IMG/VR virus record: IMGVR_UViG_3300032219_000250 | Coordinates: 1 to 60,344 of that record | Length of the DNA stretch: 60,344 nucleotides | Reading direction: 5' to 3' (one strand) | DNA from: a virus | Taxonomy: Duplodnaviria > Caudoviricetes | Shown here: positions 1 through 60,344 of the stretch, piece by piece | How the letters are laid out: the number at the start of each line of letters is the position of its first letter | Numbering within the stretch: position 1 is the stretch's first letter | Made by a program: the position numbers and the translations under genes | Notes under the pieces: generated by a model | Seen by the model: the letters and a program-made list of their open reading frames with translations, nothing else | Told to the model about the DNA's origin: nothing | Database searches by the model: none

Positions 1-1
1 C

Positions 2-274
2 AGCAACACAAGCGTTTCCGCAACAGACGGCAACTACACCATTACCAGAACTGGCGCAGACACCTTCACTCTGACTGACATCAACAGTGGCACGATCACG
101 TCTACTGCGGCTTCGTATGTCAGCGGTGGTGGTCGTTGGTTGATGACTTACGAAATTGACAGCACTGATACTTTTAGTAACGCGCCGTTTATTCCGGGTG
201 AAGGTGTATTAGCCGTTAATGGCATCTACGCCTTGATGACCAACATCGACTCGGTACAGATTTACTATGGCTGA
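2..274 (+). CDS. 3' part of a virion structural protein whose 5' part is at 60208..60344 (spans the circular junction)
   Basis: Open frame SNTSVSATDGNYTITRTGADTFTLTD...IPGEGVLAVNGIYALMTNIDSVQIYYG* ending TGA 272-274; in frame with the ORF starting at 60208 if the ends are joined. Confidence 0.75.
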   Translation, partial: SNTSVSATDGNYTITRTGADTFTLTDINSGTITSTAASYVSGGGRWLMTYEIDSTDTFSNAPFIPGEGVLAVNGIYALMTNIDSVQIYYG

Positions 275-1007
275 AGTCAAACAAGCAACTCTCAGTGGTC
301 GCAAGCTGTTCATAGGCATCCCTGCCTATGACGGCAAGCTCAACATCAAGACCGCATACGGTCTGGCTCAACTGATGCCAGAAGCGATGCGCCTTGGTGT
401 GGCTGTAACCCTCTCGGATATTTCAAATTGTTCGCTCATCACGTTGGCGCGTAACGCCCTCGTGCACGAATTCTTGAAGACCGATTGCACAGAGTTGTTG
501 TTTGTCGATGCCGATGTGATCGTGACCCCTGAAGACATCCTTCGCTTGATGGCGCAGGGCGGTACACAAGACATCTCCGCTGGCGCGTATCCGCGCCGTG
601 CGCGAGACAAAAGATTTTTCACTGACCTGTACTGGGATGAGAACGCGAACCTTGAGTTCGTTGGCTCTCTCTTGCGTGTGAAGCGTGTGGGTACAGGTTT
701 TATGTTGATTCAACGCCACGTCATCGAGAAGATGATTGAGGCACATCCCGAGTGGGAATACTCAAACACGGATGGTGCGAAGCTCCACGCTTTGTTTGAT
801 TTCGGTATCGTGAACGGGCAGTATGTCGGTGAAGACTACTTGTTCTGTGATCGTGCCACGCAACTCGGATTCAAGGTCTACATTGATGTGGACATTAGCT
901 TGCCTCATGTGGGCACCGAAGCATTCACCAGTAACTTCCGCGAGGAAGTTGTTATGCCGCTGTTGGAGAACATCCATCAGTCGCGCTTGAAAGTTGCAAA
1001 TGGCTAA
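267..1007 (+). CDS. GT-A fold (family 2-like) glycosyltransferase
   Basis: LFIGIPAY start, ARNALV, DxD motif LLFVDAD, GTGFMLI, GEDYLFC, terminal H-x-G. Confidence 0.85.
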   Translation: MAEVKQATLSGRKLFIGIPAYDGKLNIKTAYGLAQLMPEAMRLGVAVTLSDISNCSLITLARNALVHEFLKTDCTELLFVDADVIVTPEDILRLMAQGGTQDISAGAYPRRARDKRFFTDLYWDENANLEFVGSLLRVKRVGTGFMLIQRHVIEKMIEAHPEWEYSNTDGAKLHALFDFGIVNGQYVGEDYLFCDRATQLGFKVYIDVDISLPHVGTEAFTSNFREEVVMPLLENIHQSRLKVANG

Positions 1008-1245
1008 ATCACCAGCATGGACGAGAAAAGAAGGAAAGAACCCGAAAGGTGGCTTGAACGCCAAGGGTCGGGCCTCTGCGAAAAAGCAAGGCATGAATTT
1101 GAAACCGCCCCAGCCCGAAGGCGGCAAGCGGCGCGACTCCTTCTGCGCGAGGATGACTGGGATGAAGGAAAAACTCACCAGCGCAAAAACCGCGAAAGAC
1201 CCCAATTCGAGGATTAACAAATCGCTCAAGGCGTGGAATTGTTAA
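1000..1245 (+). CDS. small basic phage protein (resembles DUF6321-type proteins)
   Basis: MAKSPAWTRKEGKNPKGGLNAKGRAS...RRDSFCARM...SLKAWNC; overlaps upstream stop. Confidence 0.7.
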   Translation: MAKSPAWTRKEGKNPKGGLNAKGRASAKKQGMNLKPPQPEGGKRRDSFCARMTGMKEKLTSAKTAKDPNSRINKSLKAWNC

Positions 1246-1254
1246 GGAGAAAAT

Positions 1255-1524
1255 ATGTTTGACCTAAATCAACCTGCACCTTCACCACAACCACAGCCAA
1301 CTCCATCGTCGAGCGACAGATTAAACTTTCAGGATAAAAAGTTTAACCTCAAGGATGCGCTATCAGTCGATGCGTTTGGGGGAAAAATTACGCCAGCAAA
1401 AGTTGGTCAAGGTTACGGCCTCAGATTTGAAAAAAAGTTTTCAAAAGGTGGCAAGGTTAGCTCTGCTTCCAGCCGCGCAGATGGTATAGCCCAACGTGGC
1501 AAAACTCGTGGAAAGTTGTGCTGA
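1255..1524 (+). CDS. small protein with C-terminal KGG..SAS.RADG.A.RGKT.G tag
   Basis: SD AAGGAG; shared C-terminal motif. Confidence 0.75.
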   Translation: MFDLNQPAPSPQPQPTPSSSDRLNFQDKKFNLKDALSVDAFGGKITPAKVGQGYGLRFEKKFSKGGKVSSASSRADGIAQRGKTRGKLC

Positions 1525-1525
1525 C

Positions 1526-1762
1526 ATGGAAATGATGATCTGGAATGTGGTCTTGTCCTTAGTGATTGGATTGTTAGGCTACATGATGAATGAAAAGTTC
1601 AGGGAACTGACTCGTATTACGATCTTGCTGAACAAAACCCGTGAGGAGGTTGCCCGTGATAACGTCACTCAAGCAGAAGTGGATCGGATTACGAACCACA
1701 TTGACCAACGCTTTAACAAACTTGAAGCAAAGATTGACCAACTTATTCAAGCGGGGCGATGA
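1526..1762 (+). CDS. small membrane protein (N-terminal TM helix plus coiled coil)
   Basis: MEMMIWNVVLSLVIGLLGYMM hydrophobic segment, then heptad-like C-terminus. Confidence 0.65.
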   Translation: MEMMIWNVVLSLVIGLLGYMMNEKFRELTRITILLNKTREEVARDNVTQAEVDRITNHIDQRFNKLEAKIDQLIQAGR

Positions 1763-2142
1763 TGCCCAGCACAAGTAAGAAGCAACACAATTTCATGGCG
1801 GCTGTGGCTAACAACCCAAAGTTTGCTAAGAAAGCAGGAGTCCCGCAGTCCGTGGGGAAAGACTTTAACGAGGCCGACAAAGGCCGTAAATTTTCAAAAG
1901 GTGGTGATATGGCTTCCAAAATGAATCCCGGGTTTATGGCAATGATGGCTAAGAAAAAAGCCGAAGCTAAACCAGCAGGTAAAAAAACAATGCCTATGAA
2001 GGCAGGTGGTGCAACTAAGAAGATGATGGGTGGCGGCATGGCCTACGCTAAAGGTGGCTCTGCTTCTGCTCGTGCTGATGGTGTTGCTACAAAAGGCAAG
2101 ACCAAAGGCAAGATGCTCAACAAAGGCGGCATGGCCTGCTAA
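1759..2142 (+). CDS. Lys/Gly-rich small protein with the RADG tag
   Basis: ATGA overlap with upstream gene; YAKGGSASARADGVATKGKTKG near C-terminus. Confidence 0.75.
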   Translation: MMPSTSKKQHNFMAAVANNPKFAKKAGVPQSVGKDFNEADKGRKFSKGGDMASKMNPGFMAMMAKKKAEAKPAGKKTMPMKAGGATKKMMGGGMAYAKGGSASARADGVATKGKTKGKMLNKGGMAC

Positions 2143-2154
2143 TCGGAGACTACT

Positions 2155-2676
2155 ATGTCTAAAAAACTTAGCGCGTTTGAACAAGCCTTTGCCGATGCCC
2201 GTAAGGATGGCAAAAAAGAGTTTGAATTCAAAGGCAAAAAATTTAACACTCGCCTAGCTTCGGAAGAGACTGCCTCTGTTGGTGGTAAGCCCAAAGCTGG
2301 TGAATATGTTCCTCGTGATTCCGACGCTCGCAAGGGCGAAGCAATGACTTCTAAGAACTACGTCCCTCGTGACTCTGACGCTCGCAAGGGCGAAGCGATG
2401 ACTTCTAAGAACTACAAGCCACGTGATAACTACGTGCGCAGTGGTCAGCAGTCTATGGACACCGAGACTGAGTTTGTGCCGCCCGATATGAGCGCGTACA
2501 AGCCTCGTCGTACCCCCGGCCCTTTGTCTGATGTGACCAAGCCCGGTACAGGTACAAACTACGAGAACACCGAGATTTCAGATATGTCGTTCAAGCGCGG
2601 CGGTTCTGTGCCTTCTGCCTCTCGCCGTGCTGATGGTTGCGCCCAACGTGGTAAGACCAAAGGCCGTTTAATCTAA
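2155..2676 (+). CDS. basic protein with internal 18-aa tandem repeat and RADG tag
   Basis: SD GGAG; FEQAFADARKDGKKEFEFKGKKFNT N-terminal motif; C-terminal FKRGGSVPSASRRADGCAQRGKTKG. Confidence 0.8.
   Translation: MSKKLSAFEQAFADARKDGKKEFEFKGKKFNTRLASEETASVGGKPKAGEYVPRDSDARKGEAMTSKNYVPRDSDARKGEAMTSKNYKPRDNYVRSGQQSMDTETEFVPPDMSAYKPRRTPGPLSDVTKPGTGTNYENTEISDMSFKRGGSVPSASRRADGCAQRGKTKGRLI
2305..2427 (+). repeat. 54-nt tandem repeat (2 full copies plus a partial one) encoding YVPRDSDARKGEAMTSKN
   Basis: Copies start at 2305, 2359 and 2413. Confidence 0.9.
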
Positions 2677-2685
2677 GGAGCCAAC

Positions 2686-3072
2686 ATGCCTAAACTAAAA
2701 GACCTCGCACTTCCTGAAATGGTTCCTGCCGCCGCCGCAAAAGCAGGTCGTCGCAAGATGATGGCGATGGAGATGGAAGATGCTAGGAACGCAGAAAACA
2801 TGCGCAACTACAAACCCCGCCGTCCTGAGGTGACTCTGGATGATGTGGTGACTCCTGAGACTCGTCTAAAACGCGCCGCAATGATGCAGGACGCAAAAGA
2901 TCAAATGATGCGACCCAAGATTGACGACGCTTACGAAGCCTCACGCACTACCCCCTACAAAAAGGGTGGTTCTGTGAGTTCTGCTTCTTCGCGTGCTGAT
3001 GGTTGTGCCGAGCGCGGTAAGACCAAGGGTACGATGATCATGTGCGGCGGTGGAATGGCGCGAGGCAAGTAA
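2686..3072 (+). CDS. small protein with RADG tag
   Basis: SD AAGGAG; YKKGGSVSSASSRADGCAERGKTKG. Confidence 0.8.
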   Translation: MPKLKDLALPEMVPAAAAKAGRRKMMAMEMEDARNAENMRNYKPRRPEVTLDDVVTPETRLKRAAMMQDAKDQMMRPKIDDAYEASRTTPYKKGGSVSSASSRADGCAERGKTKGTMIMCGGGMARGK

Positions 3073-3350
3073 TGAGAGCCAGTCGCGGCATGGGTGCCGT
3101 CAACCCTAGCAAGATACCCAAGGGCAAGAAAATCCTGCGTAAGGATGCACTTGAGCCTGTGGAAATCTTTAAGGAAGGTGGCTCCGTAAACTCTGCGGGT
3201 AACTACACCAAGCCATCGCTTCGCAAGAAGATCGTGTCGCAGGTAAAAGCCGCCGCAACACATGGTACTGGCGCGGGACAATGGTCTGCGCGTAAGGCTC
3301 AGTTGGTTGCCAAGAAGTACAAAGCCGCTGGTGGTGGGTACAAGGACTGA
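3072..3350 (+). CDS. small basic phage protein
   Basis: TAATG coupling; NYTKPSLRKKI...GQWSARKAQLVAKKYKAAGGGY. Confidence 0.75.
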   Translation: MRASRGMGAVNPSKIPKGKKILRKDALEPVEIFKEGGSVNSAGNYTKPSLRKKIVSQVKAAATHGTGAGQWSARKAQLVAKKYKAAGGGYKD

Positions 3351-3351
3351 C

Positions 3352-3585
3352 ATGAAAGCACCGCAACAATCCCTGAAAGACTGGGGCGACCAGAAGTGGC
3401 GCACCAAGTCTGGCAAACCGTCGTCAAAGACGGGGGAGCGGTATTTGCCTGAGAAGGCTATCAAGTCCTTGACCTCTTCGGAGTATGCCGCTACAACCCG
3501 TGCCAAACGTGCGGGTAAGGCTCAAGGTAAACAGTTTGTGGCCCAGCCCAAGGCGGTTGCAAAGAAAACAGCGGGGTATCGTTAA
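3352..3585 (+). CDS. small basic phage protein (DUF5872-like)
   Basis: QQSLKDWGDQKWRTKSGKPSSKTGERYLPEKA motif; starts 2 nt after upstream stop. Confidence 0.7.
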   Translation: MKAPQQSLKDWGDQKWRTKSGKPSSKTGERYLPEKAIKSLTSSEYAATTRAKRAGKAQGKQFVAQPKAVAKKTAGYR

Positions 3586-4518
3586 ATGACGACCACAGGC
3601 GTATCCAACTTTGACATGAACTTCACGGAGATCGCTGAAGAAGCGTACGAACGTGCAGGTCGTGAGATGCGCTCGGGCTATGACTTGCGCACAGCGCGTA
3701 GGTCTATGAACTTGCTTACGATTGAGTGGGCAAACCGTGGCATCAACATGTGGACGATTGAGCCGGGCACATTCAACCTTGTGCAGGGTCAGTTCTGCTA
3801 CCCCATTCCAGTGGACACCATCGACTTGATTGAGCACCAGATTCGCACACAAGCTAACAGTGTGTCGAATCAGGCCGACCTCACCATAACACGTATCAGC
3901 GTATCCACCTACGCCACAATCCCCAACAAGTTGACACAAGCACGGCCTATTCAGGTCATGGTGCAACGTCTGTCGGGGCAAGAGTCGATCACTTCTACGT
4001 TGGCAAGCACAATCACTGCAACGGATACGACCATCACGTTGGTTAACGCCACGGGTCTTCCTGCGTTTGGATTCATCAAGATTGACAGCGAGTACATCAA
4101 CTACTCGTACATCACAGGCAACACCCTGTACAACTGTTTCCGCGCACAGAACAACTCCACTGCCGCCGCGCATACTGCCGCCGCTAACGTGTATTGGGCT
4201 GATCTCCCTGCGGTGACTGTGTGGCCTGTTCCTGATCAAGGTACTGTGTCAACACCGTACTATCAGTTCTCGTATTTCCGCATGCGCCGAGTCCAGAACG
4301 CTGGCTCGGGTGTGCAGACTCCTGACTTGAATTTCCGCTTCCTCAATTGTTTGGTAGCGGGGCTTGCGTACTATGTGGCGATGAAGTTGCCTGAGTCCGC
4401 AGGTCGGTTGGAAATGCTCCAAGGGGTTTATGAGCAACAGTTTGCTCTTGCCGCTGGTGAAGACCGTGAGAAGGCACCGGATCGTTTTGTGCCTCGCCAA
4501 TACTTCATTGGTGGCTGA
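3586..4518 (+). CDS. virion neck / head-tail adaptor-like protein
   Basis: EIAEEAYERAG...ARRSMNLL..EWANRG N-terminus; location in the structural operon. Confidence 0.6.
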   Translation: MTTTGVSNFDMNFTEIAEEAYERAGREMRSGYDLRTARRSMNLLTIEWANRGINMWTIEPGTFNLVQGQFCYPIPVDTIDLIEHQIRTQANSVSNQADLTITRISVSTYATIPNKLTQARPIQVMVQRLSGQESITSTLASTITATDTTITLVNATGLPAFGFIKIDSEYINYSYITGNTLYNCFRAQNNSTAAAHTAAANVYWADLPAVTVWPVPDQGTVSTPYYQFSYFRMRRVQNAGSGVQTPDLNFRFLNCLVAGLAYYVAMKLPESAGRLEMLQGVYEQQFALAAGEDREKAPDRFVPRQYFIGG

Positions 4519-4520
4519 TC

Positions 4521-4949
4521 ATGGGAAATAGGTTTGCATCAGGTAAGAAAGCGATTGCCGAGTGTGATCGCTGTGGCTTTCGTTTTAAGCTCAAAGACCT
4601 GACCAAGCTGATCATCAAGACCAAGCAGGTCACGATCAAGGTGTGCCCCGAGTGTTGGGAACCTGATCAACCGCAGTTGCAGTTGGGTATGTACCCAGTG
4701 GACGATCCGCAAGCGTTGCGCGAACCACGTCCCGATTTGAGTTATACGCAGTCGGGATATACCGGACTGCAAGTGCTTACGGCACCAAGCACCAACAAAG
4801 ATGGTGATGGGGTACCGGGCGAAGGTAGCCGTGTATTCCAGTGGGGATGGAACCCTGTTGGTGGTTCGCGGTTAAATGATGATGGACTGACACCAAACTA
4901 CTTGGTATCGGTGTCAGAAGTTGGTACAGTAACAATTGTCACGACATAG
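4521..4949 (+). CDS. Zn-finger (CxxC...CxxC) virion-associated protein
   Basis: AECDRCGF...VCPECWEPDQPQL. Confidence 0.65.
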   Translation: MGNRFASGKKAIAECDRCGFRFKLKDLTKLIIKTKQVTIKVCPECWEPDQPQLQLGMYPVDDPQALREPRPDLSYTQSGYTGLQVLTAPSTNKDGDGVPGEGSRVFQWGWNPVGGSRLNDDGLTPNYLVSVSEVGTVTIVTT

Positions 4950-4958
4950 GAGCTAGAC

Positions 4959-5138
4959 ATGGACAAGAAAGACTTGAAACAAGACAAGAAGATGATTGCA
5001 GGTGCTGTGCACAAGCACGAGAAAAAACTGCATCCCGGCAAGCCGATGACTAAGTTCGCCAAGGGCGGCGTCACTTCGGCAAACGCCAAAAAATTTGGTC
5101 GCAACCTTGCACGCGCCAAGAACCAGTCTGGAGGCTAA
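4959..5138 (+). CDS. 59-aa basic protein (not in the ORF track)
   Basis: SD AGGAG; MDKKDLKQDKKMIAGAVHKHEKKLHPGKPMTKFAKGGVTSANAKKFGRNLARAKNQSGG*; fills the gap between neighbours. Confidence 0.8.
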   Translation: MDKKDLKQDKKMIAGAVHKHEKKLHPGKPMTKFAKGGVTSANAKKFGRNLARAKNQSGG

Positions 5139-5140
5139 TC

Positions 5141-5407
5141 ATGGCTAAGTTCAGCAAAAAGTTGATGGGCAAAGAAGTTGGCGATGCCAAAGTCTATGCC
5201 ACACCGCACACGATGGATGGCAAAGTTGTGAAGGCATCTACCAATCCCGGTAGCGGCCCCAACCACAGCAAGCTCGACACCGTGGATATGGGCGTGGGCA
5301 GTTACAGCAAGTCTGGTGGCGAGAAGCCAACCAAGACCAGCGGTATTAAGATTCGCGGTACAGGTGCGGCTACCAAAGGTTTGATGGCCCGAGGCCCAAT
5401 GGCGTGA
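5141..5407 (+). CDS. small basic protein ending in GIKIRGTGAATKG (tag variant)
   Basis: SD GGAGG; tight spacing. Confidence 0.75.
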   Translation: MAKFSKKLMGKEVGDAKVYATPHTMDGKVVKASTNPGSGPNHSKLDTVDMGVGSYSKSGGEKPTKTSGIKIRGTGAATKGLMARGPMA

Positions 5408-5414
5408 GGTTAAT

Positions 5415-6077
5415 ATGACGTACACCGAACTCGTTACGTTTGTGTCTGACATCTGTGAGAACACGTTTCCCACAGTTGACATGGACATGTTCATCAAGCA
5501 AGCAGAACAGAAGATTTACAACACTGTTCAGATTGCAAACTTGCGCAAGAACGTGACTGGATTGACGACTGCTAACAACAAGTACTTGTCTGCTCCTAAC
5601 GACTTCTTGTCGGTGTACTCCATTGCAATCTACCCATTGACAGGCGCAAACGCCAACGAGTACACCTACTTGCTCAACAAGGATGTGAACTTTATTCGTG
5701 AAGCGTATCCCAAGGCCACTGACACGGGGCAACCCGCGCATTACGCCATCTTTGGCCCTAACTCCGCACTGCCTAATGAACTTACGTTCATCCTTGGCCC
5801 CACACCGGATGTGCAGTACGGCACCGAGCTTCACTACTACTATTATCCCGAGTCTATCGTCACCGCTAATACAACTTGGCTTGGCGATAATTTCGATTCT
5901 GCTCTCCTCAACGGCACGTTGATTGAGGCAATTCGTTACATGAAGGGTGAAGCCGACATGGTTGCACTGTATCAGGGCATGTACGACCGTTCGATGGTTC
6001 AGTTGAAACAGTTGGGCGATGGCAAGCAACGTCAGGATATGTATCGTGACGGTCAAGTTCGTGTACAGGTGGTCTGA
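5415..6077 (+). CDS. tail tubular A / adaptor-like protein
   Basis: MTYTELV...FIKQAEQKI...GQPAHYA...GPTPD..Y..ELHY pattern typical of podovirus adaptors. Confidence 0.6.
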   Translation: MTYTELVTFVSDICENTFPTVDMDMFIKQAEQKIYNTVQIANLRKNVTGLTTANNKYLSAPNDFLSVYSIAIYPLTGANANEYTYLLNKDVNFIREAYPKATDTGQPAHYAIFGPNSALPNELTFILGPTPDVQYGTELHYYYYPESIVTANTTWLGDNFDSALLNGTLIEAIRYMKGEADMVALYQGMYDRSMVQLKQLGDGKQRQDMYRDGQVRVQVV

Positions 6078-6496
6078 TGTCCTTTCAACAAACGCTTACC
6101 ACCAGCTTCAAGCAACAGATTTTGCTGGCACAGCAAGACCTCTCTACGGACACGCTCAAGCTGGCGTTGTACACGGGTCTTGCTACGCTTGGCCCTAGCA
6201 CTACCGTGTACGACACTTCGTATGAAGTTGTTGGTACGGGCTACACAGCAGGTGGAAACATCCTCACAGGCGTGACGATAAGTACGTCTGCCAACGGTGT
6301 CGTGTACGTGGACTTCGCCAATTCCGTTTGGAATCCTGCGGCGTTCACGTGCCGTGGCGCTTTGATTTACAACTTCAGCAAAGGCAACAAGTCCATTGCT
6401 GTGTTGGATTTTGGGGCAGATAAAACTTGTCAAACCTCGTTCACAGTGCAAATGCCTGAGAATAATTCCACATCTGCGCTTTTGCGCTTTAATTAA
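6077..6496 (+). CDS. tail/neck structural protein
   Basis: SFKQQIL...LKLALYT...EVVGTGYTAGG...RGALIYN...VLDFGADK. Confidence 0.6.
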   Translation: MSFQQTLTTSFKQQILLAQQDLSTDTLKLALYTGLATLGPSTTVYDTSYEVVGTGYTAGGNILTGVTISTSANGVVYVDFANSVWNPAAFTCRGALIYNFSKGNKSIAVLDFGADKTCQTSFTVQMPENNSTSALLRFN

Positions 6497-6506
6497 GGAG
6501 TCAACT

Positions 6507-7088
6507 ATGTTGAACGTCAAAGCATCTTCTCAAGACACCATTGGTGCAATGCTGACCCGCGCCGCAAGCGCCGATGGTCACGCCCAAGCTGGCGGTGTAT
6601 TTTCAATCGAGTGCCGTGACTCTGAGGGCAACCTCAAGTGGTCTGAAGCACTGCACAACCTCGTGGTGAACGTGGGTTTGCAAGACATGAACACCAAGTA
6701 CTTCTCTGGCAGTTCTTACACTGCCACTTGGTACATTGGTCTGTATGGTGCTGGCGCATCTAACACACCTGCCGCATCAGATACCATGTCTTCACACGCT
6801 GGCTGGACTGAAATTGTCCCATACAGCAACGCTACACGCCCCGCATGCACGTTTGGTACAGCTTCCACTGCTGATCCATCGGTGATTACTAACTCTGCTT
6901 CCCCTGCGGCGTTTACCATCAACGCAACTGCCACTGTTGGTGGCGCGTTCTTAACCAGTAATAACACCAAGAGTGGCACGACAGGTACCCTGTTCTCCGC
7001 TTCTGACTTTGCCGCCCCCGGTGACCGTGTGGTTGCCTCTGGTGACACATTGAACGTGACCTACACGTTCAGCCTCGACGCCGCATAA
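6507..7088 (+). CDS. tail structural protein
   Basis: SD AAGGAG at 6495-6500; W...NLVVNVG...WYIGL...GTLFSA...GDTLNVTY. Confidence 0.65.
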   Translation: MLNVKASSQDTIGAMLTRAASADGHAQAGGVFSIECRDSEGNLKWSEALHNLVVNVGLQDMNTKYFSGSSYTATWYIGLYGAGASNTPAASDTMSSHAGWTEIVPYSNATRPACTFGTASTADPSVITNSASPAAFTINATATVGGAFLTSNNTKSGTTGTLFSASDFAAPGDRVVASGDTLNVTYTFSLDAA

Positions 7089-7098
7089 GGAGACACAC

Positions 7099-7278
7099 AT
7101 GGCTACTGCTTTTAAAAAAGGTGAAGTTGTAAAGCTCTCCGCTGTTGTGCCACAAGGCCCAGTGATCGCCCTGCGCATGGATGAGAACGGTGTCGTTCAA
7201 TATCTGGTGGAGTGGAAAGATGCTGACAACGTGACGCATCAACGCTGGTTTGACGAAGACCAATTAACCGGAGCCTGA
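7099..7278 (+). CDS. 59-aa small beta-barrel (SH3-like) protein (not in the ORF track)
   Basis: SD AAGGAG; MATAFKKGEVVKL...YLVEWKDADNVTHQRWFDEDQLTGA*. Confidence 0.75.
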   Translation: MATAFKKGEVVKLSAVVPQGPVIALRMDENGVVQYLVEWKDADNVTHQRWFDEDQLTGA

Positions 7279-7279
7279 T

Positions 7280-8038
7280 ATGGCTGAAGGCGGCTGGGGT
7301 TCTGGCACTTGGGGTGAAGCTGGATGGGGTATGTCGGTTTACTACCGCGACACCTCGGACACAGCTACGACCTCAGATGCAGAAGCAGTCGCTGGAAGCA
7401 CGTTGAGTGGCGCGGTTAACGAGATTGCCGAAGGCATAGACTTTGTAGCACCGTTCCACAACTACTTTGTAGGTGTTGAGGATGGTGCGTCAGTCAGTGA
7501 TGCCTCGTCGGTAGCGGCAAGCACGTTGGGTGTGTCTGTAAGTGAAGCCGCTACGATGTCTGACGCCAATTCCGCACAACAAGTATTTGCAACGGCGGTA
7601 TCAGAGTCTGCTACGGGCGCAGAATTATTGGATGCCGAACAAACTTTTAATTCTCAAATTGCAGAAACTGCCACGGGTTCTGATGCTCTTGACGCCAACT
7701 TTGCGTATTTTGCAAGTGTCAGCGAAACTGCAACTGCTTCAGAAACCAACGTAGCCCAGCAGATTTTTGAAACTGCGATGTCCGAAAGTGCCACAGGGTC
7801 AGAAACAATTGCTGTCAAACAGGTGTTTGACTCTCGGGTTGCCGAGTCTGCTACGGCTTCGGAGATAGATGTAGTATCGGCCTCAATTTTCTACGTATAC
7901 CTAACAGAAAATGCCACGATTGCAGACGCTCTTACCGCCCGGTTCCTTTGGGAACCAATTGATGACAATCAAGACGCAAACTGGCAAAATATCAATGATG
8001 CGCAAACCCAAAGTTGGACTCCAGTCCAGACAGTCTAA
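7280..8038 (+). CDS. acidic repeat-rich virion protein
   Basis: GWGSGTWGEAGWG N-terminus; ~19-aa SE(S/T)AT(G/A)S(E/D) repeats. Confidence 0.65.
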   Translation: MAEGGWGSGTWGEAGWGMSVYYRDTSDTATTSDAEAVAGSTLSGAVNEIAEGIDFVAPFHNYFVGVEDGASVSDASSVAASTLGVSVSEAATMSDANSAQQVFATAVSESATGAELLDAEQTFNSQIAETATGSDALDANFAYFASVSETATASETNVAQQIFETAMSESATGSETIAVKQVFDSRVAESATASEIDVVSASIFYVYLTENATIADALTARFLWEPIDDNQDANWQNINDAQTQSWTPVQTV

Positions 8039-8050
8039 TAAGGAAAACAC

Positions 8051-10537
8051 ATGACGACAGCATATACCTCCCTACTTGGTCTGGCCCTTCCGGTCACGGG
8101 TGAACTGTCTGGTACTTGGGGTGACACGGTAAACAACGCCATCACCTCATTACTGGACACCGCCGTTGCAGGTACAACCAGCATCACAACCGATGCGGAC
8201 ATCACGTTGACGACCACCACAGGCGCGTCCAACCAAGCCCGACAAGCGATCATCCTCTGGAACCCAGCCTCGGGTACCACGACTCGTAACATCACTGCCC
8301 CTGCGCAGTCTAAGATGTACACGGTGATCAACGCTTCTGGCGGTACGCAATCTATTGTGATTCGTGGTGTTGGCCCAACTACGGGCGTGACTGTTCTCAA
8401 AGGCGAGTCTGCATTGGTAGCATGGAATGGTTCTGATTTTGTAAAGGTCAGTTCTGTTGGTGGTACGGGTACGTTTACCAACCTTACCGTCACAGGCAAC
8501 ACCATCCTTGGGGACGCTTCCGCTGACACCCTGACTGTCAATGCAACAGTCACCAGCAACCTAATTTTCACAGACAACACCTACGACATTGGCGCGTCTG
8601 GAGCCACTCGTCCACGCGATCTGTTCTTGTCTCGCAATCTGGTTGTTGGTGGCACGCTGACTCTTGCTGGCGGCGTTAACCTGAATGGCAACGTGACGCT
8701 TGGTGATTCTTCCGCAGACACGCTGACCGTTAACAGCACGATCACCAGCAATTTGATCTTCACTGACAACACTTATGACATTGGTGCGTCGGGTGCAACT
8801 CGTCCTCGTAACTTGTATTTGGCTGGTCTTCTCACTATGGGTGGGGCGTTAACTGTTAACGGCAGCACAATCCTTGGTGATGCACCTGCGGACACTATTA
8901 CTGTCAACGGAACAGGCATTGACATCAATCCTTCTTCAGGTAATCCATTTGTTGGGTTTCGCACGGCAAGTACTTATCGTGGTTACATTGAAGCCACCTC
9001 AAGCGCATTTACGTTTGGCGTTGGCTCTGCCGCAACAACAGTTTTGTCATTGGCAACCACAGGTGCGTCGGTCACTGGAACAGGTTCTTTCACAGGCGAT
9101 GTAACGCTAGGTAATGCCGTTGCCGCAACAAACGTCAATTTAAATTTCAACGGAGTTGCAAGTAAAGCCAAGCGAATCATATTTAAAAGTAGCGGCTCAG
9201 AACAGTGGCTTATTGGTCAGGGTGCGGCATCTGAAACTGATGCGTTTGAAATTTATAACGGCAATGGCGTCATGCCAATTTATATCAATAAGACAACCTC
9301 TTATGTTGGTATAAACGACAGTACAAGCCCTCTTTCCCCCTTGGACGTTCGTGGCCCAAGTGCGGTTATTGCTAACTACCAACAAATCCAAGCGATTAGC
9401 TCAAATACAGCGGCGGCAATTGATACTGGGGGTGGTGTTGCTCTTGGCGGTTTTTACAATAGCACTCAAATTGCAATGTTTGGCACTATTGTTGGTCGCA
9501 AAGAAAACGGCACTTCTGGCAACTATGCTGGTTATCTTGCTTTTGGCACAAACGCACAAGCAACGGGCGTTACTGAAAAGGCGCGTATAACAAGTGGTGG
9601 ATTTGTTGGCATTGCTTGTACAGACCCGCAGGCTGATTTGCAGATTGGTCAAGTTACGGGCGCGGCTAGAGACATTGTAATGCACACCATAAATAACGGG
9701 AATGCTCGTTTAAGGTTCAGAGAAGGTGGAACAGTATCTTCTGGATATAACGAATATTCATTTGGAATGCTTGGTACTGACAATGCTCTAACTTGGAATC
9801 TGCAAGGTTATGGTGAGGTTGCCCGTTTTGATACTAATTCAACCCTGATTCTTGGCGATACCTCAACTGCTGCGTCTTCAGGCAATTCAAAACTCTATAT
9901 TAAAAGCACCCTTTCATTCCCGCTGTGGGTTGATACGTCAGCCATTGCGGGTTCGGCTTTTAGAACGCAGACCACAGGCACAACAAACAACATTCTTGTT
10001 TGGAACAACAGCAATTACGGTTATGGTGTTGTTGGCGTAAATTCTGCAACAACTGGTAGTAACGGTGGCGACGTATTTTCGCTTGGCTATACAAACTCTG
10101 CGGGTGGCGCGGCAACTCCAGTAGTTTCTTGGAATTCTTCAGGAAATGCTTTTATTGGAGGTAACACTACCGCTCCAACAGGTGTAACAAGTCCATTCAT
10201 CAATAAATTTGACAAGATGGGTGGAGCCAGCACCAGTGCTGGTTTGGAGTATATAAAATCTATTACAGACAACACAGCAACAACAATTTTGACTGTTGCA
10301 GATTCAACCAAATGGGCTGGAACAATCTTAATTTCGTATGTGCGGGATGTCGACCAAAATCGCTCTGGTATGAAGATGGTTCGTTTTGCGTACAACCAGA
10401 CATTTACAACTCTGCTTGATAGTTCACAAAACTCTGGGGCTACGTTCTCCGTCAGTGGAAATAACATTCAAGTAACAATTGGCGGTGCTGGTTCGTACTA
10501 TTGCCAGATACAAATTTGGGGCGCCGCAGGTGCATAA
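8051..10537 (+). CDS. tail fibre / receptor-binding protein
   Basis: N-terminal GELSGTWGDTVN anchor, Gly/Thr-rich beta repeats, 64-aa internal duplication; followed by two assembly-like genes. Confidence 0.8.
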   Translation: MTTAYTSLLGLALPVTGELSGTWGDTVNNAITSLLDTAVAGTTSITTDADITLTTTTGASNQARQAIILWNPASGTTTRNITAPAQSKMYTVINASGGTQSIVIRGVGPTTGVTVLKGESALVAWNGSDFVKVSSVGGTGTFTNLTVTGNTILGDASADTLTVNATVTSNLIFTDNTYDIGASGATRPRDLFLSRNLVVGGTLTLAGGVNLNGNVTLGDSSADTLTVNSTITSNLIFTDNTYDIGASGATRPRNLYLAGLLTMGGALTVNGSTILGDAPADTITVNGTGIDINPSSGNPFVGFRTASTYRGYIEATSSAFTFGVGSAATTVLSLATTGASVTGTGSFTGDVTLGNAVAATNVNLNFNGVASKAKRIIFKSSGSEQWLIGQGAASETDAFEIYNGNGVMPIYINKTTSYVGINDSTSPLSPLDVRGPSAVIANYQQIQAISSNTAAAIDTGGGVALGGFYNSTQIAMFGTIVGRKENGTSGNYAGYLAFGTNAQATGVTEKARITSGGFVGIACTDPQADLQIGQVTGAARDIVMHTINNGNARLRFREGGTVSSGYNEYSFGMLGTDNALTWNLQGYGEVARFDTNSTLILGDTSTAASSGNSKLYIKSTLSFPLWVDTSAIAGSAFRTQTTGTTNNILVWNNSNYGYGVVGVNSATTGSNGGDVFSLGYTNSAGGAATPVVSWNSSGNAFIGGNTTAPTGVTSPFINKFDKMGGASTSAGLEYIKSITDNTATTILTVADSTKWAGTILISYVRDVDQNRSGMKMVRFAYNQTFTTLLDSSQNSGATFSVSGNNIQVTIGGAGSYYCQIQIWGAAGA

Positions 10538-10563
10538 CAGTTTGCAAAATTTAGGAACCTAAA

Positions 10564-10887
10564 ATGAACTACACATGGAACATCATTCAAATGGACTGCT
10601 ACCCTCAAGCCGAGGGTGAGGTCAATGTTGTCTGGAACGCATTATGGAAACTGTCTGCGACAAACGGGATCACAGTTTGCTACATCACTGGCAACCAGCC
10701 ATTGACCTACGTTGCTGGCACGCCATACACGCCGTATGCCCAACTGACACAAGCGCAAGTAGTCGGCTGGGTTCAAGCGGCAATGGGCGCAAGTGCAATT
10801 GCGGCAAATGAAAAAATCGTGAGCGATCTTGTTGTAGAGACAGTCGTTCCAGCAACCTATCAACCACCATTACCTTGGAGTGCTTAA
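10564..10887 (+). CDS. tail fibre assembly-like protein (paralog 1)
   Basis: YTWNIIQMDC...TPYAQLTQAQVVGWV...PPLPW. Confidence 0.65.
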   Translation: MNYTWNIIQMDCYPQAEGEVNVVWNALWKLSATNGITVCYITGNQPLTYVAGTPYTPYAQLTQAQVVGWVQAAMGASAIAANEKIVSDLVVETVVPATYQPPLPWSA

Positions 10888-10889
10888 TC

Positions 10890-11225
10890 ATGTCAGCAAC
10901 TATTACTTGGGTCATCGAATACATGCAGTGCAAGCCTACTGAGGGTTCGTACACCGATGTCGTTATCACCGCTGGTTGGCGCTGTAATGGTACTCAGACA
11001 GAAAATTCTGTGGACTATACCGCAAGCGTCTATGGCTCCGCATCGTTTTCGGCTCCTGAAGGCACGTTCACCCCTTATGACCAACTGACCCAAGAACAAG
11101 TTTTGGGCTGGTGCTATGCAAGTGGCGTTGATCAGACAGCAACAGAGGCCAACATTCAAGCGTTGATTGACAATCAAATCAATCCACCAATTGTTACGCC
11201 TCCTCTGCCTTGGGCTACGGCATAA
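10890..11225 (+). CDS. tail fibre assembly-like protein (paralog 2)
   Basis: ITWVIEYMQC...TPYDQLTQEQVLGWC...PPLPW; clear paralog of 10564..10887. Confidence 0.65.
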   Translation: MSATITWVIEYMQCKPTEGSYTDVVITAGWRCNGTQTENSVDYTASVYGSASFSAPEGTFTPYDQLTQEQVLGWCYASGVDQTATEANIQALIDNQINPPIVTPPLPWATA

Positions 11226-11230
11226 TCTTT

Positions 11231-11262
11231 ATGGGGTTACGCCACTGCCCCATTTCAGTGGC
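11231..11262 (+). promoter_or_regulatory. H-type RNA pseudoknot between a stop codon and the next RBS
   Basis: ATGGGG(11231-36)/CCCCAT(11248-53) interlocked with GCCACTG(11241-47)/CAGTGGC(11256-62). Confidence 0.6.
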
Positions 11263-11276
11263 ATCGGAGAATGAAA

Positions 11277-11447
11277 ATGAACGATCAGAAAATTGAACTG
11301 TCTCTCAACCTCGTGAACGCGGTACTGCAATACCTTGGCACCAAACCGTTCCAAGAAGTGTTCCAGTTGGTACAAGCGATCCAAGAGCAAGCCATCCCTC
11401 AGATGCCTATGCCCGAGGCCGCACAACCCGCCGCTACTGCGGAGTGA
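11277..11447 (+). CDS. 56-aa protein (not in the ORF track)
   Basis: SD GGAGA 11266-70; MNDQKIELSLNLVNAVLQYLGTKPFQEVFQLVQAIQEQA... Confidence 0.75.
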   Translation: MNDQKIELSLNLVNAVLQYLGTKPFQEVFQLVQAIQEQAIPQMPMPEAAQPAATAE

Positions 11448-11450
11448 TGT

Positions 11451-11720
11451 ATGAATTGGTCAGATGTTCTAAAAGCGGTCATCCCCATTGTGGTCATGTC
11501 TTTGGCATGGCTTCTTGGACAGGTGAACTCATTTTCTGAGCGTCTGACCAAGATCGAGGGCAGTATGCCTGCCCTGATCACCAAGGAAGGCATCCCCACA
11601 GACAGCCCCATCTCTGCCGAGCGCAGAGCGGTGCTTAAAGAGCAATTGATGGTGCACATCAACGAATTGCAGGTCAAGGTCAAGCTGATTGAAGAACGTG
11701 AAAAGATGGGGAAAAAATAA
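11451..11720 (+). CDS. small membrane protein of the lysis region
   Basis: N-terminal TM helix VLKAVIPIVVMSLAWLL plus coiled coil. Confidence 0.65.
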   Translation: MNWSDVLKAVIPIVVMSLAWLLGQVNSFSERLTKIEGSMPALITKEGIPTDSPISAERRAVLKEQLMVHINELQVKVKLIEEREKMGKK

Positions 11721-12229
11721 TGCCTATTCCAGCACTCCTAGCACCTTTGCTCTCACAAGGGCTATCTCTTATTGGAAACGCTGTCATGGCGAAGGGTAAA
11801 GATTGGGTCGAAGAAAAGACGGGTGTCAAACTTGACGGCCCTCTGTCCGATGCCGATGCAACCAAACTGCGCCAATACGAGATGGATCACGAGGAAGAAC
11901 TCCTGCGCTTGCGCATAGAGGAGAAGAAGCTCGGTATCGAAGAAATTCAGGCGTTTGCCGCCGCCGCGCAGAACGAGAACAACAATGTCTCAGACCGCTG
12001 GAAATCAGACATGTCGTCTGACTCTTGGCTGTCTAAAAACATTCGCCCCATGAGCTTGATTGCCATCTTTGTGGGGTACTTTTTGTTCTCCATGATGTCC
12101 GCCTTTGGTTACAACGCAAACGAGTCCTATGTGTCCTTGTTGGGGCAGTGGGGCATGCTGATTATGGGCGCATACTTCGGTGGTCGTACCATCGAGAAAC
12201 TCGCTGAAATGAGGAGTAGAAAAGAATGA
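11720..12229 (+). CDS. holin (3TM-holin-like)
   Basis: DMSSDSWLSKNIRP followed by TM segments and AYFGGRTIEK; adjacent to endolysin. Confidence 0.75.
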   Translation: MPIPALLAPLLSQGLSLIGNAVMAKGKDWVEEKTGVKLDGPLSDADATKLRQYEMDHEEELLRLRIEEKKLGIEEIQAFAAAAQNENNNVSDRWKSDMSSDSWLSKNIRPMSLIAIFVGYFLFSMMSAFGYNANESYVSLLGQWGMLIMGAYFGGRTIEKLAEMRSRKE

Positions 12230-12591
12230 GCCTCGTCACCGAACAAGCCGCTTTCCTCCTTGATATGTGCAAGCTGATTCAGTTTGCAACGGGGCAAGGT
12301 TTTGTCCTCACCGCAGGAGAGTTGTACCGTACTCCCGAACAGCAAGAACTCTACGTAAAGACCGGGCGCAGTCAGACGATGAACTCGTTGCACTTAAAGC
12401 GTTTGGCTGTGGACTTCAACATCTTCAAAGACGGCAAACTCGTTGGCGACAAGGCCACACTTGCCCCTCTGGGTGCCTATTGGGAAACGCTCAACCCTCT
12501 CAATTCGTGGGGTGGGAACGGCAAGAAGTTGGTGGACTGCCCACACTTCAGCCGAGGCCAAGGCAAACCGGAGTGGGCAAGGGTGACCTGA
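12226..12591 (+). CDS. endolysin, peptidase M15 (L-Ala-D-Glu peptidase-like)
   Basis: RTPEQQ..LY, SLH...LAVD, WGG...DCPHF zinc-ligand pattern. Confidence 0.85.
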   Translation: MSLVTEQAAFLLDMCKLIQFATGQGFVLTAGELYRTPEQQELYVKTGRSQTMNSLHLKRLAVDFNIFKDGKLVGDKATLAPLGAYWETLNPLNSWGGNGKKLVDCPHFSRGQGKPEWARVT

Positions 12592-12592
12592 T

Positions 12593-14713
12593 ATGCCATT
12601 AAAAAAGATTGTCCTCAAACCCGGTGTTAACCGCGAGAACACCCGATATACCAACGAGAACGGTTGGTACGACTCGGACAAGGTGCGGTTTCGCCAAGGC
12701 ATGCCCGAGAAGATCGGCGGCTGGGTGCGGGTATCTGCCAACACGTTTTTGGGCACTTGCCGTTCTTTGTGGACGTGGGTAACGCTTGGCTCTGAAAAGC
12801 TCATTGGTGTTGGCACCAATCTCAAGTTTTACATTTCAAGCGGCGGCGCGTACTTTGACTCAACCCCGTATGCGTTCATACACGCACTGGGTGCCAATCC
12901 GTTCGCAACCAATACTACGACCAACACCACAATTGATGGTGTAGCGTACACCACGGTGACTGTTACTGATGCTACAACTGGCTATACGGCTGGCGATTAC
13001 GTTGACTTCTACAACGCGCCTACTGTTCGCGGTGTCTCGCTCACAGGTAGTTTTTTAATTACCACTGCTACCGTGGGTAGCTTTACCATACTTGTCCCCG
13101 GCACAGCCGCATCTTCTGGTACAGGAGGCGGCACAGGTGTGTACGCTTTTTTTGAGATTGATACTGGCCCTGAGTACGCTGTACCGCTTACTGGTTGGGG
13201 CGCTGGCACTTGGGGTTCTGGCACTTGGGGTGTTGGTGTTACGGGCACTGACCCTGTGCGTTTGTGGAGTCAGTCCAACTTTGGTGAAGACCTGATCTTC
13301 GGCCCTCGCGGGGGCGGTATCTACTACTGGGATGCTTCAACAGGATACCGGACAACTACTTTTACGGTCACAATTGCCAGCCCTGCGGTGGTGACGTTTA
13401 CCGTTACGCTTCCTAACAATACAGCCGTCCAACTTCTGACCACAGGCGCACTGCCGACTGGTCTGGTTCCCGGCACTGTGTACTATGTAATCAACGCCAG
13501 TGGTACTACATGTAATCTCTCAGCAACCGCTGGTGGTTCGGCTATCACGACCACAGGCACACAATCTGGCACGCACTATTTGTCAACTCGTGGTATCAAC
13601 GTAGCCAACCTCGCTTACGCCTCTGACGTGCCGATCAAGCAGAACTTCATCACCATTTCGGACATCAACCGATTTGTGTTTTGTATGGGGTGCACTGAGT
13701 ACGGCTCCTCGACGTTCAACCCCATGCTGATTCGCTGGGCTGACCAAGAGTCTGTAACGGACTGGACGCCGAGCGCCACGAACCAAGCTGGCTTTTTGCA
13801 ACTCTCGCACGGCTCACAGATTGTGACCGCTATCCAGTCACGGCAAGAGATTTTAATTTGGACAGACTCGACGATCTACTCGTTGCAGTACGTAGGCGCT
13901 CCTGTTGTGTGGAAGGGTGACCTCGTTGGTGACAACATCTCTATCGCTGGTGAGAACGCCGTGGCTTACGCCAACGGTATCTCTTACTGGATGGGCGTGG
14001 ACAAGTTCTACAAGTACGACGGGCGCACGCAGACCATGCGTTGTGACTTACGCCAATACATCTTTAACGACATCAATGCTTCGCAGTTTGATCAAGTGTA
14101 TGCAGGTACAAACGAGGGCTTCAACGAAGTCTGGTGGTTCTATTGCTCGGCGGATTCTGAACAGATCGACCGTTACGTGGTCTACAACTACGCCGATGAC
14201 ATCTGGTACTACGGCAACATGGCACGTACTGCATGGCTGGATTCTGGGCTGTCCACAACTCCGATTGCCGCTACGTACCTCAACAACTTGGTGAACCACG
14301 AGACTGGTTACGACGACGATGCCTCTGGCACCGTTGCGCCGATTGAGGCGTCAATTACTTCTGCGCAGTTCGACATCGACGATGGTGACAAGTTCATGTT
14401 TATCTACCGCATGTTGCCTGACGTGACGTTCCGCAACTCGACCGCCGCAAACCCCGCAATCACCATGACGCTGTATCCGTTGCAGAACTCGGGTTCTGGT
14501 TACAACGATCCACTATCTGTGGGTGGCTCTAACTTTGCTGGTGTCACGCGCACCGCCACGGTACCTGTTGAAGAATTTACTGGGCAGGTGTTTGTACGTA
14601 TTCGTGGTCGTCAGTTAGCGATCAAGGTATCGTCGGAAGCGTTGGGCGTTGCATGGCAACTTGGCTCCCCCCGTATTGACATTAAGGCCGATGGTCGCCG
14701 AGGTAACTCATGA
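12593..14713 (+). CDS. tail nozzle / tubular B (packaged-DNA stabilisation) protein
   Basis: 706-aa beta-rich protein, KVRFRQGMPEKIGGW start, IRWADQE, RIRGRQ...WQLG C-terminus; position before internal proteins. Confidence 0.65.
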   Translation: MPLKKIVLKPGVNRENTRYTNENGWYDSDKVRFRQGMPEKIGGWVRVSANTFLGTCRSLWTWVTLGSEKLIGVGTNLKFYISSGGAYFDSTPYAFIHALGANPFATNTTTNTTIDGVAYTTVTVTDATTGYTAGDYVDFYNAPTVRGVSLTGSFLITTATVGSFTILVPGTAASSGTGGGTGVYAFFEIDTGPEYAVPLTGWGAGTWGSGTWGVGVTGTDPVRLWSQSNFGEDLIFGPRGGGIYYWDASTGYRTTTFTVTIASPAVVTFTVTLPNNTAVQLLTTGALPTGLVPGTVYYVINASGTTCNLSATAGGSAITTTGTQSGTHYLSTRGINVANLAYASDVPIKQNFITISDINRFVFCMGCTEYGSSTFNPMLIRWADQESVTDWTPSATNQAGFLQLSHGSQIVTAIQSRQEILIWTDSTIYSLQYVGAPVVWKGDLVGDNISIAGENAVAYANGISYWMGVDKFYKYDGRTQTMRCDLRQYIFNDINASQFDQVYAGTNEGFNEVWWFYCSADSEQIDRYVVYNYADDIWYYGNMARTAWLDSGLSTTPIAATYLNNLVNHETGYDDDASGTVAPIEASITSAQFDIDDGDKFMFIYRMLPDVTFRNSTAANPAITMTLYPLQNSGSGYNDPLSVGGSNFAGVTRTATVPVEEFTGQVFVRIRGRQLAIKVSSEALGVAWQLGSPRIDIKADGRRGNS

Positions 14714-15024
14714 GCCGCAACCTGCTCAACCAAGTAGCCCCACCAGCACTGCCACTGGCGCGGGATCAATACGACCGCCCGTACCAAGATCAACTCAACA
14801 ACATTCTGAGGCTGTACTTCACACAGTTGAACGCTGTTGTCAATTTATTGCAATCGCCCCCTACGTATCTCGTAGCAGATTTACCAAGTGCCGCAGATGC
14901 AGGGGTAGGAGCAAGATCATTCGTAACTAATGCAACTGGCCCCACGTTTGGGGCCACAGTCGTTGGAGGGGGCGCTGTCAAAGTGCCCGTGTACTCGGAC
15001 GGCACAAACTGGAAAGTAGGCTGA
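14710..15024 (+). CDS. small virion protein
   Basis: PALPLA...NILRLYF...VPVYSDGTNWKVG; ATGA coupling. Confidence 0.65.
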   Translation: MSRNLLNQVAPPALPLARDQYDRPYQDQLNNILRLYFTQLNAVVNLLQSPPTYLVADLPSAADAGVGARSFVTNATGPTFGATVVGGGAVKVPVYSDGTNWKVG

Positions 15025-15025
15025 T

Positions 15026-15454
15026 ATGGCAGAACAAGAAAAACCAATGGACGCGCAAGAGCAACAGCAAATCGTTCAGATTGCGCTGGACTATTTTAAA
15101 AAAGAAACAGGTTCAGACGAGAAAGCTCAAGAGCGGTTGGGGCAACTTGCCGCCATCGTAAAAGATGAGGGTGCCAAACTTGTGCACCTTGGAAACGTGT
15201 TGTTCCTCATCATGGTTCGCGGTAAAGGAATTGTTGAGATTCACACAATTGGCACCGAAGCCCAGCCACGCATGTTGGCTGATGATTTTAAAAAACTTGC
15301 GGACTACCTCAAGAAGATTGATGTCAAGACCGCTTACACCTACACACCAGATAACAGGTATGGACGCCTTGCGCAAATGACGGGTCTTCCTGTGAAGACG
15401 TTCAAGATTGAGGTCAAGGGTAAGCCCATGACCGCCTACGTGATGGAGTTCTAA
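15026..15454 (+). CDS. hypothetical protein (position of the GNAT-like gene preceding podovirus internal proteins)
   Basis: Tight operon spacing; function inferred only from synteny. Confidence 0.55.
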   Translation: MAEQEKPMDAQEQQQIVQIALDYFKKETGSDEKAQERLGQLAAIVKDEGAKLVHLGNVLFLIMVRGKGIVEIHTIGTEAQPRMLADDFKKLADYLKKIDVKTAYTYTPDNRYGRLAQMTGLPVKTFKIEVKGKPMTAYVMEF

Positions 15455-15455
15455 T

Positions 15456-18400
15456 ATGCCAGCCGCCGCACTAGTCATTGGCGTTATCGCCGTCGAAACC
15501 GGAGTAGCCGCCGTAATTGGTAGCGCAATTGTTGGCACGCTCACAACCGCAACTGTCTCAACCGCAGTTGCTACTGCAATTGGCTCGGGTGTCATCTCGG
15601 CTGGTCTATCAGTAGCACAAGGTGCGACCGTTTCGCAAGCACTTAAAGGGGCAATTGTAGGAGGTGTTACCTCGTATATTGGTGCGTCTATTGCTGGAGA
15701 AGTCACCAAGTCTATTACCACCGCCGCCACTGAAGCCGGATACACCTCGATTGCAGGAAGTATCGGTAAAGTTGCTGGTGCTATGGCTGGTGGTGGCTCT
15801 CAGGCCGCACTGGGCGCAGTGATCAGTGGCAAGGGCGACCCAATCAAGGCGTTGATTACTGGTGGTCTGACCGCTGGTTTGACCTCTGGCGCAATGATAG
15901 GCGTCAACGAGGTCACTTCAAGAATTCCCGGGTTCAACGACCTAGCAAAAGATTACGGCGCGGCAGGTGCCGCTACGCAACGCGCAGTGAACGCAGGTTT
16001 AGCCGCTGGTGTTTTGGGTAAAGACACCGACAAAGCAGTCGTCAACTCTGTACTAAAAAGTATGCTCAGTACAGGTGCCGATTACGTCAAGACAGGTCTT
16101 AAAGACGGTAGCGAGGCGCTACAAACCGCTTACAACAACGCCATCAAAACAGGCGAAGCGTTAGACAGCAACGCCAAACGCCAAGATGAAATTGTCAAAG
16201 ACTACAACAGTAGTGCAGAAGCTATTGAAGCCAAGCGTCAGGCAATTCAAGCCGACCTCGACATGTATAACGAGAAGAAGGCACTTTACGAGGAAGGGGA
16301 AATTGGCGTAGAAGAAGTCAACAAGTATGCTGAACGTGTCAACCTTGCAATCCCCGGATACGAGGAAGAACGCGCCAAAGTTGAGACAAAACTTACCACC
16401 TTGTCCACTGAATTGGACACACTTAAAACTCAAATTCCTGCGCTTGAGCAGACGCTGGCACAGCAAAAAGCTACGCTGGACACCTCAGTTGCCGACTTCC
16501 AAAAACAAGAAGAAGCCAACGCACAACACGTTGCCAAAGTGTTTAACGACACCGTAGCGGCTAAGACTGAAGTTGAGCAAACCCTTGGTGCGCCACTCAC
16601 CCAAGAACAACTTGATGCGTTTGTTGCCACGGGCGACGTAAAAACCGCCGCCAGAGATTACATGGACATCAAGACGACCGACTTGGCAGAGGCTCAAGAA
16701 GCCGCGCTCAAAGAGGGCTACCGTTTTGATCCAAACGACCCCGAAATGGTTGCTCGGTTTACAGGCGTTAAGGATGAAGCCGAGACATTGGCGGCGGTGC
16801 GCTCGTTTGCTGATGCACGTGCTACCACGATGCAAGAAGCCACTGATTTGTACACCCAAGCGTACACCGACATCTATGGCCCTGATGTAGATGTGCCCCC
16901 ACCCACTGAAGAAGACTTGTTGGCGTTCATGCCACAAGTTCCCGTTGATGTATCAAGCATACCTGAAGGCTATCAGAGCGTAGCCGAAGATGTTGTCAAA
17001 GGTCGCATCCAAGATCAGTTCTCACAGAACCTTGGGTTTGATGATTACCTTGATCGCACCGAAGCGCAAGAGGCACTTGGAGAAGAACGCCCTGATGCCG
17101 CCACTTGGCAAGAGTACGCTGGTACTTCAGGTATTGTAGATGCGGGTGGGGATGACGTTTTTCAGACAAGCGTCAAGGCAGGTGACAACGTAGCCGCGAC
17201 TCGTAGCTTGACTCCAGCTTATCAGCCTGATGCTGACCAAACTGGAACTGACTTTGGGTTTGACCAGACTGATCAGTTTGACCCCACAGATTTTGGACTG
17301 GCACAGACAGATCAGCCTACTGGTTATGACTTAGCACAGCAAGACACGTTTGACACAACCGCCACTACTACGCCCGACTTTGGCGTTTCGCAAACTCAAG
17401 CTCAAACCACAGGAGATGACCAGTTTGGGTTTGAAACCATAGGCGATCCTGACTATTTGTTTGGTAGTCCTACTGTTTCCGACTTGGGTATTGCCACTGG
17501 CTCTACCACAGGTCAAGCCGCCGAAGATACTGGCTTGGCTGACCTTGGACTAGGTACAACTACTGAGGGCACTCAGGGTGACTATGGCGTTGCTCAGACT
17601 GACACGATGCTGACAAACCCTGAGTTTGACCAGCAAGTAGCTGGCTTTGATGCTCAAGATTATCTGGGCACCCAGCCAAGTCAAGATGTTGGAGACATTG
17701 GGGTGCAGACAGCGGCGTACAGCCCGACGACCACCCTGACCGATGTGGGCGAGCCTACCGATGTGGGTCTTCGCAGTCTACTTACCCAGCAAAGAGGCGG
17801 TACATCCGCTATGGCTGACGACACCACAGAAACACCCACAACCCTTGCCGGACAGAATCTGGCAACCGATGAGGCACAACAAGATCAGACGCAACAGGCT
17901 GATACAAAAGTTGCTGACTCCACATTGACAACGGGTGCTCCAGCCGGGACAATCACAGAGAAGATATTGGGTGAAGACGCTGACCAAGATGTACCCGCAG
18001 ATTCCCTCACTAGCAAGTACTTTAACGAGGACAAAAAGGAGGGCGAAGATGCCGATTCACTCAGCGCAACATCTCTTACAAGAGGGTTTAATTACACCGC
18101 GCCTCGTCCAACCGATGAGATTGTGCGAGGTTCGTCGATTGCAAACTTGAATAGAGATGATCTTGACTCATTCCTCTCGCCTCTGCGCACCAACACTACG
18201 TCCTTAACTACTGGACAGGACACACCATTAACCAACGCCGCCACACAAGGAACTGCTATGGATGAAGATAATTTTGACTGGGACTCATGGGATCGTGCAG
18301 TCGAAGACTACGTGCAACAATACGATGCTTCCCGAGCTTCCCAAGGTGATTCTGACCCTGATGCAAATGGATCGGTTGGAGGCGATAGCTCTGGAGATGG

Positions 18401-19370
18401 CGTACTGCGAACCCCCGGTGGTGTGGATGAGAGTTTCCTCGACCGCTTGTCTCCCGAAGAGCGTGAGCGGTATCTTGCCATGCAAGACCCCGACTACGTT
18501 AGTCCGTTGGCAGGACTTGCACCCCAAGACCTTGGTATCTCGCAACAGAACATTGACTCGTTCAATGAAAACTTCAACCCCGCAGGTGGCTTTAGCAGTG
18601 GCTGGCAAACCGTTGGCACCAACCGTGTGTTTATTAACGACGATGGTACGGCTTCCGTGCTTGACCCAACCACAGGTGGTTCGTCTTACCTCACCAAGGA
18701 ACAAGTTGATGCGTTGGTTGCCAACGGCACCCTCAACAGCGCCGCTTCTGGCTATGTTGCCGCAACAGGTGGTTCTGGTAACAGAGCAGGTGGTTCTGGC
18801 CCCGCTGGAGGCGGTGGTGGTAATAAGGGCGGTGGTGGCGGTGGTGGCGGTGGTAAGTCCACAACTGACAAGATCATTGACAAAATAGTTGATACTGCAA
18901 CCTCTAAACGTGGACTTGCCACGATTGCTGGCGCGGTGCTTGGCCCAGCTATCGCCCCCAAGGGTATCAACCCAATGGGACTGCGTAGCCTTCAAGCTGG
19001 TTCAGGACAACAGATGGTTCAGACTGGTGCCAAAGGCACGGGTGGTAAGGGTGGCGTGCGCTACTTTGAAAAGAAGGCGGGTGGCGGTGCAATCGACGGC
19101 TACGCTAAAGGTGGTGGCCTCGGCTACCTTAAATCCGCACATGACGGTATGGCTGACCAGATCAATGCTACTATCGACAACAAGCGCCCTGCCAAATTAA
19201 GCGGCGGCGAGTTTGTAATTCCTGCGGATGTGGTCTCGCATCTTGGCAACGGTAACTCCGAAGCAGGTGCCAAACAACTGTACGAGTTGATGTCACGTAT
19301 TCGCAAAGAACGCACGGGTACTCCCAAGCAAGCCAAGCAAGTCAATCCGAAGAAATATCTTCCACGATAA
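15456..19370 (+). CDS. large internal virion / ejection protein
   Basis: Gly/Ala hydrophobic N-terminus, coiled coil, long acidic low-complexity region, C-terminal DGMADQINA...LSGGEFVIPADVVSHLGNGNSEAGAKQL domain. Confidence 0.7.
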   Translation: MPAAALVIGVIAVETGVAAVIGSAIVGTLTTATVSTAVATAIGSGVISAGLSVAQGATVSQALKGAIVGGVTSYIGASIAGEVTKSITTAATEAGYTSIAGSIGKVAGAMAGGGSQAALGAVISGKGDPIKALITGGLTAGLTSGAMIGVNEVTSRIPGFNDLAKDYGAAGAATQRAVNAGLAAGVLGKDTDKAVVNSVLKSMLSTGADYVKTGLKDGSEALQTAYNNAIKTGEALDSNAKRQDEIVKDYNSSAEAIEAKRQAIQADLDMYNEKKALYEEGEIGVEEVNKYAERVNLAIPGYEEERAKVETKLTTLSTELDTLKTQIPALEQTLAQQKATLDTSVADFQKQEEANAQHVAKVFNDTVAAKTEVEQTLGAPLTQEQLDAFVATGDVKTAARDYMDIKTTDLAEAQEAALKEGYRFDPNDPEMVARFTGVKDEAETLAAVRSFADARATTMQEATDLYTQAYTDIYGPDVDVPPPTEEDLLAFMPQVPVDVSSIPEGYQSVAEDVVKGRIQDQFSQNLGFDDYLDRTEAQEALGEERPDAATWQEYAGTSGIVDAGGDDVFQTSVKAGDNVAATRSLTPAYQPDADQTGTDFGFDQTDQFDPTDFGLAQTDQPTGYDLAQQDTFDTTATTTPDFGVSQTQAQTTGDDQFGFETIGDPDYLFGSPTVSDLGIATGSTTGQAAEDTGLADLGLGTTTEGTQGDYGVAQTDTMLTNPEFDQQVAGFDAQDYLGTQPSQDVGDIGVQTAAYSPTTTLTDVGEPTDVGLRSLLTQQRGGTSAMADDTTETPTTLAGQNLATDEAQQDQTQQADTKVADSTLTTGAPAGTITEKILGEDADQDVPADSLTSKYFNEDKKEGEDADSLSATSLTRGFNYTAPRPTDEIVRGSSIANLNRDDLDSFLSPLRTNTTSLTTGQDTPLTNAATQGTAMDEDNFDWDSWDRAVEDYVQQYDASRASQGDSDPDANGSVGGDSSGDGVLRTPGGVDESFLDRLSPEERERYLAMQDPDYVSPLAGLAPQDLGISQQNIDSFNENFNPAGGFSSGWQTVGTNRVFINDDGTASVLDPTTGGSSYLTKEQVDALVANGTLNSAASGYVAATGGSGNRAGGSGPAGGGGGNKGGGGGGGGGKSTTDKIIDKIVDTATSKRGLATIAGAVLGPAIAPKGINPMGLRSLQAGSGQQMVQTGAKGTGGKGGVRYFEKKAGGGAIDGYAKGGGLGYLKSAHDGMADQINATIDNKRPAKLSGGEFVIPADVVSHLGNGNSEAGAKQLYELMSRIRKERTGTPKQAKQVNPKKYLPR

Positions 19371-19379
19371 GGAGCAAGC

Positions 19380-20906
19380 ATGGCAACTATTGCAACAGGA
19401 TCGGTTGAGAATACCGTATCAGACTGGGCGGCTCCGGTAGTAGGCGGCTTAATTGGTGCGGCGGTTGATACCGCTGGTCAAGACTATCAAGTCTATGGCG
19501 GTAACAAGGTCGCAGACACTTCTACCCTTCAGAACAGTGCTTTTACAGGCATTGGCGGTCTTGCGGCACCACAAGCGGTGACCGATGCTACGACCAACTT
19601 GGGTAGTGTTTACAGCAGAGCATCTACGCAACCTGCATATACAGGTACAACGATTGGTAATCAATTCACTGCCCCGGCAGCGTACTCTCCCACTACACAA
19701 GGTAACACGTATGGTGGTGTTGGAGCATACTCACCAACTACGCAAGGCAATCAGTTCGGTGGTGTAGCTGACTTCCAAGCAGGTCAGTTCACGGCTGGGT
19801 TCAATGCACCTCAAGCCTACACAGGTGGCACCTTCAATGCGGGTACTGTTTCCGCAGGTCTTGGCGCACCCGGTAGTGTTGAAAGCTACATGAATCCCTA
19901 CCTGCAAAACGTAGTGGATGTTCAAGCACGTGAGGCTCGTCGTCAAGCTGACATTCAGCGTGCCAACGATGCAAAGAAATTTCAAGGTGCTTTTGGTGGT
20001 GGTCGTCAGGCTTTGTACGAATCCGAAAATCGTCGCAATCTGGCAACTCAGGTAGGTGACATCCAAGCCAAAGGTTCGCAAGCGGCCTATGACGCCGCAC
20101 TCAAACAACGTCTGGCTGAAGCCGAGCAGTACCGTCTTGGTTCCGAGTCTACTGCCAAGCTGGGCTTGGAAGCTCAAAAGTATGGCGAAGATTCTCGCCA
20201 GTTTGGTGCCAAGCAGGGGTTAGCTTCTGCGGAACTCGCCGCCAAGTATGGTATGGACGCACAGCGTTTGGGCGAAGAGTCCCGTCAGTTTGCCGCCAAG
20301 CAAGGTTTGACTGAAGCCGAGTTGCAAGCCAAGTACGGGCAGTCTGCCGCAGATGCGGCTGAAGCCTCGCGCCAATTTGCCGCCAAGCAAGGTCTCTCCA
20401 ACGCCGAGTTGCAAGCCAAGTATGGTTTGGATGCCGCACGTCTGACTGAGGAGTCTCGTCAGTTTGGTGCCAAGCAGGGGCTGACCTCTGCCGACCTTGC
20501 CGCTAAGTACGGTCTGGAAGGTTTGAAAGAATCTGAAGCCTCTCGTCAGTTTGGTGCCAATCTCGGCCTCAAGTATCTGTCTGAAGCAAACCAAGCCGCG
20601 ACCAACATGGGCAACATCGGGGTCAACAAAGCCAACTTTGATCTTAACCGTCTTAAGACGATGGCTGACATGGGCGCTACTCAACGTGCTATTGACCAAG
20701 AAGGTCTCACTTCTGATTACGCTGACTTTATTGCTCAACGCGATTGGGATAAGACTCAGCAGAAGTACCTCAAGGATATGTTGTCTGGCTTGCCAATGAC
20801 CACGCAGAACCAGTATGGTGAGAAGCCTACAACGGCAGAGAGCATCGTCAGTGGTGGCTTGACCGCAGATGCTATTTATCGAAAACTGTACGGCGACAAG
20901 CCATAA
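19380..20906 (+). CDS. DNA transfer / ejection protein with 29-aa repeats
   Basis: YMNPYLQNVVD...GAFGGGRQA motif; SRQF(G/A)AKQGL..AEL.AKYG repeats. Confidence 0.7.
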   Translation: MATIATGSVENTVSDWAAPVVGGLIGAAVDTAGQDYQVYGGNKVADTSTLQNSAFTGIGGLAAPQAVTDATTNLGSVYSRASTQPAYTGTTIGNQFTAPAAYSPTTQGNTYGGVGAYSPTTQGNQFGGVADFQAGQFTAGFNAPQAYTGGTFNAGTVSAGLGAPGSVESYMNPYLQNVVDVQAREARRQADIQRANDAKKFQGAFGGGRQALYESENRRNLATQVGDIQAKGSQAAYDAALKQRLAEAEQYRLGSESTAKLGLEAQKYGEDSRQFGAKQGLASAELAAKYGMDAQRLGEESRQFAAKQGLTEAELQAKYGQSAADAAEASRQFAAKQGLSNAELQAKYGLDAARLTEESRQFGAKQGLTSADLAAKYGLEGLKESEASRQFGANLGLKYLSEANQAATNMGNIGVNKANFDLNRLKTMADMGATQRAIDQEGLTSDYADFIAQRDWDKTQQKYLKDMLSGLPMTTQNQYGEKPTTAESIVSGGLTADAIYRKLYGDKP

Positions 20907-20916
20907 AGGGTAAGCC

Positions 20917-22926
20917 ATGAGCATCGGACAATCACTTGAAGACGTACGTAAAGATTTGAAGTTAATTCCAACTCCGAATCTGATGGAGTACAAGAAGAAC
21001 CCCGGCAAGCAAGCAATTGACGGAATTCCTATGGACATGTTGGCAGGTCTTGAACTTAGCCGCCGTGCCCAACTGCAAACTGAGCAAACAGCTAAGAACG
21101 CACCGAACCCGCAACAGATGCCAACGGTGATTGACTCAGAAGCTCAAAGAGCAATGGGTCTCCAGTCGCTGATGCCGCAGGGTGCTCCTCAACAAGGTGC
21201 CGCTCCACAAGCACCTCAGTTTGCTTCGCAAATGCCAGCCCCACAAGGTATGCCCCAAGGTGCTCCGCAAGGTATGCCCCAAGGCGCTCCACCGCCTCAA
21301 CAGATGGCGCAAGCTCCTGCACCAACTGGCCCTCAGATGCCGATGCAACCGACTCAGCAACAGCCCAAGAAACTTGCGGCTGGTGGTATCGTCACGCTCA
21401 AAGATATGCAGGATGCGCAAGACCAAGGCGGTATGACAGGTCTCTATGGTGGTGGTCAGCCGTTGCAGATGTCATCAGATGCGGGTCAACCCTTAGAGAT
21501 GATGGCAGGTGGTGGCATCGTTGCCTTCCGCAATAACGAGGATCAGCCCGTTGATGCAGATATGCCAAGCGATGAGGATGATGTGGTTGCTCGGAATACT
21601 GGCGCGGCTTTCGGTATTTACCCTAACTCGGGAGTACGCCGCGCACCTCCTCGCGCAAAAGATACTTCGACTGAAGAACAGCGCAGTGGTATGGAAGCCT
21701 ATCGCCCTCGCCGCCCCACTGCCTCACAGCAGTTGGAGTACGACCGCCAAGCGGCAATGGAACAAGTTATTAAAGGAACTGATCCTGCTGACAACCTACC
21801 AATCAAAGATGTTGAAGACCCCTACGCCAAGCTGATGAAGCAGATCATTGCCCAACAAGGTAAACCTGCGGGTGGTGGCGGTGGCGGCATAAACACCAAA
21901 CAGTTGCTTGCGGATTTCCGTAAGGAACTTGAGCCATACATGAAGCAGTCTGATGCTGAGAAGAACACCATCGAAGCCTATGGTGCGTTAGCAAACGCCA
22001 CAAAAAACGCGCAGTCTCCTTACTTGAGTCCCGAGCAACGCCGTGATCAAGAGAAAGCTCGCCGTGCCGAGTTGGATGCTGAGATTGCTCCGTTCCGTCA
22101 GCAACAAGAAGCCATCCTTGCCAACCAAGAAAAACGCATTGGTGACCGTTTTGGTCAGAAGGCAATTGACGCACAGTTGCGCATAGGCTTGGGGGGTTTG
22201 TCGGGTAAGAAACTTGCGGTTGCCGCAAACGAAGGTTTGGATTACTACGACCGTATCTCTCAACTTGAAGACGCCGCCAAAGAGAAGTTGGAGAGCGCAC
22301 GTCTAAACATGATCAACGCACGTCTGCAAGATTCGCAAGGTAACCGTAAGGAAGCCGAAGAGTATGTTCGCCGTGCTGAGAAAGACAAGGCCGATGCTCA
22401 ATCGTTTGAGATCAACAAACTCAAACTTACCGCCGATGCACTCAAAGGTGGTGCTGACGTTGAGATGAAGCGCGACAAACTTGCGGCTGGTCTGGAGTCC
22501 GGCCTAGGCCGTATGGGTATGCAGATTGAGCACGGCAATCAAATGGCTGGCGCACGTGCAGATGTTGCCAATGCCCAGAACCAAGTACGTCTCTTGGGTC
22601 TGATGGCTAACATTGAGCGCGATCGTGCCAAGGCAGGTCAAGCAGGTCTGCCTACCCTCCAAGAAAAAGTGGCGGTTCAAAAACTTGTTGACCCTATGTT
22701 CTCTACACCGAACAGCCCAGCGGTCATTGACGCACTGCGTAAGCACCCTCAAGGCGCACAATTACTTGCCGATCTTCAACGTGATCCTAAGTTGTTCATG
22801 TCGAATCCTCAGATTCGCACTATCATTGAGCAAGCCAAGGAAAACTACATAACCAACTTCCGTCGCGGCACTCGCACGGGGGGCGGTATTCCTACTATGG
22901 ATCAAGTTGAAGCTGGGATGCAATAA
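20917..22926 (+). CDS. internal virion protein
   Basis: Pro/Gln-rich region, LAAGGIV and MAGGGIVAF motifs, helical C-terminus. Confidence 0.65.
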   Translation: MSIGQSLEDVRKDLKLIPTPNLMEYKKNPGKQAIDGIPMDMLAGLELSRRAQLQTEQTAKNAPNPQQMPTVIDSEAQRAMGLQSLMPQGAPQQGAAPQAPQFASQMPAPQGMPQGAPQGMPQGAPPPQQMAQAPAPTGPQMPMQPTQQQPKKLAAGGIVTLKDMQDAQDQGGMTGLYGGGQPLQMSSDAGQPLEMMAGGGIVAFRNNEDQPVDADMPSDEDDVVARNTGAAFGIYPNSGVRRAPPRAKDTSTEEQRSGMEAYRPRRPTASQQLEYDRQAAMEQVIKGTDPADNLPIKDVEDPYAKLMKQIIAQQGKPAGGGGGGINTKQLLADFRKELEPYMKQSDAEKNTIEAYGALANATKNAQSPYLSPEQRRDQEKARRAELDAEIAPFRQQQEAILANQEKRIGDRFGQKAIDAQLRIGLGGLSGKKLAVAANEGLDYYDRISQLEDAAKEKLESARLNMINARLQDSQGNRKEAEEYVRRAEKDKADAQSFEINKLKLTADALKGGADVEMKRDKLAAGLESGLGRMGMQIEHGNQMAGARADVANAQNQVRLLGLMANIERDRAKAGQAGLPTLQEKVAVQKLVDPMFSTPNSPAVIDALRKHPQGAQLLADLQRDPKLFMSNPQIRTIIEQAKENYITNFRRGTRTGGGIPTMDQVEAGMQ

Positions 22927-25900
22927 TGCGCGTTGTCAACATACCTAACTATGGGCCTGTCTCGTTTCCTGATGGAACGCCTGATGAAGAAATCAACGCT
23001 CGCGTGGCGAGGTTCATGGCGGCTCAACAGCAGAAGCAAGAATACACGCCTGATTACCGTGACCTAGGAATAGGGCAACTGGTATCTGGCGGCTTCAAAC
23101 GAGCCGCCTCTTCGTTAGGTAGTACGGTCACTGATCTTCTCCCCGCTCTCGGGGGCGCGATGGTCGGCAACGATAAGTACGCCAGAGAGCAACTGGCTGA
23201 AGCCGCTGAGAAGCGGCGACAAGCTGAACTTGCCAACCCCACTGGATACAAGTCGTACAAAGATGTGCGTGGTTTAGGTGATGCGGCTGGCTTCGTGGCT
23301 GAGACTGTTGGTGAACTTGGCCCAGACATTCTTGGGCTACTCACCGGAGCAGGTGTTGGTGCGTCCGTAGGTAAACGTATTGCCACAAAAGGTGTTGAAG
23401 AAACAGCAGGCAAACTTGCCGTAGAGTCACTCGCTAAAAAAGGTTTGACAGGTGAGGCACTGGATGCCGCCGCCGCACAGGTCGGTAAGGATGCAGTTGA
23501 AGCCGCCGCTAAGAAGGGTGCCGCACGTGGCACCATGACTGGTTTGTATGGCTCTTCGGTTGGCCTGAACGCCCCTGATACGTTTCAGAACATCTTTGAG
23601 AAGACTGGCAACCTAGAACCCGGCATTGCCTTGGCGTTCGGCGCGGCGCAGGGCGTACTGGATACGTACTTGCCAAGCAAAATCTTGTCGCAACTCGGCT
23701 CCGCAGGGCGGGATCGTTTGGCTGGTGAGATCGTCAAGCGTTCATCGCTGATCCCTGATTCGGCAAAAGTTGCCGTTGCCAAAGAGCTTGCCAAAACAAC
23801 CGCAGGTGAGGCAACAACCGAAGCCCTACAAGAAGCACTCGGCATCCTTGCCGAGAAGACCGCTGGTGCCAAGGGTGACTTCCTCTCTTCCGAGAACGTA
23901 GACCGTTTACTGAACTCAGCAATCAAGGGCGCAATCGGTGGTGGTACGTTCGGTGCTCCCGGCGCAATCGTAGAAGGTCGCCGTTCTGCTCAACTTCAGC
24001 GTGAAGAAGCTGATCGCCGTACCGAGGCAGAAGGTCAACCCCCTGCACCTCCTACTGGTGGAACACCCAAGGTTGACTACAACGTCCCAGCGTACATGCG
24101 CCGTGCGGGAACACAGACAGATATGTTCCAAGGCGAGCTTGATAAGGCTCGCGGCTTCGGCATGGATGAAGTTGCCAAGGCTACACCTGATAGTAAGGGT
24201 GCCACATACGCTGAGTCTGTTGAAGCCGCCAAGCTCAAACTTAAATCCAAGGGCACATCGTCCCTGACTGCTGACGAACTTAATCTTCTGCGCAGTGAGC
24301 CTGACACTGAGATCGGCACCTACGACGAAGGTCGTCAGATGTCCTTGTTTGAAGACACAGGCGAGAAACGTGCCAAGCGTCAAGCAGAAGTTGAAGAGTC
24401 ATTCAAGAGTGCCGAGCCTGATCTACTAGGCGATGTCCTACCTCCAACTGAGCAAGAGGCTTCGCTTGAACCCGTACCTGATCCACGTGTTGAAGCGTTG
24501 ATTGAGAAGGTGCGCCGCCGTGAAGCGTTGGCACCCGATGAGATTGCACTCTTGCAAGGCCGTGTTGAAGAAGCTCCCATCTCTGCTGATCCGCGCCAAG
24601 GCGCGTTGCAGTTTGCCGCACCTGCCCCCGAAGGTCGTGGGTTCCGCGAAGAGCCGTTCAACACACAGATGCCTGACCAACTCCAAGAGAAGGTCGGGCG
24701 TGACAGCGCGTTCCGTCAAGCCGAGCAAGAAGCCGCCGCACAGAAACAAGCTGAGACCGTAGCCGCTGAGAATCAGCGTCAGCTACAACTTGCCGAGCCA
24801 CCTGCACCTCCCGCTCCTCCTGCACCTGCTCCTCGCGAACAGGTACAAGAGTCGTTCCCCGGCATGGGTGTGCGCTATGGCGACAAGGTGCGTGCCAACC
24901 AAGAAGCGGCAAGAGCCGAAGCGACCACTAACAAGACCCCAGATGCCGTATCTGGGGTCGTATCGCAAGACATGCTGACAGGTTTTGGTGTGTTACCCGC
25001 CGCTCCGCTGCGCAAACGTCTCGTAGGTAAAGATTTGTCCAACCCGACTGACAGGGCACAGGTTCAGCGTGAGCTTTCCGCATACGCCAAGAACGAAGCT
25101 GTTCCCCCTGAGTCCCGTGAAAAGGTTAATCAGTTCTTGCAGTCTCCTTTATTCATGGAACAAACTGCGATGTTTGGGCCGAAAGGTGGCGCGACTGCCG
25201 CCGCCACCAGAAAGGAGACCCCCCGTGTTGAACTCAAACCTATCGAACCTGTCCCTACCATTACTGGAGAGGGCGTTTCAGTTCCTAGCCGACCCGCAGA
25301 GCCAGAAGCCCCCGCAGGAACTCCTGCACCTAGAAATGGGGGAGTGGATGTATCTACAAGCGGTACTGGACAGACTGGAGTACGAGCGGAGCCGAAGCAA
25401 GGAACACTGAAGACCGTTAAGTTTGAGCCTGTGGCGTTGGTTACGCCCAAGGTTGAGACCAAAGCTAAAGCCAAAGCCAAAGCCGAGACCCCTAGTGCTG
25501 ACGAGCAAGCTGATCTGCAAGCTGAACTTGATGCTGAGATGGGTCAGAAGACAGAAGTCAAAGCTACGAAGCCCGAAGTCAAAGTTGAAAAGTCCAAGGC
25601 TGAGAAGCCCGAAGTCAAGGCTGAGAAACCCGCTGAGAAACCCAAGGCCGAGAAGCCTGTGGAAAAGCCTGTGGAGAAAGTCGAGCCTAAGAAAGAAGCC
25701 AAGGCTGAAAAGCCCGCAGAAAAATCTGTGGGTAAGTCAGAACCCAAGAACGAACAGAAAGACGTGCCCGAAGATATTGGGGAAGTCAAAGTCTCGCAAG
25801 CACGTGCGGGAAGTTTGTTTGAGCGCATCAAGGCCGAGGGCTACGGCATCGAGAAGAACGATGTGGATGCCAAGGATGTCAACCGTGCCACGTTGCTCAA

Positions 25901-28900
25901 GGTCGGCAGAACCAAACTGACTGCCACTGCACAAGCCGCTAAGTTGTATTTCAGCAAGGTGCCTCGCGTTGTGGATGCCATGCGCAATATCGCGTTCGAT
26001 GTGGTCTACGACACGCCTCGCTTCCGTCGCGGTAGCGAATCAAAAGCTGAGTCTGACTTCTTCCAAGGCATGAACGGTGAGAACGCCAAGCTCGCGTTTG
26101 ACTGGATACGTGCAAACATGTCGAGCGAAACCAATGCACAACTGGACAAACTTGTTCAGGAGTATGAGCGTCAGCAACGCATGACAACAGATGAGGCATT
26201 GGTGCAGTTGTTCTCGGACGCCTTTGCTGGCAAAGAGACCGTTGATGCAACCATCCAGTCTTACATAGATGCCCAAAAGGGTGAGACCAAGAAGATCAAA
26301 CTTGACGCTGTACAGAGCGCGGGTTTACCCTTGCACCCCTCAGTCGTTGCGGCTTTGAAGGGTAATGATGTGCAAGGTGCTCTGCGCTTGTTGGCGGCAA
26401 GCACTGAAGGCCCAATCTCTCAAACTGCCTCGGCGCTGATCAAAGCCAAGATCACATCAAAAGTTGTTGTTGAGAAGAATCTCACCGATGAGAATGGTGT
26501 ACGTGTCCCCGGCTACTACGATCCGAAGACTGACACCGTATATCTTGATGCTGAGTTAGGCTTGAACCCACACGTGCTGTTCCATGAACTTGGACACGCC
26601 GCAACATCTCACGTGATTGAGAACAAGGCACACCCCTTGACAAAACAACTTACTCAGTTGTTTGATGACGTGAAGGGTTCGCTGGACACTGCATACGGCT
26701 CAACAAGTTTGGATGAGTTCGTTGCCGAGGCGTGGGCCAACGAAGAGTTCAAGGGCAAGCTCAACTCCATCAACCCCAAGGGCGAGAAGATCACTGCATG
26801 GCAACGCTTCACCAACGCGATTGTCAACTACTTCCGCAAACTCATGGGCAAAGAGACCAAGGGTATTGAGAGCGCATACGATGTGGCAGACCGCCTCATT
26901 CAAGCCATCTTGTCCCCTGCACCCGAGGGTCGTAATGGCCCGATGCTCTACGCCGCCGTGGTCAATCCCAAGAATCCAATGTTGGCAAACTGGCTCGACC
27001 AAGGTGTTGAAGTCGCCACGAAGTTAGGTGTACCTCCACAACTTGCCGCCAAGACGCACGAGTTCCTCAAGAACTCCACAAGCGGTGTGGCTAACAACAT
27101 GTTGTTGTCCACGTTGCCACTGCATGCACTGTCGGATGTTGCCAAGAAGTACCTGCCTAGAGCGGTCGATGTTGACCGTCTTGTTAACGAGAAGTCCGGT
27201 GACGAGTACGCACGTACTCAACGCATCGAACCTGTGATCAACGAAGCCGAACGCTGGGCAAAGGCCAACCCACAGTTGCTCGACAAGTTCAACCGTATCG
27301 TCTATGACAGCACGACCAACGAGGTTGATCCGTCTGTTCCACGTGAAACGTACGAGAAGATCAAGGACAAGGAAACCCGCGAGGCCAAGCTCAAAGAGTG
27401 GGATGCCATGCAAGCGGATTGGAAGAACCTTGGCCCCGGAGGTCGTCAGGTGTACACACGTATGCGTGATACCTACGCCGCCATGTACGAAGATGTCAAG
27501 AAGGCCATCGGTGCCAAGATTGACTCTGCCACAAGTGCTGACACTGCCAAGAAAATCAAGAACGAAATCTATGCCAAGCTCGCAGAGCGTGGACATGTAT
27601 CGCCTTACTTCCCACTGACACGTAATGGTGACTACTGGTTGTCGTACACCGCCAAAGACGCACGGGGTCAGCCTGACTTTTATGTCATGGCGTTTGAGAC
27701 CGAGTACGAGCGCAGTCGAGTAGAGGCGCAGTTGAAAGCGGGTAAGACTGAAAAAGAACTCAAAGAGATGGCGATCCGCGCGTACAAGAACATCGGCGAG
27801 ATCAGCTACAAGGATGTACCACCTACTTCATTTGTGAATGGCGTGCTCAAGACGCTCGAAGTCAACAAGGTTGATGAGAAGGCGCGAGAAGAAGTAATGC
27901 GCCTGTTCTTGAACACACTGCCTGAAACATCTTTTGCGCAAGGGTTCCAACGCCGCCAGAACCGCCTTGGATTTAACCGTGATGCCATCCGTGCGTTCCG
28001 CGAGAAGTCCATGAGCATGGCTCGGCAGTTAAACAACATGACCTACGCTTCCAAATTAACTGATCTGCGTGATCAGTTGAGAGCCGATGTCAGGGCACTG
28101 GGTCAGACCGAAGACAACCGTGTTGCCGCCGAGTACTACGATGAATTGAAGCAACGCATCAACTTTGCGATCAGCCCAACGACCAACACAGCAACTCGCA
28201 TACTGTCGTCAATTGGCTTTAACTACTTGCTCGGCTTCAACATCTCCTCTGCCGCTGTCAACTTAACGCAGGTTCCCCTGATCGTGTTGCCATATCTCGG
28301 CGGTAAGTACACCTACGGTGATGCAAGCAAAGCAATCCAAGAGGCGTACAAGATGTATGCCCGAAGTGGTTTTGACCGCAATGTGACCATCATGTCCAAG
28401 GAAGGCGATAAAGATGTTCAGGTGAATGAACGTGCAATGCCAGCACTGGACAACTACGACTTTGCCGCACTTGATGCCAAGAAAGATGCGCGTACAAAAC
28501 GACTGGAGACCCTTGCCGAGGAAGCCTCACGTGCGGGTCAACTCAACCGCTCCATGTTCTATGACGTGTTGGAAGTTGATGGAAGCAAGAACTTCTTCTC
28601 TGTGTTCAACGGTGCATCCAGTTTTGCTTTCCATCATGGTGAACGCATGAACCGTCAGGTGACGATGATTGCCGCCTACAACCTTGAACTCGATTCAATA
28701 GACGGCAAACTTAACAAACGTGTTGACCCCGACAGCACGGAAGACACGCGCACGTTCAAGGACTTGAGTCAGAAAGAACGTGAGCAGTACGCCGCTCGGC
28801 AAGCCATCTACACAACCGAGATGACCAACGGCGGTACCACTGCCGCATCTGCCCCTCGTATTGCTCAAGGGGCTTGGGGTAAGGTGCTCTTCATGTTCAA

Positions 28901-29819
28901 ACGGTATGGTGTGCAGATGTACTACATGCTGTTCAAGATGACACGTGAGATGTTGCAAAAACAAGACCCCGTGGTCAGAAAGCAAGCCATGAAGCAACTT
29001 GCTGGTGTGTATGGCACTGCGGCAATCTTCTCTGGCTTACAAGGCTTACCGCTGTTTGGCGTTGCCGCCATGATCTACAACATGTTCAGGGATGACGATG
29101 AAGAAGACTTCGGTACCGCCACACGTGCCTACATGGGGGAACTTGCGTACAAAGGTGTGGTCAATCAACTGACCAACCTTGACATCGCATCGCGTGTTGG
29201 TTTGGGTGATCTAATCTTCCGCGAAAACAAAATGTCGTCAGGCTCAGTATCGCTTGCCGAGACGCTCGGTGAAACGCTCGGTGGCCCTCTGTATGGCATC
29301 GGAACCAAAATTTATCGTGGTGTGAACATGATGTTTGACGGTGAAGTCATGCGCGGGTTTGAGACCGCACTGCCAACCGCCACAGGTAACCTGTTGAGGT
29401 CGTACCGATTCGCTACCGAAGGTGCTAATACTCTGCGTGGCGACCCCATCGTTGGAGACATTGCGGCTGGAAACGCATTTGCACAACTCTTTGGTTTTGC
29501 ACCCGCTAATTACACCAAGCAGTTGGAGATCAACGCAACCATCAAAGGCATCGACAAGTACGTCAACGAGACTGCAACAAAATTGCGCCGCCAGTACAAC
29601 ATCGCTGACAGGACGTACGACTTTGAGAAACAGATGGACGTGCGTGAGAAGTTGGAGAAGCTCTACGCCAAACACCCCTCCCTTGGAGACTTGGATACTT
29701 CTCTTATCAAGTCAAAGGCGGCGTTTGAAAAGCAGACACCGTTGATGTACAACGGCATCACCATCAGCCCGAAACTGCGTGACGAACTACTTGAGTTGGC
29801 GGCAGATTTGGAAGACTAA
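22926..29819 (+). CDS. 2297-aa large polyvalent ejection protein with zincin metallopeptidase and PLxRFG-like domain
   Basis: VLFHELGHAAT (HExxH) plus downstream DEFVAEA; YFPLTRNGDYW; Lys/Glu/Pro linker; last gene of the structural operon. Confidence 0.75.
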   Translation: MRVVNIPNYGPVSFPDGTPDEEINARVARFMAAQQQKQEYTPDYRDLGIGQLVSGGFKRAASSLGSTVTDLLPALGGAMVGNDKYAREQLAEAAEKRRQAELANPTGYKSYKDVRGLGDAAGFVAETVGELGPDILGLLTGAGVGASVGKRIATKGVEETAGKLAVESLAKKGLTGEALDAAAAQVGKDAVEAAAKKGAARGTMTGLYGSSVGLNAPDTFQNIFEKTGNLEPGIALAFGAAQGVLDTYLPSKILSQLGSAGRDRLAGEIVKRSSLIPDSAKVAVAKELAKTTAGEATTEALQEALGILAEKTAGAKGDFLSSENVDRLLNSAIKGAIGGGTFGAPGAIVEGRRSAQLQREEADRRTEAEGQPPAPPTGGTPKVDYNVPAYMRRAGTQTDMFQGELDKARGFGMDEVAKATPDSKGATYAESVEAAKLKLKSKGTSSLTADELNLLRSEPDTEIGTYDEGRQMSLFEDTGEKRAKRQAEVEESFKSAEPDLLGDVLPPTEQEASLEPVPDPRVEALIEKVRRREALAPDEIALLQGRVEEAPISADPRQGALQFAAPAPEGRGFREEPFNTQMPDQLQEKVGRDSAFRQAEQEAAAQKQAETVAAENQRQLQLAEPPAPPAPPAPAPREQVQESFPGMGVRYGDKVRANQEAARAEATTNKTPDAVSGVVSQDMLTGFGVLPAAPLRKRLVGKDLSNPTDRAQVQRELSAYAKNEAVPPESREKVNQFLQSPLFMEQTAMFGPKGGATAAATRKETPRVELKPIEPVPTITGEGVSVPSRPAEPEAPAGTPAPRNGGVDVSTSGTGQTGVRAEPKQGTLKTVKFEPVALVTPKVETKAKAKAKAETPSADEQADLQAELDAEMGQKTEVKATKPEVKVEKSKAEKPEVKAEKPAEKPKAEKPVEKPVEKVEPKKEAKAEKPAEKSVGKSEPKNEQKDVPEDIGEVKVSQARAGSLFERIKAEGYGIEKNDVDAKDVNRATLLKVGRTKLTATAQAAKLYFSKVPRVVDAMRNIAFDVVYDTPRFRRGSESKAESDFFQGMNGENAKLAFDWIRANMSSETNAQLDKLVQEYERQQRMTTDEALVQLFSDAFAGKETVDATIQSYIDAQKGETKKIKLDAVQSAGLPLHPSVVAALKGNDVQGALRLLAASTEGPISQTASALIKAKITSKVVVEKNLTDENGVRVPGYYDPKTDTVYLDAELGLNPHVLFHELGHAATSHVIENKAHPLTKQLTQLFDDVKGSLDTAYGSTSLDEFVAEAWANEEFKGKLNSINPKGEKITAWQRFTNAIVNYFRKLMGKETKGIESAYDVADRLIQAILSPAPEGRNGPMLYAAVVNPKNPMLANWLDQGVEVATKLGVPPQLAAKTHEFLKNSTSGVANNMLLSTLPLHALSDVAKKYLPRAVDVDRLVNEKSGDEYARTQRIEPVINEAERWAKANPQLLDKFNRIVYDSTTNEVDPSVPRETYEKIKDKETREAKLKEWDAMQADWKNLGPGGRQVYTRMRDTYAAMYEDVKKAIGAKIDSATSADTAKKIKNEIYAKLAERGHVSPYFPLTRNGDYWLSYTAKDARGQPDFYVMAFETEYERSRVEAQLKAGKTEKELKEMAIRAYKNIGEISYKDVPPTSFVNGVLKTLEVNKVDEKAREEVMRLFLNTLPETSFAQGFQRRQNRLGFNRDAIRAFREKSMSMARQLNNMTYASKLTDLRDQLRADVRALGQTEDNRVAAEYYDELKQRINFAISPTTNTATRILSSIGFNYLLGFNISSAAVNLTQVPLIVLPYLGGKYTYGDASKAIQEAYKMYARSGFDRNVTIMSKEGDKDVQVNERAMPALDNYDFAALDAKKDARTKRLETLAEEASRAGQLNRSMFYDVLEVDGSKNFFSVFNGASSFAFHHGERMNRQVTMIAAYNLELDSIDGKLNKRVDPDSTEDTRTFKDLSQKEREQYAARQAIYTTEMTNGGTTAASAPRIAQGAWGKVLFMFKRYGVQMYYMLFKMTREMLQKQDPVVRKQAMKQLAGVYGTAAIFSGLQGLPLFGVAAMIYNMFRDDDEEDFGTATRAYMGELAYKGVVNQLTNLDIASRVGLGDLIFRENKMSSGSVSLAETLGETLGGPLYGIGTKIYRGVNMMFDGEVMRGFETALPTATGNLLRSYRFATEGANTLRGDPIVGDIAAGNAFAQLFGFAPANYTKQLEINATIKGIDKYVNETATKLRRQYNIADRTYDFEKQMDVREKLEKLYAKHPSLGDLDTSLIKSKAAFEKQTPLMYNGITISPKLRDELLELAADLED

Positions 29820-29822
29820 GAG

Positions 29823-29849
29823 AAAAAACTCCCCGCACTAGGCGGGGAG
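29823..29849 (-). terminator. intrinsic terminator
   Basis: Minus strand CTCCCCGC-CTAGT-GCGGGGAG followed by TTTTTT. Confidence 0.8.
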
Positions 29850-29902
29850 GGAACTTCTCAAAGGAGAGGGAGATGAAACGACGGCAACTGCAATCACCGT
29901 CA
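29823..29902 (-). ncRNA. candidate ~80-nt trans-acting anti-RBS small RNA
   Basis: Own promoter, 5' hairpin GACGGTGA..TTGCCGTC, core GTTTCATCTCCCTCTCCTTT, terminator; core complementary to several phage translation starts. Confidence 0.6.
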
Positions 29903-29907
29903 CCGTG

Positions 29908-29936
29908 ACTGTATCACACCACTCTCCAAAAGCGAA
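29908..29936 (-). promoter_or_regulatory. sigma70-like promoter for the small RNA
   Basis: TTCGCT-17 nt-TACAGT with TG upstream of the -10. Confidence 0.5.
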
Positions 29937-30150
29937 CCCCTAATTTTCCTGCTTCAATCCGCTCGGCATGGGTTAGCTTGATTTCACGAAGCTCTGCTTC
30001 CCGTTGCATCTGTCTGATAAGTTTTGACAGGTTTAACGCAGGTATAAATACCGATGCGCCAACAGGAAACAGGCTCCACCGTACCTTGATTTCAACCCCA
30101 TCAGGGTTAATCGGCTTGCTGTACGGCTGTGGGAAGATTGATTGAGACAT
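29914..30150 (-). CDS. small hypothetical (possible DNA-binding) protein
   Basis: WSLFPVGASVFIP...GVRFWRV; overlaps end of primase. Confidence 0.6.
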   Translation of the reverse strand: MSQSIFPQPYSKPINPDGVEIKVRWSLFPVGASVFIPALNLSKLIRQMQREAELREIKLTHAERIEAGKLGVRFWRVV

Positions 30151-32998
30151 GCGCCGCCGCCAAGGTTTGCTCGACTTCATCCGACATGAACTCGGAACAG
30201 TCAATGACCAGTGCATCACTGGGAGGTAAGTTCATGTGTGTTCCCTTGCCCATGCGCACCTTCTTCATCACGGCGCGGGTCTGACCTGTCTTCAAACTTT
30301 CAACGAACGTCTGATAGTTGATCTGCTGTTTGTTGCACCACTCACGCAGTGGCTTGGGCAACAGATACATCTTCTTCACGTCATACTCATACCGAGCCAC
30401 CAGCGAGATGCGCGGCGAAGCATCAGGAATAATTAAATGCTCCAGTGCATCGCTTGCGTTGCGAGCATCGTCAGTGCTCTTGATACGCAAGATGTTGTTG
30501 TAGTTCTCGGCGAGAAAACTCGTCAAGGTGTCTTCAAGGGTGCCGCTCATTGTTTCAATCTCCTGTTTTGCTTTCTGAATTACACCAATCAACCACGTCA
30601 CAACATCTGATATTTTGTATTGGATCAAACCAAGGCGTTTGGCAACAAGCAGTCCGGTGATTGCCGATGCCGCTTGCACTGACCAAAAGCGGTGAGGTTG
30701 CGACAACCCTGCCGCTATATCAATACGTTCTTGTGTTTGCAGAAAGAGCGTACGGCACTCATCCATATTGGCAATAACGTACTGCATCAGTGGGATGCAA
30801 GCATGTCCGTAGTGTGCGTACAAGTTACGGCTCAAAACATCTGTCTCGGCTTTGGTGTCAAAGTGAAACTTCTGTGCCTCGTACTCCAACACGCGAGTAG
30901 CCTCGGCCTTGGGGATTGCCTTATACATACGAACACGTGCTAGTAAACTCGTGTTCCCTGTGCTGCACGCATTTGTGTGCCACGTCTCTCCACGTGCACG
31001 TTCCATGTTGGCGTTCTGACTCTGCCGATTCCTCTGCATACCGCCAGTCAGTTGGTACAGAAAGTCACTCGCTTCTTTTGGATGCACGTTGGTCATCTCG
31101 TCAATCGGCAAGAAGATGTTCTTGTACAACTCAGCGCGGTTCATCTTGGACGCATGGGTATCAACTTCACGAAGAAGAATCAACTCAGGGTTACCCCAAA
31201 TACTTGCACCCGCCATCATCGCTGTGGTCTTGCCAAGTCCGGGGTCTTGACTGTAAACGTGAAAGAGTGAAGCGCACTGCGGTACGAACTGCATGAACGG
31301 TGAACCGAACGATAGCCCAAGAATGTACTGGTGCAACTCCATACCATCGCGGTTGTAGAAGTCAGCGATCTCTTTCCAACCATCCAACGTGCCCTTGCTT
31401 TGAAACAGAGGAAACATGCGGACAGTAGAACTGGACGGAGGATTGTGATCCACACGGTCAGCCCGTATTTCTTTGCTACCAACAACAAACGCAGACATCT
31501 GCTCGTCTACCCAACCAAACTGCCGTCGGGCCTCATCAGCTTGTGTAGTTGCTTGCAACTTGTTTACCCATGATGCGGTGTATGACATAAGTTCTTCCAT
31601 CTTGATTACGGCAACGCCATGCGCCGCCATGTGTTTGCGAAACTCGTCCTTACTCAGGATCGACGCTAATGGAACGGTGAACTCACGCACCCCATCTTTA
31701 GGGAGGTGCAGTCGCATGACAACTGCCTCACCAACATCAGGATCACGCAGTCGTCTTACGACATAGAAGTCGTTGTGATAAATCGGCACCTCTATTGGGT
31801 CACCTTCCTTGTTCTTCATGCGCTTGAAAATACCGCCTGTCTTTCCACGGAAGAAAGGCTCGGGGTACTTCGGAATGATGTAGGTCTGCTTGGGTACGTC
31901 AACATGCAACTCGGGAACATCTTCCACAATGTTGTCTGCTTCGGTAGCTTCCTGCACTTCGCGTCCGAGCACGATAGGTGACTTGAACTTGCCACGGTGC
32001 TTGCAGTCTTTGCACACGTTGGGACTGAACTCGTCAAACTTGTCGCACGTATATGGCCCTTTGATCTGCGCCGCTTTTGCTTCGGTTGTATCAGGGTTGT
32101 AGTCGGGGTGACCCACTGAAATTTTGTGAATCGCTTTTGCGCCATCAACGCAGAACTTTGCAACGGACAGCCCGGCCCGCCACATAGGTTCACTCAGGGT
32201 AGCTTGTTCCTCTATGACCTTTTGAATCTGCGCACAGCCACGCCCTGCGGCGGTCTTCTGCACAATCAGTTTGAATGAGTTAGAGAAACTACCCGCCAGT
32301 GCGTTTGTCACGTCATCCATGACTCGCGGCACAAAGTTCCGTGCAGTGACAGGCACTTCACCCATCAACGCCTTGAACGCTTCAAACGTGATTGGCTTGC
32401 TCGGCTCACCGAGAATCGCCACAGGCGAAGGGGGATCGTCTTTGAAGTTGAATGACTCAGGTACACGAAGCACACGTGCCTTGTCACTCGGCACTGATGT
32501 ATCAATGTCGAACGCATGTAAATTACACAGTGCTTTGAATTGCTCGGCAACAACTTTCCACTCGTCTGCATCCACTGCCGCAACCAAAGGCCAGTACACA
32601 TGCACCCCTCCACCCGAATCAACCAGTGTGGGACGTGGTAATTTTGTTGCTACGCAAAACTTGCGCAACTCGGCAATCGCCGCTTGCTTACTTGGGAATT
32701 CCTTCCCCTCTCGACAGTCGAGGTCAAGAAAAAATGACCGCAACTGATGCGCGTTTTCGCCCTTACGATTCTCAGCCGTTTTGAATGTGGCGAGGGCAAA
32801 GTACGCATTGAATCCTTCTTTGATGAGGTTGTCTGCCGCATGGCACATCGCCTCTATGGTAGGGTACAACTTCTGCTTCTTGATCTCACGTTTTTGTTCA
32901 TCGCCGTTACCGTCGATATATGTCTCAACACGTGCGCCGAATACGCAGTAATGCCCCTCTCCACTCAGGACTGTTTCTAAAAATGTTTGTGTCTGCAT
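30107..32998 (-). CDS. DNA primase-helicase (AEP-type primase, Cys cluster, DUF927-like region, P-loop helicase)
   Basis: FFLDLD, SGGGVHVYW, ARVLRVP primase motifs; GPYTC..F...C.DC; Walker A GLGKTT, Walker B LPIDE. Confidence 0.85.
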   Translation of the reverse strand: MQTQTFLETVLSGEGHYCVFGARVETYIDGNGDEQKREIKKQKLYPTIEAMCHAADNLIKEGFNAYFALATFKTAENRKGENAHQLRSFFLDLDCREGKEFPSKQAAIAELRKFCVATKLPRPTLVDSGGGVHVYWPLVAAVDADEWKVVAEQFKALCNLHAFDIDTSVPSDKARVLRVPESFNFKDDPPSPVAILGEPSKPITFEAFKALMGEVPVTARNFVPRVMDDVTNALAGSFSNSFKLIVQKTAAGRGCAQIQKVIEEQATLSEPMWRAGLSVAKFCVDGAKAIHKISVGHPDYNPDTTEAKAAQIKGPYTCDKFDEFSPNVCKDCKHRGKFKSPIVLGREVQEATEADNIVEDVPELHVDVPKQTYIIPKYPEPFFRGKTGGIFKRMKNKEGDPIEVPIYHNDFYVVRRLRDPDVGEAVVMRLHLPKDGVREFTVPLASILSKDEFRKHMAAHGVAVIKMEELMSYTASWVNKLQATTQADEARRQFGWVDEQMSAFVVGSKEIRADRVDHNPPSSSTVRMFPLFQSKGTLDGWKEIADFYNRDGMELHQYILGLSFGSPFMQFVPQCASLFHVYSQDPGLGKTTAMMAGASIWGNPELILLREVDTHASKMNRAELYKNIFLPIDEMTNVHPKEASDFLYQLTGGMQRNRQSQNANMERARGETWHTNACSTGNTSLLARVRMYKAIPKAEATRVLEYEAQKFHFDTKAETDVLSRNLYAHYGHACIPLMQYVIANMDECRTLFLQTQERIDIAAGLSQPHRFWSVQAASAITGLLVAKRLGLIQYKISDVVTWLIGVIQKAKQEIETMSGTLEDTLTSFLAENYNNILRIKSTDDARNASDALEHLIIPDASPRISLVARYEYDVKKMYLLPKPLREWCNKQQINYQTFVESLKTGQTRAVMKKVRMGKGTHMNLPPSDALVIDCSEFMSDEVEQTLAAAHVSINLPTAVQQAD

Positions 32999-33020
32999 GA
33001 CCGCCTTCTGAAGTGGAGTG

Positions 33021-33053
33021 AAAGAAAAAAGGGTGCGGGAGCGACCCGCACCC
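33021..33053 (-). terminator. intrinsic terminator between the SSB-like gene and primase
   Basis: GGGTGCGGG-TCGCT-CCCGCACCC followed by TTTTTTCTTT on the minus strand. Confidence 0.8.
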
Positions 33054-33064
33054 TGACAAAACGA

Positions 33065-33988
33065 TTAGTCGTCCCAACCGTCCACCAACTCACTCAGCTT
33101 TGGGGCATCAGTGTTGGCAACAGTTTTCTTGGGGGCAACTTTCGTAGGCTCTTCCACTTCTTCAACGGCAACAGTTTTCTTGGGCGCAACTTTAGCGGCG
33201 ATCTTCTCGTACACAGGAGCATCTTCCTGCTTGGTCAACTCACCCATAGTGCGCACGCCATCTTTAGGCTTGATCACCACAGTCATCTTCACCGCTTCAT
33301 CAGCTTCAGCAGAATTGCGCACTGCTTCCACATCGTTGTACTCTTCTTCAGTGATCGGACGCACAGGCTTAAAGATCAACTTGGGAGTCGGCGATGCAGT
33401 GTCGAAACGCATCTCAGTGATCACACCCGCAACAGGTGTGTTGTGTGCCTTCAAGTGGCGACCGTACGCTTGCAGAGGGAGCTTGCCCTTCTCGCCATCA
33501 CCGAACACAGATGTTGCAGGGCAGATGACTTGATAGACTTCGCGCTTGGCGGTCTCGCCTTCAATCAACACGGCAATGCGTTGATGGAATCGGCATGCAC
33601 GACCTTCACCTTGGGATGCAGACCCCTTGATGTTTTGTGGGCAGTCCATGCACTTGTTGGCTTGCTTCTGCTCTGCGGGTACAGCGGCATCAGGCGTTTG
33701 GTTGTTGCTTGACCAACATGTTGGTGAGGCGTTTTGTCCTTCGACATACGCACCCTCAAAGAAAGTGCGGTACACGTTCGGCGCGGCCTTGACGATGATC
33801 ACGCCAATAGCACGGTCTTCACTCGTACGAACTTCTTTGTTGCCAAGCATCTCACGGAACACGCCGCCTTTGATGCTGATCTTGCGTTGACCCGCTTCGC
33901 CACCTGCCAGTGAGGAAGTGGTGTCATCTTCTTGCAGGTTCTTCAGGTAGGCGGGAAGCCCAGTTTTGAACAGTGTTAATTCGCTCAT
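33065..33988 (-). CDS. single-stranded DNA binding / annealing-like protein
   Basis: SD AAGGAGA; KISIKGGVFR, PTCWS, C.DCP.N..GS...GRACR; acidic/aromatic C-terminal tip WDD. Confidence 0.6.
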   Translation of the reverse strand: MSELTLFKTGLPAYLKNLQEDDTTSSLAGGEAGQRKISIKGGVFREMLGNKEVRTSEDRAIGVIIVKAAPNVYRTFFEGAYVEGQNASPTCWSSNNQTPDAAVPAEQKQANKCMDCPQNIKGSASQGEGRACRFHQRIAVLIEGETAKREVYQVICPATSVFGDGEKGKLPLQAYGRHLKAHNTPVAGVITEMRFDTASPTPKLIFKPVRPITEEEYNDVEAVRNSAEADEAVKMTVVIKPKDGVRTMGELTKQEDAPVYEKIAAKVAPKKTVAVEEVEEPTKVAPKKTVANTDAPKLSELVDGWDD

Positions 33989-33998
33989 CTCATTCTCC

Positions 33999-34280
33999 TT
34001 AAACATCTTTATCAGGGTTAAAGTCCAACTCCAATTGCACGGGTGCTTTGGGGTCAGGGGTATCTGCCACAGGTGCGACAGGTTCGGGGGTAGCGTCAGC
34101 GGATACACGGCGCAAGGCCGCATCCACGTCAGCAATTTTGAAGCGGTACGTATTGCCCAACTTCAAAAAATCGGTGGTTGTTAATTTGCCAGTACGAATC
34201 CACGTGCGAATAGTGGACACGGATACCGAGTAGTACTTGGCAACGTCTTCTATCGAGACATAGGTGTTGTCGCTCATCAT
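33999..34280 (-). CDS. excisionase/MerR-like helix-turn-helix DNA-binding protein
   Basis: VSIEDVAKYYSVSVSTIRTWIRTGKL....KLG..YRF. Confidence 0.8.
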   Translation of the reverse strand: MMSDNTYVSIEDVAKYYSVSVSTIRTWIRTGKLTTTDFLKLGNTYRFKIADVDAALRRVSADATPEPVAPVADTPDPKAPVQLELDFNPDKDV

Positions 34281-34669
34281 TCCTTCCTCACAGTGATTTG
34301 GTATTCGCTATCCACGTTAAGACCCGGTGGTAGCAAGTCGGGGTGTTCTTCTAAAAACGTCTGCATGTTGCCTTGGTGTAGGCGTTTCTCGAACAACTCG
34401 GGCACTTGGTGCTCAAGGACAAACTTGCCCATCGCTTCCCAATTGTTTGTGGTGAACCGCTTCTTAACACTGCGATAGAACAAGCCCTCGCCAGTGCGCA
34501 CGGTTTCTAGATTTTGAACTTTCAGATAGTCGAGGAGTCCCGCTTTGACCTGATCCATCTGCGCGTCAATCTTCTTGACTTGCGCCTCAAGATCGGCCTT
34601 TGCCGCCCTCATTTTTAGGTAGACCTTCACGAGCTTTTCAGCGGGGATAGTCGGTGCAGTTTCACTCAT
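34277..34669 (-). CDS. coiled-coil replication-module protein
   Basis: SD GGAGAG; LVKVYLKMR...VRTGEG...LLPPGLNVD. Confidence 0.65.
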   Translation of the reverse strand: MSETAPTIPAEKLVKVYLKMRAAKADLEAQVKKIDAQMDQVKAGLLDYLKVQNLETVRTGEGLFYRSVKKRFTTNNWEAMGKFVLEHQVPELFEKRLHQGNMQTFLEEHPDLLPPGLNVDSEYQITVRKE

Positions 34670-34701
34670 CTCATCTCTCCATTTTGGTTGTAGGAACTCT
34701 C

Positions 34702-34729
34702 AGTATATCTCAATTTTTATGTTAGTCAA
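34702..34729 (-). promoter_or_regulatory. sigma70-like promoter
   Basis: TTGACT-16 nt-TATACT. Confidence 0.65.
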
Positions 34730-36260
34730 GCAATTGTTTGTAAAGATCAACAATTTGTGTGTGAATGACGTTTTTATTATCTAACATTGTGTAAACATGT
34801 TTTTCTGCGTTAGACCCAATCAAGCGAATGACGACTGTTGGATGGTGTTGCCCTGCACGATGTACTCGTGCGTTTGCTTGGGCGTAGGTCTCCAGCGAAG
34901 ATGTCGGCCCCCACCACACCACCGTGTCTGCGGCAGTGAGCGTCACGCCGTGTGCGGCAGACTGCGGCTGAATGACTAGCACCCTCGGCTCGGGGGTCTC
35001 TTGGAATCGTTTGAATATCTCGGTGCGCTTGACCGCAGACACGTCTCCACGGATGATCTCGGCGGTGACCCCATCTTCCAGTAGCTTGGCGGTGATCAGG
35101 TCGATGGCATGCTTGAACGGCACGAAGACCAACACCTTGTTGTTCGCCTCGTCAATGACCTCTTTGAGCACGGTGTAGCGGTTCTTGATGTCAAACTCCA
35201 CCACCTCCTTGGTGTCTGAGTAGACTGCGCCACAAGATATTTGTAGGAGCTTAGATAGGTTCACAGCGGCGTTGACCGCCGTGATCTCTTCCCCTGCCGC
35301 TTCCATGACCATGCGGTTCTTCATCAGGTTGTAGAACTTCTGTTGTTGCTTGGTCAGTTGCACCTCGCGGTTGACGTACGTCATCTCAGGCAAGTCGAGA
35401 CACTCTTCCTTGGTGAAGCGGATGGCGGGTTGCAGGGAATTGAACACCGTGTCCAGTGCGGTCGGCTTGGGCACCCACTTGAACTGCGTGACCTTGTACA
35501 TCACCATGTCTTTGAATGACCCAAAGAACTTGGGCACACCGAGCGGGTTGACCAACTTGGCAAGGCCGTATGCGTCCACAGGGGATTGCGCGGCGGGTGT
35601 GCCAGTCAGCATCCATAACCAAGTATCCGGTTTGACCAGTGCGTTGAGCACCTTCCACCGATTTGTTTGGGCGTTCTTATATGCGTTTGCTTCGTCCACC
35701 ACAATCAGGTCAAACCCTCCCTTTTCGATGGCATCAGCCACGACTTCAACACCGTCAAAGTTGATGATGACAAACTCGGCTTGGGATTCAATGACTGCGC
35801 GGCGTTTCTCTGCCGAGCCGTGTGCGATGTCCACAGATCGGTGCATGGCAAACTTAAACAAGTCAGCCCTCCATGCGGAGTCCATGATTGATAGGGGGCA
35901 GATGACAAGCACCCTCTTGATACGCCCTTGTTTGAGTAGGTAGTCAGCCGCCCAAATGACTGACCCTGTTTTGCCTGTGCCCTGCTCGTTGAGGCAGAAG
36001 GCCCGTTTGTTTAGAGTGAGGAACGCAGAAGTTGTTTTCTGGTGGTCGAATGGCTTGTACAGCCCGGGCCAAGTGTAGTTGCGCAGGATAGGAGATGGTA
36101 CGTTCTTGATCTTCAGGTTCTTCAAAACCTGCGCTTCGTCAAGCCCCCAATGCACCAACACGTTGTGTTGTCCCATCGCCCGACTCTTCGGAATAACTGC
36201 GGTAACCTTTTCGGGGTCGCGCAATTTTAACAAGAGTGCCTTGTTCTCAATGATTTCCAT
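34722..36260 (-). CDS. SNF2-like superfamily 2 helicase
   Basis: GTGKT, VVDEA, LTGTP, HGVTLTAAD, QANARVHRAGQ motifs. Confidence 0.9.
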   Translation of the reverse strand: MEIIENKALLLKLRDPEKVTAVIPKSRAMGQHNVLVHWGLDEAQVLKNLKIKNVPSPILRNYTWPGLYKPFDHQKTTSAFLTLNKRAFCLNEQGTGKTGSVIWAADYLLKQGRIKRVLVICPLSIMDSAWRADLFKFAMHRSVDIAHGSAEKRRAVIESQAEFVIINFDGVEVVADAIEKGGFDLIVVDEANAYKNAQTNRWKVLNALVKPDTWLWMLTGTPAAQSPVDAYGLAKLVNPLGVPKFFGSFKDMVMYKVTQFKWVPKPTALDTVFNSLQPAIRFTKEECLDLPEMTYVNREVQLTKQQQKFYNLMKNRMVMEAAGEEITAVNAAVNLSKLLQISCGAVYSDTKEVVEFDIKNRYTVLKEVIDEANNKVLVFVPFKHAIDLITAKLLEDGVTAEIIRGDVSAVKRTEIFKRFQETPEPRVLVIQPQSAAHGVTLTAADTVVWWGPTSSLETYAQANARVHRAGQHHPTVVIRLIGSNAEKHVYTMLDNKNVIHTQIVDLYKQLLD

Positions 36261-36282
36261 GTCGTTTCATCTTCTCGTTATA

Positions 36283-36357
36283 GGCGGCACCGTCTTGGAT
36301 TCAAACCAAGCAACCTAGTCTTGTCGATCTGTGTGTACTCACCACACCGCCGATGCC
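36283..36357 (-). ncRNA. tRNA-like element (intact acceptor, D and T arms; irregular anticodon arm; no encoded CCA)
   Basis: GGCATCG/CGGTGCC, GTGT/ACAC, CTTGG-TTTGAAT-CCAAG; 73 nt to the discriminator. Confidence 0.6.
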
Positions 36358-36359
36358 AT

Positions 36360-36555
36360 TTTCAAAACTCAATGCACGATACGCAGAAAGTGGTGTCCAC
36401 TTTCTGCATACCCTGCTTGTTGGTTCCCCCGACAAAGCGTTTAGCCGAGTGCCAACTGGTGTAGTTAAAGGGTATCTAACGATGCCCCTGATCGCTCACC
36501 CACACCTTACAGCGATCAAATTGGTGTCCAACTGAGGAGAAGCACACCTGAATTT
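36360..36555 (-). ncRNA. multi-hairpin structured RNA / long leader
   Basis: At least four hairpins downstream of a strong promoter; no credible ORF. Confidence 0.5.
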
Positions 36556-36561
36556 CTACCC

Positions 36562-36590
36562 AATGTAGCGGGTACTTTTTAGTTTGTCAA
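36562..36590 (-). promoter_or_regulatory. sigma70-like promoter
   Basis: TTGACA-17 nt-TACATT. Confidence 0.75.
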
Positions 36591-36848
36591 CTAGGTTTTC
36601 ACTAATTTTTTATGTCCGTTTCGAGCACGATTCTTGCTCGGGGATTCCAGTTTATAACCGTCCGCATTTGACCCGCCTTTGGACAACATCTTGACGTGTG
36701 ATACGTCTTTGCCACTGCGGTTCACGCCCTTCTTATCAAGGGCACGGCGAGCACGTTGTCGCTCCATCCGGTCGGGGAGTTCGCCCCGCTCAACTTGTTT
36801 CTTGTACTCGTGTTTGTATGGTCTTGGTGATTTGGTGTAGGGCATCAT
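36591..36848 (-). CDS. small HNH-like protein
   Basis: R..ARR......GKDVSH...LSKGGSN......SPSKNRARN. Confidence 0.65.
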   Translation of the reverse strand: MMPYTKSPRPYKHEYKKQVERGELPDRMERQRARRALDKKGVNRSGKDVSHVKMLSKGGSNADGYKLESPSKNRARNGHKKLVKT

Positions 36849-37000
36849 GCTCTCCTGAAGAATACGATTGTGGTGCCGTAGTCAAGCGCGTACTCAACGG
36901 CGGCTTTCATTGGGTTGTTAGGCACCACGGTGCCGTAGTCGTCCACACAATAACTTTTGCCATAGATGGATACAAAACCGTCTCCAAAGTCAAACATCAT
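36845..37000 (-). CDS. small hypothetical protein
   Basis: ATGA overlaps at both ends (MMFDFGDG...). Confidence 0.5.
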   Translation of the reverse strand: MMFDFGDGFVSIYGKSYCVDDYGTVVPNNPMKAAVEYALDYGTTIVFFRRA

Positions 37001-37656
37001 GCTCTCCCATTGTGTGAACAACTTAACACTGGACACCACGCCTTGCACAGACCGCTCGGCTTTGGGTTCCACATATCATTATCATAAGCGGATTGCAGAC
37101 GTTGGTGTTTATGTTTCCACTTGTCCCACCGCACCTCATCGGTCAGGTCAAACTGTGCCTTGGGGAAAGAATTGGCAATCACAAACAACAACCCTGCCTT
37201 GACCTTCTTGATCTCGGGGAAGTGTTTGAATACACACAGAGACATGAGTTCTAGTTGATCAGGGTCAGCGTACTTGGCGCTCTTGCCTGTCTTGTAGTCG
37301 ATGACCCGCGCCTCACCCTTCTCGCGGTTGATGATCAGCAAGTCAGCGATGCCTCGGTACCACACGTTCTCATCCTTGAAACCACACGGCTCCAAGTCAG
37401 CGGTGACACCCATCTCATACTCGCACAACTTCTCCCCCTCGATGTTACGCAGGGAATCAAGTGCGCCCTTGGCAAACTTAAAGTACTCAGGGATCGGGGT
37501 GCCATCCCGCATGTATAACTCAGCGGCTTCGTGGAAACGTGTTCCATAGTTCATGGCATCACTCTCCGGTTCCACAATATCTTTAAGCACCCTCAAGTGA
37601 AAGTATTTGCGGGGGCACTGCTCAAAGAGCTTCATGCTACTGTATGACCACTTCAT
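36997..37656 (-). CDS. PD-(D/E)XK (Cas4/RecB-like) exonuclease
   Basis: WSYS...QCPRKY, G..FH, RGIADL, IDYKTG, QL, C-terminal C..WCPV..C cluster. Confidence 0.85.
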   Translation of the reverse strand: MKWSYSSMKLFEQCPRKYFHLRVLKDIVEPESDAMNYGTRFHEAAELYMRDGTPIPEYFKFAKGALDSLRNIEGEKLCEYEMGVTADLEPCGFKDENVWYRGIADLLIINREKGEARVIDYKTGKSAKYADPDQLELMSLCVFKHFPEIKKVKAGLLFVIANSFPKAQFDLTDEVRWDKWKHKHQRLQSAYDNDMWNPKPSGLCKAWCPVLSCSHNGRA

Positions 37657-37868
37657 GTGTTTAACTCCCGCAGTGCTTTCTCAATCAGGTTGTAGAACGC
37701 CAAGTGCCCACACCCCTCAGTTTGTTTTAGGATGTGCTGATACTGTTCGTCGGATAAAGACCGCCAAGGTTTCTTGTACTCTTGAATGTCATCGTCATCA
37801 AACACCGCTCTGCGTTGTTGGGCTTTCTCCAACTCTTCAAACGCTTCGTCTTCAGGTTCTTTGATCAT
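37653..37868 (-). CDS. hypothetical protein
   Basis: Coupled start/stop; DDDIQEYKKPW.SL motif. Confidence 0.6.
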   Translation of the reverse strand: MIKEPEDEAFEELEKAQQRRAVFDDDDIQEYKKPWRSLSDEQYQHILKQTEGCGHLAFYNLIEKALRELNT

Positions 37869-38115
37869 CTGCCACCTCTTTTAAAAAATCTAGCAAGGGC
37901 ATCAGCGCATCAACCTCGTGCCGCTCTAGCCCTGCATCTTTGTGTCGGTACCGAAACCCTGCGCTACATTCGCGGATCGCTCGTGCAACCAACTGTCGTG
38001 CACGTTCACGTGAAACCCCAAAGACTTCCCCAATCTCTTGAAAAGTCTTCCCTTGGTTTCGCATACTCAACGCCACCATGCGTCTATGCGATGAGGGAAC
38101 ATCAGCAGTCGCCAT
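37852..38115 (-). CDS. sigma70 region 4-like HTH protein
   Basis: GKTFQEIGEVFGVSRERARQL. Confidence 0.75.
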   Translation of the reverse strand: MATADVPSSHRRMVALSMRNQGKTFQEIGEVFGVSRERARQLVARAIRECSAGFRYRHKDAGLERHEVDALMPLLDFLKEVADDQRT

Positions 38116-39928
38116 AGGATTGTCCAACACCGCTCTCGCAGTTCACAGGTAAACCCGCCGCCCACTCAGGTGTCCACCGCATGCACTCTTCCACAAACGC
38201 TTGGGCTTCCACAACCTCTGCATCAGGAACGACACACGCAATAGCATCATGTACGGTGAGCACCACCTTGTACCGCTTCCCGATCTTGAGCATCTGCTCG
38301 GCGATGATGCACCGCGCAATTGCTTGGCACACGTTCTCGATTACCTTGCCGCCATAGATTCGGGTGCGTCCTTTGCGAGTCATGTAACTGAACTCCACGC
38401 CGTTCTCACCTTGCGTAAACTTCAGGTCGGTGTACCGCATCAACAGTCCGCTCGGCAACTTGACCGCAGTCTCCCCCGTGTCCACGCTCAGGACACCCTT
38501 ACGCCCCAACACACACGGCTCTGCGCGTGACATGTTGATCAACATGTTCTGGGCCTGCCGCCATAAAGCTGTCACCGCAGGATTTGTTTTACGGTAAATG
38601 TCAATGATGCGCCGGGCCTCATCGAGTGATACATCAACCCCAAACGTCTTTAACTGTGCTTGGAACTTGACCGCGCCCATGCCGTAACCCGCGCCAAGGA
38701 TTGTGGTCTTACCCACGAACCGCTCATCCTTCGTGATGTCTGCCTCGGGCTTGCCGTAGATAGCCGATGCCATCTTCTTATACACATCATCTTTACGTGC
38801 GAACGCTTCCACCAAGTCGTTCTGTTCAGCAAGCCACGCCAACACACGCGCTTCAATCTGTGCGGAGTCAGCATCAATTACCTTGTACCCTTGCGGTGCG
38901 AGGATAGCGTTCTTCAACTTCCCTGCGTTCTGCCCACGGCTAGGTAGGTTTTGCAGGTTGATCTTGTCGTCACCACCAAACCTACCAGTATGTGCGGCGT
39001 AATACTTGATCGGTACGGGGAGCTTGCCACGTGATGCTATATCTATAAACCTCTGTGTGCGTGTCTCCTCCAGTGTGGACTTCGTTCCGAGTCGTGCCGC
39101 AACAAGACCTTGCACTCTCACATCAGGGTGCTCGGCAAGGGCTTTGAATTCCTCATCGTTCTTGGCAAGTGCAAGGGTTTCTTTACCTGTGGTCGCACTG
39201 ATCTTCATGGGCGGCTCAACGCCTAGCTTACGTAGTACTTCCGCAAACTTGGGGTTAGACATCAATTCCTCCTTCTCAACTCCCACATCAGCCAATAACT
39301 TCTCTTTGCGTCCTTGCACATCTATCAGATGCTCCGCCAGTAGCGTAGCGTCTAACTCCAATACAGGCTCAGTGAACATACGCAAAGTTTGGTTGATGAC
39401 GTGCAATTCTTTCTTAGGAAAGCCATCAGCCAACATCTTGGTAAACAATGTGTGAGTCAGGCTCACATCGTTGATACAGTAGTCGCCATACTTGGACAAC
39501 TCAAACTCACTGAAGTCTTGGCGGCGATAGCCCTTGAAGTTGTGCACCTCCGTACCCTTCTTCCCAATACCATATCGCTCGGCAAGTGCGGCAAGAGAAC
39601 CGCTCACCTCTACGCCATGAATGGCTCGTCCCATACACAGGGTGTCCACCCAAAACTTCGGTCGAATATTAAAATGGTGCGATAGGATGAATCCGTCAAA
39701 CATCGCGTTGTGTGCGAGAGTTGTTGACGCAGCCCAGTCAAACGTATTCAACCACGTAACAAGTTCTTCGTGTGTGCCGCTTGCCCACTGCGGCTCGTCA
39801 TCGTTGATCTTCACCGCCACGCCGATCACATGGAACTGCGGATCACGCACATACTCTTCAGTCGTCTGCTTGGCAAAGCCAACGTCCGCAGAGTAGTACG
39901 TTTCAAAGTCAATTGTTATTAGATTCAT
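38102..39928 (-). CDS. polA: family A DNA polymerase with 3'-5' exonuclease domain
   Basis: IDFETY, AHNAMFD, YCINDV; HTGRF, NLQNLP, motif A DSAQIEARVLAW, motif B RFVGKTTILGAGYGMG, motif C TVHD. Confidence 0.92.
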   Translation of the reverse strand: MNLITIDFETYYSADVGFAKQTTEEYVRDPQFHVIGVAVKINDDEPQWASGTHEELVTWLNTFDWAASTTLAHNAMFDGFILSHHFNIRPKFWVDTLCMGRAIHGVEVSGSLAALAERYGIGKKGTEVHNFKGYRRQDFSEFELSKYGDYCINDVSLTHTLFTKMLADGFPKKELHVINQTLRMFTEPVLELDATLLAEHLIDVQGRKEKLLADVGVEKEELMSNPKFAEVLRKLGVEPPMKISATTGKETLALAKNDEEFKALAEHPDVRVQGLVAARLGTKSTLEETRTQRFIDIASRGKLPVPIKYYAAHTGRFGGDDKINLQNLPSRGQNAGKLKNAILAPQGYKVIDADSAQIEARVLAWLAEQNDLVEAFARKDDVYKKMASAIYGKPEADITKDERFVGKTTILGAGYGMGAVKFQAQLKTFGVDVSLDEARRIIDIYRKTNPAVTALWRQAQNMLINMSRAEPCVLGRKGVLSVDTGETAVKLPSGLLMRYTDLKFTQGENGVEFSYMTRKGRTRIYGGKVIENVCQAIARCIIAEQMLKIGKRYKVVLTVHDAIACVVPDAEVVEAQAFVEECMRWTPEWAAGLPVNCESGVGQSYGDC

Positions 39929-40485
39929 CTCTTCTCCATCTGTTGTATTTTTCTTCGCAACATAGCACGACATGTTGCCATGCCATCGTTGAACCCTTTG
40001 CGGTAAGCATCGTCTAACTCAATCTCGCTCTCCAACTCAAGGGTGACCAACTCCAAAAGAAGTTTTGCCGCACTGATATGCTCGGCTTCAAGTCTTCCTC
40101 GAAACGAACTTGCAAGCGAATCCATGAACAACATCGCGCTCTGATCTGCGTTGCCCTCAAACTTCATCACGCCACCGTTGAAGTCAAGCCTACCTACTTG
40201 CACCTGTTTACCCTCTACCATGTTGTTCAGCGTGATGTTGTAGTCGGGCTTGGCTACACCAATCGACATTATCTTTCCCTGATCTTTCTTCATGCTATAC
40301 CCCATGCTTTGTGCCGCCTCTAAAGATGTTGGGTTGACTGTCTTGTTGATACCCGCGTTCAGTGCTTGTAAGTCGAGCTTCTCCATGATTTCTGCGGCTT
40401 TGCGATCCGCTTCTTGAACATGTCCGGCTTCTATCACTTGAACAAGCCGTGTGATCTCGGCTTCGTGTTCTTCATTGTTTTCCAT
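39925..40485 (-). CDS. hypothetical protein
   Basis: SD GAGG; VGRLDFNGGVMKFEGNADQSA motif. Confidence 0.6.
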   Translation of the reverse strand: MENNEEHEAEITRLVQVIEAGHVQEADRKAAEIMEKLDLQALNAGINKTVNPTSLEAAQSMGYSMKKDQGKIMSIGVAKPDYNITLNNMVEGKQVQVGRLDFNGGVMKFEGNADQSAMLFMDSLASSFRGRLEAEHISAAKLLLELVTLELESEIELDDAYRKGFNDGMATCRAMLRRKIQQMEKR

Positions 40486-40756
40486 TGAGCACCTCGGCAA
40501 GTTTGGCTATGTAGTGGTGACACTTGTTCGCATCATCGCTACCGTCCTTCCTACCTTGACGCATCGAGTACTTGATGATGTTGCCCTTCAAGAAACCAAT
40601 GAACTCTTCACGTGACAAAACCATCTCCATCACGTGCCAAGGTTGTACAGACATGTCTTTGTAGTGTGAACCTCCAACTTGCAGGTCGTCGGCTCGTGTA
40701 CCGTTGAACTTTAATTCGTACGGTGAGGGTCGGTCGGTATATTTCGGGTCAATCAT
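40472..40756 (-). CDS. DUF3310 (SaV-like) protein
   Basis: QVGGSHYK...QPW...GFLKGNIIKY..R.G.K...D..K..HY. Confidence 0.85.
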   Translation of the reverse strand: MIDPKYTDRPSPYELKFNGTRADDLQVGGSHYKDMSVQPWHVMEMVLSREEFIGFLKGNIIKYSMRQGRKDGSDDANKCHHYIAKLAEVLNGKQ

Positions 40757-40786
40757 AGTAGTGCCTCTTCTGTGTCCTCTAGTGGA

Positions 40787-40993
40787 TCACGCTTTGGTTG
40801 TTTTGGAAATCTTTTGGGGTCTAGCCTCGTGAAAGGCCACCACTGCATCAGTTCCTTTTGTGATAACACGTTTGATTCTTTCTTCGGTTGTGAAAGTGTG
40901 TTCGTTAAAACACAATCGTCTTCTGTATACATGGTCGTCTCTTGCTCTAGTTTCTTTTACGTCTGAGGGTGCATTGCATGCGGGACACTTCAT
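40787..40993 (-). CDS. NrdR N-terminal-like Zn-ribbon protein
   Basis: MKCPAC...V.ETR......RRRLC...HTFTTEE. Confidence 0.75.
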   Translation of the reverse strand: MKCPACNAPSDVKETRARDDHVYRRRLCFNEHTFTTEERIKRVITKGTDAVVAFHEARPQKISKTTKA

Positions 40994-41190
40994 GGTATGG
41001 GTTCTTTCATGTCTCGCAGATACACCGTGAATGATGCTACGGTGTCAGCACCGAACGGCATCTCTTGAATCCGCTTTGCCGCCTCTTCAAGGGCGGCGTT
41101 CCAACCGTTCTGATAGACACGTTCTGCTACGTCATTGGGTGCCAAGTCGTTGCCGAATGTCTCCATAAATATCTGTTTCATCTTGCCCAT
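40990..41190 (-). CDS. hypothetical protein
   Basis: GWNAALEEAA...PFG.DT.ASF; coupled to neighbours. Confidence 0.55.
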   Translation of the reverse strand: MGKMKQIFMETFGNDLAPNDVAERVYQNGWNAALEEAAKRIQEMPFGADTVASFTVYLRDMKEPIP

Positions 41191-41438
41191 GTTGACCCCC
41201 ATGCCAAACCAATACAAATACCCACCGCAAACAAAACCATCGGATCACGAAACGGTGACCAAGGTTTCTCGTACGTGTCGGTCTCTTCCTTGATGTGTTT
41301 CATCACATCCATAAAGATGCGGTGCGCTTCCCCTGCATCCTTCACAACTTCACCCTTGTAGTGCATGCCATCTTTGTCGAGACGCAATACTTCGGTGAAC
41401 TCGTGTGAGGTAATGCCAAATGTTATGTGGTCGCTCAT
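41178..41438 (-). CDS. hypothetical membrane protein
   Basis: C-terminal hydrophobic helix; ATGA coupling. Confidence 0.55.
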   Translation of the reverse strand: MSDHITFGITSHEFTEVLRLDKDGMHYKGEVVKDAGEAHRIFMDVMKHIKEETDTYEKPWSPFRDPMVLFAVGICIGLAWGSTWAR

Positions 41439-41770
41439 ACGACTCTCTCCCACAAGTTTTTAGGTGCACGGTGTGCATTGGTTGATTTCTGTGGGGCGTA
41501 GCCGAGGCTTCGCACCCATCCCAACTTCTTTGCTTGCACGGCGATTGCTCCCCATGCGCGTCTGTCGGGCGGCGGCTCCATGCCGAGGTTCTCTGCATAC
41601 GTGCGAACATCTTCCGTCATAAACGGTTTGCCACCGTGATGCAGTAGATACATCTTGAAGTGTGTCAGGGCTTCCTTGCTCCACTCAGGTACCACACGGT
41701 CGGCGTGTGCCGCCGCCGTGTTCATACCGTCAACGGCTAAGTCCCACCCATTAGGTTTGGGTTCGTTCAT
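41435..41770 (-). CDS. hypothetical protein (winged-helix-like)
   Basis: FMTEDVR...PPPDRRAWGAI. Confidence 0.6.
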   Translation of the reverse strand: MNEPKPNGWDLAVDGMNTAAAHADRVVPEWSKEALTHFKMYLLHHGGKPFMTEDVRTYAENLGMEPPPDRRAWGAIAVQAKKLGWVRSLGYAPQKSTNAHRAPKNLWERVV

Positions 41771-41952
41771 TTCATGCCCCTCATGATTTGTTTACACGTG
41801 GTTCGGGCTTCTTCGACAGTGGATTTGGAGTAGTAGTTGATGCAGTTATCAAACGCATCACCACCGCCTAGCTTCGTGCCGATCAGCACACCAACTAACA
41901 CCATCGCCAAAGCACCGCACCCAAGCCCAATGATTACAGCTTCATCTTTCAT
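41767..41952 (-). CDS. small membrane protein
   Basis: N-terminal TM helix followed by a Cys pair. Confidence 0.55.
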   Translation of the reverse strand: MKDEAVIIGLGCGALAMVLVGVLIGTKLGGGDAFDNCINYYSKSTVEEARTTCKQIMRGMK

Positions 41953-42389
41953 GACAACCACGCACGGATACGTTCTCTGATACGCTCCATGAGGGGCGGC
42001 TTCTCCAACGTGACGTAGGCCCGTGCCAACGCAGGTGATGGCGTGTAAACATGTTTGAACTGCTCTACCGCAGGTAGGTTGATCGCCACGCTCGGTTGCG
42101 TAGCTTGCGTCTCACGCGCCGCTGATTCACTCGCCACCTCCTGTATCCCCCCTGTCACTGGTATCGGGGATTTTGTGGAGATAGCGGGGAGACCCCCCGC
42201 CTCGGCTTTCATCTTGCTACGCACGACATACACGTAGGGCAGTGGTGCGCCTGTCTTCTCAGAAATTTGTTTGGGTGTCAGCTTACCCTGTGCCACTAGC
42301 TTGCGGATCATCGCGGCCTTGGATTGCACCTTGAGTTTGGTGCGCACTTCGATGCGAGTCTTCTTTGGTGCAGTTACGTTCTCAGTCAT
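41949..42389 (-). CDS. HTH-containing protein
   Basis: SKAAMIRKL...TPKQISEKTGAPLPYVYVVR. Confidence 0.6.
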   Translation of the reverse strand: MTENVTAPKKTRIEVRTKLKVQSKAAMIRKLVAQGKLTPKQISEKTGAPLPYVYVVRSKMKAEAGGLPAISTKSPIPVTGGIQEVASESAARETQATQPSVAINLPAVEQFKHVYTPSPALARAYVTLEKPPLMERIRERIRAWLS

Positions 42390-42404
42390 TTCATTCTCCA
42401 ATGG

Positions 42405-42707
42405 TTAAATTCCTAGGACACGTCCTAGTGTTTCCTCAAATACGCCCACGTTCTCATCATTGACAACAAGGGCGATCCCGCCAGACCTTTCGATCTGACG
42501 TAGATTCTTTTCCTGAAGGGGTGTGGTCGTGTTCTTCCCTGCCTTGCACTCGATCCCAATGAATCGTCCGTGCAAGCAGACAAGAAAGTCGGGTGCACCT
42601 GAATTGCCATAGCCCCCTGTAACAGGCATGACGTAGTACGCACCCAACTTATCCAACACCTTACGTACCTGTGCTTTCACACGGCGTTCGGGTGTCATTG
42701 CCATCAT
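42405..42707 (-). CDS. VRR-NUC domain nuclease / Holliday junction resolvase-like
   Basis: TPE..VK, GAPDFL, FIGIECKAG, T.LQ...L..I...GG. Confidence 0.85.
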   Translation of the reverse strand: MMAMTPERRVKAQVRKVLDKLGAYYVMPVTGGYGNSGAPDFLVCLHGRFIGIECKAGKNTTTPLQEKNLRQIERSGGIALVVNDENVGVFEETLGRVLGI

Positions 42708-43077
42708 CTTCTCCTTCGTCAGGGTAGACCCAAAAGGTTCCCCTAGATATACGTCTACCTATCCCCTTGATTTCGTCCATCGGTTTCTCAGGATCGAAAA
42801 TCATAAGCACTGCAATCTTGCGTTGCATCCACTCAGGTAGTACGTCCACAGAATCATAGCTCCGATCTACATCTTCTGCAAGCCCCCATGTAGTAATGTT
42901 TACCCTACCGTTTGGCTCGACTGCCACACGATAAGTTTGCGTTGCCATAGCCACAAATATCTGTGCGGTTACGGTCTTGTTGTCAAGTTTGCTCACGCTA
43001 TGCCGCATCAAGTCCGACATAGCCGTGAACGTCTTGCGCTCGTGCTTGGACATATAGTCCTCGGCGTTGCTGTCCAT
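42661..43077 (-). CDS. hypothetical protein, paralogous to the C-terminus of 43079..44038
   Basis: LPEWMQRKIAVL...GIGRRISRGTFWV. Confidence 0.65.
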   Translation of the reverse strand: MDSNAEDYMSKHERKTFTAMSDLMRHSVSKLDNKTVTAQIFVAMATQTYRVAVEPNGRVNITTWGLAEDVDRSYDSVDVLPEWMQRKIAVLMIFDPEKPMDEIKGIGRRISRGTFWVYPDEGEDDGNDTRTPCESTGT

Positions 43078-43078
43078 G

Positions 43079-44038
43079 TTATCTCTCAACCCAAAACGAC
43101 TTCTCAGATACACGGCGACCCACCTGCTCCATGTACTGATCGTTGGTTGCAATGGTCAGTACTGCCAACTTACCCTTGATGTCATCAGGCAGGTCATTGA
43201 TGTTCATAGACGTAATAGGACATGTATCCACGCTACTAGATGAACGGTTGTTGATGTCGGGCACATCCACCACATCAACCCACTGCTCACCACCTACCAT
43301 ACGTACATACACATAGTATGCGTTGAACGGCTTGCGCTTCATCTCCTCCCAATCCTTGTCGGCTTGGGTGATCTGCTCGGCGGCTTGTATGAACTGAGGC
43401 GTTGAGAACGTGACGTTGGCAGTCAGCAAGTTGCGCATCTCGGCAAGCAACACGTTGCGGTCTTGTAGTGGCTCCAAGATTCTATTGAGCTTGCTTTGTG
43501 AGTTACTACGCACCAGTGCAATGTCAGACTTGAAGTCATGGAAGTTGATGTACGCCATCTCTTTCGGTGAGTACGGTGTCAGCTTGGACAAGGCAACCTT
43601 CATCGCCTTCTTGAAGTCCTTGGCGAACGACATGAAGTACTGCTCACGATGATCGTTAAACTTCTCGTTGTTGATCTTGCGACTGTGAATCATGTACATA
43701 GGCTCGTCTGATTCGTTGATGCCGTACAGTTTGCCGTAGCCCACACGCCCTACGATGTAGTCCGATCCCTCGATGTACACGTGCACGTCTGAGTACACGG
43801 TCTTGCGCACCTCATCGGTGAACGTGATAGAGACCTTCAAGTTTGACAGACCACCGCGCCCTGCATGGAACCGATACCCACTGTATGACCTACGCAATTG
43901 GAGACACAAGTCAAGTACTTCTTTACGCACAGGGATGCCGTCAATCTTGTGAGGCCAATCACTAACTTGTTCTTGTGTGTGCAAGTCGCGCTCGTTTGCG
44001 GGTTGTAGGTCAGCTACTAATACGTGTTTGAAAGCCAT
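43079..44038 (-). CDS. hypothetical protein of the AAA/VWA operon
   Basis: SD AAGGAGA; SRKINNEKF; C-terminal LPDDIKGKLAVL...VGRRVSEKSFWV. Confidence 0.7.
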   Translation of the reverse strand: MAFKHVLVADLQPANERDLHTQEQVSDWPHKIDGIPVRKEVLDLCLQLRRSYSGYRFHAGRGGLSNLKVSITFTDEVRKTVYSDVHVYIEGSDYIVGRVGYGKLYGINESDEPMYMIHSRKINNEKFNDHREQYFMSFAKDFKKAMKVALSKLTPYSPKEMAYINFHDFKSDIALVRSNSQSKLNRILEPLQDRNVLLAEMRNLLTANVTFSTPQFIQAAEQITQADKDWEEMKRKPFNAYYVYVRMVGGEQWVDVVDVPDINNRSSSSVDTCPITSMNINDLPDDIKGKLAVLTIATNDQYMEQVGRRVSEKSFWVER

Positions 44039-44050
44039 TTTGATTTCTCC

Positions 44051-45331
44051 TTACATTGATGTTGATTCGATATGAACTGTCTTGCCCACGTCAGATGTCG
44101 CAGACTTGTTGTCGAGGATGCACCACAGGGTAGGCACATGCCATGTACCCCATGACCCACCAAGATAGCCATCGGTCAAGATGATCGCGGCTTGTGGCTT
44201 GATCTGCTTCTCACGCATATATGTTGTCACGCACTCCACCATCGTGCCCCCACCTCCTGCGGGTTTGGTTGATGTAGCGATACTGTCCAGTTGATCTTGG
44301 GTGTAGTACTCGTCACGACATACTTCTGTGTCCCAATACAAGAGGCGCACGCCGGAGGGTCGCACGGCTTTCGCAATGGCAGAGATTTCCCCTAGGAACT
44401 GTCCTAGCTCACGTCCACCAATCGAACCCGATGCGTCAATGGCAATCACCAACTCGCCCACGGTCTCACTGATACCGCTTGGCAAATAGATGTTCATACC
44501 AATGAACCTACGGTTAGGTCTGCGCCATGTTGAGTAGTCGTTGCCCTGACATGTAGCGGTTGCAAACTCACGCAACACCTCACGCCAGTTGACCTTGGCT
44601 TGCAAGACTTCATCGAGCATGCGGTTGCCGCCCGATCCCAATTTACCTGCCAACACGTTACCCTGACGTATGGCTTCATCGACAGCGCGTTCCACTTCCT
44701 TGCGCTCTTCCTCAGTCATCTCTTGGGCACCTTCCCAATCGTGCTGATCCATCGTCTCGCCGTTGCCACCACCATCACCGTCTTCGTCTTCACCCTCACC
44801 GTTGCCTTGACCCTGACCTTGCCCCTGTCCCTTACCTTGACCTTGGCCCTGCCCTTGTCCTTGCTCACGCAATAACTTGTATATCTCCACGCAGTCCATG
44901 CCACGGTAGGCGGTATCAATCAACCCAACCTTGGGCATCTTGATGAACCCGACACGTTGAGTCGTTGCGTCATAGTCCACCAACTTTAAGTTGATAGAGT
45001 AGTCGCATGCCATGTTTGCCACACGTGCACTCTCCTCGTACATCCACAGGTACGTTGTGAGATGTTTGTAGATAACGTGATACGCCTCGTGCAGGATGAG
45101 GAACCGTAACTCCGCATCATTGAGGGTGCCCACGAATGTGCGGCTATACCATGAGTCAAGTCCGTTGGTCATCGCAGTGCGGCAACCCCTGAACCCATCT
45201 TCCACGATCTTGTGTTCACCGAGCATGAGTACACCCACGACTGGCGCATACTCTGTCTCCCCGATGATGTCTGCAAACGCCTTGGTTAGACGTTGCTCCT
45301 CTGTCAGTTGTTTGTTACCAAGCATTAACAT
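44051..45331 (-). CDS. DUF2201-like metallopeptidase fused to a VWA domain
   Basis: TAMTNG, LILHEAYH (HExxH), ANMACDYSIN, (QG)n linker, IDASGS MIDAS motif, GGGGT, ILTDG. Confidence 0.88.
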   Translation of the reverse strand: MLMLGNKQLTEEQRLTKAFADIIGETEYAPVVGVLMLGEHKIVEDGFRGCRTAMTNGLDSWYSRTFVGTLNDAELRFLILHEAYHVIYKHLTTYLWMYEESARVANMACDYSINLKLVDYDATTQRVGFIKMPKVGLIDTAYRGMDCVEIYKLLREQGQGQGQGQGKGQGQGQGQGNGEGEDEDGDGGGNGETMDQHDWEGAQEMTEEERKEVERAVDEAIRQGNVLAGKLGSGGNRMLDEVLQAKVNWREVLREFATATCQGNDYSTWRRPNRRFIGMNIYLPSGISETVGELVIAIDASGSIGGRELGQFLGEISAIAKAVRPSGVRLLYWDTEVCRDEYYTQDQLDSIATSTKPAGGGGTMVECVTTYMREKQIKPQAAIILTDGYLGGSWGTWHVPTLWCILDNKSATSDVGKTVHIESTSM

Positions 45332-45358
45332 GTTTCATTCTCCTAGTCTGTGTCCTAG

Positions 45359-46462
45359 TTACTTCTTCTCTGCGGCAAACACGTAGTTGTTTGCCATGCA
45401 CCACTGTGTGAACAAGCCGTTAGTTACCACCTCGTTCTGACGTGAGTACTTCTCACGGCGCACTTGCATGACGAACATGTTCTGTGCGTCCTTCTCCAAG
45501 CGACCCATGTACTTCATCCATGAATCCATCCATGACTTCTCGATGGTCTGTAACGTGCGGTGCACCACCATACACGTTGCGCTCGGCGAGTCAGGAACCT
45601 TGGCGTTCATTGGGTCTTTCTTGATCTGTTCAAGAGATGGCAGTTGGTCAGCAACACGAACATACGCAAACAAGTTTGAGGCAGACTCCGCACCAATGGT
45701 GCCGATGAGGGCAGACATCAATACCTTGTCGGATAACTTGTCACGTATCTTCAACCAGTTGGATGCTTTCTCCAAGGAACGTGGTGTCACGAATGACGTA
45801 CGGCTCGGGTCGGCAGGGTGATAGATGTGCAAGTTCTCTTTGGGATCACGGATGTCAGTGAACGATGCGAACAGTTGAGGCGTGTCTGCTACCCATGCAA
45901 TCATGGTGTGGTCGATGCCGTTGTTGATCGCGTAGTCTTCGATCCATTCAACATTAGTAGGTTTACGTGTGTTGACAATCGTCAAGCGGTTGCGGGCATG
46001 TGCAGGGAGCAAGTCACCCACGCCTTCTGATCCAAGGTTGGTCGTTGCAAACACGATACTATCTTTGTGCAAGGTGTAGCTACCGATCTTGCGCTCAAGC
46101 ATCAGACGCAGTAGTGCGTTCTTCACCGCAGGGTTTGCCTTGCCGTACTCATCAATCATCAAGATGATGGGCTTGCCCAAGTGCGCACCTAGCTCTTCGT
46201 TCGTGACGTAACGTACAAACGAGTCTGTGAGTGAGTCGGTCAAGTTGACCACATTAGGTATGGTGATGTCACCAAGGTCTTTTGTGGTGCAGTCAAAGTA
46301 GCAGGGCGTGTGAGTCGGCAAGTCCTGTGCCAATACCTTGAGCATGGTCGATTTACCTGTGCCCATGTGACCTTGGACGAGGACGGTTGTCTCTCCCGAA
46401 TAGCGCACGAGGGCGGTAACTTCGGTGAGGTTCAGTGCGTAGAGTTCAGTTGCGTTAGACAT
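45359..46462 (-). CDS. MoxR-like AAA+ ATPase
   Basis: Walker A GHMGTGKS, Walker B LMIDE, ATTN, RNR, TPRS. Confidence 0.88.
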   Translation of the reverse strand: MSNATELYALNLTEVTALVRYSGETTVLVQGHMGTGKSTMLKVLAQDLPTHTPCYFDCTTKDLGDITIPNVVNLTDSLTDSFVRYVTNEELGAHLGKPIILMIDEYGKANPAVKNALLRLMLERKIGSYTLHKDSIVFATTNLGSEGVGDLLPAHARNRLTIVNTRKPTNVEWIEDYAINNGIDHTMIAWVADTPQLFASFTDIRDPKENLHIYHPADPSRTSFVTPRSLEKASNWLKIRDKLSDKVLMSALIGTIGAESASNLFAYVRVADQLPSLEQIKKDPMNAKVPDSPSATCMVVHRTLQTIEKSWMDSWMKYMGRLEKDAQNMFVMQVRREKYSRQNEVVTNGLFTQWCMANNYVFAAEKK

Positions 46463-46577
46463 GATTTGCTTTCTTCAGTTAAGGGATAACCCGGGATTTA
46501 AGTTTGTTACACACACTAGGAGATGTCCTAGTGTGTTGTTGTTCGTTGCGCTGGCTGCTCGCAGCTTGTACACAATC

Positions 46578-47483
46578 TCACCATTTCATGTTATTGAGAA
46601 TGGCATCGACCTTGGACTTCGTTTCCGCACGGAACGTGTCGTCGTCACGCAATGCGTCAGGTGATACACCGAGCATCGCATCCTCAAGGCGTACACGCAT
46701 GTTCTCCATACGTTGATCGCCTGTGATGTTGAACTTGGACAGTAGCCCAAGCATGTCACGTACGTTGTCCACGAGGGTGTCGCGGAATATCTTCTTGTCG
46801 TCCTTGCCCGAGTAGTCGAGCTTGGCAGACATGTTTGACAGTGCCTTGTATGTACGCTCCCACACGTCACCCATCGCAGACTGATATTGGTTGGCGTAGT
46901 GCGTTGCATATTGCTTGCGCAATTCCTCCTGTGCTTCGTGTCCGATGTTGAGTCGGAAGTCACCCACTTCGGGTATCGGTGTCTGTGCATGACGGAAGCG
47001 GAACTTAGACGCAACAATCTCGACGGACGGATAGTCATCGCTTGAAAACAAGTTACCGAGTCTTGCCTGTGCTTGGGCTTGCGCCCATCCGTATTCCTGT
47101 ACGAACTCATTGACCAAGGCAAAGTACTTGTTCTCCGCTTCGGTCAGTAGTCCGTAGTATTCGGGGAACATGGAAGTCGGCAGTAGGCGAACGCCTAGGT
47201 CTGACCAAGGCATCGTCAGGTGATAGTGGATGTTGGTACGTGTGTGGGCGATGTGCTTCTGAACGGCATCAAGTGTCGGTGAGGCAATCAGCTTCTTGTG
47301 GAACGCACCCGCATCATCTGACGCACCATTGGCAGTAGTCGTTTCCTTGGTCGCCTTGCGGTCGAGCTTTCGTGCAGTCCAGTTACCGATAGACAACTCA
47401 GCGAACATGGCAGACGATGAGATTGAGGGAGCCGTGACTTGGGGGGTCTCGGCGGCGAGGTGGTTTAGCAGTTGGTTTTCCAT
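46578..47483 (-). CDS. DUF3150-like helical protein
   Basis: LSIGNWTARKLD, TMPWSD.G.RLLP, LG.LF...DYP, KIFRDTL. Confidence 0.6.
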   Translation of the reverse strand: MENQLLNHLAAETPQVTAPSISSSAMFAELSIGNWTARKLDRKATKETTTANGASDDAGAFHKKLIASPTLDAVQKHIAHTRTNIHYHLTMPWSDLGVRLLPTSMFPEYYGLLTEAENKYFALVNEFVQEYGWAQAQAQARLGNLFSSDDYPSVEIVASKFRFRHAQTPIPEVGDFRLNIGHEAQEELRKQYATHYANQYQSAMGDVWERTYKALSNMSAKLDYSGKDDKKIFRDTLVDNVRDMLGLLSKFNITGDQRMENMRVRLEDAMLGVSPDALRDDDTFRAETKSKVDAILNNMKW

Positions 47484-47632
47484 TTCATTTCTCCAGAAGG
47501 GTTTTGATTAACATACAAAAAACATACTAGGACGTGTCCTAGAACGTGGTCGGTAGCTAATGCCGTGTAGTGAACAGGTGAGTAAACTCAACTGAATAAC
47601 ACTACTTACAAACATTAACCAACCGAATACAT

Positions 47633-47661
47633 AGTATATCACAGGTTGACACTCAACGCAA
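47633..47661 (-). promoter_or_regulatory. sigma70-like early promoter
   Basis: TTGCGT-17 nt-TATACT with TG extension. Confidence 0.7.
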
Positions 47662-47847
47662 TCTTTGCAGATTCGTGTACAGGCACTCGTTGACATGGGT
47701 CTTACCCTTGGAGTCAACGTAGGATTCACCGCATCCCGATGCCCACTAAACAAGCAAGTAAGCAAAGAACACGACAAACACAGCACCAAGGGCGGCTTGG
47801 GCTAACCACACTAGGACACGTCCTAGGATTTCAAGAAGTAGGCGCAT
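47653..47847 (-). pseudogene. small membrane protein gene interrupted by an in-frame TAG at 47746-47748
   Basis: SD GGAGG; MRLLLEILGRVLVWLAQAALGAVFVVFFAYLLV*WASGCGESYVDSKGKTHVNECLYTNLQRLR*. Confidence 0.6.
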
Positions 47848-47848
47848 T

Positions 47849-48076
47849 TCAGTTATCCTCCTTCGTGCACTCGGTGAGGGTCATGTCGGCGTTGACACGC
47901 AACACGGCATAGCCGTAGTAGTTCTCGGTGGCTATGAACATGCCGGATTCAAGCGGCGCGTTGGGCTTGGGGTTACCCTGCGCATCAGTCACGCACCAAC
48001 CCATACCAAGGAACCCGCCACGGCACCCGCTGAGAATACGGTCGTGAAGTTGTTCTGCTATCTTTTCGGTTTTCAT
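47849..48076 (-). CDS. hypothetical early protein
   Basis: SD AGGAG; ATGA coupling. Confidence 0.6.
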   Translation of the reverse strand: MKTEKIAEQLHDRILSGCRGGFLGMGWCVTDAQGNPKPNAPLESGMFIATENYYGYAVLRVNADMTLTECTKEDN

Positions 48077-48354
48077 TTGGCATCTCCTACCATGTTGTCG
48101 TATTGCTCCCACGCCTCACACACAGGGCATCCGTCTTCGTGCTCGGGGCAACGCTCGCCCCAATAGAACAACACCGCCTCATGCACAGGGTTGTTGTCAG
48201 GTGCAGTGTTTGTGTTGGCATCCACATCACAGGGGGTGTGTCCCTCACTTGGCGGGAAAATTAAACTGAGCATGGCAGTGCGCACCTCGGGTGCAAGGGG
48301 TTCACGCACCTCATCGAAAATGTCGATGGTGCGGTTGTCTTCGGGTTGTTTCAT
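48073..48354 (-). CDS. hypothetical early protein with Cys cluster
   Basis: YWGERCPEHEDGCPVCEAW. Confidence 0.65.
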   Translation of the reverse strand: MKQPEDNRTIDIFDEVREPLAPEVRTAMLSLIFPPSEGHTPCDVDANTNTAPDNNPVHEAVLFYWGERCPEHEDGCPVCEAWEQYDNMVGDAK

Positions 48355-48650
48355 GTTGTCCTCTTTGGGTTAAGTTGTTTCAGGGTATCGGTGTCGAAAC
48401 ACGCGATGTAGTTGGACTTGTTCATCGGCACGATGGTGTGCTTGACCTGACGTGCGGCTTTCTCTCCGCAGTCAAGGCAAGTGGTGTAGCCGAGATGCGA
48501 ACGCATGGGCGGGACGCGAACGGCATAACAACACGTGCAAATAAGTTGGTGTGCGTGATGTTCACGCACAGGGGCACCCCCAATCTTGGGGGGTTTTGGC
48601 TTGCGCACGAGCATCGTGCGGTCGCCTCGTTGGGTAACGACAAGTGGCAT
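48351..48650 (-). CDS. DksA/TraR-like C4 zinc-finger early protein
   Basis: SD GGAGG; CTCC...VPPMR..LGYTTCLDCGE. Confidence 0.6.
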   Translation of the reverse strand: MPLVVTQRGDRTMLVRKPKPPKIGGAPVREHHAHQLICTCCYAVRVPPMRSHLGYTTCLDCGEKAARQVKHTIVPMNKSNYIACFDTDTLKQLNPKRTT

Positions 48651-48785
48651 ATAACCTCCATAAAGAGTCGAACAACAAAGAAGAAAAGCCCTAGGACGTG
48701 TCCTAGGAAGAACAGTGGTAGGGGCGAACAATCGAACTAAGCGAACAAAGAACAAACCGAACAAACGAACTACCACTGAACATAT

Positions 48786-48814
48786 AGTATACCACAAGTG
48801 GTAGGGGATGTCAA
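48786..48814 (-). promoter_or_regulatory. strong sigma70 early promoter
   Basis: TTGACA-17 nt-TATACT with TG extension. Confidence 0.85.
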
Positions 48815-48894
48815 TCTTTGCAGAATGGTGGTAAGAGGTGTTAGGGCGTGTAATGTACTAAATGTTCTTGAATGTTCGGTCGGTGGGAATGACG

Positions 48895-48907
48895 TAAGTC
48901 ATTGATT
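48895..48907 (-). promoter_or_regulatory. IHF consensus site
   Basis: AATCAA-TGAC-TTA matches WATCAANNNNTTR. Confidence 0.5.
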
Positions 48908-49351
48908 TATAAGGTAAGTTCGTATAGTTCGTAATGTTCGGTGCTAAAAGGGGTTTGGCGAAACGGAGGTGCACTAGGTTGTGTCCTAGGATAAATCCGC
49001 GAGGCTTGACCCTAGACGACCGTTTTGGCCGAAATCGCTCTAAAAACACCGAACATTAGAACACTATCAAAACACTACTTTTCTTATTAACTAATATCAA
49101 AATCTATCTATCAAAATATCTATTCCCATGCCTAAATGTGCGTAAACGTGCCAACTAATATACTGTACCTAATGTTCTTAACAGTTCCGAACATTACAGA
49201 ACAATATGCTAGGGAATACCCTAGTTTGATCAAACAGAAAACATGTTTGCCACGCTACGTTAGAACACTCGCGCCAGCGAACTTTAGAACAACCCGAACA
49301 AACGAACACTACGAACAAAGAACAAAACCTTTTCCCGAACAACCTGATGGG

Positions 49352-49516
49352 GGCGCAACGCTACTCTAGACACTGGTTTCGGGGACTAGGACACGTCCTA
49401 GTATGTTTACAAGTGGACTGGCTCATCAGGCTCATCGCTGGCTCATGTGGCATGCCACAGGCGCAACGCTACTTCAGGCACTGGTTTCGAAGACTAGGAT
49501 ACAACCTAGTGTGTTT
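49352..49516. repeat. 57-bp imperfect direct repeat (49352..49408 and 49460..49516)
   Basis: 48/57 identical by manual alignment; each copy contains a CTAGG-N6-CCTAG palindrome. Confidence 0.85.
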
Positions 49517-49546
49517 GTATGTAAATGGGGGAATTACTGTAAATAT

Positions 49547-49637
49547 GTACAGACGTAAAAAAGCCCCCTTGCGGGGGCATGCGGGAAAGAATCAGGGAAA
49601 GTACAGACGAAAAAAAGCCCCCTTGCGGGGGCTTTTT
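49547..49637 (-). terminator. tandem duplicated terminators GCCCCC-GCAA-GGGGGC plus T-run
   Basis: Hairpins at 49563..49578 and 49617..49632, each followed on the minus strand by T6-7 and CGTCTGTAC; third hairpin copy at 49860..49875. Confidence 0.8.
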
Positions 49638-49650
49638 GGAGGGGGAGAGA

Positions 49651-49842
49651 TTACAGAGTGCTGAAAGCACTTGAATCATTATCATAAAACCAGTCTGTAT
49701 AAGAGTAGATGCTACCCTCACAAGACAAGTATTGTCCGTGCACTGGTTCGTCTAATGTTGACTCTTCTAATCCGGCCTCTTCGAGGGTTTCGAATTCAAC
49801 AACATCTTCCCATTGCATTTCGTCAACTAAATCTAATTGCAT
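49651..49842 (-). CDS. 63-aa highly acidic early protein (possible DNA mimic)
   Basis: SD AAAGGA; 17 Asp/Glu and no Lys/Arg. Confidence 0.6.
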   Translation of the reverse strand: MQLDLVDEMQWEDVVEFETLEEAGLEESTLDEPVHGQYLSCEGSIYSYTDWFYDNDSSAFSTL

Positions 49843-49883
49843 GATGTTATCCTTTGAAAGCCCCCTTGCGGGGGCTTTTGGGT

Positions 49884-50471
49884 TTAGACGGAGGGGGTGA
49901 TTTTCTTGATTTGATTCAAGAGCTTCACGCATTCCGTAACATCAAATTCAGGCTTTTCAATACCCTGATACTTGCTGATCACTTCATCCAGTGACTTTTG
50001 CAAACGCTGATGGAGAGTCTTTTTAGCTTTTGCGGCTTTTTGCTCATCCGTCATTGTCTCTTGCTCTTCGCGCTCCCTGAGCTTGCTTTCGAGCTTCCCA
50101 ATCAGCGAACCGATTTGGGTTTGCCAGTAGGCTTTCACCCCCTTGTCAACTTGCGACAAGGATTTGGTTTCAGCCGCAAGGATTTTTTGCACGTCCTTGT
50201 CTTGCTTGCTGATCACAATGCCGCGAACCCGATTCCGATTCTCCACTGTATCAGTACGCTTTGCATCCAAGTGAACCGGACGCATGCCCTTTGACCAGAG
50301 AAAATCAGTCACTTGCACCCATTTGTTTCTAGCTGTTATCTCAGCACCAAAAGCCTCACCGATTTTCTTTTCGACTTGATCGTCAAAAGTAAACGGGGGC
50401 AAAGCCGCAAGAGTTGCAACAGAACCAGTAACACCCGCCACAACAGTGGCAATCACGCTTTGAGCTTTCAT
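49884..50471 (-). CDS. first early gene, helical hypothetical protein
   Basis: SD GGAAGG before MKAQSVI; directly downstream of a promoter. Confidence 0.7.
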   Translation of the reverse strand: MKAQSVIATVVAGVTGSVATLAALPPFTFDDQVEKKIGEAFGAEITARNKWVQVTDFLWSKGMRPVHLDAKRTDTVENRNRVRGIVISKQDKDVQKILAAETKSLSQVDKGVKAYWQTQIGSLIGKLESKLREREEQETMTDEQKAAKAKKTLHQRLQKSLDEVISKYQGIEKPEFDVTECVKLLNQIKKITPSV

Positions 50472-50532
50472 TTGAAAGTCCTTCCAAAATGTCAGAGTAG
50501 GGATAAAACACCCTTTGAACCCGACAACCCCA

Positions 50533-50561
50533 ACTGTATAGATGTTATTAGGTGTCGTCAA
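50533..50561 (-). promoter_or_regulatory. sigma70-like early promoter
   Basis: TTGACG-17 nt-TACAGT. Confidence 0.7.
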
Positions 50562-50970
50562 TAGATATCAGAAACTATTTAAAAGTATTTTCTATTGACA
50601 AAAGATATTTCACTAGGACGCATCCTAGATTTTTTGGCGGGCATGGTCAGACCTTGACCCTACCGGAGGGGGGACACCCCAAATTGGTTTGGAGTCCCGT
50701 GGCTGCTATGGCTGCTATTCCACACACTCAGAGACCACTTTTTTTAAAATGGGTACTCCAGATGCTCATTGTGTTCGATTGTTCGCCGGGACGTACCTGT
50801 AATGAACACACAAAAAACGTGTTTGCCACGTGATTCCTAGACCCCCACCCCCGGGGCAGACATGAAACACACCCCCTATCAAAAATAGTACCCCCCTGTA
50901 AAAATTTTATTTTTTGTGGTATGGTGCAGACTTCTATGAGGCATTTCGCCACATAAGCGCACAATTTGAT

Positions 50971-51615
50971 ATGGAACATTTGGTCTGCACACCCGACCTC
51001 GGCGTGGCTCTGCCGCCCGAAGGTATGCCGTACCCGCTCCTAAAAGAGAGGGCAGAGGCCGCTTGTGCAACTATTGATCTGCTACTGGGTGCGGGACTCG
51101 ACCCACAACTGCTGATTCCAAAGCCTGAAGACCAAGACATTGCCGCTTCGGTGGTCGAGGCGTTTGCGCAAGACGAAGAAAAGACGAGCCAGTCGCTCAC
51201 CACCAACAAGATTTCCGCCATGACCCCTGCGTCCTTGCTCCTTGTAAAGAGCACATTGGATGAGTTTGGGCATGCAGTGGTGGAAAGGGCTACGCAGATT
51301 CGCCATTTGGTGACAAATAAGCTGGTTTTGGAGTCAGAGAACCCTGATCCTAAGATCAGAATCCGTGCGTTGGAGTTGCTTGGCAAGATTTCAGACGTGG
51401 GGCTGTTTACCGAACGCTCCGAAGTGGTCATTACTGCACGTTCTACGGAAGAATTGAAGCAGACTTTACGTGATAAGTTCAACAAACTGCGTGCAAAGAT
51501 GGATGTGGTTGATGTTGAGATGGTTCAGCCCGTGCAGACCATCAATTTGGACGAAGAACTGGGTATTCCAGCCCCTAAAACCGAAGAAATTGCAGAAGAA
51601 GGGGTCAGAAATTGA
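50971..51615 (+). CDS. terS: terminase small subunit (putative)
   Basis: Immediately upstream of terL; RIRALELLGKISDVGLFTER motif; start codon uncertain (50914 possible). Confidence 0.65.
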   Translation: MEHLVCTPDLGVALPPEGMPYPLLKERAEAACATIDLLLGAGLDPQLLIPKPEDQDIAASVVEAFAQDEEKTSQSLTTNKISAMTPASLLLVKSTLDEFGHAVVERATQIRHLVTNKLVLESENPDPKIRIRALELLGKISDVGLFTERSEVVITARSTEELKQTLRDKFNKLRAKMDVVDVEMVQPVQTINLDEELGIPAPKTEEIAEEGVRN

Positions 51616-53183
51616 GTTCTACCCCTCAAATCCAAGCTGAAGACCTCTCCGATGAGGAAATCGACTTTATGGTCGAGAATATTGAGCAGTTTGAAGAGGA
51701 AGAACGTGCGGAAATTATGGCGGCGGCAGGTGCCCTGTCAGCCAGACGCCATGCGGCGGCGTGTCATGCAGACTTAATTGAGTTTTGCAAGCACATGCAA
51801 CCAGACTACAAGGTTGGTAAGCACCACCGCATCTTGGCAGACCTCCTGATGGAGATTGCAGAGGGGCGAAAAGACCGTATTTGCGTGAATATTCCGCCTC
51901 GTCACGGTAAATCTCAGCTTGTGTCAATATATTTCCCCGCTTGGTTCATAGGGAAATACCCTAATAAAAAGGTGATGATGGTGTCCCACACCACCGATCT
52001 GGCGGTGGATTTTGGTCGAAAGGTGCGAAACATCATCGACACCGACTTGTACCGTGACATTTTCCCAACAGTGGGGCTTGCCGCTGACTCCAAGTCAGCA
52101 GGGCGTTGGAACACCGCCGCAGGTGGTGAGTACTACGCTTGCGGTATCGGTAGCTCAATCGCAGGTCGCGGTGCTGACTTGCTTCTTGTCGATGACCCGC
52201 ACTCCGAGCAGGACGTGCTGAACGGCAACTTTGATGTGTTTGACAAGGCGTATGAGTGGTTCACCTTCGGTGCTCGTACTCGTCTGATGCCCGGTGGTCG
52301 CGTTGCGATCATTCAAACACGTTGGCACTTGGCTGACTTGACAGGGCGCGTGATCAAGGACATGGCGCAGAACGAAGGCTCTGACCAATACGATGTGGTC
52401 GAGTTCCCTGCAATCCTTGAACTGCCAGACCCAAACAACGACCACATGACGATTGAGAAACCGCTGTGGCCTGAGTTCTTCGACTTAAAAGCACTGCACA
52501 GAACCAAGGCTTCGATGCCTCTGTTCCAGTGGAACGCCCAGTATCAGCAGAACCCCACTGCCGAGGAAGCCGCTATCGTTAAGCGCGAGTGGTGGAACTA
52601 CTGGAAAGAAGAAGACCCGCCGCACTGCGAGTACGTCATCATGTCTCTTGACTCTGCGGCAGAAGCGCACAACCGTGCCGACTTCACTGCGCTCACAACG
52701 TGGGGTGTGTTCCTCAATGAGAAGGACGACCGCTACAACATCATCCTGCTCAACTCAATCAAGCGGCGTGTTGAATTTCCTGAACTCAAGCGCCTGTGCT
52801 ACACCGAGTGGCAGGACTGGGAGCCAGACTCGTTCATTGTGGAGAAGAAGTCCTCGGGAACGCAGTTGTACCAAGAGATCAGACGCACAGGTATACCTGT
52901 ACAAGAATTCACCCCCCACAGAGGGACAGGCGACAAGACAGCACGTCTGAACTCAGTAGCCGACATCATCCAGTCTGGACTGGTGTGGGTGCCCGAGACG
53001 CGATGGGCAGAGGAGGTGGTCGAAGAAATTGCCGCCTTCCCATTCGCACAGCATGATGACTTGGTGGACTCAACTGTAATGGCGCTCATGCGCTTTAGAG
53101 CAGGAGGGTTTATCAGGTTGCCCGACGACGAGGCAGAAGAGCCACGGTTCTTCAAGTCACGAGGTCGTGGTGGATATTATTAA
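51612..53183 (+). CDS. terL: terminase large subunit
   Basis: PPRHGKS Walker A, GRGADLLLVDDP Walker B, QTRWH..DL.G, nuclease SLDSA, HDDLVDS. Confidence 0.95.
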   Translation: MSSTPQIQAEDLSDEEIDFMVENIEQFEEEERAEIMAAAGALSARRHAAACHADLIEFCKHMQPDYKVGKHHRILADLLMEIAEGRKDRICVNIPPRHGKSQLVSIYFPAWFIGKYPNKKVMMVSHTTDLAVDFGRKVRNIIDTDLYRDIFPTVGLAADSKSAGRWNTAAGGEYYACGIGSSIAGRGADLLLVDDPHSEQDVLNGNFDVFDKAYEWFTFGARTRLMPGGRVAIIQTRWHLADLTGRVIKDMAQNEGSDQYDVVEFPAILELPDPNNDHMTIEKPLWPEFFDLKALHRTKASMPLFQWNAQYQQNPTAEEAAIVKREWWNYWKEEDPPHCEYVIMSLDSAAEAHNRADFTALTTWGVFLNEKDDRYNIILLNSIKRRVEFPELKRLCYTEWQDWEPDSFIVEKKSSGTQLYQEIRRTGIPVQEFTPHRGTGDKTARLNSVADIIQSGLVWVPETRWAEEVVEEIAAFPFAQHDDLVDSTVMALMRFRAGGFIRLPDDEAEEPRFFKSRGRGGYY

Positions 53184-53196
53184 AAGGAGAGATGAG

Positions 53197-53559
53197 ATGT
53201 ACATGATGGAGAAACTGGATGCGTACAAGCAAGAGATCGAGCGCACGATCACGTGGCAAGAGTGGTACAAGCAGAACTACTGGATAACCAACAAAGACGT
53301 ACCTGACTACCACAAAGAACTGATGCTTCGATACGGCAACGAGATGCTACGCATCCACGACGACCTCAAAAAATACTGTAATGCTTTACTTATTAAGGCA
53401 CAGGAGCACAATTCGTCTGTCGATAGATTGGTGTTTGATCTTCGCAAGCTCCATGAGGACTATGCGAAACTTGACAAAAAGTACAAGGCGTTGAAGAAGA
53501 AAACAACGCCTACAAAGAAACCTGCGGCTAAGAAAGTCGCTAAACCTAAAGGAACCTGA
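53197..53559 (+). CDS. coiled-coil protein with Lys/Ala/Pro-rich tail, inserted between terL and portal
   Basis: SD AAGGAG; C-terminal KKKTTPTKKPAAKKVAKPK. Confidence 0.65.
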   Translation: MYMMEKLDAYKQEIERTITWQEWYKQNYWITNKDVPDYHKELMLRYGNEMLRIHDDLKKYCNALLIKAQEHNSSVDRLVFDLRKLHEDYAKLDKKYKALKKKTTPTKKPAAKKVAKPKGT

Positions 53560-53561
53560 GT

Positions 53562-55934
53562 ATGGCTACAAGTTCAATGGATAAGGGGCTGTACTCAGCC
53601 CCAATGGGTATAGAAGAAGAGATGGGGGACAACGCCCTTGAGATTGAGATTGTCAACCCCGATCAAGTAACACTGGACGATGGCAGTGTGGAGATCACAC
53701 TTGAGCCTGACAGTGGTGGCGAAGGTGACTTCGATGCCAACCTTGCAGAAGAGATGGATGCAGGTACTCTGTCCTCAATCGCTGAAGATTTGGATGACAT
53801 GCTCACTGCCGACATCAACAGTCGCAAAGATTGGGCAGATACATTTGTCAAGGGTCTTGAAGTGTTGGGACTGAAATACGAAGAGCGCACAGAGCCGTGG
53901 AGCGGCGCGTGTGGGGTGTTCTCTCCACTGCTTGCTGAAGCGGCAATTCGCTTCCAAAGCGAGACCATCATGGAGACGTTCCCGTCCGCTGGCCCTGTGA
54001 AGACAGAGATCATGGGTGCGGTGACCAAGCTCAAGGAAGAAGCGGCAGAACGTGTTCGCATGGACATGAACTACACGCTCACTGAGAAGATGATTGAGTA
54101 CCGCTCAGAGCACGAGCGACTGCTGTTCAACTTGGGTCTGGCTGGTTCAGGTTTCAAGAAACTCTACCCCGATCCAAGCCTTGATCGTCCTGTGGCGATG
54201 TTTGTTCCCGCTGAAGAGTTGATCATGCCTTATGGTGCGTCTCAGATTGAGACTGCCGAGCGCGTTACTCACTTGATGCGCAAGACCAAGAACGATGTGA
54301 AGAAGCTCCAAGTGGCGGGGTTCTATCGTGATGTTGAGTTGGGCGATCCCGTCAACATCAGTACAGACATCGAGAAGAAGAAAGCCGAGGAGCAAGGCTA
54401 CTCAATCACGCAAGACGATGACCGCTATCAGTTCGCTGAGATGCACGTTGACTACGACGTGCCGGGTTACGAAGACCCAGACGGTATAGCACGTCCATAC
54501 GTGATTACCTTCGAGCGCGGTACCAACGAGGTTGTAGCAATCCGCCGCAACTGGAATGAGGAAGACCCACTCAAACTCAAGCGCCAGCACTTCGTGCAGT
54601 ACAACTACATTCCGGGCTTTGGTGTGTATGGCATGGGCCTCATCCACATCATCGGTGGCTACGCACGTGCGGGTACATCTATCCTGCGCCAGCTTGTTGA
54701 TGCAGGTACGCTGTCTAACTTGCCGGGTGGTCTGAAGTCTCGCGGTGCGCGTATCAAGGGTGACGACACACCTATTGCACCGGGTGAGTTCCGTGACGTG
54801 GACGTACCGAGCGGTGCGATCAAGGACAACATCATGTCCTTGCCATACAAGGAACCATCACAGGTTCTCTCTGGATTGCTTGACAAGATCATGGACGATG
54901 GTCGCCGCCTTGGTGCTATCAGTGACATGAAGATCAGCGACATGAGCGCACAAGCACCCGTGGGTACCACCCTCGCGTTGCTGGAGCGTCAACTCAAGAC
55001 TATGGGAGCGGTGCAAGCACGTGTGCACTACTCCATGAAGCAAGAGTTCAAGTTGCTCAAGGAGATCATCCGCGACTTCACACCTGATGAATACAGCTAC
55101 GAGCCTGACTATTCAGAGAACCGCGACATCAAGAAGTCCGACTACGACATGGTGGAGGTCATCCCTGTCAGCGACCCTAACTCATCCACGATGGCCCAGC
55201 GCATCATGCAGTACCAAGCGGTGTTGCAGTTGGCGCAAGGTGCTCCACAGATTTATGACTTGCCTGTGTTGCACAGACAGATGATTGAAGTGTTGGGTGT
55301 GAAGAACGCAGACAAACTTGTTCCTGTGGAAGATGACGAGAAGCCTCGTGATCCAGTCAGCGAGAACATGGCTGTCATCAAGGGCAAGCCTGTCAAGGCG
55401 TTTATCTACCAAGACCATGATGCGCACATCGCTACGCACACATCGTTTATGAAAGACCCGATGATTGCACAGCAGATGGGTCAGAACCCACAAGCGCAGA
55501 TGTTGTTTGCGTCTATGCAAGCGCACATCGCCGAGCACCTAGGGTTTTCATACCGCCGTCAGATTGAAGAGCGCCTTGGTGTGTCTATGCCCGCACCTGA
55601 TACTGAGTTGCCACCCGAGATGGAAGTGCAGTTGTCACGCCTCGTGGCACAAGCCTCTCAACAACTGTTGCAGATTCACCAAGGTCAGGCCGCACAGCAA
55701 CAAGCACAGCAAGCCGCACAAGACCCGCTGGTTCAGTTGCAACAAGCCGAGTTGCAGATCAAGCAACAAGAAGTTCAACGCAAGGCACAGAAAGATGCCG
55801 CAGACCTTCAGCTTGCACAAGAAAAACTTGGCATCGACAGAGATAAGGTGCAGGTTCAGAAGGACAAGATCGGTGTGGACGCAAACCTGCGTGTCGCACA
55901 GATCGAGGCCACATTACGACAAAAAGAGGAGTAA
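53562..55934 (+). CDS. portal protein
   Basis: 790 aa after terL; PLLAEAAIRFQ, F.L.L.GS.FKK.Y, G.YG.GL, long Gln-rich C-terminal barrel helix as in P22-like portals. Confidence 0.85.
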   Translation: MATSSMDKGLYSAPMGIEEEMGDNALEIEIVNPDQVTLDDGSVEITLEPDSGGEGDFDANLAEEMDAGTLSSIAEDLDDMLTADINSRKDWADTFVKGLEVLGLKYEERTEPWSGACGVFSPLLAEAAIRFQSETIMETFPSAGPVKTEIMGAVTKLKEEAAERVRMDMNYTLTEKMIEYRSEHERLLFNLGLAGSGFKKLYPDPSLDRPVAMFVPAEELIMPYGASQIETAERVTHLMRKTKNDVKKLQVAGFYRDVELGDPVNISTDIEKKKAEEQGYSITQDDDRYQFAEMHVDYDVPGYEDPDGIARPYVITFERGTNEVVAIRRNWNEEDPLKLKRQHFVQYNYIPGFGVYGMGLIHIIGGYARAGTSILRQLVDAGTLSNLPGGLKSRGARIKGDDTPIAPGEFRDVDVPSGAIKDNIMSLPYKEPSQVLSGLLDKIMDDGRRLGAISDMKISDMSAQAPVGTTLALLERQLKTMGAVQARVHYSMKQEFKLLKEIIRDFTPDEYSYEPDYSENRDIKKSDYDMVEVIPVSDPNSSTMAQRIMQYQAVLQLAQGAPQIYDLPVLHRQMIEVLGVKNADKLVPVEDDEKPRDPVSENMAVIKGKPVKAFIYQDHDAHIATHTSFMKDPMIAQQMGQNPQAQMLFASMQAHIAEHLGFSYRRQIEERLGVSMPAPDTELPPEMEVQLSRLVAQASQQLLQIHQGQAAQQQAQQAAQDPLVQLQQAELQIKQQEVQRKAQKDAADLQLAQEKLGIDRDKVQVQKDKIGVDANLRVAQIEATLRQKEE

Positions 55935-55937
55935 AAG

Positions 55938-56135
55938 ATGGACGAACGGATCATGCAACTGTTGCTGGGCAAGAACGAACAACGCCGTCAAGAGTTGTTG
56001 GAGCACCTTGGCACAGGCAGTGCCAAAGATTATGCCGAGTACCGCGAAATCGTAGGAGTCTTGAGAGGTCTACTCCACGCATCCCAAAACATTGAAGACC
56101 TTTTGGAACGAGTAAAGGAGAAAGAAGATGAGTGA
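55938..56135 (+). CDS. small head-module protein
   Basis: SD GAGGAG; G.AKDYAEY...VG..RGL. Confidence 0.7.
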   Translation: MDERIMQLLLGKNEQRRQELLEHLGTGSAKDYAEYREIVGVLRGLLHASQNIEDLLERVKEKEDE

Positions 56136-56535
56136 GTTTTTAGCAGAGCAAGCAATTGACCTATCTAAAATTTTGAACAAGGCCAAAGAAGAAAAGGCAC
56201 GACAACTGCCCAAACCTCAAGGCTACAAGATTTTGGTGACGTTGCCGCCTGTGGAGGAAGAAATTGGAGAAACAGGGCTGATCAAGTCTGCACAGTCTAT
56301 GCACTACGAACAACTTCTCACAAACGTGTTGTTTGTTGTGGAGTTGGGTGACATGTGCTACTCAGACAAGGAACGCTTCCCCAATGGCCCTTGGTGCAAA
56401 AAAGGTGATTTTGTGATGTGTCGTGCCAACACGGGCACACGCTTCAAGATTCACGGCACTGAGTTCCGGTTGATCAATGATGACTCGGTAGAAGCGGTGG
56501 TTCAAGACCCCCGTGGCATCGAGCGCGTGAATTAA
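56128..56535 (+). CDS. groES: GroES-like co-chaperonin
   Basis: P.GYKILV, GLI, VVELG, GPWCKKGDFV, GTRFKI.G.EFRLINDD.V.AVV. Confidence 0.85.
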   Translation: MSEFLAEQAIDLSKILNKAKEEKARQLPKPQGYKILVTLPPVEEEIGETGLIKSAQSMHYEQLLTNVLFVVELGDMCYSDKERFPNGPWCKKGDFVMCRANTGTRFKIHGTEFRLINDDSVEAVVQDPRGIERVN

Positions 56536-56544
56536 GGAAAAATC

Positions 56545-57531
56545 ATGGCTGAATACGAAAAAGACAATTTCAAGTTTCCTGACGAGAACATCGTCACCAA
56601 GGACAAAGATAAGGACGAAGAGAAGCTGGAGATCGTGATCGAAGGCGAGGAAACGTCCGTCAAAGTTGAGGTAAAAGACGACACTCCTGAAAGAGATCGA
56701 GGTCGCAAGCTGATGACCGAAGCTCCTGAAGAGGTTACGGAAGAGGAGTTGATGAAGTACAAGGATGTCAAGTTACGTGATCGCTTGGCACATCTTAATA
56801 AAGGTTACCACGAAGAACGCCGCGCCAAGGAGCGTGCAGAGCGCGAACGTGAGGAGGCACTAACTATTGCTCAACGCATCTTGCATGAGAACGAGCAACT
56901 CAAAGGTAGTGTCAACAACAATCAGAAGATGCTGATTGAGCAAGCCAAGACGGTTGCCGCCAAGGAATTGGAAGAAGCCAAGAAAAAGTACAAGGCGGCT
57001 TACGAATCTGGTGATGGGGATGCAGTTACTACTGCCCAAGATGAACTGATGTCAGCCAAGCTCAAAGCGGAGCGAATCAACAATTTTCGTCCTAGGGCTT
57101 TACAAACTCAAGAATCCCGTGTACAAACTGAACCAATGCCCCAAAACCCTGCGAGTGGGGCACCTGTTAAGGACGATAAAGCAGTAGCGTGGAAAGATCG
57201 CAACCGCTGGTTCAACCAAGATAGAGAAATGACCGGATTCGCACTCGCAGTGCATGAGCGGCTGGTCGAGGAAGAGGGAGTTGATCCCCGATCCGACACG
57301 TATTATGAGCGTATCGACGCTCGAATGCGCGAGAAGTTTCCTGAGAAATTTCAGGATGGCAACGGTGGCAATGAAAAACCCCGTCGTAGTTCGGTGGTGG
57401 CACCTGCAACGCGAAGCACAGCGCCTAAAAAGATCGTGCTGACGCCAAGTGCAGTAAGCATCGCCAAGCGGCTCGGGATTCCACTTGAGCTTTACGCGAA
57501 GAAAGTCGCAGAAGGAATGAGGAACGAATGA
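56545..57531 (+). CDS. capsid scaffolding protein
   Basis: Acidic N-terminus, long coiled coil, W..RN.WF, C-terminal IAKRLGIPLE.YAK; between portal and MCP. Confidence 0.75.
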   Translation: MAEYEKDNFKFPDENIVTKDKDKDEEKLEIVIEGEETSVKVEVKDDTPERDRGRKLMTEAPEEVTEEELMKYKDVKLRDRLAHLNKGYHEERRAKERAEREREEALTIAQRILHENEQLKGSVNNNQKMLIEQAKTVAAKELEEAKKKYKAAYESGDGDAVTTAQDELMSAKLKAERINNFRPRALQTQESRVQTEPMPQNPASGAPVKDDKAVAWKDRNRWFNQDREMTGFALAVHERLVEEEGVDPRSDTYYERIDARMREKFPEKFQDGNGGNEKPRRSSVVAPATRSTAPKKIVLTPSAVSIAKRLGIPLELYAKKVAEGMRNE

Positions 57532-57998
57532 TGGCTGAGAACAAATTGACCCAACAAAATCGTGAAGATCGTGACCAAGGCTCCCGTGCAAACACGGCGC
57601 GTCCTATGACTTGGACACCACCAACACTGCTCCCCGATCCTGCCCCTCAAGAAGGCTGGGAATTCCGTTGGATTCGTATTTCCACCCAAGGCCAAAACGA
57701 TCCCTCTAACCTCTCGTCCAAGCTCCGCGAAGGATGGGAACCTGTACGTGCCGCCGATCACCCCGAGATTCAGCTTTTTGTTGACCCCGCAAGTCAATTC
57801 AAAGATAACGTCGTCGTGGGCGGTCTGATGCTCTGCAAGACCCCATCTGAAATGGTTGCACAGCGTGATGCTTGGTTCCGCAAACAAGCGGAATCCCAGA
57901 TGCAATCTGTTGACAACAACTTCTTGCGCGAAAGCGACCCTCGTATGCCGCTCTTCAACGAGCGATCAACGAAGGTTACATTTGGCAAAGGTTTTTAA
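57528..57998 (+). CDS. head-module protein
   Basis: WTPPTLLP.P...GW.FRWIR...REGWEPV...GGLMLCK. Confidence 0.65.
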   Translation: MMAENKLTQQNREDRDQGSRANTARPMTWTPPTLLPDPAPQEGWEFRWIRISTQGQNDPSNLSSKLREGWEPVRAADHPEIQLFVDPASQFKDNVVVGGLMLCKTPSEMVAQRDAWFRKQAESQMQSVDNNFLRESDPRMPLFNERSTKVTFGKGF

Positions 57999-58013
57999 TC
58001 TAGGAGTCCTTAA

Positions 58014-58628
58014 ATGGCTTATCCCACAGTAGATAAGACGTACGGCTTAAAACCAGTCAACCGACTGGATGGTCTGCCTTACGCCGGAGCGATCCGTCAA
58101 ATCCCAATTGCATCGGGTTATGCCACTGCAATTCTCAATGGCGACACCGTAAAAGTTGACACCAACGGCTACCTCGTAGCTGGTAGCGCGACTGCCACTG
58201 GCAGTAACGTAGGTGTGTTTATGGGTTGTTCGTATGTCAACTCTAGCGGTCAACCAGTGCAAGGTCAGTACTACCCCGCATCGCAATCGACTTCTACCGC
58301 ATTGGCCTTTGGCTATGTTGTGGATGATCCGAACGCTGTGTTCAAGGTTGTAGCTACCAATGGTCAGACTACCGTTCCTACGGCTTTCACTCGTGCAATT
58401 GTTGGTTCTAACGTGGCCCTCTCGGTCACTACTGGCAACACTACCACTGGTGATTCGTACTACGGTATTGACGGCACTTCCGCCGCCACGACCAACACGT
58501 TGCCAATTCGCGTCGTTGACGTTGTGCCTGATACTGCGACTGGCCCTGCCAACGCAACTGCCACGACTTACTACGAGTTCTTGGTGAAATTCAACCTGCA
58601 CCAATATACTGACACCACTGGTGTTTAA
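58014..58628 (+). CDS. capsid decoration / cement protein
   Basis: YGLKPV, GD.V, GVF.GC.Y, VVDDP; directly upstream of MCP. Confidence 0.65.
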   Translation: MAYPTVDKTYGLKPVNRLDGLPYAGAIRQIPIASGYATAILNGDTVKVDTNGYLVAGSATATGSNVGVFMGCSYVNSSGQPVQGQYYPASQSTSTALAFGYVVDDPNAVFKVVATNGQTTVPTAFTRAIVGSNVALSVTTGNTTTGDSYYGIDGTSAATTNTLPIRVVDVVPDTATGPANATATTYYEFLVKFNLHQYTDTTGV

Positions 58629-58639
58629 GGAGTAACTAA

Positions 58640-59551
58640 ATGGCTATTTCACGCGCACAACTGCTCAAAGAATTGCTCCCCGGCCTGAACGCTTTGTTCG
58701 GTATGGAGTACGAGCGATATGGTGAAGAACACAAAGAGATTTACGAAACTGAATCTTCTGAGCGTTCTTTTGAAGAAGAAACCAAGCTGTCTGGCTTCAG
58801 CGCCGCACCTGTCAAGAATGAAGGCTCTGCCATTCAGTACGACAACGCGCAAGAAGCATGGACTGCACGCTACACACACGAAACCATCGGCATGGGCTTC
58901 TCGGTTACCGAAGAAGCTATGGAAGATAACTTGTATGACTCTTTGTCTTCGCGTTATACCAAGTCGCTGGCTCGTGCTATGGCGTACACCAAGCAGGTCA
59001 AAGCCGCTTTTGTGTTGAACAATGCGTTCAACTCCGCAGTGACTTACGGTGACGGCGTTACCTTGTGTAACACCTCCCACCCGTTGATCTCTGGTGGCGT
59101 TAACAGCAACCGTCCTACGACTGGCGCTGACCTGAACGAAACATCGTTGGAAAACGCTGTTATTCAGATCGCTGGTTGGACAGACGAACGTGGTCTGTTG
59201 ATCGCTTCTCGTCCTAGAAAGTTGATTGTTCCTCCACAATTGATGTTCGTTGCAACTCGTCTCCTTGAGACTGAATTGCGTGTTGGCACAACCGACAACG
59301 ACATCAACGCATTGAAGAACAATGGCTCGATTCCCGAAGGTTATCGCGTCAATCACTTCTTGACAGACACAAACGCATGGTTCTTGTGCACAGACGTGCC
59401 TAACGGTTTGAAGCATTTTGTCCGTACTCCGCTGTCTACCAGCATGGACGGCGACTTCGACACTGGCAACGTCCGCTACAAGGCCCGTGAGCGTTACAGC
59501 TTCGGCGTATCTGACCCACTAGGTATCTTCGGATCACCCGGTTCGTCCTGA
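58640..59551 (+). CDS. major capsid protein (Mu gpT-like HK97 fold)
   Basis: MAISRAQLLKELLPGLNALFG, SERSFEEE, ARYTHET, P.KLIVPP, ARERYSFG. Confidence 0.9.
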   Translation: MAISRAQLLKELLPGLNALFGMEYERYGEEHKEIYETESSERSFEEETKLSGFSAAPVKNEGSAIQYDNAQEAWTARYTHETIGMGFSVTEEAMEDNLYDSLSSRYTKSLARAMAYTKQVKAAFVLNNAFNSAVTYGDGVTLCNTSHPLISGGVNSNRPTTGADLNETSLENAVIQIAGWTDERGLLIASRPRKLIVPPQLMFVATRLLETELRVGTTDNDINALKNNGSIPEGYRVNHFLTDTNAWFLCTDVPNGLKHFVRTPLSTSMDGDFDTGNVRYKARERYSFGVSDPLGIFGSPGSS

Positions 59552-59553
59552 TA

Positions 59554-59586
59554 AAAAAGGGGGGAGTAATTTCCCCCCTTTTTGTT
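59554..59586 (+). terminator. intrinsic terminator after MCP
   Basis: AAAAAAGGGGGGA-GTAATT-TCCCCCCTTTTT. Confidence 0.8.
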
Positions 59587-59610
59587 TGTTTTGGTGTATA
59601 TTGGCACCAA

Positions 59611-59683
59611 CCGGGATTTCCGGTGCATCAAACTGTCCCGGCAGACGACATACCGATTGATGCACTTAACTTGTATGTAAGGA
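59611..59683 (+). ncRNA. pseudoknotted RNA, probably the Mu-gpT-DE motif
   Basis: CCGGGA/TCCCGG, GTGCATCAA/TTGATGCAC and ACATAC/GTATGT pairings; lies just downstream of a gpT-like capsid gene. Confidence 0.65.
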
Positions 59684-59689
59684 ATTATC

Positions 59690-60163
59690 ATGGGAATCGC
59701 AACTCACCTCGGCCCGTGGCTCTTGGGCACCAACCGTTACACGGTCGGTACTGCCGCCGCCGACACCCGCAACACTGGCGCAACTCAAGTCGTCCAGACC
59801 GATGTTGTCAACTTCAACGATGCTGACGCAACCAACGCCTTTGCACTTCCTGCTGGCTCGTTGATAAGCAACATCCGCTTCATCACGACCACGACTTTTG
59901 ATGCCGCATCGACCATTACGTTGTCGATTGGCGCAACCGCCATCACTGGCGCTCTGACCATAACCAGTCCCGGTGTGTATAACTTCGTTGCCGCCACAAC
60001 AGAAGCCGCCGCCGCTTTGTGGGCCAACACTGGCACTACCGACAAGTTTGTGACTTACACGATTGCTCAAGGTGCTTCCACCGCTGGTGTGGGTACCATT
60101 GTTATTGAGTACGTGGTGCGCAACTCTGACGGCACAATGTACCAACCTGCCCAACAAAACTAA
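59690..60163 (+). CDS. virion structural protein
   Basis: SD AAGGA; LPAGS.I..I......F motif; Thr/Ala-rich. Confidence 0.7.
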   Translation: MGIATHLGPWLLGTNRYTVGTAAADTRNTGATQVVQTDVVNFNDADATNAFALPAGSLISNIRFITTTTFDAASTITLSIGATAITGALTITSPGVYNFVAATTEAAAALWANTGTTDKFVTYTIAQGASTAGVGTIVIEYVVRNSDGTMYQPAQQN

Positions 60164-60170
60164 TTGATCT

Positions 60171-60193
60171 CGGGAGCTTTGGCTCCCGTTTTT
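60171..60193 (+). terminator. intrinsic terminator
   Basis: CGGGAGC-TTTG-GCTCCCG-TTTTT. Confidence 0.7.
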
Positions 60194-60207
60194 AAAGGAG
60201 ATTGATT

Positions 60208-60344
60208 ATGGGTATGCAAACTGACGTAAAACAGGGACACCTAAACCAAAGTGGTTTTTTTGTTCTTGGCAGAAATCGTGTTAAGGGCATTTCGTTCTTT
60301 GGCAGCGGCTCGGATGCCACTTTGGTGTTGTTTGACACAACCAC
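60208..60344 (+). CDS. 5' part of a structural protein continuing at position 1
   Basis: SD AAGGAG; MGMQTDVKQGHLNQSGFFVLGRNRVKGISF... open to the window end. Confidence 0.75.
   Translation, partial: MGMQTDVKQGHLNQSGFFVLGRNRVKGISFFGSGSDATLVLFDTT

What the first reader, a model, noticed from the sequence alone, without database searches (positions are those of the whole stretch)
29823..29936. Candidate phage small RNA that base-pairs with the start regions of its own replication genes
Seen: on the minus strand, promoter TTCGCT-17-TACAGT, a 5' hairpin, the core GUCGUUUCAUCUCCCUCUCCUUU and an intrinsic terminator define an ~80-nt RNA with no ORF. The core is complementary to the SD/AUG region of the SSB-like gene (33985-34000, 14 of 16 nt), the 34669 gene (34666-34680, 7+6 bp), the helicase (36261-36272, 12 contiguous bp ending next to the AUG), DNA polymerase (39924-39937, 8+5 bp), VRR-NUC (42704-42716, 6+7 bp) and the gene between terL and portal (53183-53199, 6+9 bp). 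Most structural genes share only the generic SD. Inference: one trans-acting sRNA coordinately represses the replication regulon, as an early-to-late switch or a carrier-state control in a phage without an obvious repressor or integrase. Part of the match is expected from any anti-SD sequence. The helicase 12-mer and the spacer matches are not.
Basis: partly seen in the sequence, partly recalled or inferred. Interest (0 to 1): 0.85.

Follow-up and report, generated by a model that had tools for sequence, protein, structure and literature searches.

The report
Conserved phage anti-RBS small RNA
A short non-coding RNA gene at the end of the replication genes of an uncultured aquatic phage, kept in dozens of relatives, carries a stretch complementary to the ribosome-binding sites of the phage's own helicase and neighbouring genes, so it probably turns their translation down.

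Summary
At 29823-29916 (minus strand) lie a -10-like box over the stop codon of a small conserved ORF, a 5' hairpin, a single-stranded CU-rich stretch and an intrinsic terminator. The same layout sits at the same place, after the primase gene, in 13 of 13 viral contigs and 51 of 63 metagenome loci with enough sequence. It persists down to about 41% primase identity, while the hairpin sequence is replaced completely.

The core pairs with minus-strand (replication) gene starts better than any of 300 shuffled cores. Structural gene starts score like shuffles.

In distant subfamilies with different seeds, the best complement is again the translation start of the helicase, of the gene after it (DUF7307-like), or of the gene before the primase.

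There is no expression evidence. Rfam has no matching family.

Best reading: a new family of phage base-pairing small RNA that represses translation of its own helicase-to-primase gene block. The early-to-late switch and carrier-state ideas remain untested.

The parts
29914..30150 (-). Small conserved ORF after the primase gene (ends ...GVRFWRVV, stop TGA 29916-29914). Its 3' end overlaps the putative promoter of the RNA.
   Evidence: the C-terminus is conserved in all clades. No family in PHROGs, Pfam or NCBIfam.
29931..29936 (-). -35-like hexamer TTCGCT. It matches 3 of 6 consensus positions and lies in coding sequence.
   Evidence: It was not called by the promoter scan. Its conservation is confounded by the coding sequence.
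29908..29916 (-). TGA stop plus TACAGT, which reads as an extended -10-like box TGnTAnnnT.
   Evidence: The box recurs as TGATACAGT, TGATACATT, TGATATAGT, TGATATATT, TGATACTAT or TGATAGTCT in most subfamilies, including non-coding and synonymous positions. Hairpin 1 starts 6-7 nt after it in most rows.
29880..29901 (-). 5' hairpin (hairpin 1): 9 pairs, 3 of them G.U.
   Evidence: for the fold. In one search, all 9 pairs form in 6 distinct clade A/B sequences, with 2 pairs changed on both sides. The G.U pairs fit the minus strand only. Other subfamilies have other hairpins at the same place.
29860..29882 (-). Core or seed GUCGUUUCAUCUCCCUCUCCUUU. It is single-stranded from 29879 on, and its first 3 nt form the base of hairpin 1.
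   Evidence: A CUCC-containing stretch is kept in every subfamily; the family consensus is CGUUCUCCU.
29857..29868 (-). Weak small hairpin 2 (CUC/GAG). It is stronger in relatives.
   Evidence: UCUCU/AGAGA in L016, CCUGU/ACAGG in L013, GUUGG/CCAAC in L057, UGGUC/GACCA in L061.
29823..29849 (-). Intrinsic terminator: 8-bp G+C-rich stem, loop of 5, then U6.
   Evidence: In one search, 6 of 8 pairs show changes on both sides across 53 rows.
36261..36272 (-). Helicase leader site AGAUGAAACGAC, positions -12 to -1 before the AUG at 36260. It forms 12 Watson-Crick pairs with the core.
   Evidence: In G001/G002 the site reads ...CGGU opposite seed GCCG, an A-U to G-C change plus C-G to U.G.
33985..34000 (-). 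This is the best predicted duplex, at -24.1 kcal/mol.
   Evidence: The orthologue's start carries the seed complement in L079 and L076.
34666..34680 (-). Translation start region of the 130-aa gene after the helicase (DUF7307-like).
   Evidence: The orthologue's start is the best or only match in L049, carries the seed complement in L079, and is a top hit in G003/G004.
42704..42716 (-). Start region of a 100-aa endonuclease gene. Candidate site, -23.3 kcal/mol.
   Evidence: The same start region ranks in the top 10 in G001.
39924..39937 (-). Start region of the DNA polymerase gene. Weaker candidate site, -18.3 kcal/mol.
53183..53199 (+). Start region of the 120-aa late-module gene between terminase and portal. 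Candidate site, -23.5 kcal/mol.
   Evidence: The orthologue ties for best in G001 at -26.3 kcal/mol.

Best explanation
The locus encodes a small RNA of about 80 nt.

Transcription (inferred): it is made from an extended -10-type promoter that overlaps the stop codon of the last small ORF of the helicase-to-primase gene block, and/or it is released as that block's 3' end. It stops at the intrinsic terminator.

Shape: a 5' hairpin, a single-stranded CU-rich seed that looks like the reverse complement of a ribosome-binding site, often a small second hairpin, then the terminator.

Action (inferred): the seed pairs with the Shine-Dalgarno-to-AUG region of phage mRNAs. The main partners are the helicase, the DUF7307-like gene after it and the gene before the primase, with weaker sites at other replication-module genes. 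Pairing blocks 30S binding and so lowers translation.

Consequence (inferred): the RNA lies at the end of the gene block it targets, and its dose rises with transcription and genome copy number. It would therefore act as negative feedback on replication proteins.

Shown by sequence comparison: the conserved anatomy, the strand, and the complementarity and its conservation. Inferred: the transcript, the repression and the physiological role.
For: (1) Anatomy..

(2) Conservation at one syntenic place.
- 13 of 13 viral contigs with downstream sequence carry the element; 15 were found and 2 end at the gene.
- Model R2 hits 51 of the 63 metagenome loci that have at least 300 nt after the primase match. 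21 of these were not in the training set.
- All hits lie on the gene strand, 190-265 nt after the match. The only off-site hit is window 49609-49692.

(3) RNA structure on the minus strand.
- Hairpin 1 is 100% paired in 6 distinct clade A/B sequences, with 2 pairs changed on both sides and conserved G.U pairs.
- 13 predicted RNAs from different subfamilies have unrelated hairpin sequences yet fold alike, with z from -3.2 to -6.9.

(4) Promoter hint. A TGnTAnnnT box is kept beyond the stop codon, and the hairpin starts 6-7 nt after it in most rows.

(5) Pairing statistics.
- Window: 33 replication starts average -14.85 kcal/mol and 43 structural starts -11.45 (Mann-Whitney p 0.0012). A generic anti-SD probe shows no difference (p 0.40).
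- Against 300 shuffled cores, 0 reach the replication mean, 47 reach the structural mean and 0 reach the difference between them.
- G001 repeats the result: replication z -4.5, p 0.0018.

(6) Seed and target change together.
- WIN versus G001/G002: helicase leader ...CGAC versus ...CGGU, opposite seed GUCG versus GCCG.
- 42-45% subfamily: seed complement GGAGAGTAGATGG against helicase start GGAGAGTAAATGG. This is the only non-self hit, with 0.17 expected, and it occurs in 6 of 6 loci holding both regions.
- L049: 15 of 17 positions match the start of the DUF7307-like orthologue, with 0.03 expected.
- L079: all 3 AGGAGAAC sites are the starts of the helicase, the DUF7307-like orthologue and the gene before the primase. 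Expected 0.34; 1 of 200 shuffles reaches 3.
- L076: both non-self sites are the helicase start and the gene before the primase.

(7) The opposite strand carries no conserved ORF.
Against: - There is no transcript evidence. The only runs found hold contigs of relatives about 90% alike. One RNA-library contig spans the locus but tells neither ends nor strand.
- The sigma-70 scan finds no promoter, and the -35 is poor.
- Part of any match is generic SD complementarity.
- Gene starts are my own calls, made with an SD-based rule. WIN and G001 are related, so they are not independent.
- In clade C the preference is weak: G003 replication z -2.4, Mann-Whitney p 0.14. In G004 it is absent: replication z -1.5, structural z -1.4. 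No extended ungapped match turns up there.
- In the 55% clade the helicase start does not match, and the match to the next gene is not above chance: 2 non-self hits against 0.97 expected.
- The one compensatory position also sits in hairpin 1, so the hairpin alone could explain the change in the seed.
- The lengths of the search patterns were chosen after seeing the seeds.
- The host is unknown, so host targets could not be scored.
- 12 of 63 loci gave no hit. One of them (L058) has another gene at that place.
Confidence: 0.55

Rival explanations
1. The region is only the 3' untranslated end and terminator of the helicase-to-primase mRNA. The hairpins protect the 3' end or aid termination. The CU-rich stretch has no pairing partner in trans, or at most folds back in cis on the same long mRNA.
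For: - The element follows the last ORF of the block on the same strand, so read-through transcripts must contain it.
- The promoter scan finds nothing.
- There is no evidence of a separate transcript.
- The pairing preference is weak in G003 and absent in G004.
Against: - Stabilising hairpins would not need a single-stranded CUCC stretch kept across subfamilies in which everything else in the gap has changed.
- They would not need seeds that match specific start regions 4-6 kb upstream with different sequences in different clades.
- Another terminator of the window with a CU-rich tract (49609-49692) is not conserved in G001, so such tracts are not a general feature of terminators here.
- The -10-like box at a fixed distance from hairpin 1 argues for its own start.
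Confidence: 0.15
2. The RNA is real, but its main partners are host mRNAs or Shine-Dalgarno sequences in general. It would be a mimic of the 16S rRNA 3' end used for host shut-off or for retuning translation. Matches to phage starts are a by-product.
For: - The part kept in the whole family is essentially an anti-SD motif, (G)UUCUCCU or CUCUCC.
- Weak Rfam likeness points to bacterial sRNAs with such seeds: anti-hemB at 24.3 bits, E 0.0066.
- Structural gene starts in G001 also beat shuffles, z -3.0.
Against: - The matches extend beyond the SD into spacer, AUG and flanks of particular phage genes: 12, 8+5 and 11+3 pairs.
- They hit the same three orthologous genes in distant subfamilies.
- A generic anti-SD probe does not separate replication starts from structural starts.
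- Host genomes could not be tested because the host is unknown.
Confidence: 0.12
3. The function lies on the plus strand. An SD plus ATG after the giant late gene would start a small peptide or a ribosome-loading site. Alternatively, the minus-strand RNA is a plain antisense to read-through late transcripts.
For: - AAGGAG..ATG at 29861-29875 is a good ribosome-binding site.
- An ATG follows the SD-like stretch in clades A, B and C and in the 42-45% subfamily.
- The terminator has no T-run for the plus strand, so late transcripts may read through.
Against: - The ORF is 11, 32, 35 or 5 codons long, and the peptide is not shared between clades.
- No start codon follows the SD-like stretch in the L044, L049 and L095 types.
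- Three conserved G.U pairs of hairpin 1 become A.C mismatches on the plus strand.
- The T-run lies on the minus strand.
Confidence: 0.05
4. The RNA is a protein decoy or sponge. Its pyrimidine-rich single strand would bind ribosomal protein S1, Hfq or a phage RNA-binding protein rather than mRNAs.
For: The only support is the general shape: a single-stranded pyrimidine tract between hairpins, with a U-tail. That such proteins bind tracts of this kind is established knowledge recalled here, not tested.
Against: A decoy need not follow clade-specific changes in the start regions of particular genes. No protein partner can be named from the sequence.
Confidence: 0.05

Closest known systems
c4 antisense RNA of phages P1/P7
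   Same: A small phage RNA that binds around the ribosome-binding site of the phage's own mRNA and blocks translation. Its complementary stretches are presented by the RNA's secondary structure. Source: passages of the review PMC12197685 seen.
   Different: c4 belongs to temperate phages and serves immunity by controlling the antirepressor. No sequence or Rfam likeness was found here: no family reaches its gathering score over the whole window, and only three unrelated sub-threshold hits appear at E up to 10. This RNA lies at the 3' end of a replication gene block, and its candidate sites lie 4-6 kb upstream, in several genes.
sar RNA of phage P22
   Same: A phage RNA of about 68-69 nt that pairs with the start region of a phage mRNA (ant) and prevents its translation. 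Source: review passage and table row seen.
   Different: That sar is transcribed from the strand opposite its target, and so fully complementary to it, is recalled knowledge; it is not in the passages I saw. Here the targets are on the same strand, far away, and only partly complementary.
T4 RegA translational repressor (protein), with T4 RegB
   Same: The logic is the same. RegA competes with the ribosome at the translation initiation regions of about 30 early and middle mRNAs, and its gene lies at the end of the core replication gene cluster (passages of PMC3014915). RegB cleaves within GGAG and inactivates early mRNAs (abstract of PMC1702504).
   Different: RegA and RegB are proteins, whereas this element is an RNA that would recognise the starts by base pairing. 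There is no homology. No regA or regB relative was looked for in the window.
Bacterial base-pairing sRNAs with C/U-rich anti-SD seeds; Rfam anti-hemB RF02837 is the nearest model
   Same: A short RNA with a single-stranded C/U-rich seed and an intrinsic terminator. The weak match covers the seed and terminator, 29821-29881.
   Different: The score of 24.3 bits is far below the gathering score of 49.5, so this is not a member. It is phage-encoded, and the candidate targets are phage genes.
sRNAs that share the 3' end and terminator of an mRNA and have a promoter inside the upstream coding region (e.g. DapZ, MicL; recalled, not searched)
   Same: It sits at the 3' end of an operon and shares its terminator. 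The candidate promoter overlaps the end of the upstream ORF.
   Different: Those are chromosomal, Hfq-dependent sRNAs of enterobacteria that act on unrelated mRNAs. Here the candidate targets are genes of the same operon. The promoter and any Hfq dependence are untested.

Membership tests
Rfam anti-hemB (RF02837) | Covariance-model score at or above the gathering score (49.5 bits) | tested here: not met
   24.3 bits, E 0.0066 on 29821-29881. Nothing reaches a gathering score in the whole window.
Rfam GcvB (RF00022) and NmsRb (RF02877) | Score at or above the gathering score (42 and 52 bits) | tested here: not met
   20.8 and 18.1 bits.
Any other curated RNA family of Rfam 15, known phage RNAs included | A match at the gathering score, or at least E up to 10, at the locus | tested here: not met
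   Only the three sub-threshold hits above appear in 29000-31000. The whole window gives 0 at gathering scores.
Trans-acting base-pairing sRNA (general class) | Single-stranded seed conserved among relatives | tested here: met
   A CUCC-containing stretch is unpaired in the folds of most of the 13 representatives; it is partly paired in L079 and L049. It is kept in 53 aligned rows.
Trans-acting base-pairing sRNA (general class) | Intrinsic terminator with a U-tail at the 3' end | tested here: met
   Covariation is seen in 6 of 8 pairs.
Trans-acting base-pairing sRNA (general class) | Complementarity to target start regions that exceeds chance and is kept, or changes together, in relatives | tested here: met
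   It is weak or absent in clade C and the 55% clade.
Trans-acting base-pairing sRNA (general class) | Own transcript (promoter or processing) detectable as a discrete RNA | tested here: inconclusive
   A -10-like box is conserved, but the scan finds no sigma-70 promoter. Only contigs of RNA runs were available, with no ends or strand.
Trans-acting base-pairing sRNA (general class) | Repression of targets that depends on the seed; chaperone (Hfq/ProQ) binding | not testable with these tools
   This needs reporter assays and binding assays. The host is unknown.
Cis-encoded antisense RNA (P22 sar type) | Transcribed opposite its target and fully complementary to it | tested here: not met
   Candidate targets are on the same strand, 4-6 kb away and partly complementary. 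The opposite strand holds no conserved ORF.
tRNA / tmRNA | Detected by ARAGORN | tested here: not met
   0 genes in the window.

The most novel reading that the evidence does not exclude
A whole lineage of uncultured freshwater and marine phages of about 60 kb would run an RNA-only feedback loop on DNA replication. A small RNA gene at the tail of the helicase-to-primase operon would have arisen as an inverted copy of the helicase start region. It would keep re-matching the start regions of the same three genes as they drift. Its 5' hairpin would act as a built-in mimic of the target: the 5' arm carries the same letters as the helicase leader (GAC in the window, GGU in G001; GUAGAUG against GUAAAUG in the 42-45% subfamily). 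That mimic would gate the seed like a toehold. This would be an RNA counterpart of T4 RegA.
Probability: 0.3. Interest if true: 0.78.

Novelty: new member of a known kind. Interest (0 to 1): 0.62.

Why it matters
The regulatory RNAs of phages named in the review passages I saw come almost all from temperate phages. They either guard immunity or act on host genes.

This is a candidate small RNA family, with a ready covariance model, found in 51 of 63 related metagenome loci. It seems to be aimed at the phage's own replication proteins. If it works as proposed, translation control of replication genes by occluding ribosome-binding sites would have been solved here with RNA; T4 does it with the proteins RegA and RegB.

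It would also give a clean natural series of co-varying seed and target pairs for study. The pairs can be tested in a laboratory strain with reporter fusions, without the unknown host.

Tried and rejected
- INPHARED phages, DNA search of 28500-31500: no match.
- Nearest cultured relative by primase is Pseudomonas phage Rollin at 28% identity. Its convergent genes abut and leave no room for the element.
- Public runs. Three runs hold small shares of the stretch. Laid on 24000-42000 they give only contigs of relatives about 90% alike. One 891-nt contig of an RNA library spans 29480-30256, but contigs show no ends, strand or level, so nothing follows for or against a transcript.
- A second copy. 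The model hit at window 49609-49692 is the end of a small ORF plus a CU-rich tract and a terminator. The tract is missing at the matching place in G001, so I rejected it as a paralogue.
- tRNA or tmRNA: none.
- Family-wide covariation of hairpin 1. MAFFT plus RNAalifold on 13 predicted RNAs recovers only the terminator, because the hairpin sequences are unrelated. I therefore rely on single folds and on clade A/B counts.
- Extended ungapped matches in clade C (L027): none.
- L072: none, but that locus lacks the upstream genes.
- L044: the 20-mer finds nothing and the 12-mer is not above chance.
- Naming the 'SSB-like' gene: Pfam, NCBIfam and PDB sequence searches give nothing.
- Energy-based target scoring for the 41-55% subfamilies could not be done because the script machine was lost. 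I used pattern searches with shuffle expectations instead.
- Supplementary tables of the review PMC12197685 (38 further phage sRNAs without known function) could not be seen and may list something similar.
- 'Not in print' rests only on searches and the passages seen.
Full report
WHAT IS THERE

The window is a virus record of 60,344 bases, rated 96% complete. Plus-strand structural genes end with a 2,297-aa ORF at 29819. Minus-strand genes run from about 49,000 down to a primase/helicase-like gene (30107-32998; PHROG primase families) and a small ORF whose stop is at 29916-29914. The finding occupies the 94-nt convergent gap.

On the minus strand I confirm:
- TTCGCT, a 17-nt spacer, then TACAGT
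- a hairpin at 29901-29880
- the core at 29882-29860
- a terminator at 29849-29829 followed by T6

The RNA 29901-29823 folds as 5' hairpin, open CU-rich stretch and terminator: z -4.5, and 0 of 200 shuffles fold as well. Rfam gives only sub-threshold hits (anti-hemB 24.3 against 49.5 bits). Nothing reaches a gathering score in the whole window.

CONSERVATION

The primase protein found 15 viral contigs. The 13 that have sequence after the gene all carry the element, in three clades at 97-99%, 82-83% and 59% primase identity. A metagenome scan gave 78 loci at 99-40% identity. By my count from that table, 63 have at least 300 nt after the match.

A first model built from 8 sequences hit 30 of them at E up to 1. 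A second model built from those hits reached 51 of the 63 at E up to 0.1, and 21 of these were not in the training set. Every hit is on the gene strand, 190-265 nt after the match. The only other hit is window 49609-49692.

Of the 12 loci without a hit I looked at two. L058 has another gene at that place, and L052 has an extra gene before the small ORF.

The alignments show four things in every subfamily:
- The stop codon of the small ORF is followed by TAnnnT, read as TGATACAGT, TGATACATT, TGATATAGT, TGATATATT, TGATACTAT or TGATAGTCT. This has the form of an extended -10 box and includes non-coding letters.
- A hairpin starts 6-7 nt later in most rows. Its sequence is wholly different between subfamilies.
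- A CUCC-containing single strand follows. The family consensus is CGUUCUCCU.
- A terminator with compensatory changes in 6 of 8 pairs closes the element.

IT IS AN RNA OF THE MINUS STRAND

In six distinct clade A/B sequences, hairpin 1 is paired in all cells. Two pairs change on both sides and three G.U pairs are conserved. Those G.U pairs would be A.C mismatches on the other strand.

Thirteen predicted RNAs from different subfamilies fold alike, with z from -3.2 to -6.9.

The opposite-strand SD plus ATG opens ORFs of 11, 32, 35 and 5 codons with no shared peptide across clades. Several subfamilies have no start codon there.

PAIRING WITH PHAGE STARTS

All six claimed complementarities exist. 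I used my own gene calls, which gave 81 start regions from -30 to +15.
- The 33 minus-strand replication-module starts average -14.85 kcal/mol with the core, and the 43 structural starts -11.45 (one-sided Mann-Whitney p 0.0012).
- A generic anti-SD probe does not separate the two groups (p 0.40), and purine content is equal.
- Of 300 shuffled cores, 0 reach the replication mean, 47 reach the structural mean, 0 reach the difference, 0 give nine starts at -20 or better (mean 0.75), and 1 reaches a 12-nt run.
- With a second start-calling rule and each genome's own core: window, replication z -4.3 and structural z -0.9. G001 (97% complete), -4.5 and -3.0 with p 0.0018. G003 (54% complete; 16 and 15 starts), -2.4 and +0.2 with p 0.14. 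G004 (57% complete), -1.5 and -1.4, which is no preference.

The signal is thus clear in clades A and B, which are related to each other. It is weak or absent in clade C.

SEED AND TARGET CHANGE TOGETHER

The exact 12-mer occurs only at the locus and at the helicase leader. In G001 and G002 the last 22 nt before the helicase AUG are identical to the window except at positions -2 and -1. These read AC in the window and GT in G001/G002, while the seed reads GUCG in the window and GCCG in G001/G002. That is an A-U to G-C change plus a C-G to U.G change. The same seed letter is also paired in hairpin 1, whose 5' arm shows the same two changes (GAC to GGU), so this single event is only moderate evidence.

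Stronger evidence comes from distant subfamilies:
- 42-45% subfamily. The seed complement GGAGAGTAGATGG meets the helicase start GGAGAGTAAATGG. This is the only non-self hit in L063, with 0.17 expected at up to 2 mismatches. The pair is present in 6 of 6 loci that hold both regions, with both sides invariant.
- L049 (49%). 15 of 17 letters of the seed complement match the start of ORF 2986-3381, with 0.03 expected. That ORF is the orthologue of the window's 34669 gene (53% identity; same gene order).
- L079 (41%). All three AGGAGAAC sites are the starts of the helicase, of that orthologue and of the gene before the primase. Expected 0.34; 1 of 200 shuffles reaches three.
- L076. Both non-self sites are the helicase start and the gene before the primase.

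These are the same three genes that top the window's list.

Against this stand two cases:
- The 55% clade shows no helicase match and only a non-significant match to the next gene.
- Clade C shows no extended ungapped match.

The pattern lengths were chosen after seeing the seeds.

HOW IT MOST LIKELY WORKS

I read this as a small RNA of about 70-85 nt made at the tail of the helicase-to-primase gene block. It pairs through its open anti-RBS seed, extending into the 3' arm of hairpin 1, with the SD-to-AUG region of the helicase, the DUF7307-like gene and the pre-primase gene. Weaker sites lie at other replication genes and at one late gene. Pairing would block ribosome binding.

The helicase (SNF2-like) has a sigma-70-like promoter 300 nt upstream and a structured leader. 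Another such promoter stands before the 34669 gene.

The transcript, the repression and the role as feedback or timing device are inferences. A carrier-state role has no support.

COMPARISON WITH WHAT IS KNOWN

By mechanism the nearest are the phage RNAs c4 (P1/P7) and sar (P22), which block ribosome-binding sites of their own phage's mRNAs (passages of PMC12197685). By logic the nearest is T4 RegA, a protein that competes with ribosomes at about 30 start regions and whose gene ends the replication cluster (passages of PMC3014915). RegB, which cuts GGAG in early mRNAs, is a further parallel (abstract of PMC1702504).

No curated RNA family fits. Three literature searches and the review passages did not show a phage sRNA aimed at several of its own replication genes. 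The review's supplementary table could not be seen.

I file the element as a new family within the known kind 'base-pairing small RNA that occludes ribosome-binding sites'.

LIMITS

- The script machine was lost, so energy-based scoring was not extended beyond four genomes.
- The host is unknown.
- The RNA runs gave only contigs.

Noticed in passing
window 36273-36350 (-), between the promoter-like site 36590-36562 and the helicase AUG at 36260: A tRNA-like cloverleaf lies directly before the helicase start region. It has a 7-bp acceptor-like stem GGCAUCG/CGGUGCC and a T-arm-like CUUGG-UUUGAAU-CCAAG. Compensatory changes occur in G002 (GGUAUCG/CGAUACC; CUCGG/CCGAG). ARAGORN calls no tRNA and Rfam finds nothing. 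The loop at the anticodon position reads CUA in the window and GAA in G002.
   Followed up: partly
window 47527-47542, 42413-42428, 48689-48708, 49382-49399, 50613-50628, 49209-49224, 49493-49510, 46511-46536: A repeated 16-nt palindrome, CTAGGACACGTCCTAG and variants, is scattered through the early and replication region. It looks like the operator of a DNA-binding regulator. An HTH_17 protein is encoded at 33999-34280.
   Followed up: no
window 49563-49578, 49617-49632, 49862-49877: Three copies of the hairpin GCCCCCGCAAGGGGGC occur in the early region. Two are followed by TTTTTT(T/A)CGTCTGTAC. The middle one is preceded by a CU-rich tract (AUCUCUCCCCCUCC) that the RNA models pick up, but the tract is absent at the matching place in G001.
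   Followed up: partly
window 48786-48814 (-), 36562-36590 (-), 34702-34729 (-); terminator 33030-33054 (-): Three near-consensus sigma-70-like promoters lie on the minus strand (11, 10 and 10 of 12 matches). A strong terminator stands between the pre-primase gene and the primase. The replication module therefore seems to be cut into several transcription units read by host polymerase.
   Followed up: no
L076, L079, L082, L083, L091, L098, L105, L069, L074, L075, L097, L101, L086, L067, L073 (terminator loop of the element): In the marine-type 41-43% subfamilies the terminator stem encloses a conserved insert (GG(C/T)(T/C)AGGTTTCGCACTGCAA...). It forms an extra small stem-loop inside the terminator loop.
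   Followed up: no
window 29914-30150 (-) and the matching ORF in all relatives: A small ORF of about 78-88 aa follows and overlaps the end of the primase gene. Its C-terminus (...GKLGVRFWR.V) is conserved, and no family is found in PHROGs, Pfam or NCBIfam. Its last codons double as the candidate promoter of the RNA.
   Followed up: partly
window 33988, 34669 and 53197 start regions: Three genes share an almost identical start cassette, GGAGA(A/G)(A)UGAGAUG. Two lie in the replication module and one between terminase and portal. The reverse complement of the RNA core looks like a fourth copy of this cassette.
   Followed up: partly

Follow-up and report, generated by a model that had tools for sequence, protein, structure and literature searches.

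A lineage-specific palindrome array in the early region of an uncultured freshwater phage: possible operators for a dimeric DNA-binding factor

The early region of an uncultured freshwater phage carries an array of palindromes of the form CTAGG-N6-CCTAG. It represents a single allele of an element that is family-wide but specific to each lineage: at corresponding positions, related phages have palindromes of other sequence, a pattern pointing to a regulatory recognition code in rapid change. We propose, with a probability of roughly 0.4, that the palindromes are stoperator-like operators at which a dimeric factor, binding DNA sequence-specifically, would control early and middle gene expression. 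The window, the whole 60,344-nt stretch of DNA analysed here, is an entire phage record of about 60 kb, of lytic type and without any sign of lysogeny.

A palindrome array confined to the early region

The original prediction, made from the letters of the window, described twelve sites between positions 42413 and 50628 and restricted them to the early region. A scan of the whole record bore this out: eleven exact matches to CTAGGNNNNNNCCTAG are present (Table 1, those within the tandem modules included), none lies outside 42413-50628, and allowing one mismatch adds the site at 45343 (CTAGTCTGTGTCCTAG) as the twelfth. One hundred dinucleotide-preserving shuffles of the window gave a mean of 0.01 exact sites (maximum 1). 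Four other one-mismatch matches occur, at 6183, 24426, 47183 and 49000 (chance expectation 0.62). The exact 16-mer CTAGGACACGTCCTAG is found, in either orientation, at the five positions first reported for it: 42413, 47527, 47811, 48691 and 49386. The underlying unit is a 7-2-7 palindrome, CTAGGAC-NN-GTCCTAG, whose outer CTAGG is unchanged in all 22 arms of the eleven exact sites while arm positions 6-7 and the centre vary. The CTAG tetramer is rare overall, at 74 copies where base composition predicts 235 and a Markov estimate 96, and about a third of all CTAGs in the window belong to these sites.

The motif had also been said to encode LGRVL twice. This holds at 42413, a site that codes for the C-terminus of a 100-aa endonuclease-like protein and precedes the start (42401) of a 150-aa HTH gene by 11 nt. 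At 48691 it applies only to a TTG-started extension of ORF 48351-48797, where the sequence is probably 5′ leader (of the zinc-ribbon gene starting at about 48644) rather than coding.

Table 1. Palindromes and neighbouring elements of the early region (coordinates of the window)
Feature	Position	Strand	Context
Palindrome CTAGGACACGTCCTAG	42413..42428	.	Covers final codons of endonuclease-like gene 42405-42707
Palindrome CTAGGAACTGTCCTAG	44392..44407	.	Within DUF2201/VWA gene (44051-45331); sole clearly intragenic copy
One-mismatch copy CTAGTCTGTGTCCTAG	45343..45358	.	Between AAA gene stop (45359) and DUF2201 gene start (45331)
Palindrome CTAGGAGATGTCCTAG	46516..46531	.	Between 301-aa gene stop (46578) and AAA gene start (46462)
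Palindrome CTAGGACGTGTCCTAG	47527..47542	.	43 nt upstream of start (47483) of conserved 301-aa early gene
Palindrome	47811..47826	.	Borders variable two-ORF insert 47849-48354
Palindrome	48691..48706	.	Leader: 3′ of strongest sigma-70-like promoter, 5′ of conserved zinc-ribbon gene (ATG ~48644)
Sigma-70-like promoter TTGACA-17-TATACT, TG extension	48786..48814	-	11 of 12 consensus matches; consensus match only
Palindrome CTAGGTTGTGTCCTAG	48974..48989	.	Non-coding stretch 48.8-49.65 kb
Palindrome CTAGGGAATACCCTAG	49209..49224	.	Non-coding stretch; inner pair altered on both arms
Tandem module 1	49352..49408	+	Family-conserved element (GCGCAACGCTAC...ACTGGTTTC), then palindrome 49386-49401
Tandem module 2	49460..49516	+	Same conserved element as module 1, then palindrome 49494-49509 (CTAGGATACAACCTAG)
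Palindrome CTAGGACGCATCCTAG	50613..50628	.	Divergent control region between first leftward gene (49884-50474) and rightward small-terminase-like gene (50914)

Different palindromes in the same places among related phages

Equivalent arrays are present in relatives. Among 18 related loci that reach 4 kb or further upstream of the terminase gene (TerL), 16 carry their own repeated palindrome of 14-18 bp (a dominant palindrome being one with at least three exact copies), and at least 16 types are found in all. In the same 18-locus set no copy of a dominant palindrome occurs downstream of the TerL start. Likewise, in six genomes (four near-complete and two partial) the palindrome with 6-nt arms that occurs most often is the one particular to that lineage, and all its copies precede the terminase gene. 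Each genome has 5-13 sites, with arms that are invariant and centres (0-4 nt) that are variable within a genome. The arrays are confined to the leftward early region, at conserved places, and in all 26 array-bearing sources a site precedes the large terminase gene by about 0.8-1.6 kb, mostly at -0.8 to -1.2 kb. The same palindrome type recurs in separate branches. Total length varies from 14 to 18 bp between lineages, i.e. half-site spacing differs, which is unusual for one protein family and counts against an operator role.

Replacement between relatives is concerted. The close relative G026 is collinear with the window (65-88% nucleotide identity in aligned blocks, most proteins 75-98% identical) and carries GTTATCA-N4-TGATAAC in the places orthologous to those of CTAGGAC-NN-GTCCTAG; there are no hybrid arrays, each of the two being without any copy of the other's type. 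In another pair, L055 and L063, the flanks are about 80% identical and the inner 9 nt differ at the four orthologous places compared. Such concerted change requires a trans-acting reader. The HTH gene downstream of site 42413 is preceded by an orthologous site of other sequence in four relatives (G026, L234, L236 and L237), and sites at core genes (the 301-aa gene, AAA, DUF2201 and the HTH gene) keep their position across lineages with differing palindromes. Site number and location shift between close relatives: in place of the intragenic copy at 44392, G026 has a site in the gap separating the DUF2201/VWA gene from the next gene (G26r 2168).

These shifts are also what would be expected of recombination or cassette-boundary repeats, like T4-type PeSLs or REP sequences, that would chiefly aid, or parasitise, exchange among small early genes, their uniformity being maintained through copying between sites. 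Small, highly variable early ORFs are indeed flanked by sites; the insert 47849-48354 beside site 47811 is without a protein match in G026 and is shorter in near-identical strains; the stretch between sites 47811 and 48691 is about 278 bp shorter in the phage G002; contigs from other runs join ~47833-47849 to 48089-48091 across part of the insert; and PeSLs are conserved terminator/promoter motifs mediating such shuffling (PMC4122927). We nevertheless consider this explanation unlikely: the fixed position of the core-gene sites despite their differing sequence argues against it, ordinary homologous exchange needs more than 16 bp, Pfam and PHROGs scans revealed no transposase, RAYT-like or recombinase gene, and the sites have no attached sigma-70 promoter motif of the kind carried by PeSLs. 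One clear case of an indel bounded by a palindrome was noted, at 47811.

Position relative to genes and the nature of the recognised element

Only 29 of 135 family sites fall within called ORFs, compared with 91.7 expected; the sites are mostly intergenic. On the early strand, 63 of 136 sites are followed within 70 nt by a ribosome-binding site, a start codon and an ORF, as opposed to 13 of 147 on the other strand; the sites lie upstream of early-gene starts at a median distance of 23 nt (mode 18-24). The gap from the stop of the upstream gene to the palindrome is broad, and the sense-strand flanks are rich in A and poor in G. An intrinsic terminator signature (a GC-rich hairpin followed by a U tract) is absent: the downstream T fraction on the early strand is 0.05-0.41, A is dominant, and a terminator consensus scan flags just a few copies in the window. 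No positional enrichment of -35 or -10 motifs was detected within 45 nt of 134 sites, nor upstream of within-operon sites.

The link with translation starts on the early strand fits a role at the RNA level at least as well as one at the DNA level, and an RNA-level element is the main rival to operators. The transcribed palindrome would fold into a small hairpin a few bases ahead of the ribosome-binding site, in a leader rich in A, and act in the processing, stability or translation of early-gene mRNA. Its reader would be an RNA-binding factor with sequence specificity, or else a complementary RNA. The strand bias, the broad gap to the upstream stop and the composition of the flanks all favour such a role, as do the folding of the window copies into hairpins and the fact that both arms always change together between lineages. 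The predicted hairpins are of -6.4 to -10.7 kcal/mol, with one, at 46516, reaching -17.6 kcal/mol, where the flanks are also palindromic (ACACA/TGTGT), but z-scores are modest for most copies. Degenerate copies (n = 24) lose pairing: in these, 25 mismatched pairs lack compensation, whereas 2 pairs are compensated and 5 are G:T, the G:T pairs showing no strand bias (3 versus 2). Together with invariant arms and variable centres, these uncompensated changes indicate selection on sequence, not pairing. In addition, several types have centres of just 0-2 nt, e.g. GTTAGGGAATTCCCTAAC and GTTATACGGTATAAC, and in one lineage the palindrome is only 8 bp long, GTTATAAC, and recurs with a 10-bp phase in runs of up to three, shapes that suit a protein on one face of the duplex better than a hairpin. 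The site in the divergent region is probably upstream of the leftward promoters, and identical stems at all copies would equally demand a sequence-specific reader, none of which was found. An RNA-level element is a possibility to which we give about one chance in four.

Candidate readers of the palindromes

The original prediction had suggested four ORFs as binders, and comparison with relatives disfavours each of them. In the HTH_17 protein at 33999 the recognition helix is conserved in eight lineages bearing six different palindromes, and the helix of 41949, GAP(L/M)PYVYVVRSKM, is identical in the GTTATCA-N4-TGATAAC phages. ORF 37852, which is sigma-70 region-4-like, has no counterpart in relatives, being missing from G026 and from other CTAGG phages, while the product of 49884 is merely 12-20% identical among phages with the same palindrome and has a signal-peptide-like N-terminus. 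Nor did the suggested search for an ORF that co-varies with the motif identify a protein or segment tracking palindrome type. No window protein is exclusive to CTAGG phages (blastp, E up to 0.05 and up to 5), and core proteins contain neither CTAGG-specific columns nor a clear palindrome-tracking 25-aa stretch; the largest excess, 0.16 in the AAA protein, involves a single CTAGG comparator. An ejected protein had been suggested as a fifth candidate; here the analysis covered a 2297-aa virion protein with an LPD39 domain, which resembles polyvalent-protein clusters and is without a clear CTAGG-specific stretch.

The sites could also be phage-specific promoters, either as duplex or as N4-like extruded hairpins, for an unrecognised phage RNA polymerase or sigma-like factor, with transcription beginning at the 3′ edge of the palindrome and giving short leaders. 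The geometry is suitable, many early and middle gene starts being preceded, at about 20 nt, by one conserved element, and a lineage-specific sequence is also a property of T7-group promoters. We regard this as improbable, however. Neither an RNA polymerase nor a conserved sigma factor was detected in the phage, and the 2297-aa virion protein shows LPD domains only and matches no polymerase among PHROGs, Pfam or PDB sequences; the sigma-70 region-4-like ORF is missing from relatives; consensus matches indicate that strong host-type promoters are already present in the early region; a palindrome is unnecessary for a promoter; and the sites are without consistent orientation, the asymmetric AC/GT centre being found both ways round on the early strand.

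A parS-like role in loading or condensation, or a signal for ejection or protection of the first-entering DNA, had likewise been put forward. The window does contain a cluster of 13-16-bp palindromic sites, as do ParB/parS and KorB/OB systems, with its 16-bp palindromes grouped within 8 kb, and the outer TGTTA...TAACA of many family types resembles parS and the RK2 KorA/KorB operators. The partner is missing, however: ParB_N (PF02195) has no match at E up to 1 in the six frames of the whole record, although 11 of 14 control genomes scored, and neither ParA (in Pfam and PHROGs scans) nor a KorA homologue was seen. A lytic-type genome has no need for partition, and a tie to gene starts is unexpected of loading sites. 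Such a role is very improbable.

A model for early gene control

Although no binder was found, the idea of binding sites for a dimeric protein survives as the best explanation of the invariant arms, the variable centres and the uncompensated degenerate copies. A symmetric, probably dimeric factor would read the palindromes as cis-acting operators on double-stranded DNA and govern the leftward early and middle genes. Of the sites, one occupies the control region where the first early gene diverges from the packaging and late genes, the conserved tandem modules of the non-coding stretch hold two, and the rest are found just upstream of the ribosome-binding sites of early and middle genes. Once present, the factor would fill all sites together. 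At the control region it would shut or gate transcription; here the palindrome nearest the terminase gene is adjoined by sigma-70-like hexamers in the divergent intergenic DNA, the location expected of an operator. Before individual genes, bound sites would stop elongating host RNA polymerase, like mycobacteriophage stoperators. This control would time the early-to-late switch. Since within-operon sites are without an upstream promoter signature, the putative roadblock is the only mode that would operate there. The factor might also silence superinfection by a phage of like type, which would favour the rapid turnover of specificity seen between relatives. It could come from the host, or from the phage itself as a protein so small or divergent that it escaped detection.

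Beyond the individual sites, it is conceivable, at odds of somewhat under one in three, that the family uses a switchable cis code in which each genome has one palindrome, set at the same 5-13 regulatory positions and replaced as a set, and turnover reflects an immunity-like diversification among lytic phages. As no phage protein tracks palindrome type, such a code would have a reader of an as yet unrecognised sort, whether a tiny or hypervariable protein of the phage, a host factor differing between closely related hosts, or an RNA-guided reader.

Comparison with known systems

The early hairpin promoters of N4 comprise three sites with a 5-7-bp stem and a 3-nt loop, which are read by a giant virion RNA polymerase. 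Like these, the elements described here are short inverted repeats limited to the early region; unlike them, they have variable centres of 0-4 nt, number 5-13 per genome and occur in a phage with no detected polymerase.

With T4-type PeSLs (PMC4122927) they share the character of conserved repeats that can form stem-loops amid small variable early genes; an association with indels, as in PeSLs, is clear here in one case, at 47811. PeSLs bear an early sigma-70 promoter, whereas the present sites are without this signal and also precede conserved core genes.

IncP RK2, likewise a replicon of about 60 kb, has short palindromes in repeated copies, its KorB (OB) and KorA (OA) operators, which serve global repression. 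The operator sequences given in PMC11790492, OA TGTTTAGCTAAACA and the OB core TTTAGCGGCTAAA, look like the tGTTAGxx...xxCTAACa of many lineages in this phage family. In contrast to RK2, the phage is without a ParB-family protein, and the CTAGGAC type of the window does not have the TTAG...CTAA pattern.

The stoperators of Cluster A mycobacteriophages (L5, Bxb1) differ from the present sites in being asymmetric and transcription-oriented rather than palindromic, in being distributed genome-wide in temperate phages rather than solely in the early region of one of lytic type, and in having a known repressor gene that co-varies with them, whereas no co-varying repressor was found here. According to PMC6550527, Cluster A genomes have 20-30 repressor sites, mostly off promoters, which block elongation, and their consensus differs between subclusters. 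The arrays described here are similar in their many copies, in their location in short intergenic gaps of transcribed regions, mostly off promoters, and in a consensus that differs among related phages (PMC6550527).

The palindromes form an array confined to the early region

The repeat unit is the 7-2-7 palindrome CTAGGAC-NN-GTCCTAG. Eleven matches to CTAGGNNNNNNCCTAG occur across the 60,344-base window, all inside 42413–50628 (shuffle mean 0.01). As originally noted, the exact 16-mer CTAGGACACGTCCTAG is present in either orientation at 42413, 47527, 47811, 48691 and 49386, and the twelfth site claimed, at 45343, is recovered when one mismatch is allowed; four more such matches in the window are likely to be due to chance. 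Density is not similar genome-wide and no exact copy lies outside the 42413–50628 interval, in a virus record that the window spans entirely and that is estimated to be 96% complete; the array marks the early region as had been proposed. The expected scarcity of CTAG also holds in the window (74 copies vs 96–235 expected). The outer CTAGG is kept in 22/22 arms of the exact sites while arm positions 6–7 and the centre vary.

Six window sites occupy short gaps, each 11–53 nt ahead of the start of an early or middle gene, and a single one lies inside the DUF2201 gene. A 57-nt tandem module precedes each of sites 49386 and 49494, and a strong leftward sigma-70-like promoter is located about 80 nt upstream of site 48691. 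Our preferred reading, to which we give a probability of about 0.4, is that the palindromes are operators for a symmetric DNA-binding factor. The divergent control region would be gated by this putative factor, which, when bound ahead of early and middle genes, would also act as a roadblock; together, gating and roadblock would time the shut-off of the leftward genes. Use of the sites as parS-like or ejection signals, also considered initially, appears very improbable. No ParB, integrase or RNA polymerase was found in the window.

Positions of palindrome sites and other features in the window and in one related locus
Feature	Position	Strand or direction	Remarks
2297-aa protein	22926–29819		LPD39 domain
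Leftward genes	~30.1–50.6 kb	leftward	DUF927-type primase-helicase, helicase, exonuclease, family A DNA polymerase, endonuclease-like 100-aa protein, DUF2201/VWA and AAA pair, small unknown ORFs
Palindrome site	42413		short gap; overlaps final codons of upstream endonuclease-like gene
Early operon	44051–47483	minus	conserved
Zinc-ribbon protein gene	48351–48644	minus	conserved
Palindrome site	48691		within promoter leader
(C/A)GAACA runs	48725–48775, 49278–49326		repeated every 8–9 nt
Sigma-70-like promoter	48814–48786	leftward
Palindrome sites	48974, 49209, 49386, 49494		non-coding stretch
28-nt repeat ..AAAAC(A/G)TGTTTGCCACG	49227–49254, 50803–50830		after the 49209 palindrome; upstream of small-terminase-like gene
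~30-nt element GCGCAACGCTACTC..(A)ACTGG(T/C)(A/T)TC	49352–49385, 49460–49493
Terminator-like hairpin GCCCCCTTGCGGGGGC	49563–49578, 49617–49632, 49860–49875		three copies
Palindrome site	50613		divergent region, first leftward gene to small-terminase-like gene
C-rich motif (ACCCACCCGTACCC, CCCTACC, similar)	50640–50680
Rightward genes	from 50.9 kb	rightward	small and large terminase, portal, capsid, tail, lysis, 2297-aa polyvalent protein
HNH homing-endonuclease-like ORF	3654–4136 of L055		inserted in variable early region

Related phages carry their own palindrome types

A terminase search gave more than 600 matches, of which 80 loci were kept. The relatives are metagenomic contigs throughout, part of them fragments, and gene calls are ORF picks. 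A palindrome was called dominant when it had 6-nt arms and at least three exact copies, and by this measure one is present in 26 of the 84 sources examined. Arrays were found in 8/21 sources with 2–4 kb of sequence upstream of the large terminase gene (TerL) and in 2/45 with less than 2 kb; 16 of the 18 loci with at least 4 kb carry a palindrome of their own, and the array is conserved as a feature among relatives.

The types include GTTAGGGATTCCCTAAC, GTTATACGGCGTATAAC, GTTATGAATGTTCATAAC, GTTATAGAATCTATAAC, GTTAGTG-N3-CACTAAC, GTTAGGC-N3-GCCTAAC, GTTAGTC-N4-GACTAAC, TCGGGCA-NN-TGCCCGA, CTGTAA-NN-TTACAG, CGTTCGA-N-TCGAACG, GTTATCA-N4-TGATAAC and also GTTATAAC, an 8-bp palindrome repeated at 10-bp (helical) phase. 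Every copy is upstream of TerL. In 22 of the 26 array-bearing sources, the copy closest to TerL is found at −0.8 to −1.2 kb; in the remaining four (L043, L088, L094 and L113) it is farther away, at −1.6 to −2.2 kb. In the window and five relatives (three 98–100% and two 57–60% complete), each record's own palindrome is its commonest record-wide and is confined upstream of TerL.

The exact 16-mer of the window occurs in 38 viral-contig stretches, many of these contigs having 2–5 copies. Whole-record scans revealed 8 sites in G002, a record near-identical to the window, 8 in G001, 4 in G003, 5 in G005 and 13 in each of the fragments G006 and G010. The sites of these CTAGG relatives are frequently the perfect palindrome CTAGGACGCGTCCTAG, and their core proteins are only 21–74% identical to those of the window. 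To explain the CTAGGAC type on the TerL tree, a minimum of two changes is required, on branches with good support. In five further viral contigs, from other phage families, exact matches are single and isolated and form no arrays.

Sites are replaced in concert

One relative, G026, is 60,852 bases long and 97% complete; it is collinear with the window, with aligned blocks 65–88% and most proteins 75–98% identical. It has ten GTTATCA-N4-TGATAAC sites, at least five of which align to window sites at orthologous places; directly upstream of both the HTH gene and the 301-aa gene, each genome has its own site. Some sites of either genome have no counterpart in the other, and neither contains a copy of the other's palindrome type. 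A second pair of loci, L055 and L063, has flanks that are about 80% identical and, at the four orthologous places compared, shows no difference other than the inner nine bases (GTTA-GGGATTCCC-TAAC vs GTTA-TACGGCGTA-TAAC). Such a set-wise change cannot be drift and requires either a trans-acting reader of the sites or an active copying process.

Sites are tied to gene starts

The same core genes are preceded by sites across lineages, namely those for the 301-aa, AAA, DUF2201, 319-aa and 150-aa HTH proteins, and 29 of 135 distinct sites fall inside called ORFs vs 91.7 expected. Repeats marking cassette boundaries are an unlikely explanation; the sites precede these same genes in lineage after lineage. 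On the early strand, 63/136 sites are followed within 70 nt by an ORF of at least 40 aa with its start and ribosome-binding site (median 23 nt), and on the other strand a ribosome-binding site, start and ORF lie within 70 nt at 13/147 sites. Phage-specific promoters, which might be placed in such a manner, are quite improbable here. Around 134 sites there is no positioned −35/−10 signal or T tract, and the early-strand sequence next to the sites is rich in A.

The main rival, which we consider doubtful, is an RNA hairpin acting beside the ribosome-binding site. This reading stays alive because the sites are tied to gene starts. As RNA, the window copies can fold into hairpins of −6.4 to −10.7 kcal/mol, with one of −17.6. 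The 24 degenerate family copies include 25 uncompensated mismatched pairs, 2 compensated and 5 G:T, without strand bias, and several palindrome types have almost no loop. Because of the uncompensated mismatches, the near-loopless types and the 8-bp palindrome in helical phase, we read the sequences as pointing to selection on the half-site in duplex DNA and not on pairing. A small chance is left to something other than the readings considered here.

Candidate readers of the sites

The HTH ORFs and the first early gene had been put forward as binders, and comparison with relatives disfavours all of them. Across 8 lineages that between them have 6 palindrome types, the HTH_17 protein (33999) keeps its recognition helix, and the helix of 41949 is invariant (98 database relatives) and identical in GTTATCA-type phages. 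Gene 37852 is absent from G026 and also from the CTAGG phages other than the window, as is the NrdR-like zinc-ribbon ORF 40787, a further candidate. No other syntenic early protein differs as much between the window and G026 (30% identity) as the first early protein (49884), which begins in the window with a signal-peptide-like segment; yet this protein is only 12–20% identical among phages sharing the CTAGG type.

The ORF expected to co-vary with the motif did not emerge: no window ORF of at least 30–35 aa is shared with CTAGG phages alone. The core proteins show no type-specific columns and no 25-aa stretch that clearly fits palindrome type, the largest excess being 0.16, in the AAA protein with one comparator. 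When the early control region of the window is compared with those of other CTAGG phages, the palindromes are the sole nucleotide similarity apart from coding homology.

Among the species genomes scanned for the same site, no host regulon was seen. The scan for CTAGGACRYGTCCTAG covered 185,579 such genomes and listed at least 80 loci, mostly single matches in unrelated taxa. The few double matches among the loci listed are on small MAG contigs, and in five such MAGs the motif occurs 1–3 times, more rarely than its reversed control (6–26). Receptor-binding proteins common to CTAGG lineages, taken as a proxy for a shared host, were not found.

Other features of the genome and its control region

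The closest cultured phages are pelagiphages and cyanophages, Pelagibacter phage HTVC027P among them, with 44–48% TerL identity, and the gene order of the best cultured relatives differs from that of the window. A nucleotide-level search of the phage collection with the window gave no match; the stretch or close relatives were found in freshwater, wastewater and aquatic metagenomes (10 studies). Rfam and tRNA scans of the window detected no RNA genes. Contigs of one RNA library cover parts of it, including the non-coding 48616–49639, without giving ends, strand or level and with DNA carry-over possible.

The early operon, present in 6/6 genomes compared, encodes a 301-aa unknown protein, a MoxR-like AAA ATPase and a DUF2201 protein, which is metallopeptidase-like plus VWA-like. 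Profile searches with the 301-aa, 356-aa and 319-aa core families against PDB sequences returned nothing useful. The strongest early promoter is followed first by the gene for the zinc-ribbon protein (CxxC...CxxC, with the ending PMNKSNY...LNPKRTT), which is conserved, has no match in Pfam and is 74–83% identical in relatives with other palindromes. The 2297-aa protein, whose C-terminal part has matches in families of very large proteins from phages, is probably of the polyvalent kind and injected; it is only 58% identical to its G026 counterpart, with variable segments. Atlas look-ups gave no hint of function for this protein or for the first early one.

The GCGCAACGCTACTC element also occurs in L055, L063, L085, L088, L094, L099, L110, L238 and other loci, independently of palindrome type, as 2–3 tandem copies spaced by about 100–150 bp within the non-coding early region. 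A palindrome usually, not always, follows the element, which could belong to an origin, a promoter or a small RNA; a sigma-54 reading of its ACTGGYWTC module was rejected, the GG-to-GC spacing being unfit and the −12 GC missing. The (C/A)GAACA runs flank the palindromes of the non-coding region and recur in relatives; they look iteron-like and possibly serve the DUF927 primase-helicase. A 63-aa acidic ORF lies between two GCCCCCTTGCGGGGGC copies and is missing from the contig of one run, since this joins 49639 to 49884. At least 12 relatives have the C-rich motif at the corresponding place. In many lineages it lies 25–45 nt to the right of whichever palindrome is closest to the terminase gene, and it could be a packaging or late-promoter element.

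Comparison with known systems

Operator systems with many sites and changing specificity are well documented in temperate phages and plasmids; we know of no description of such systems for abundant uncultured freshwater lytic phages. In the present family, no fewer than 16 alleles of the site, at fixed positions, form a natural series; with the collinear window/G026 pair, which has different alleles, it becomes directly testable how a regulon-wide recognition sequence can be exchanged and what reads it. With a host factor as the reader, palindrome type would mark host range from sequence alone; a phage factor would point to mutual exclusion among related lytic phages.

Likeness to LexA, NrdR, CRISPR-repeat, attC and dif sites was dropped as order or spacing is mismatched. 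In the literature on such repeats in phage early regions we found stoperators and PeSL motifs, and nothing on this phage family. The stoperators of Cluster A mycobacteriophages are the closest functional analogue, but their asymmetry, known co-varying repressor and temperate lifestyle are not seen here (PMC6550527). The operators of RK2 KorA/KorB resemble many family types in sequence although no ParB-family protein is encoded in the window (PMC11790492). PeSL motifs likewise lie between variable early genes but carry a promoter, whereas the sites of this family do not (PMC4122927). We file the array with multi-site operator arrays; it is unusual in combining the lack of a detectable cognate protein with strict palindromes at conserved positions and at least 16 alleles among close relatives.
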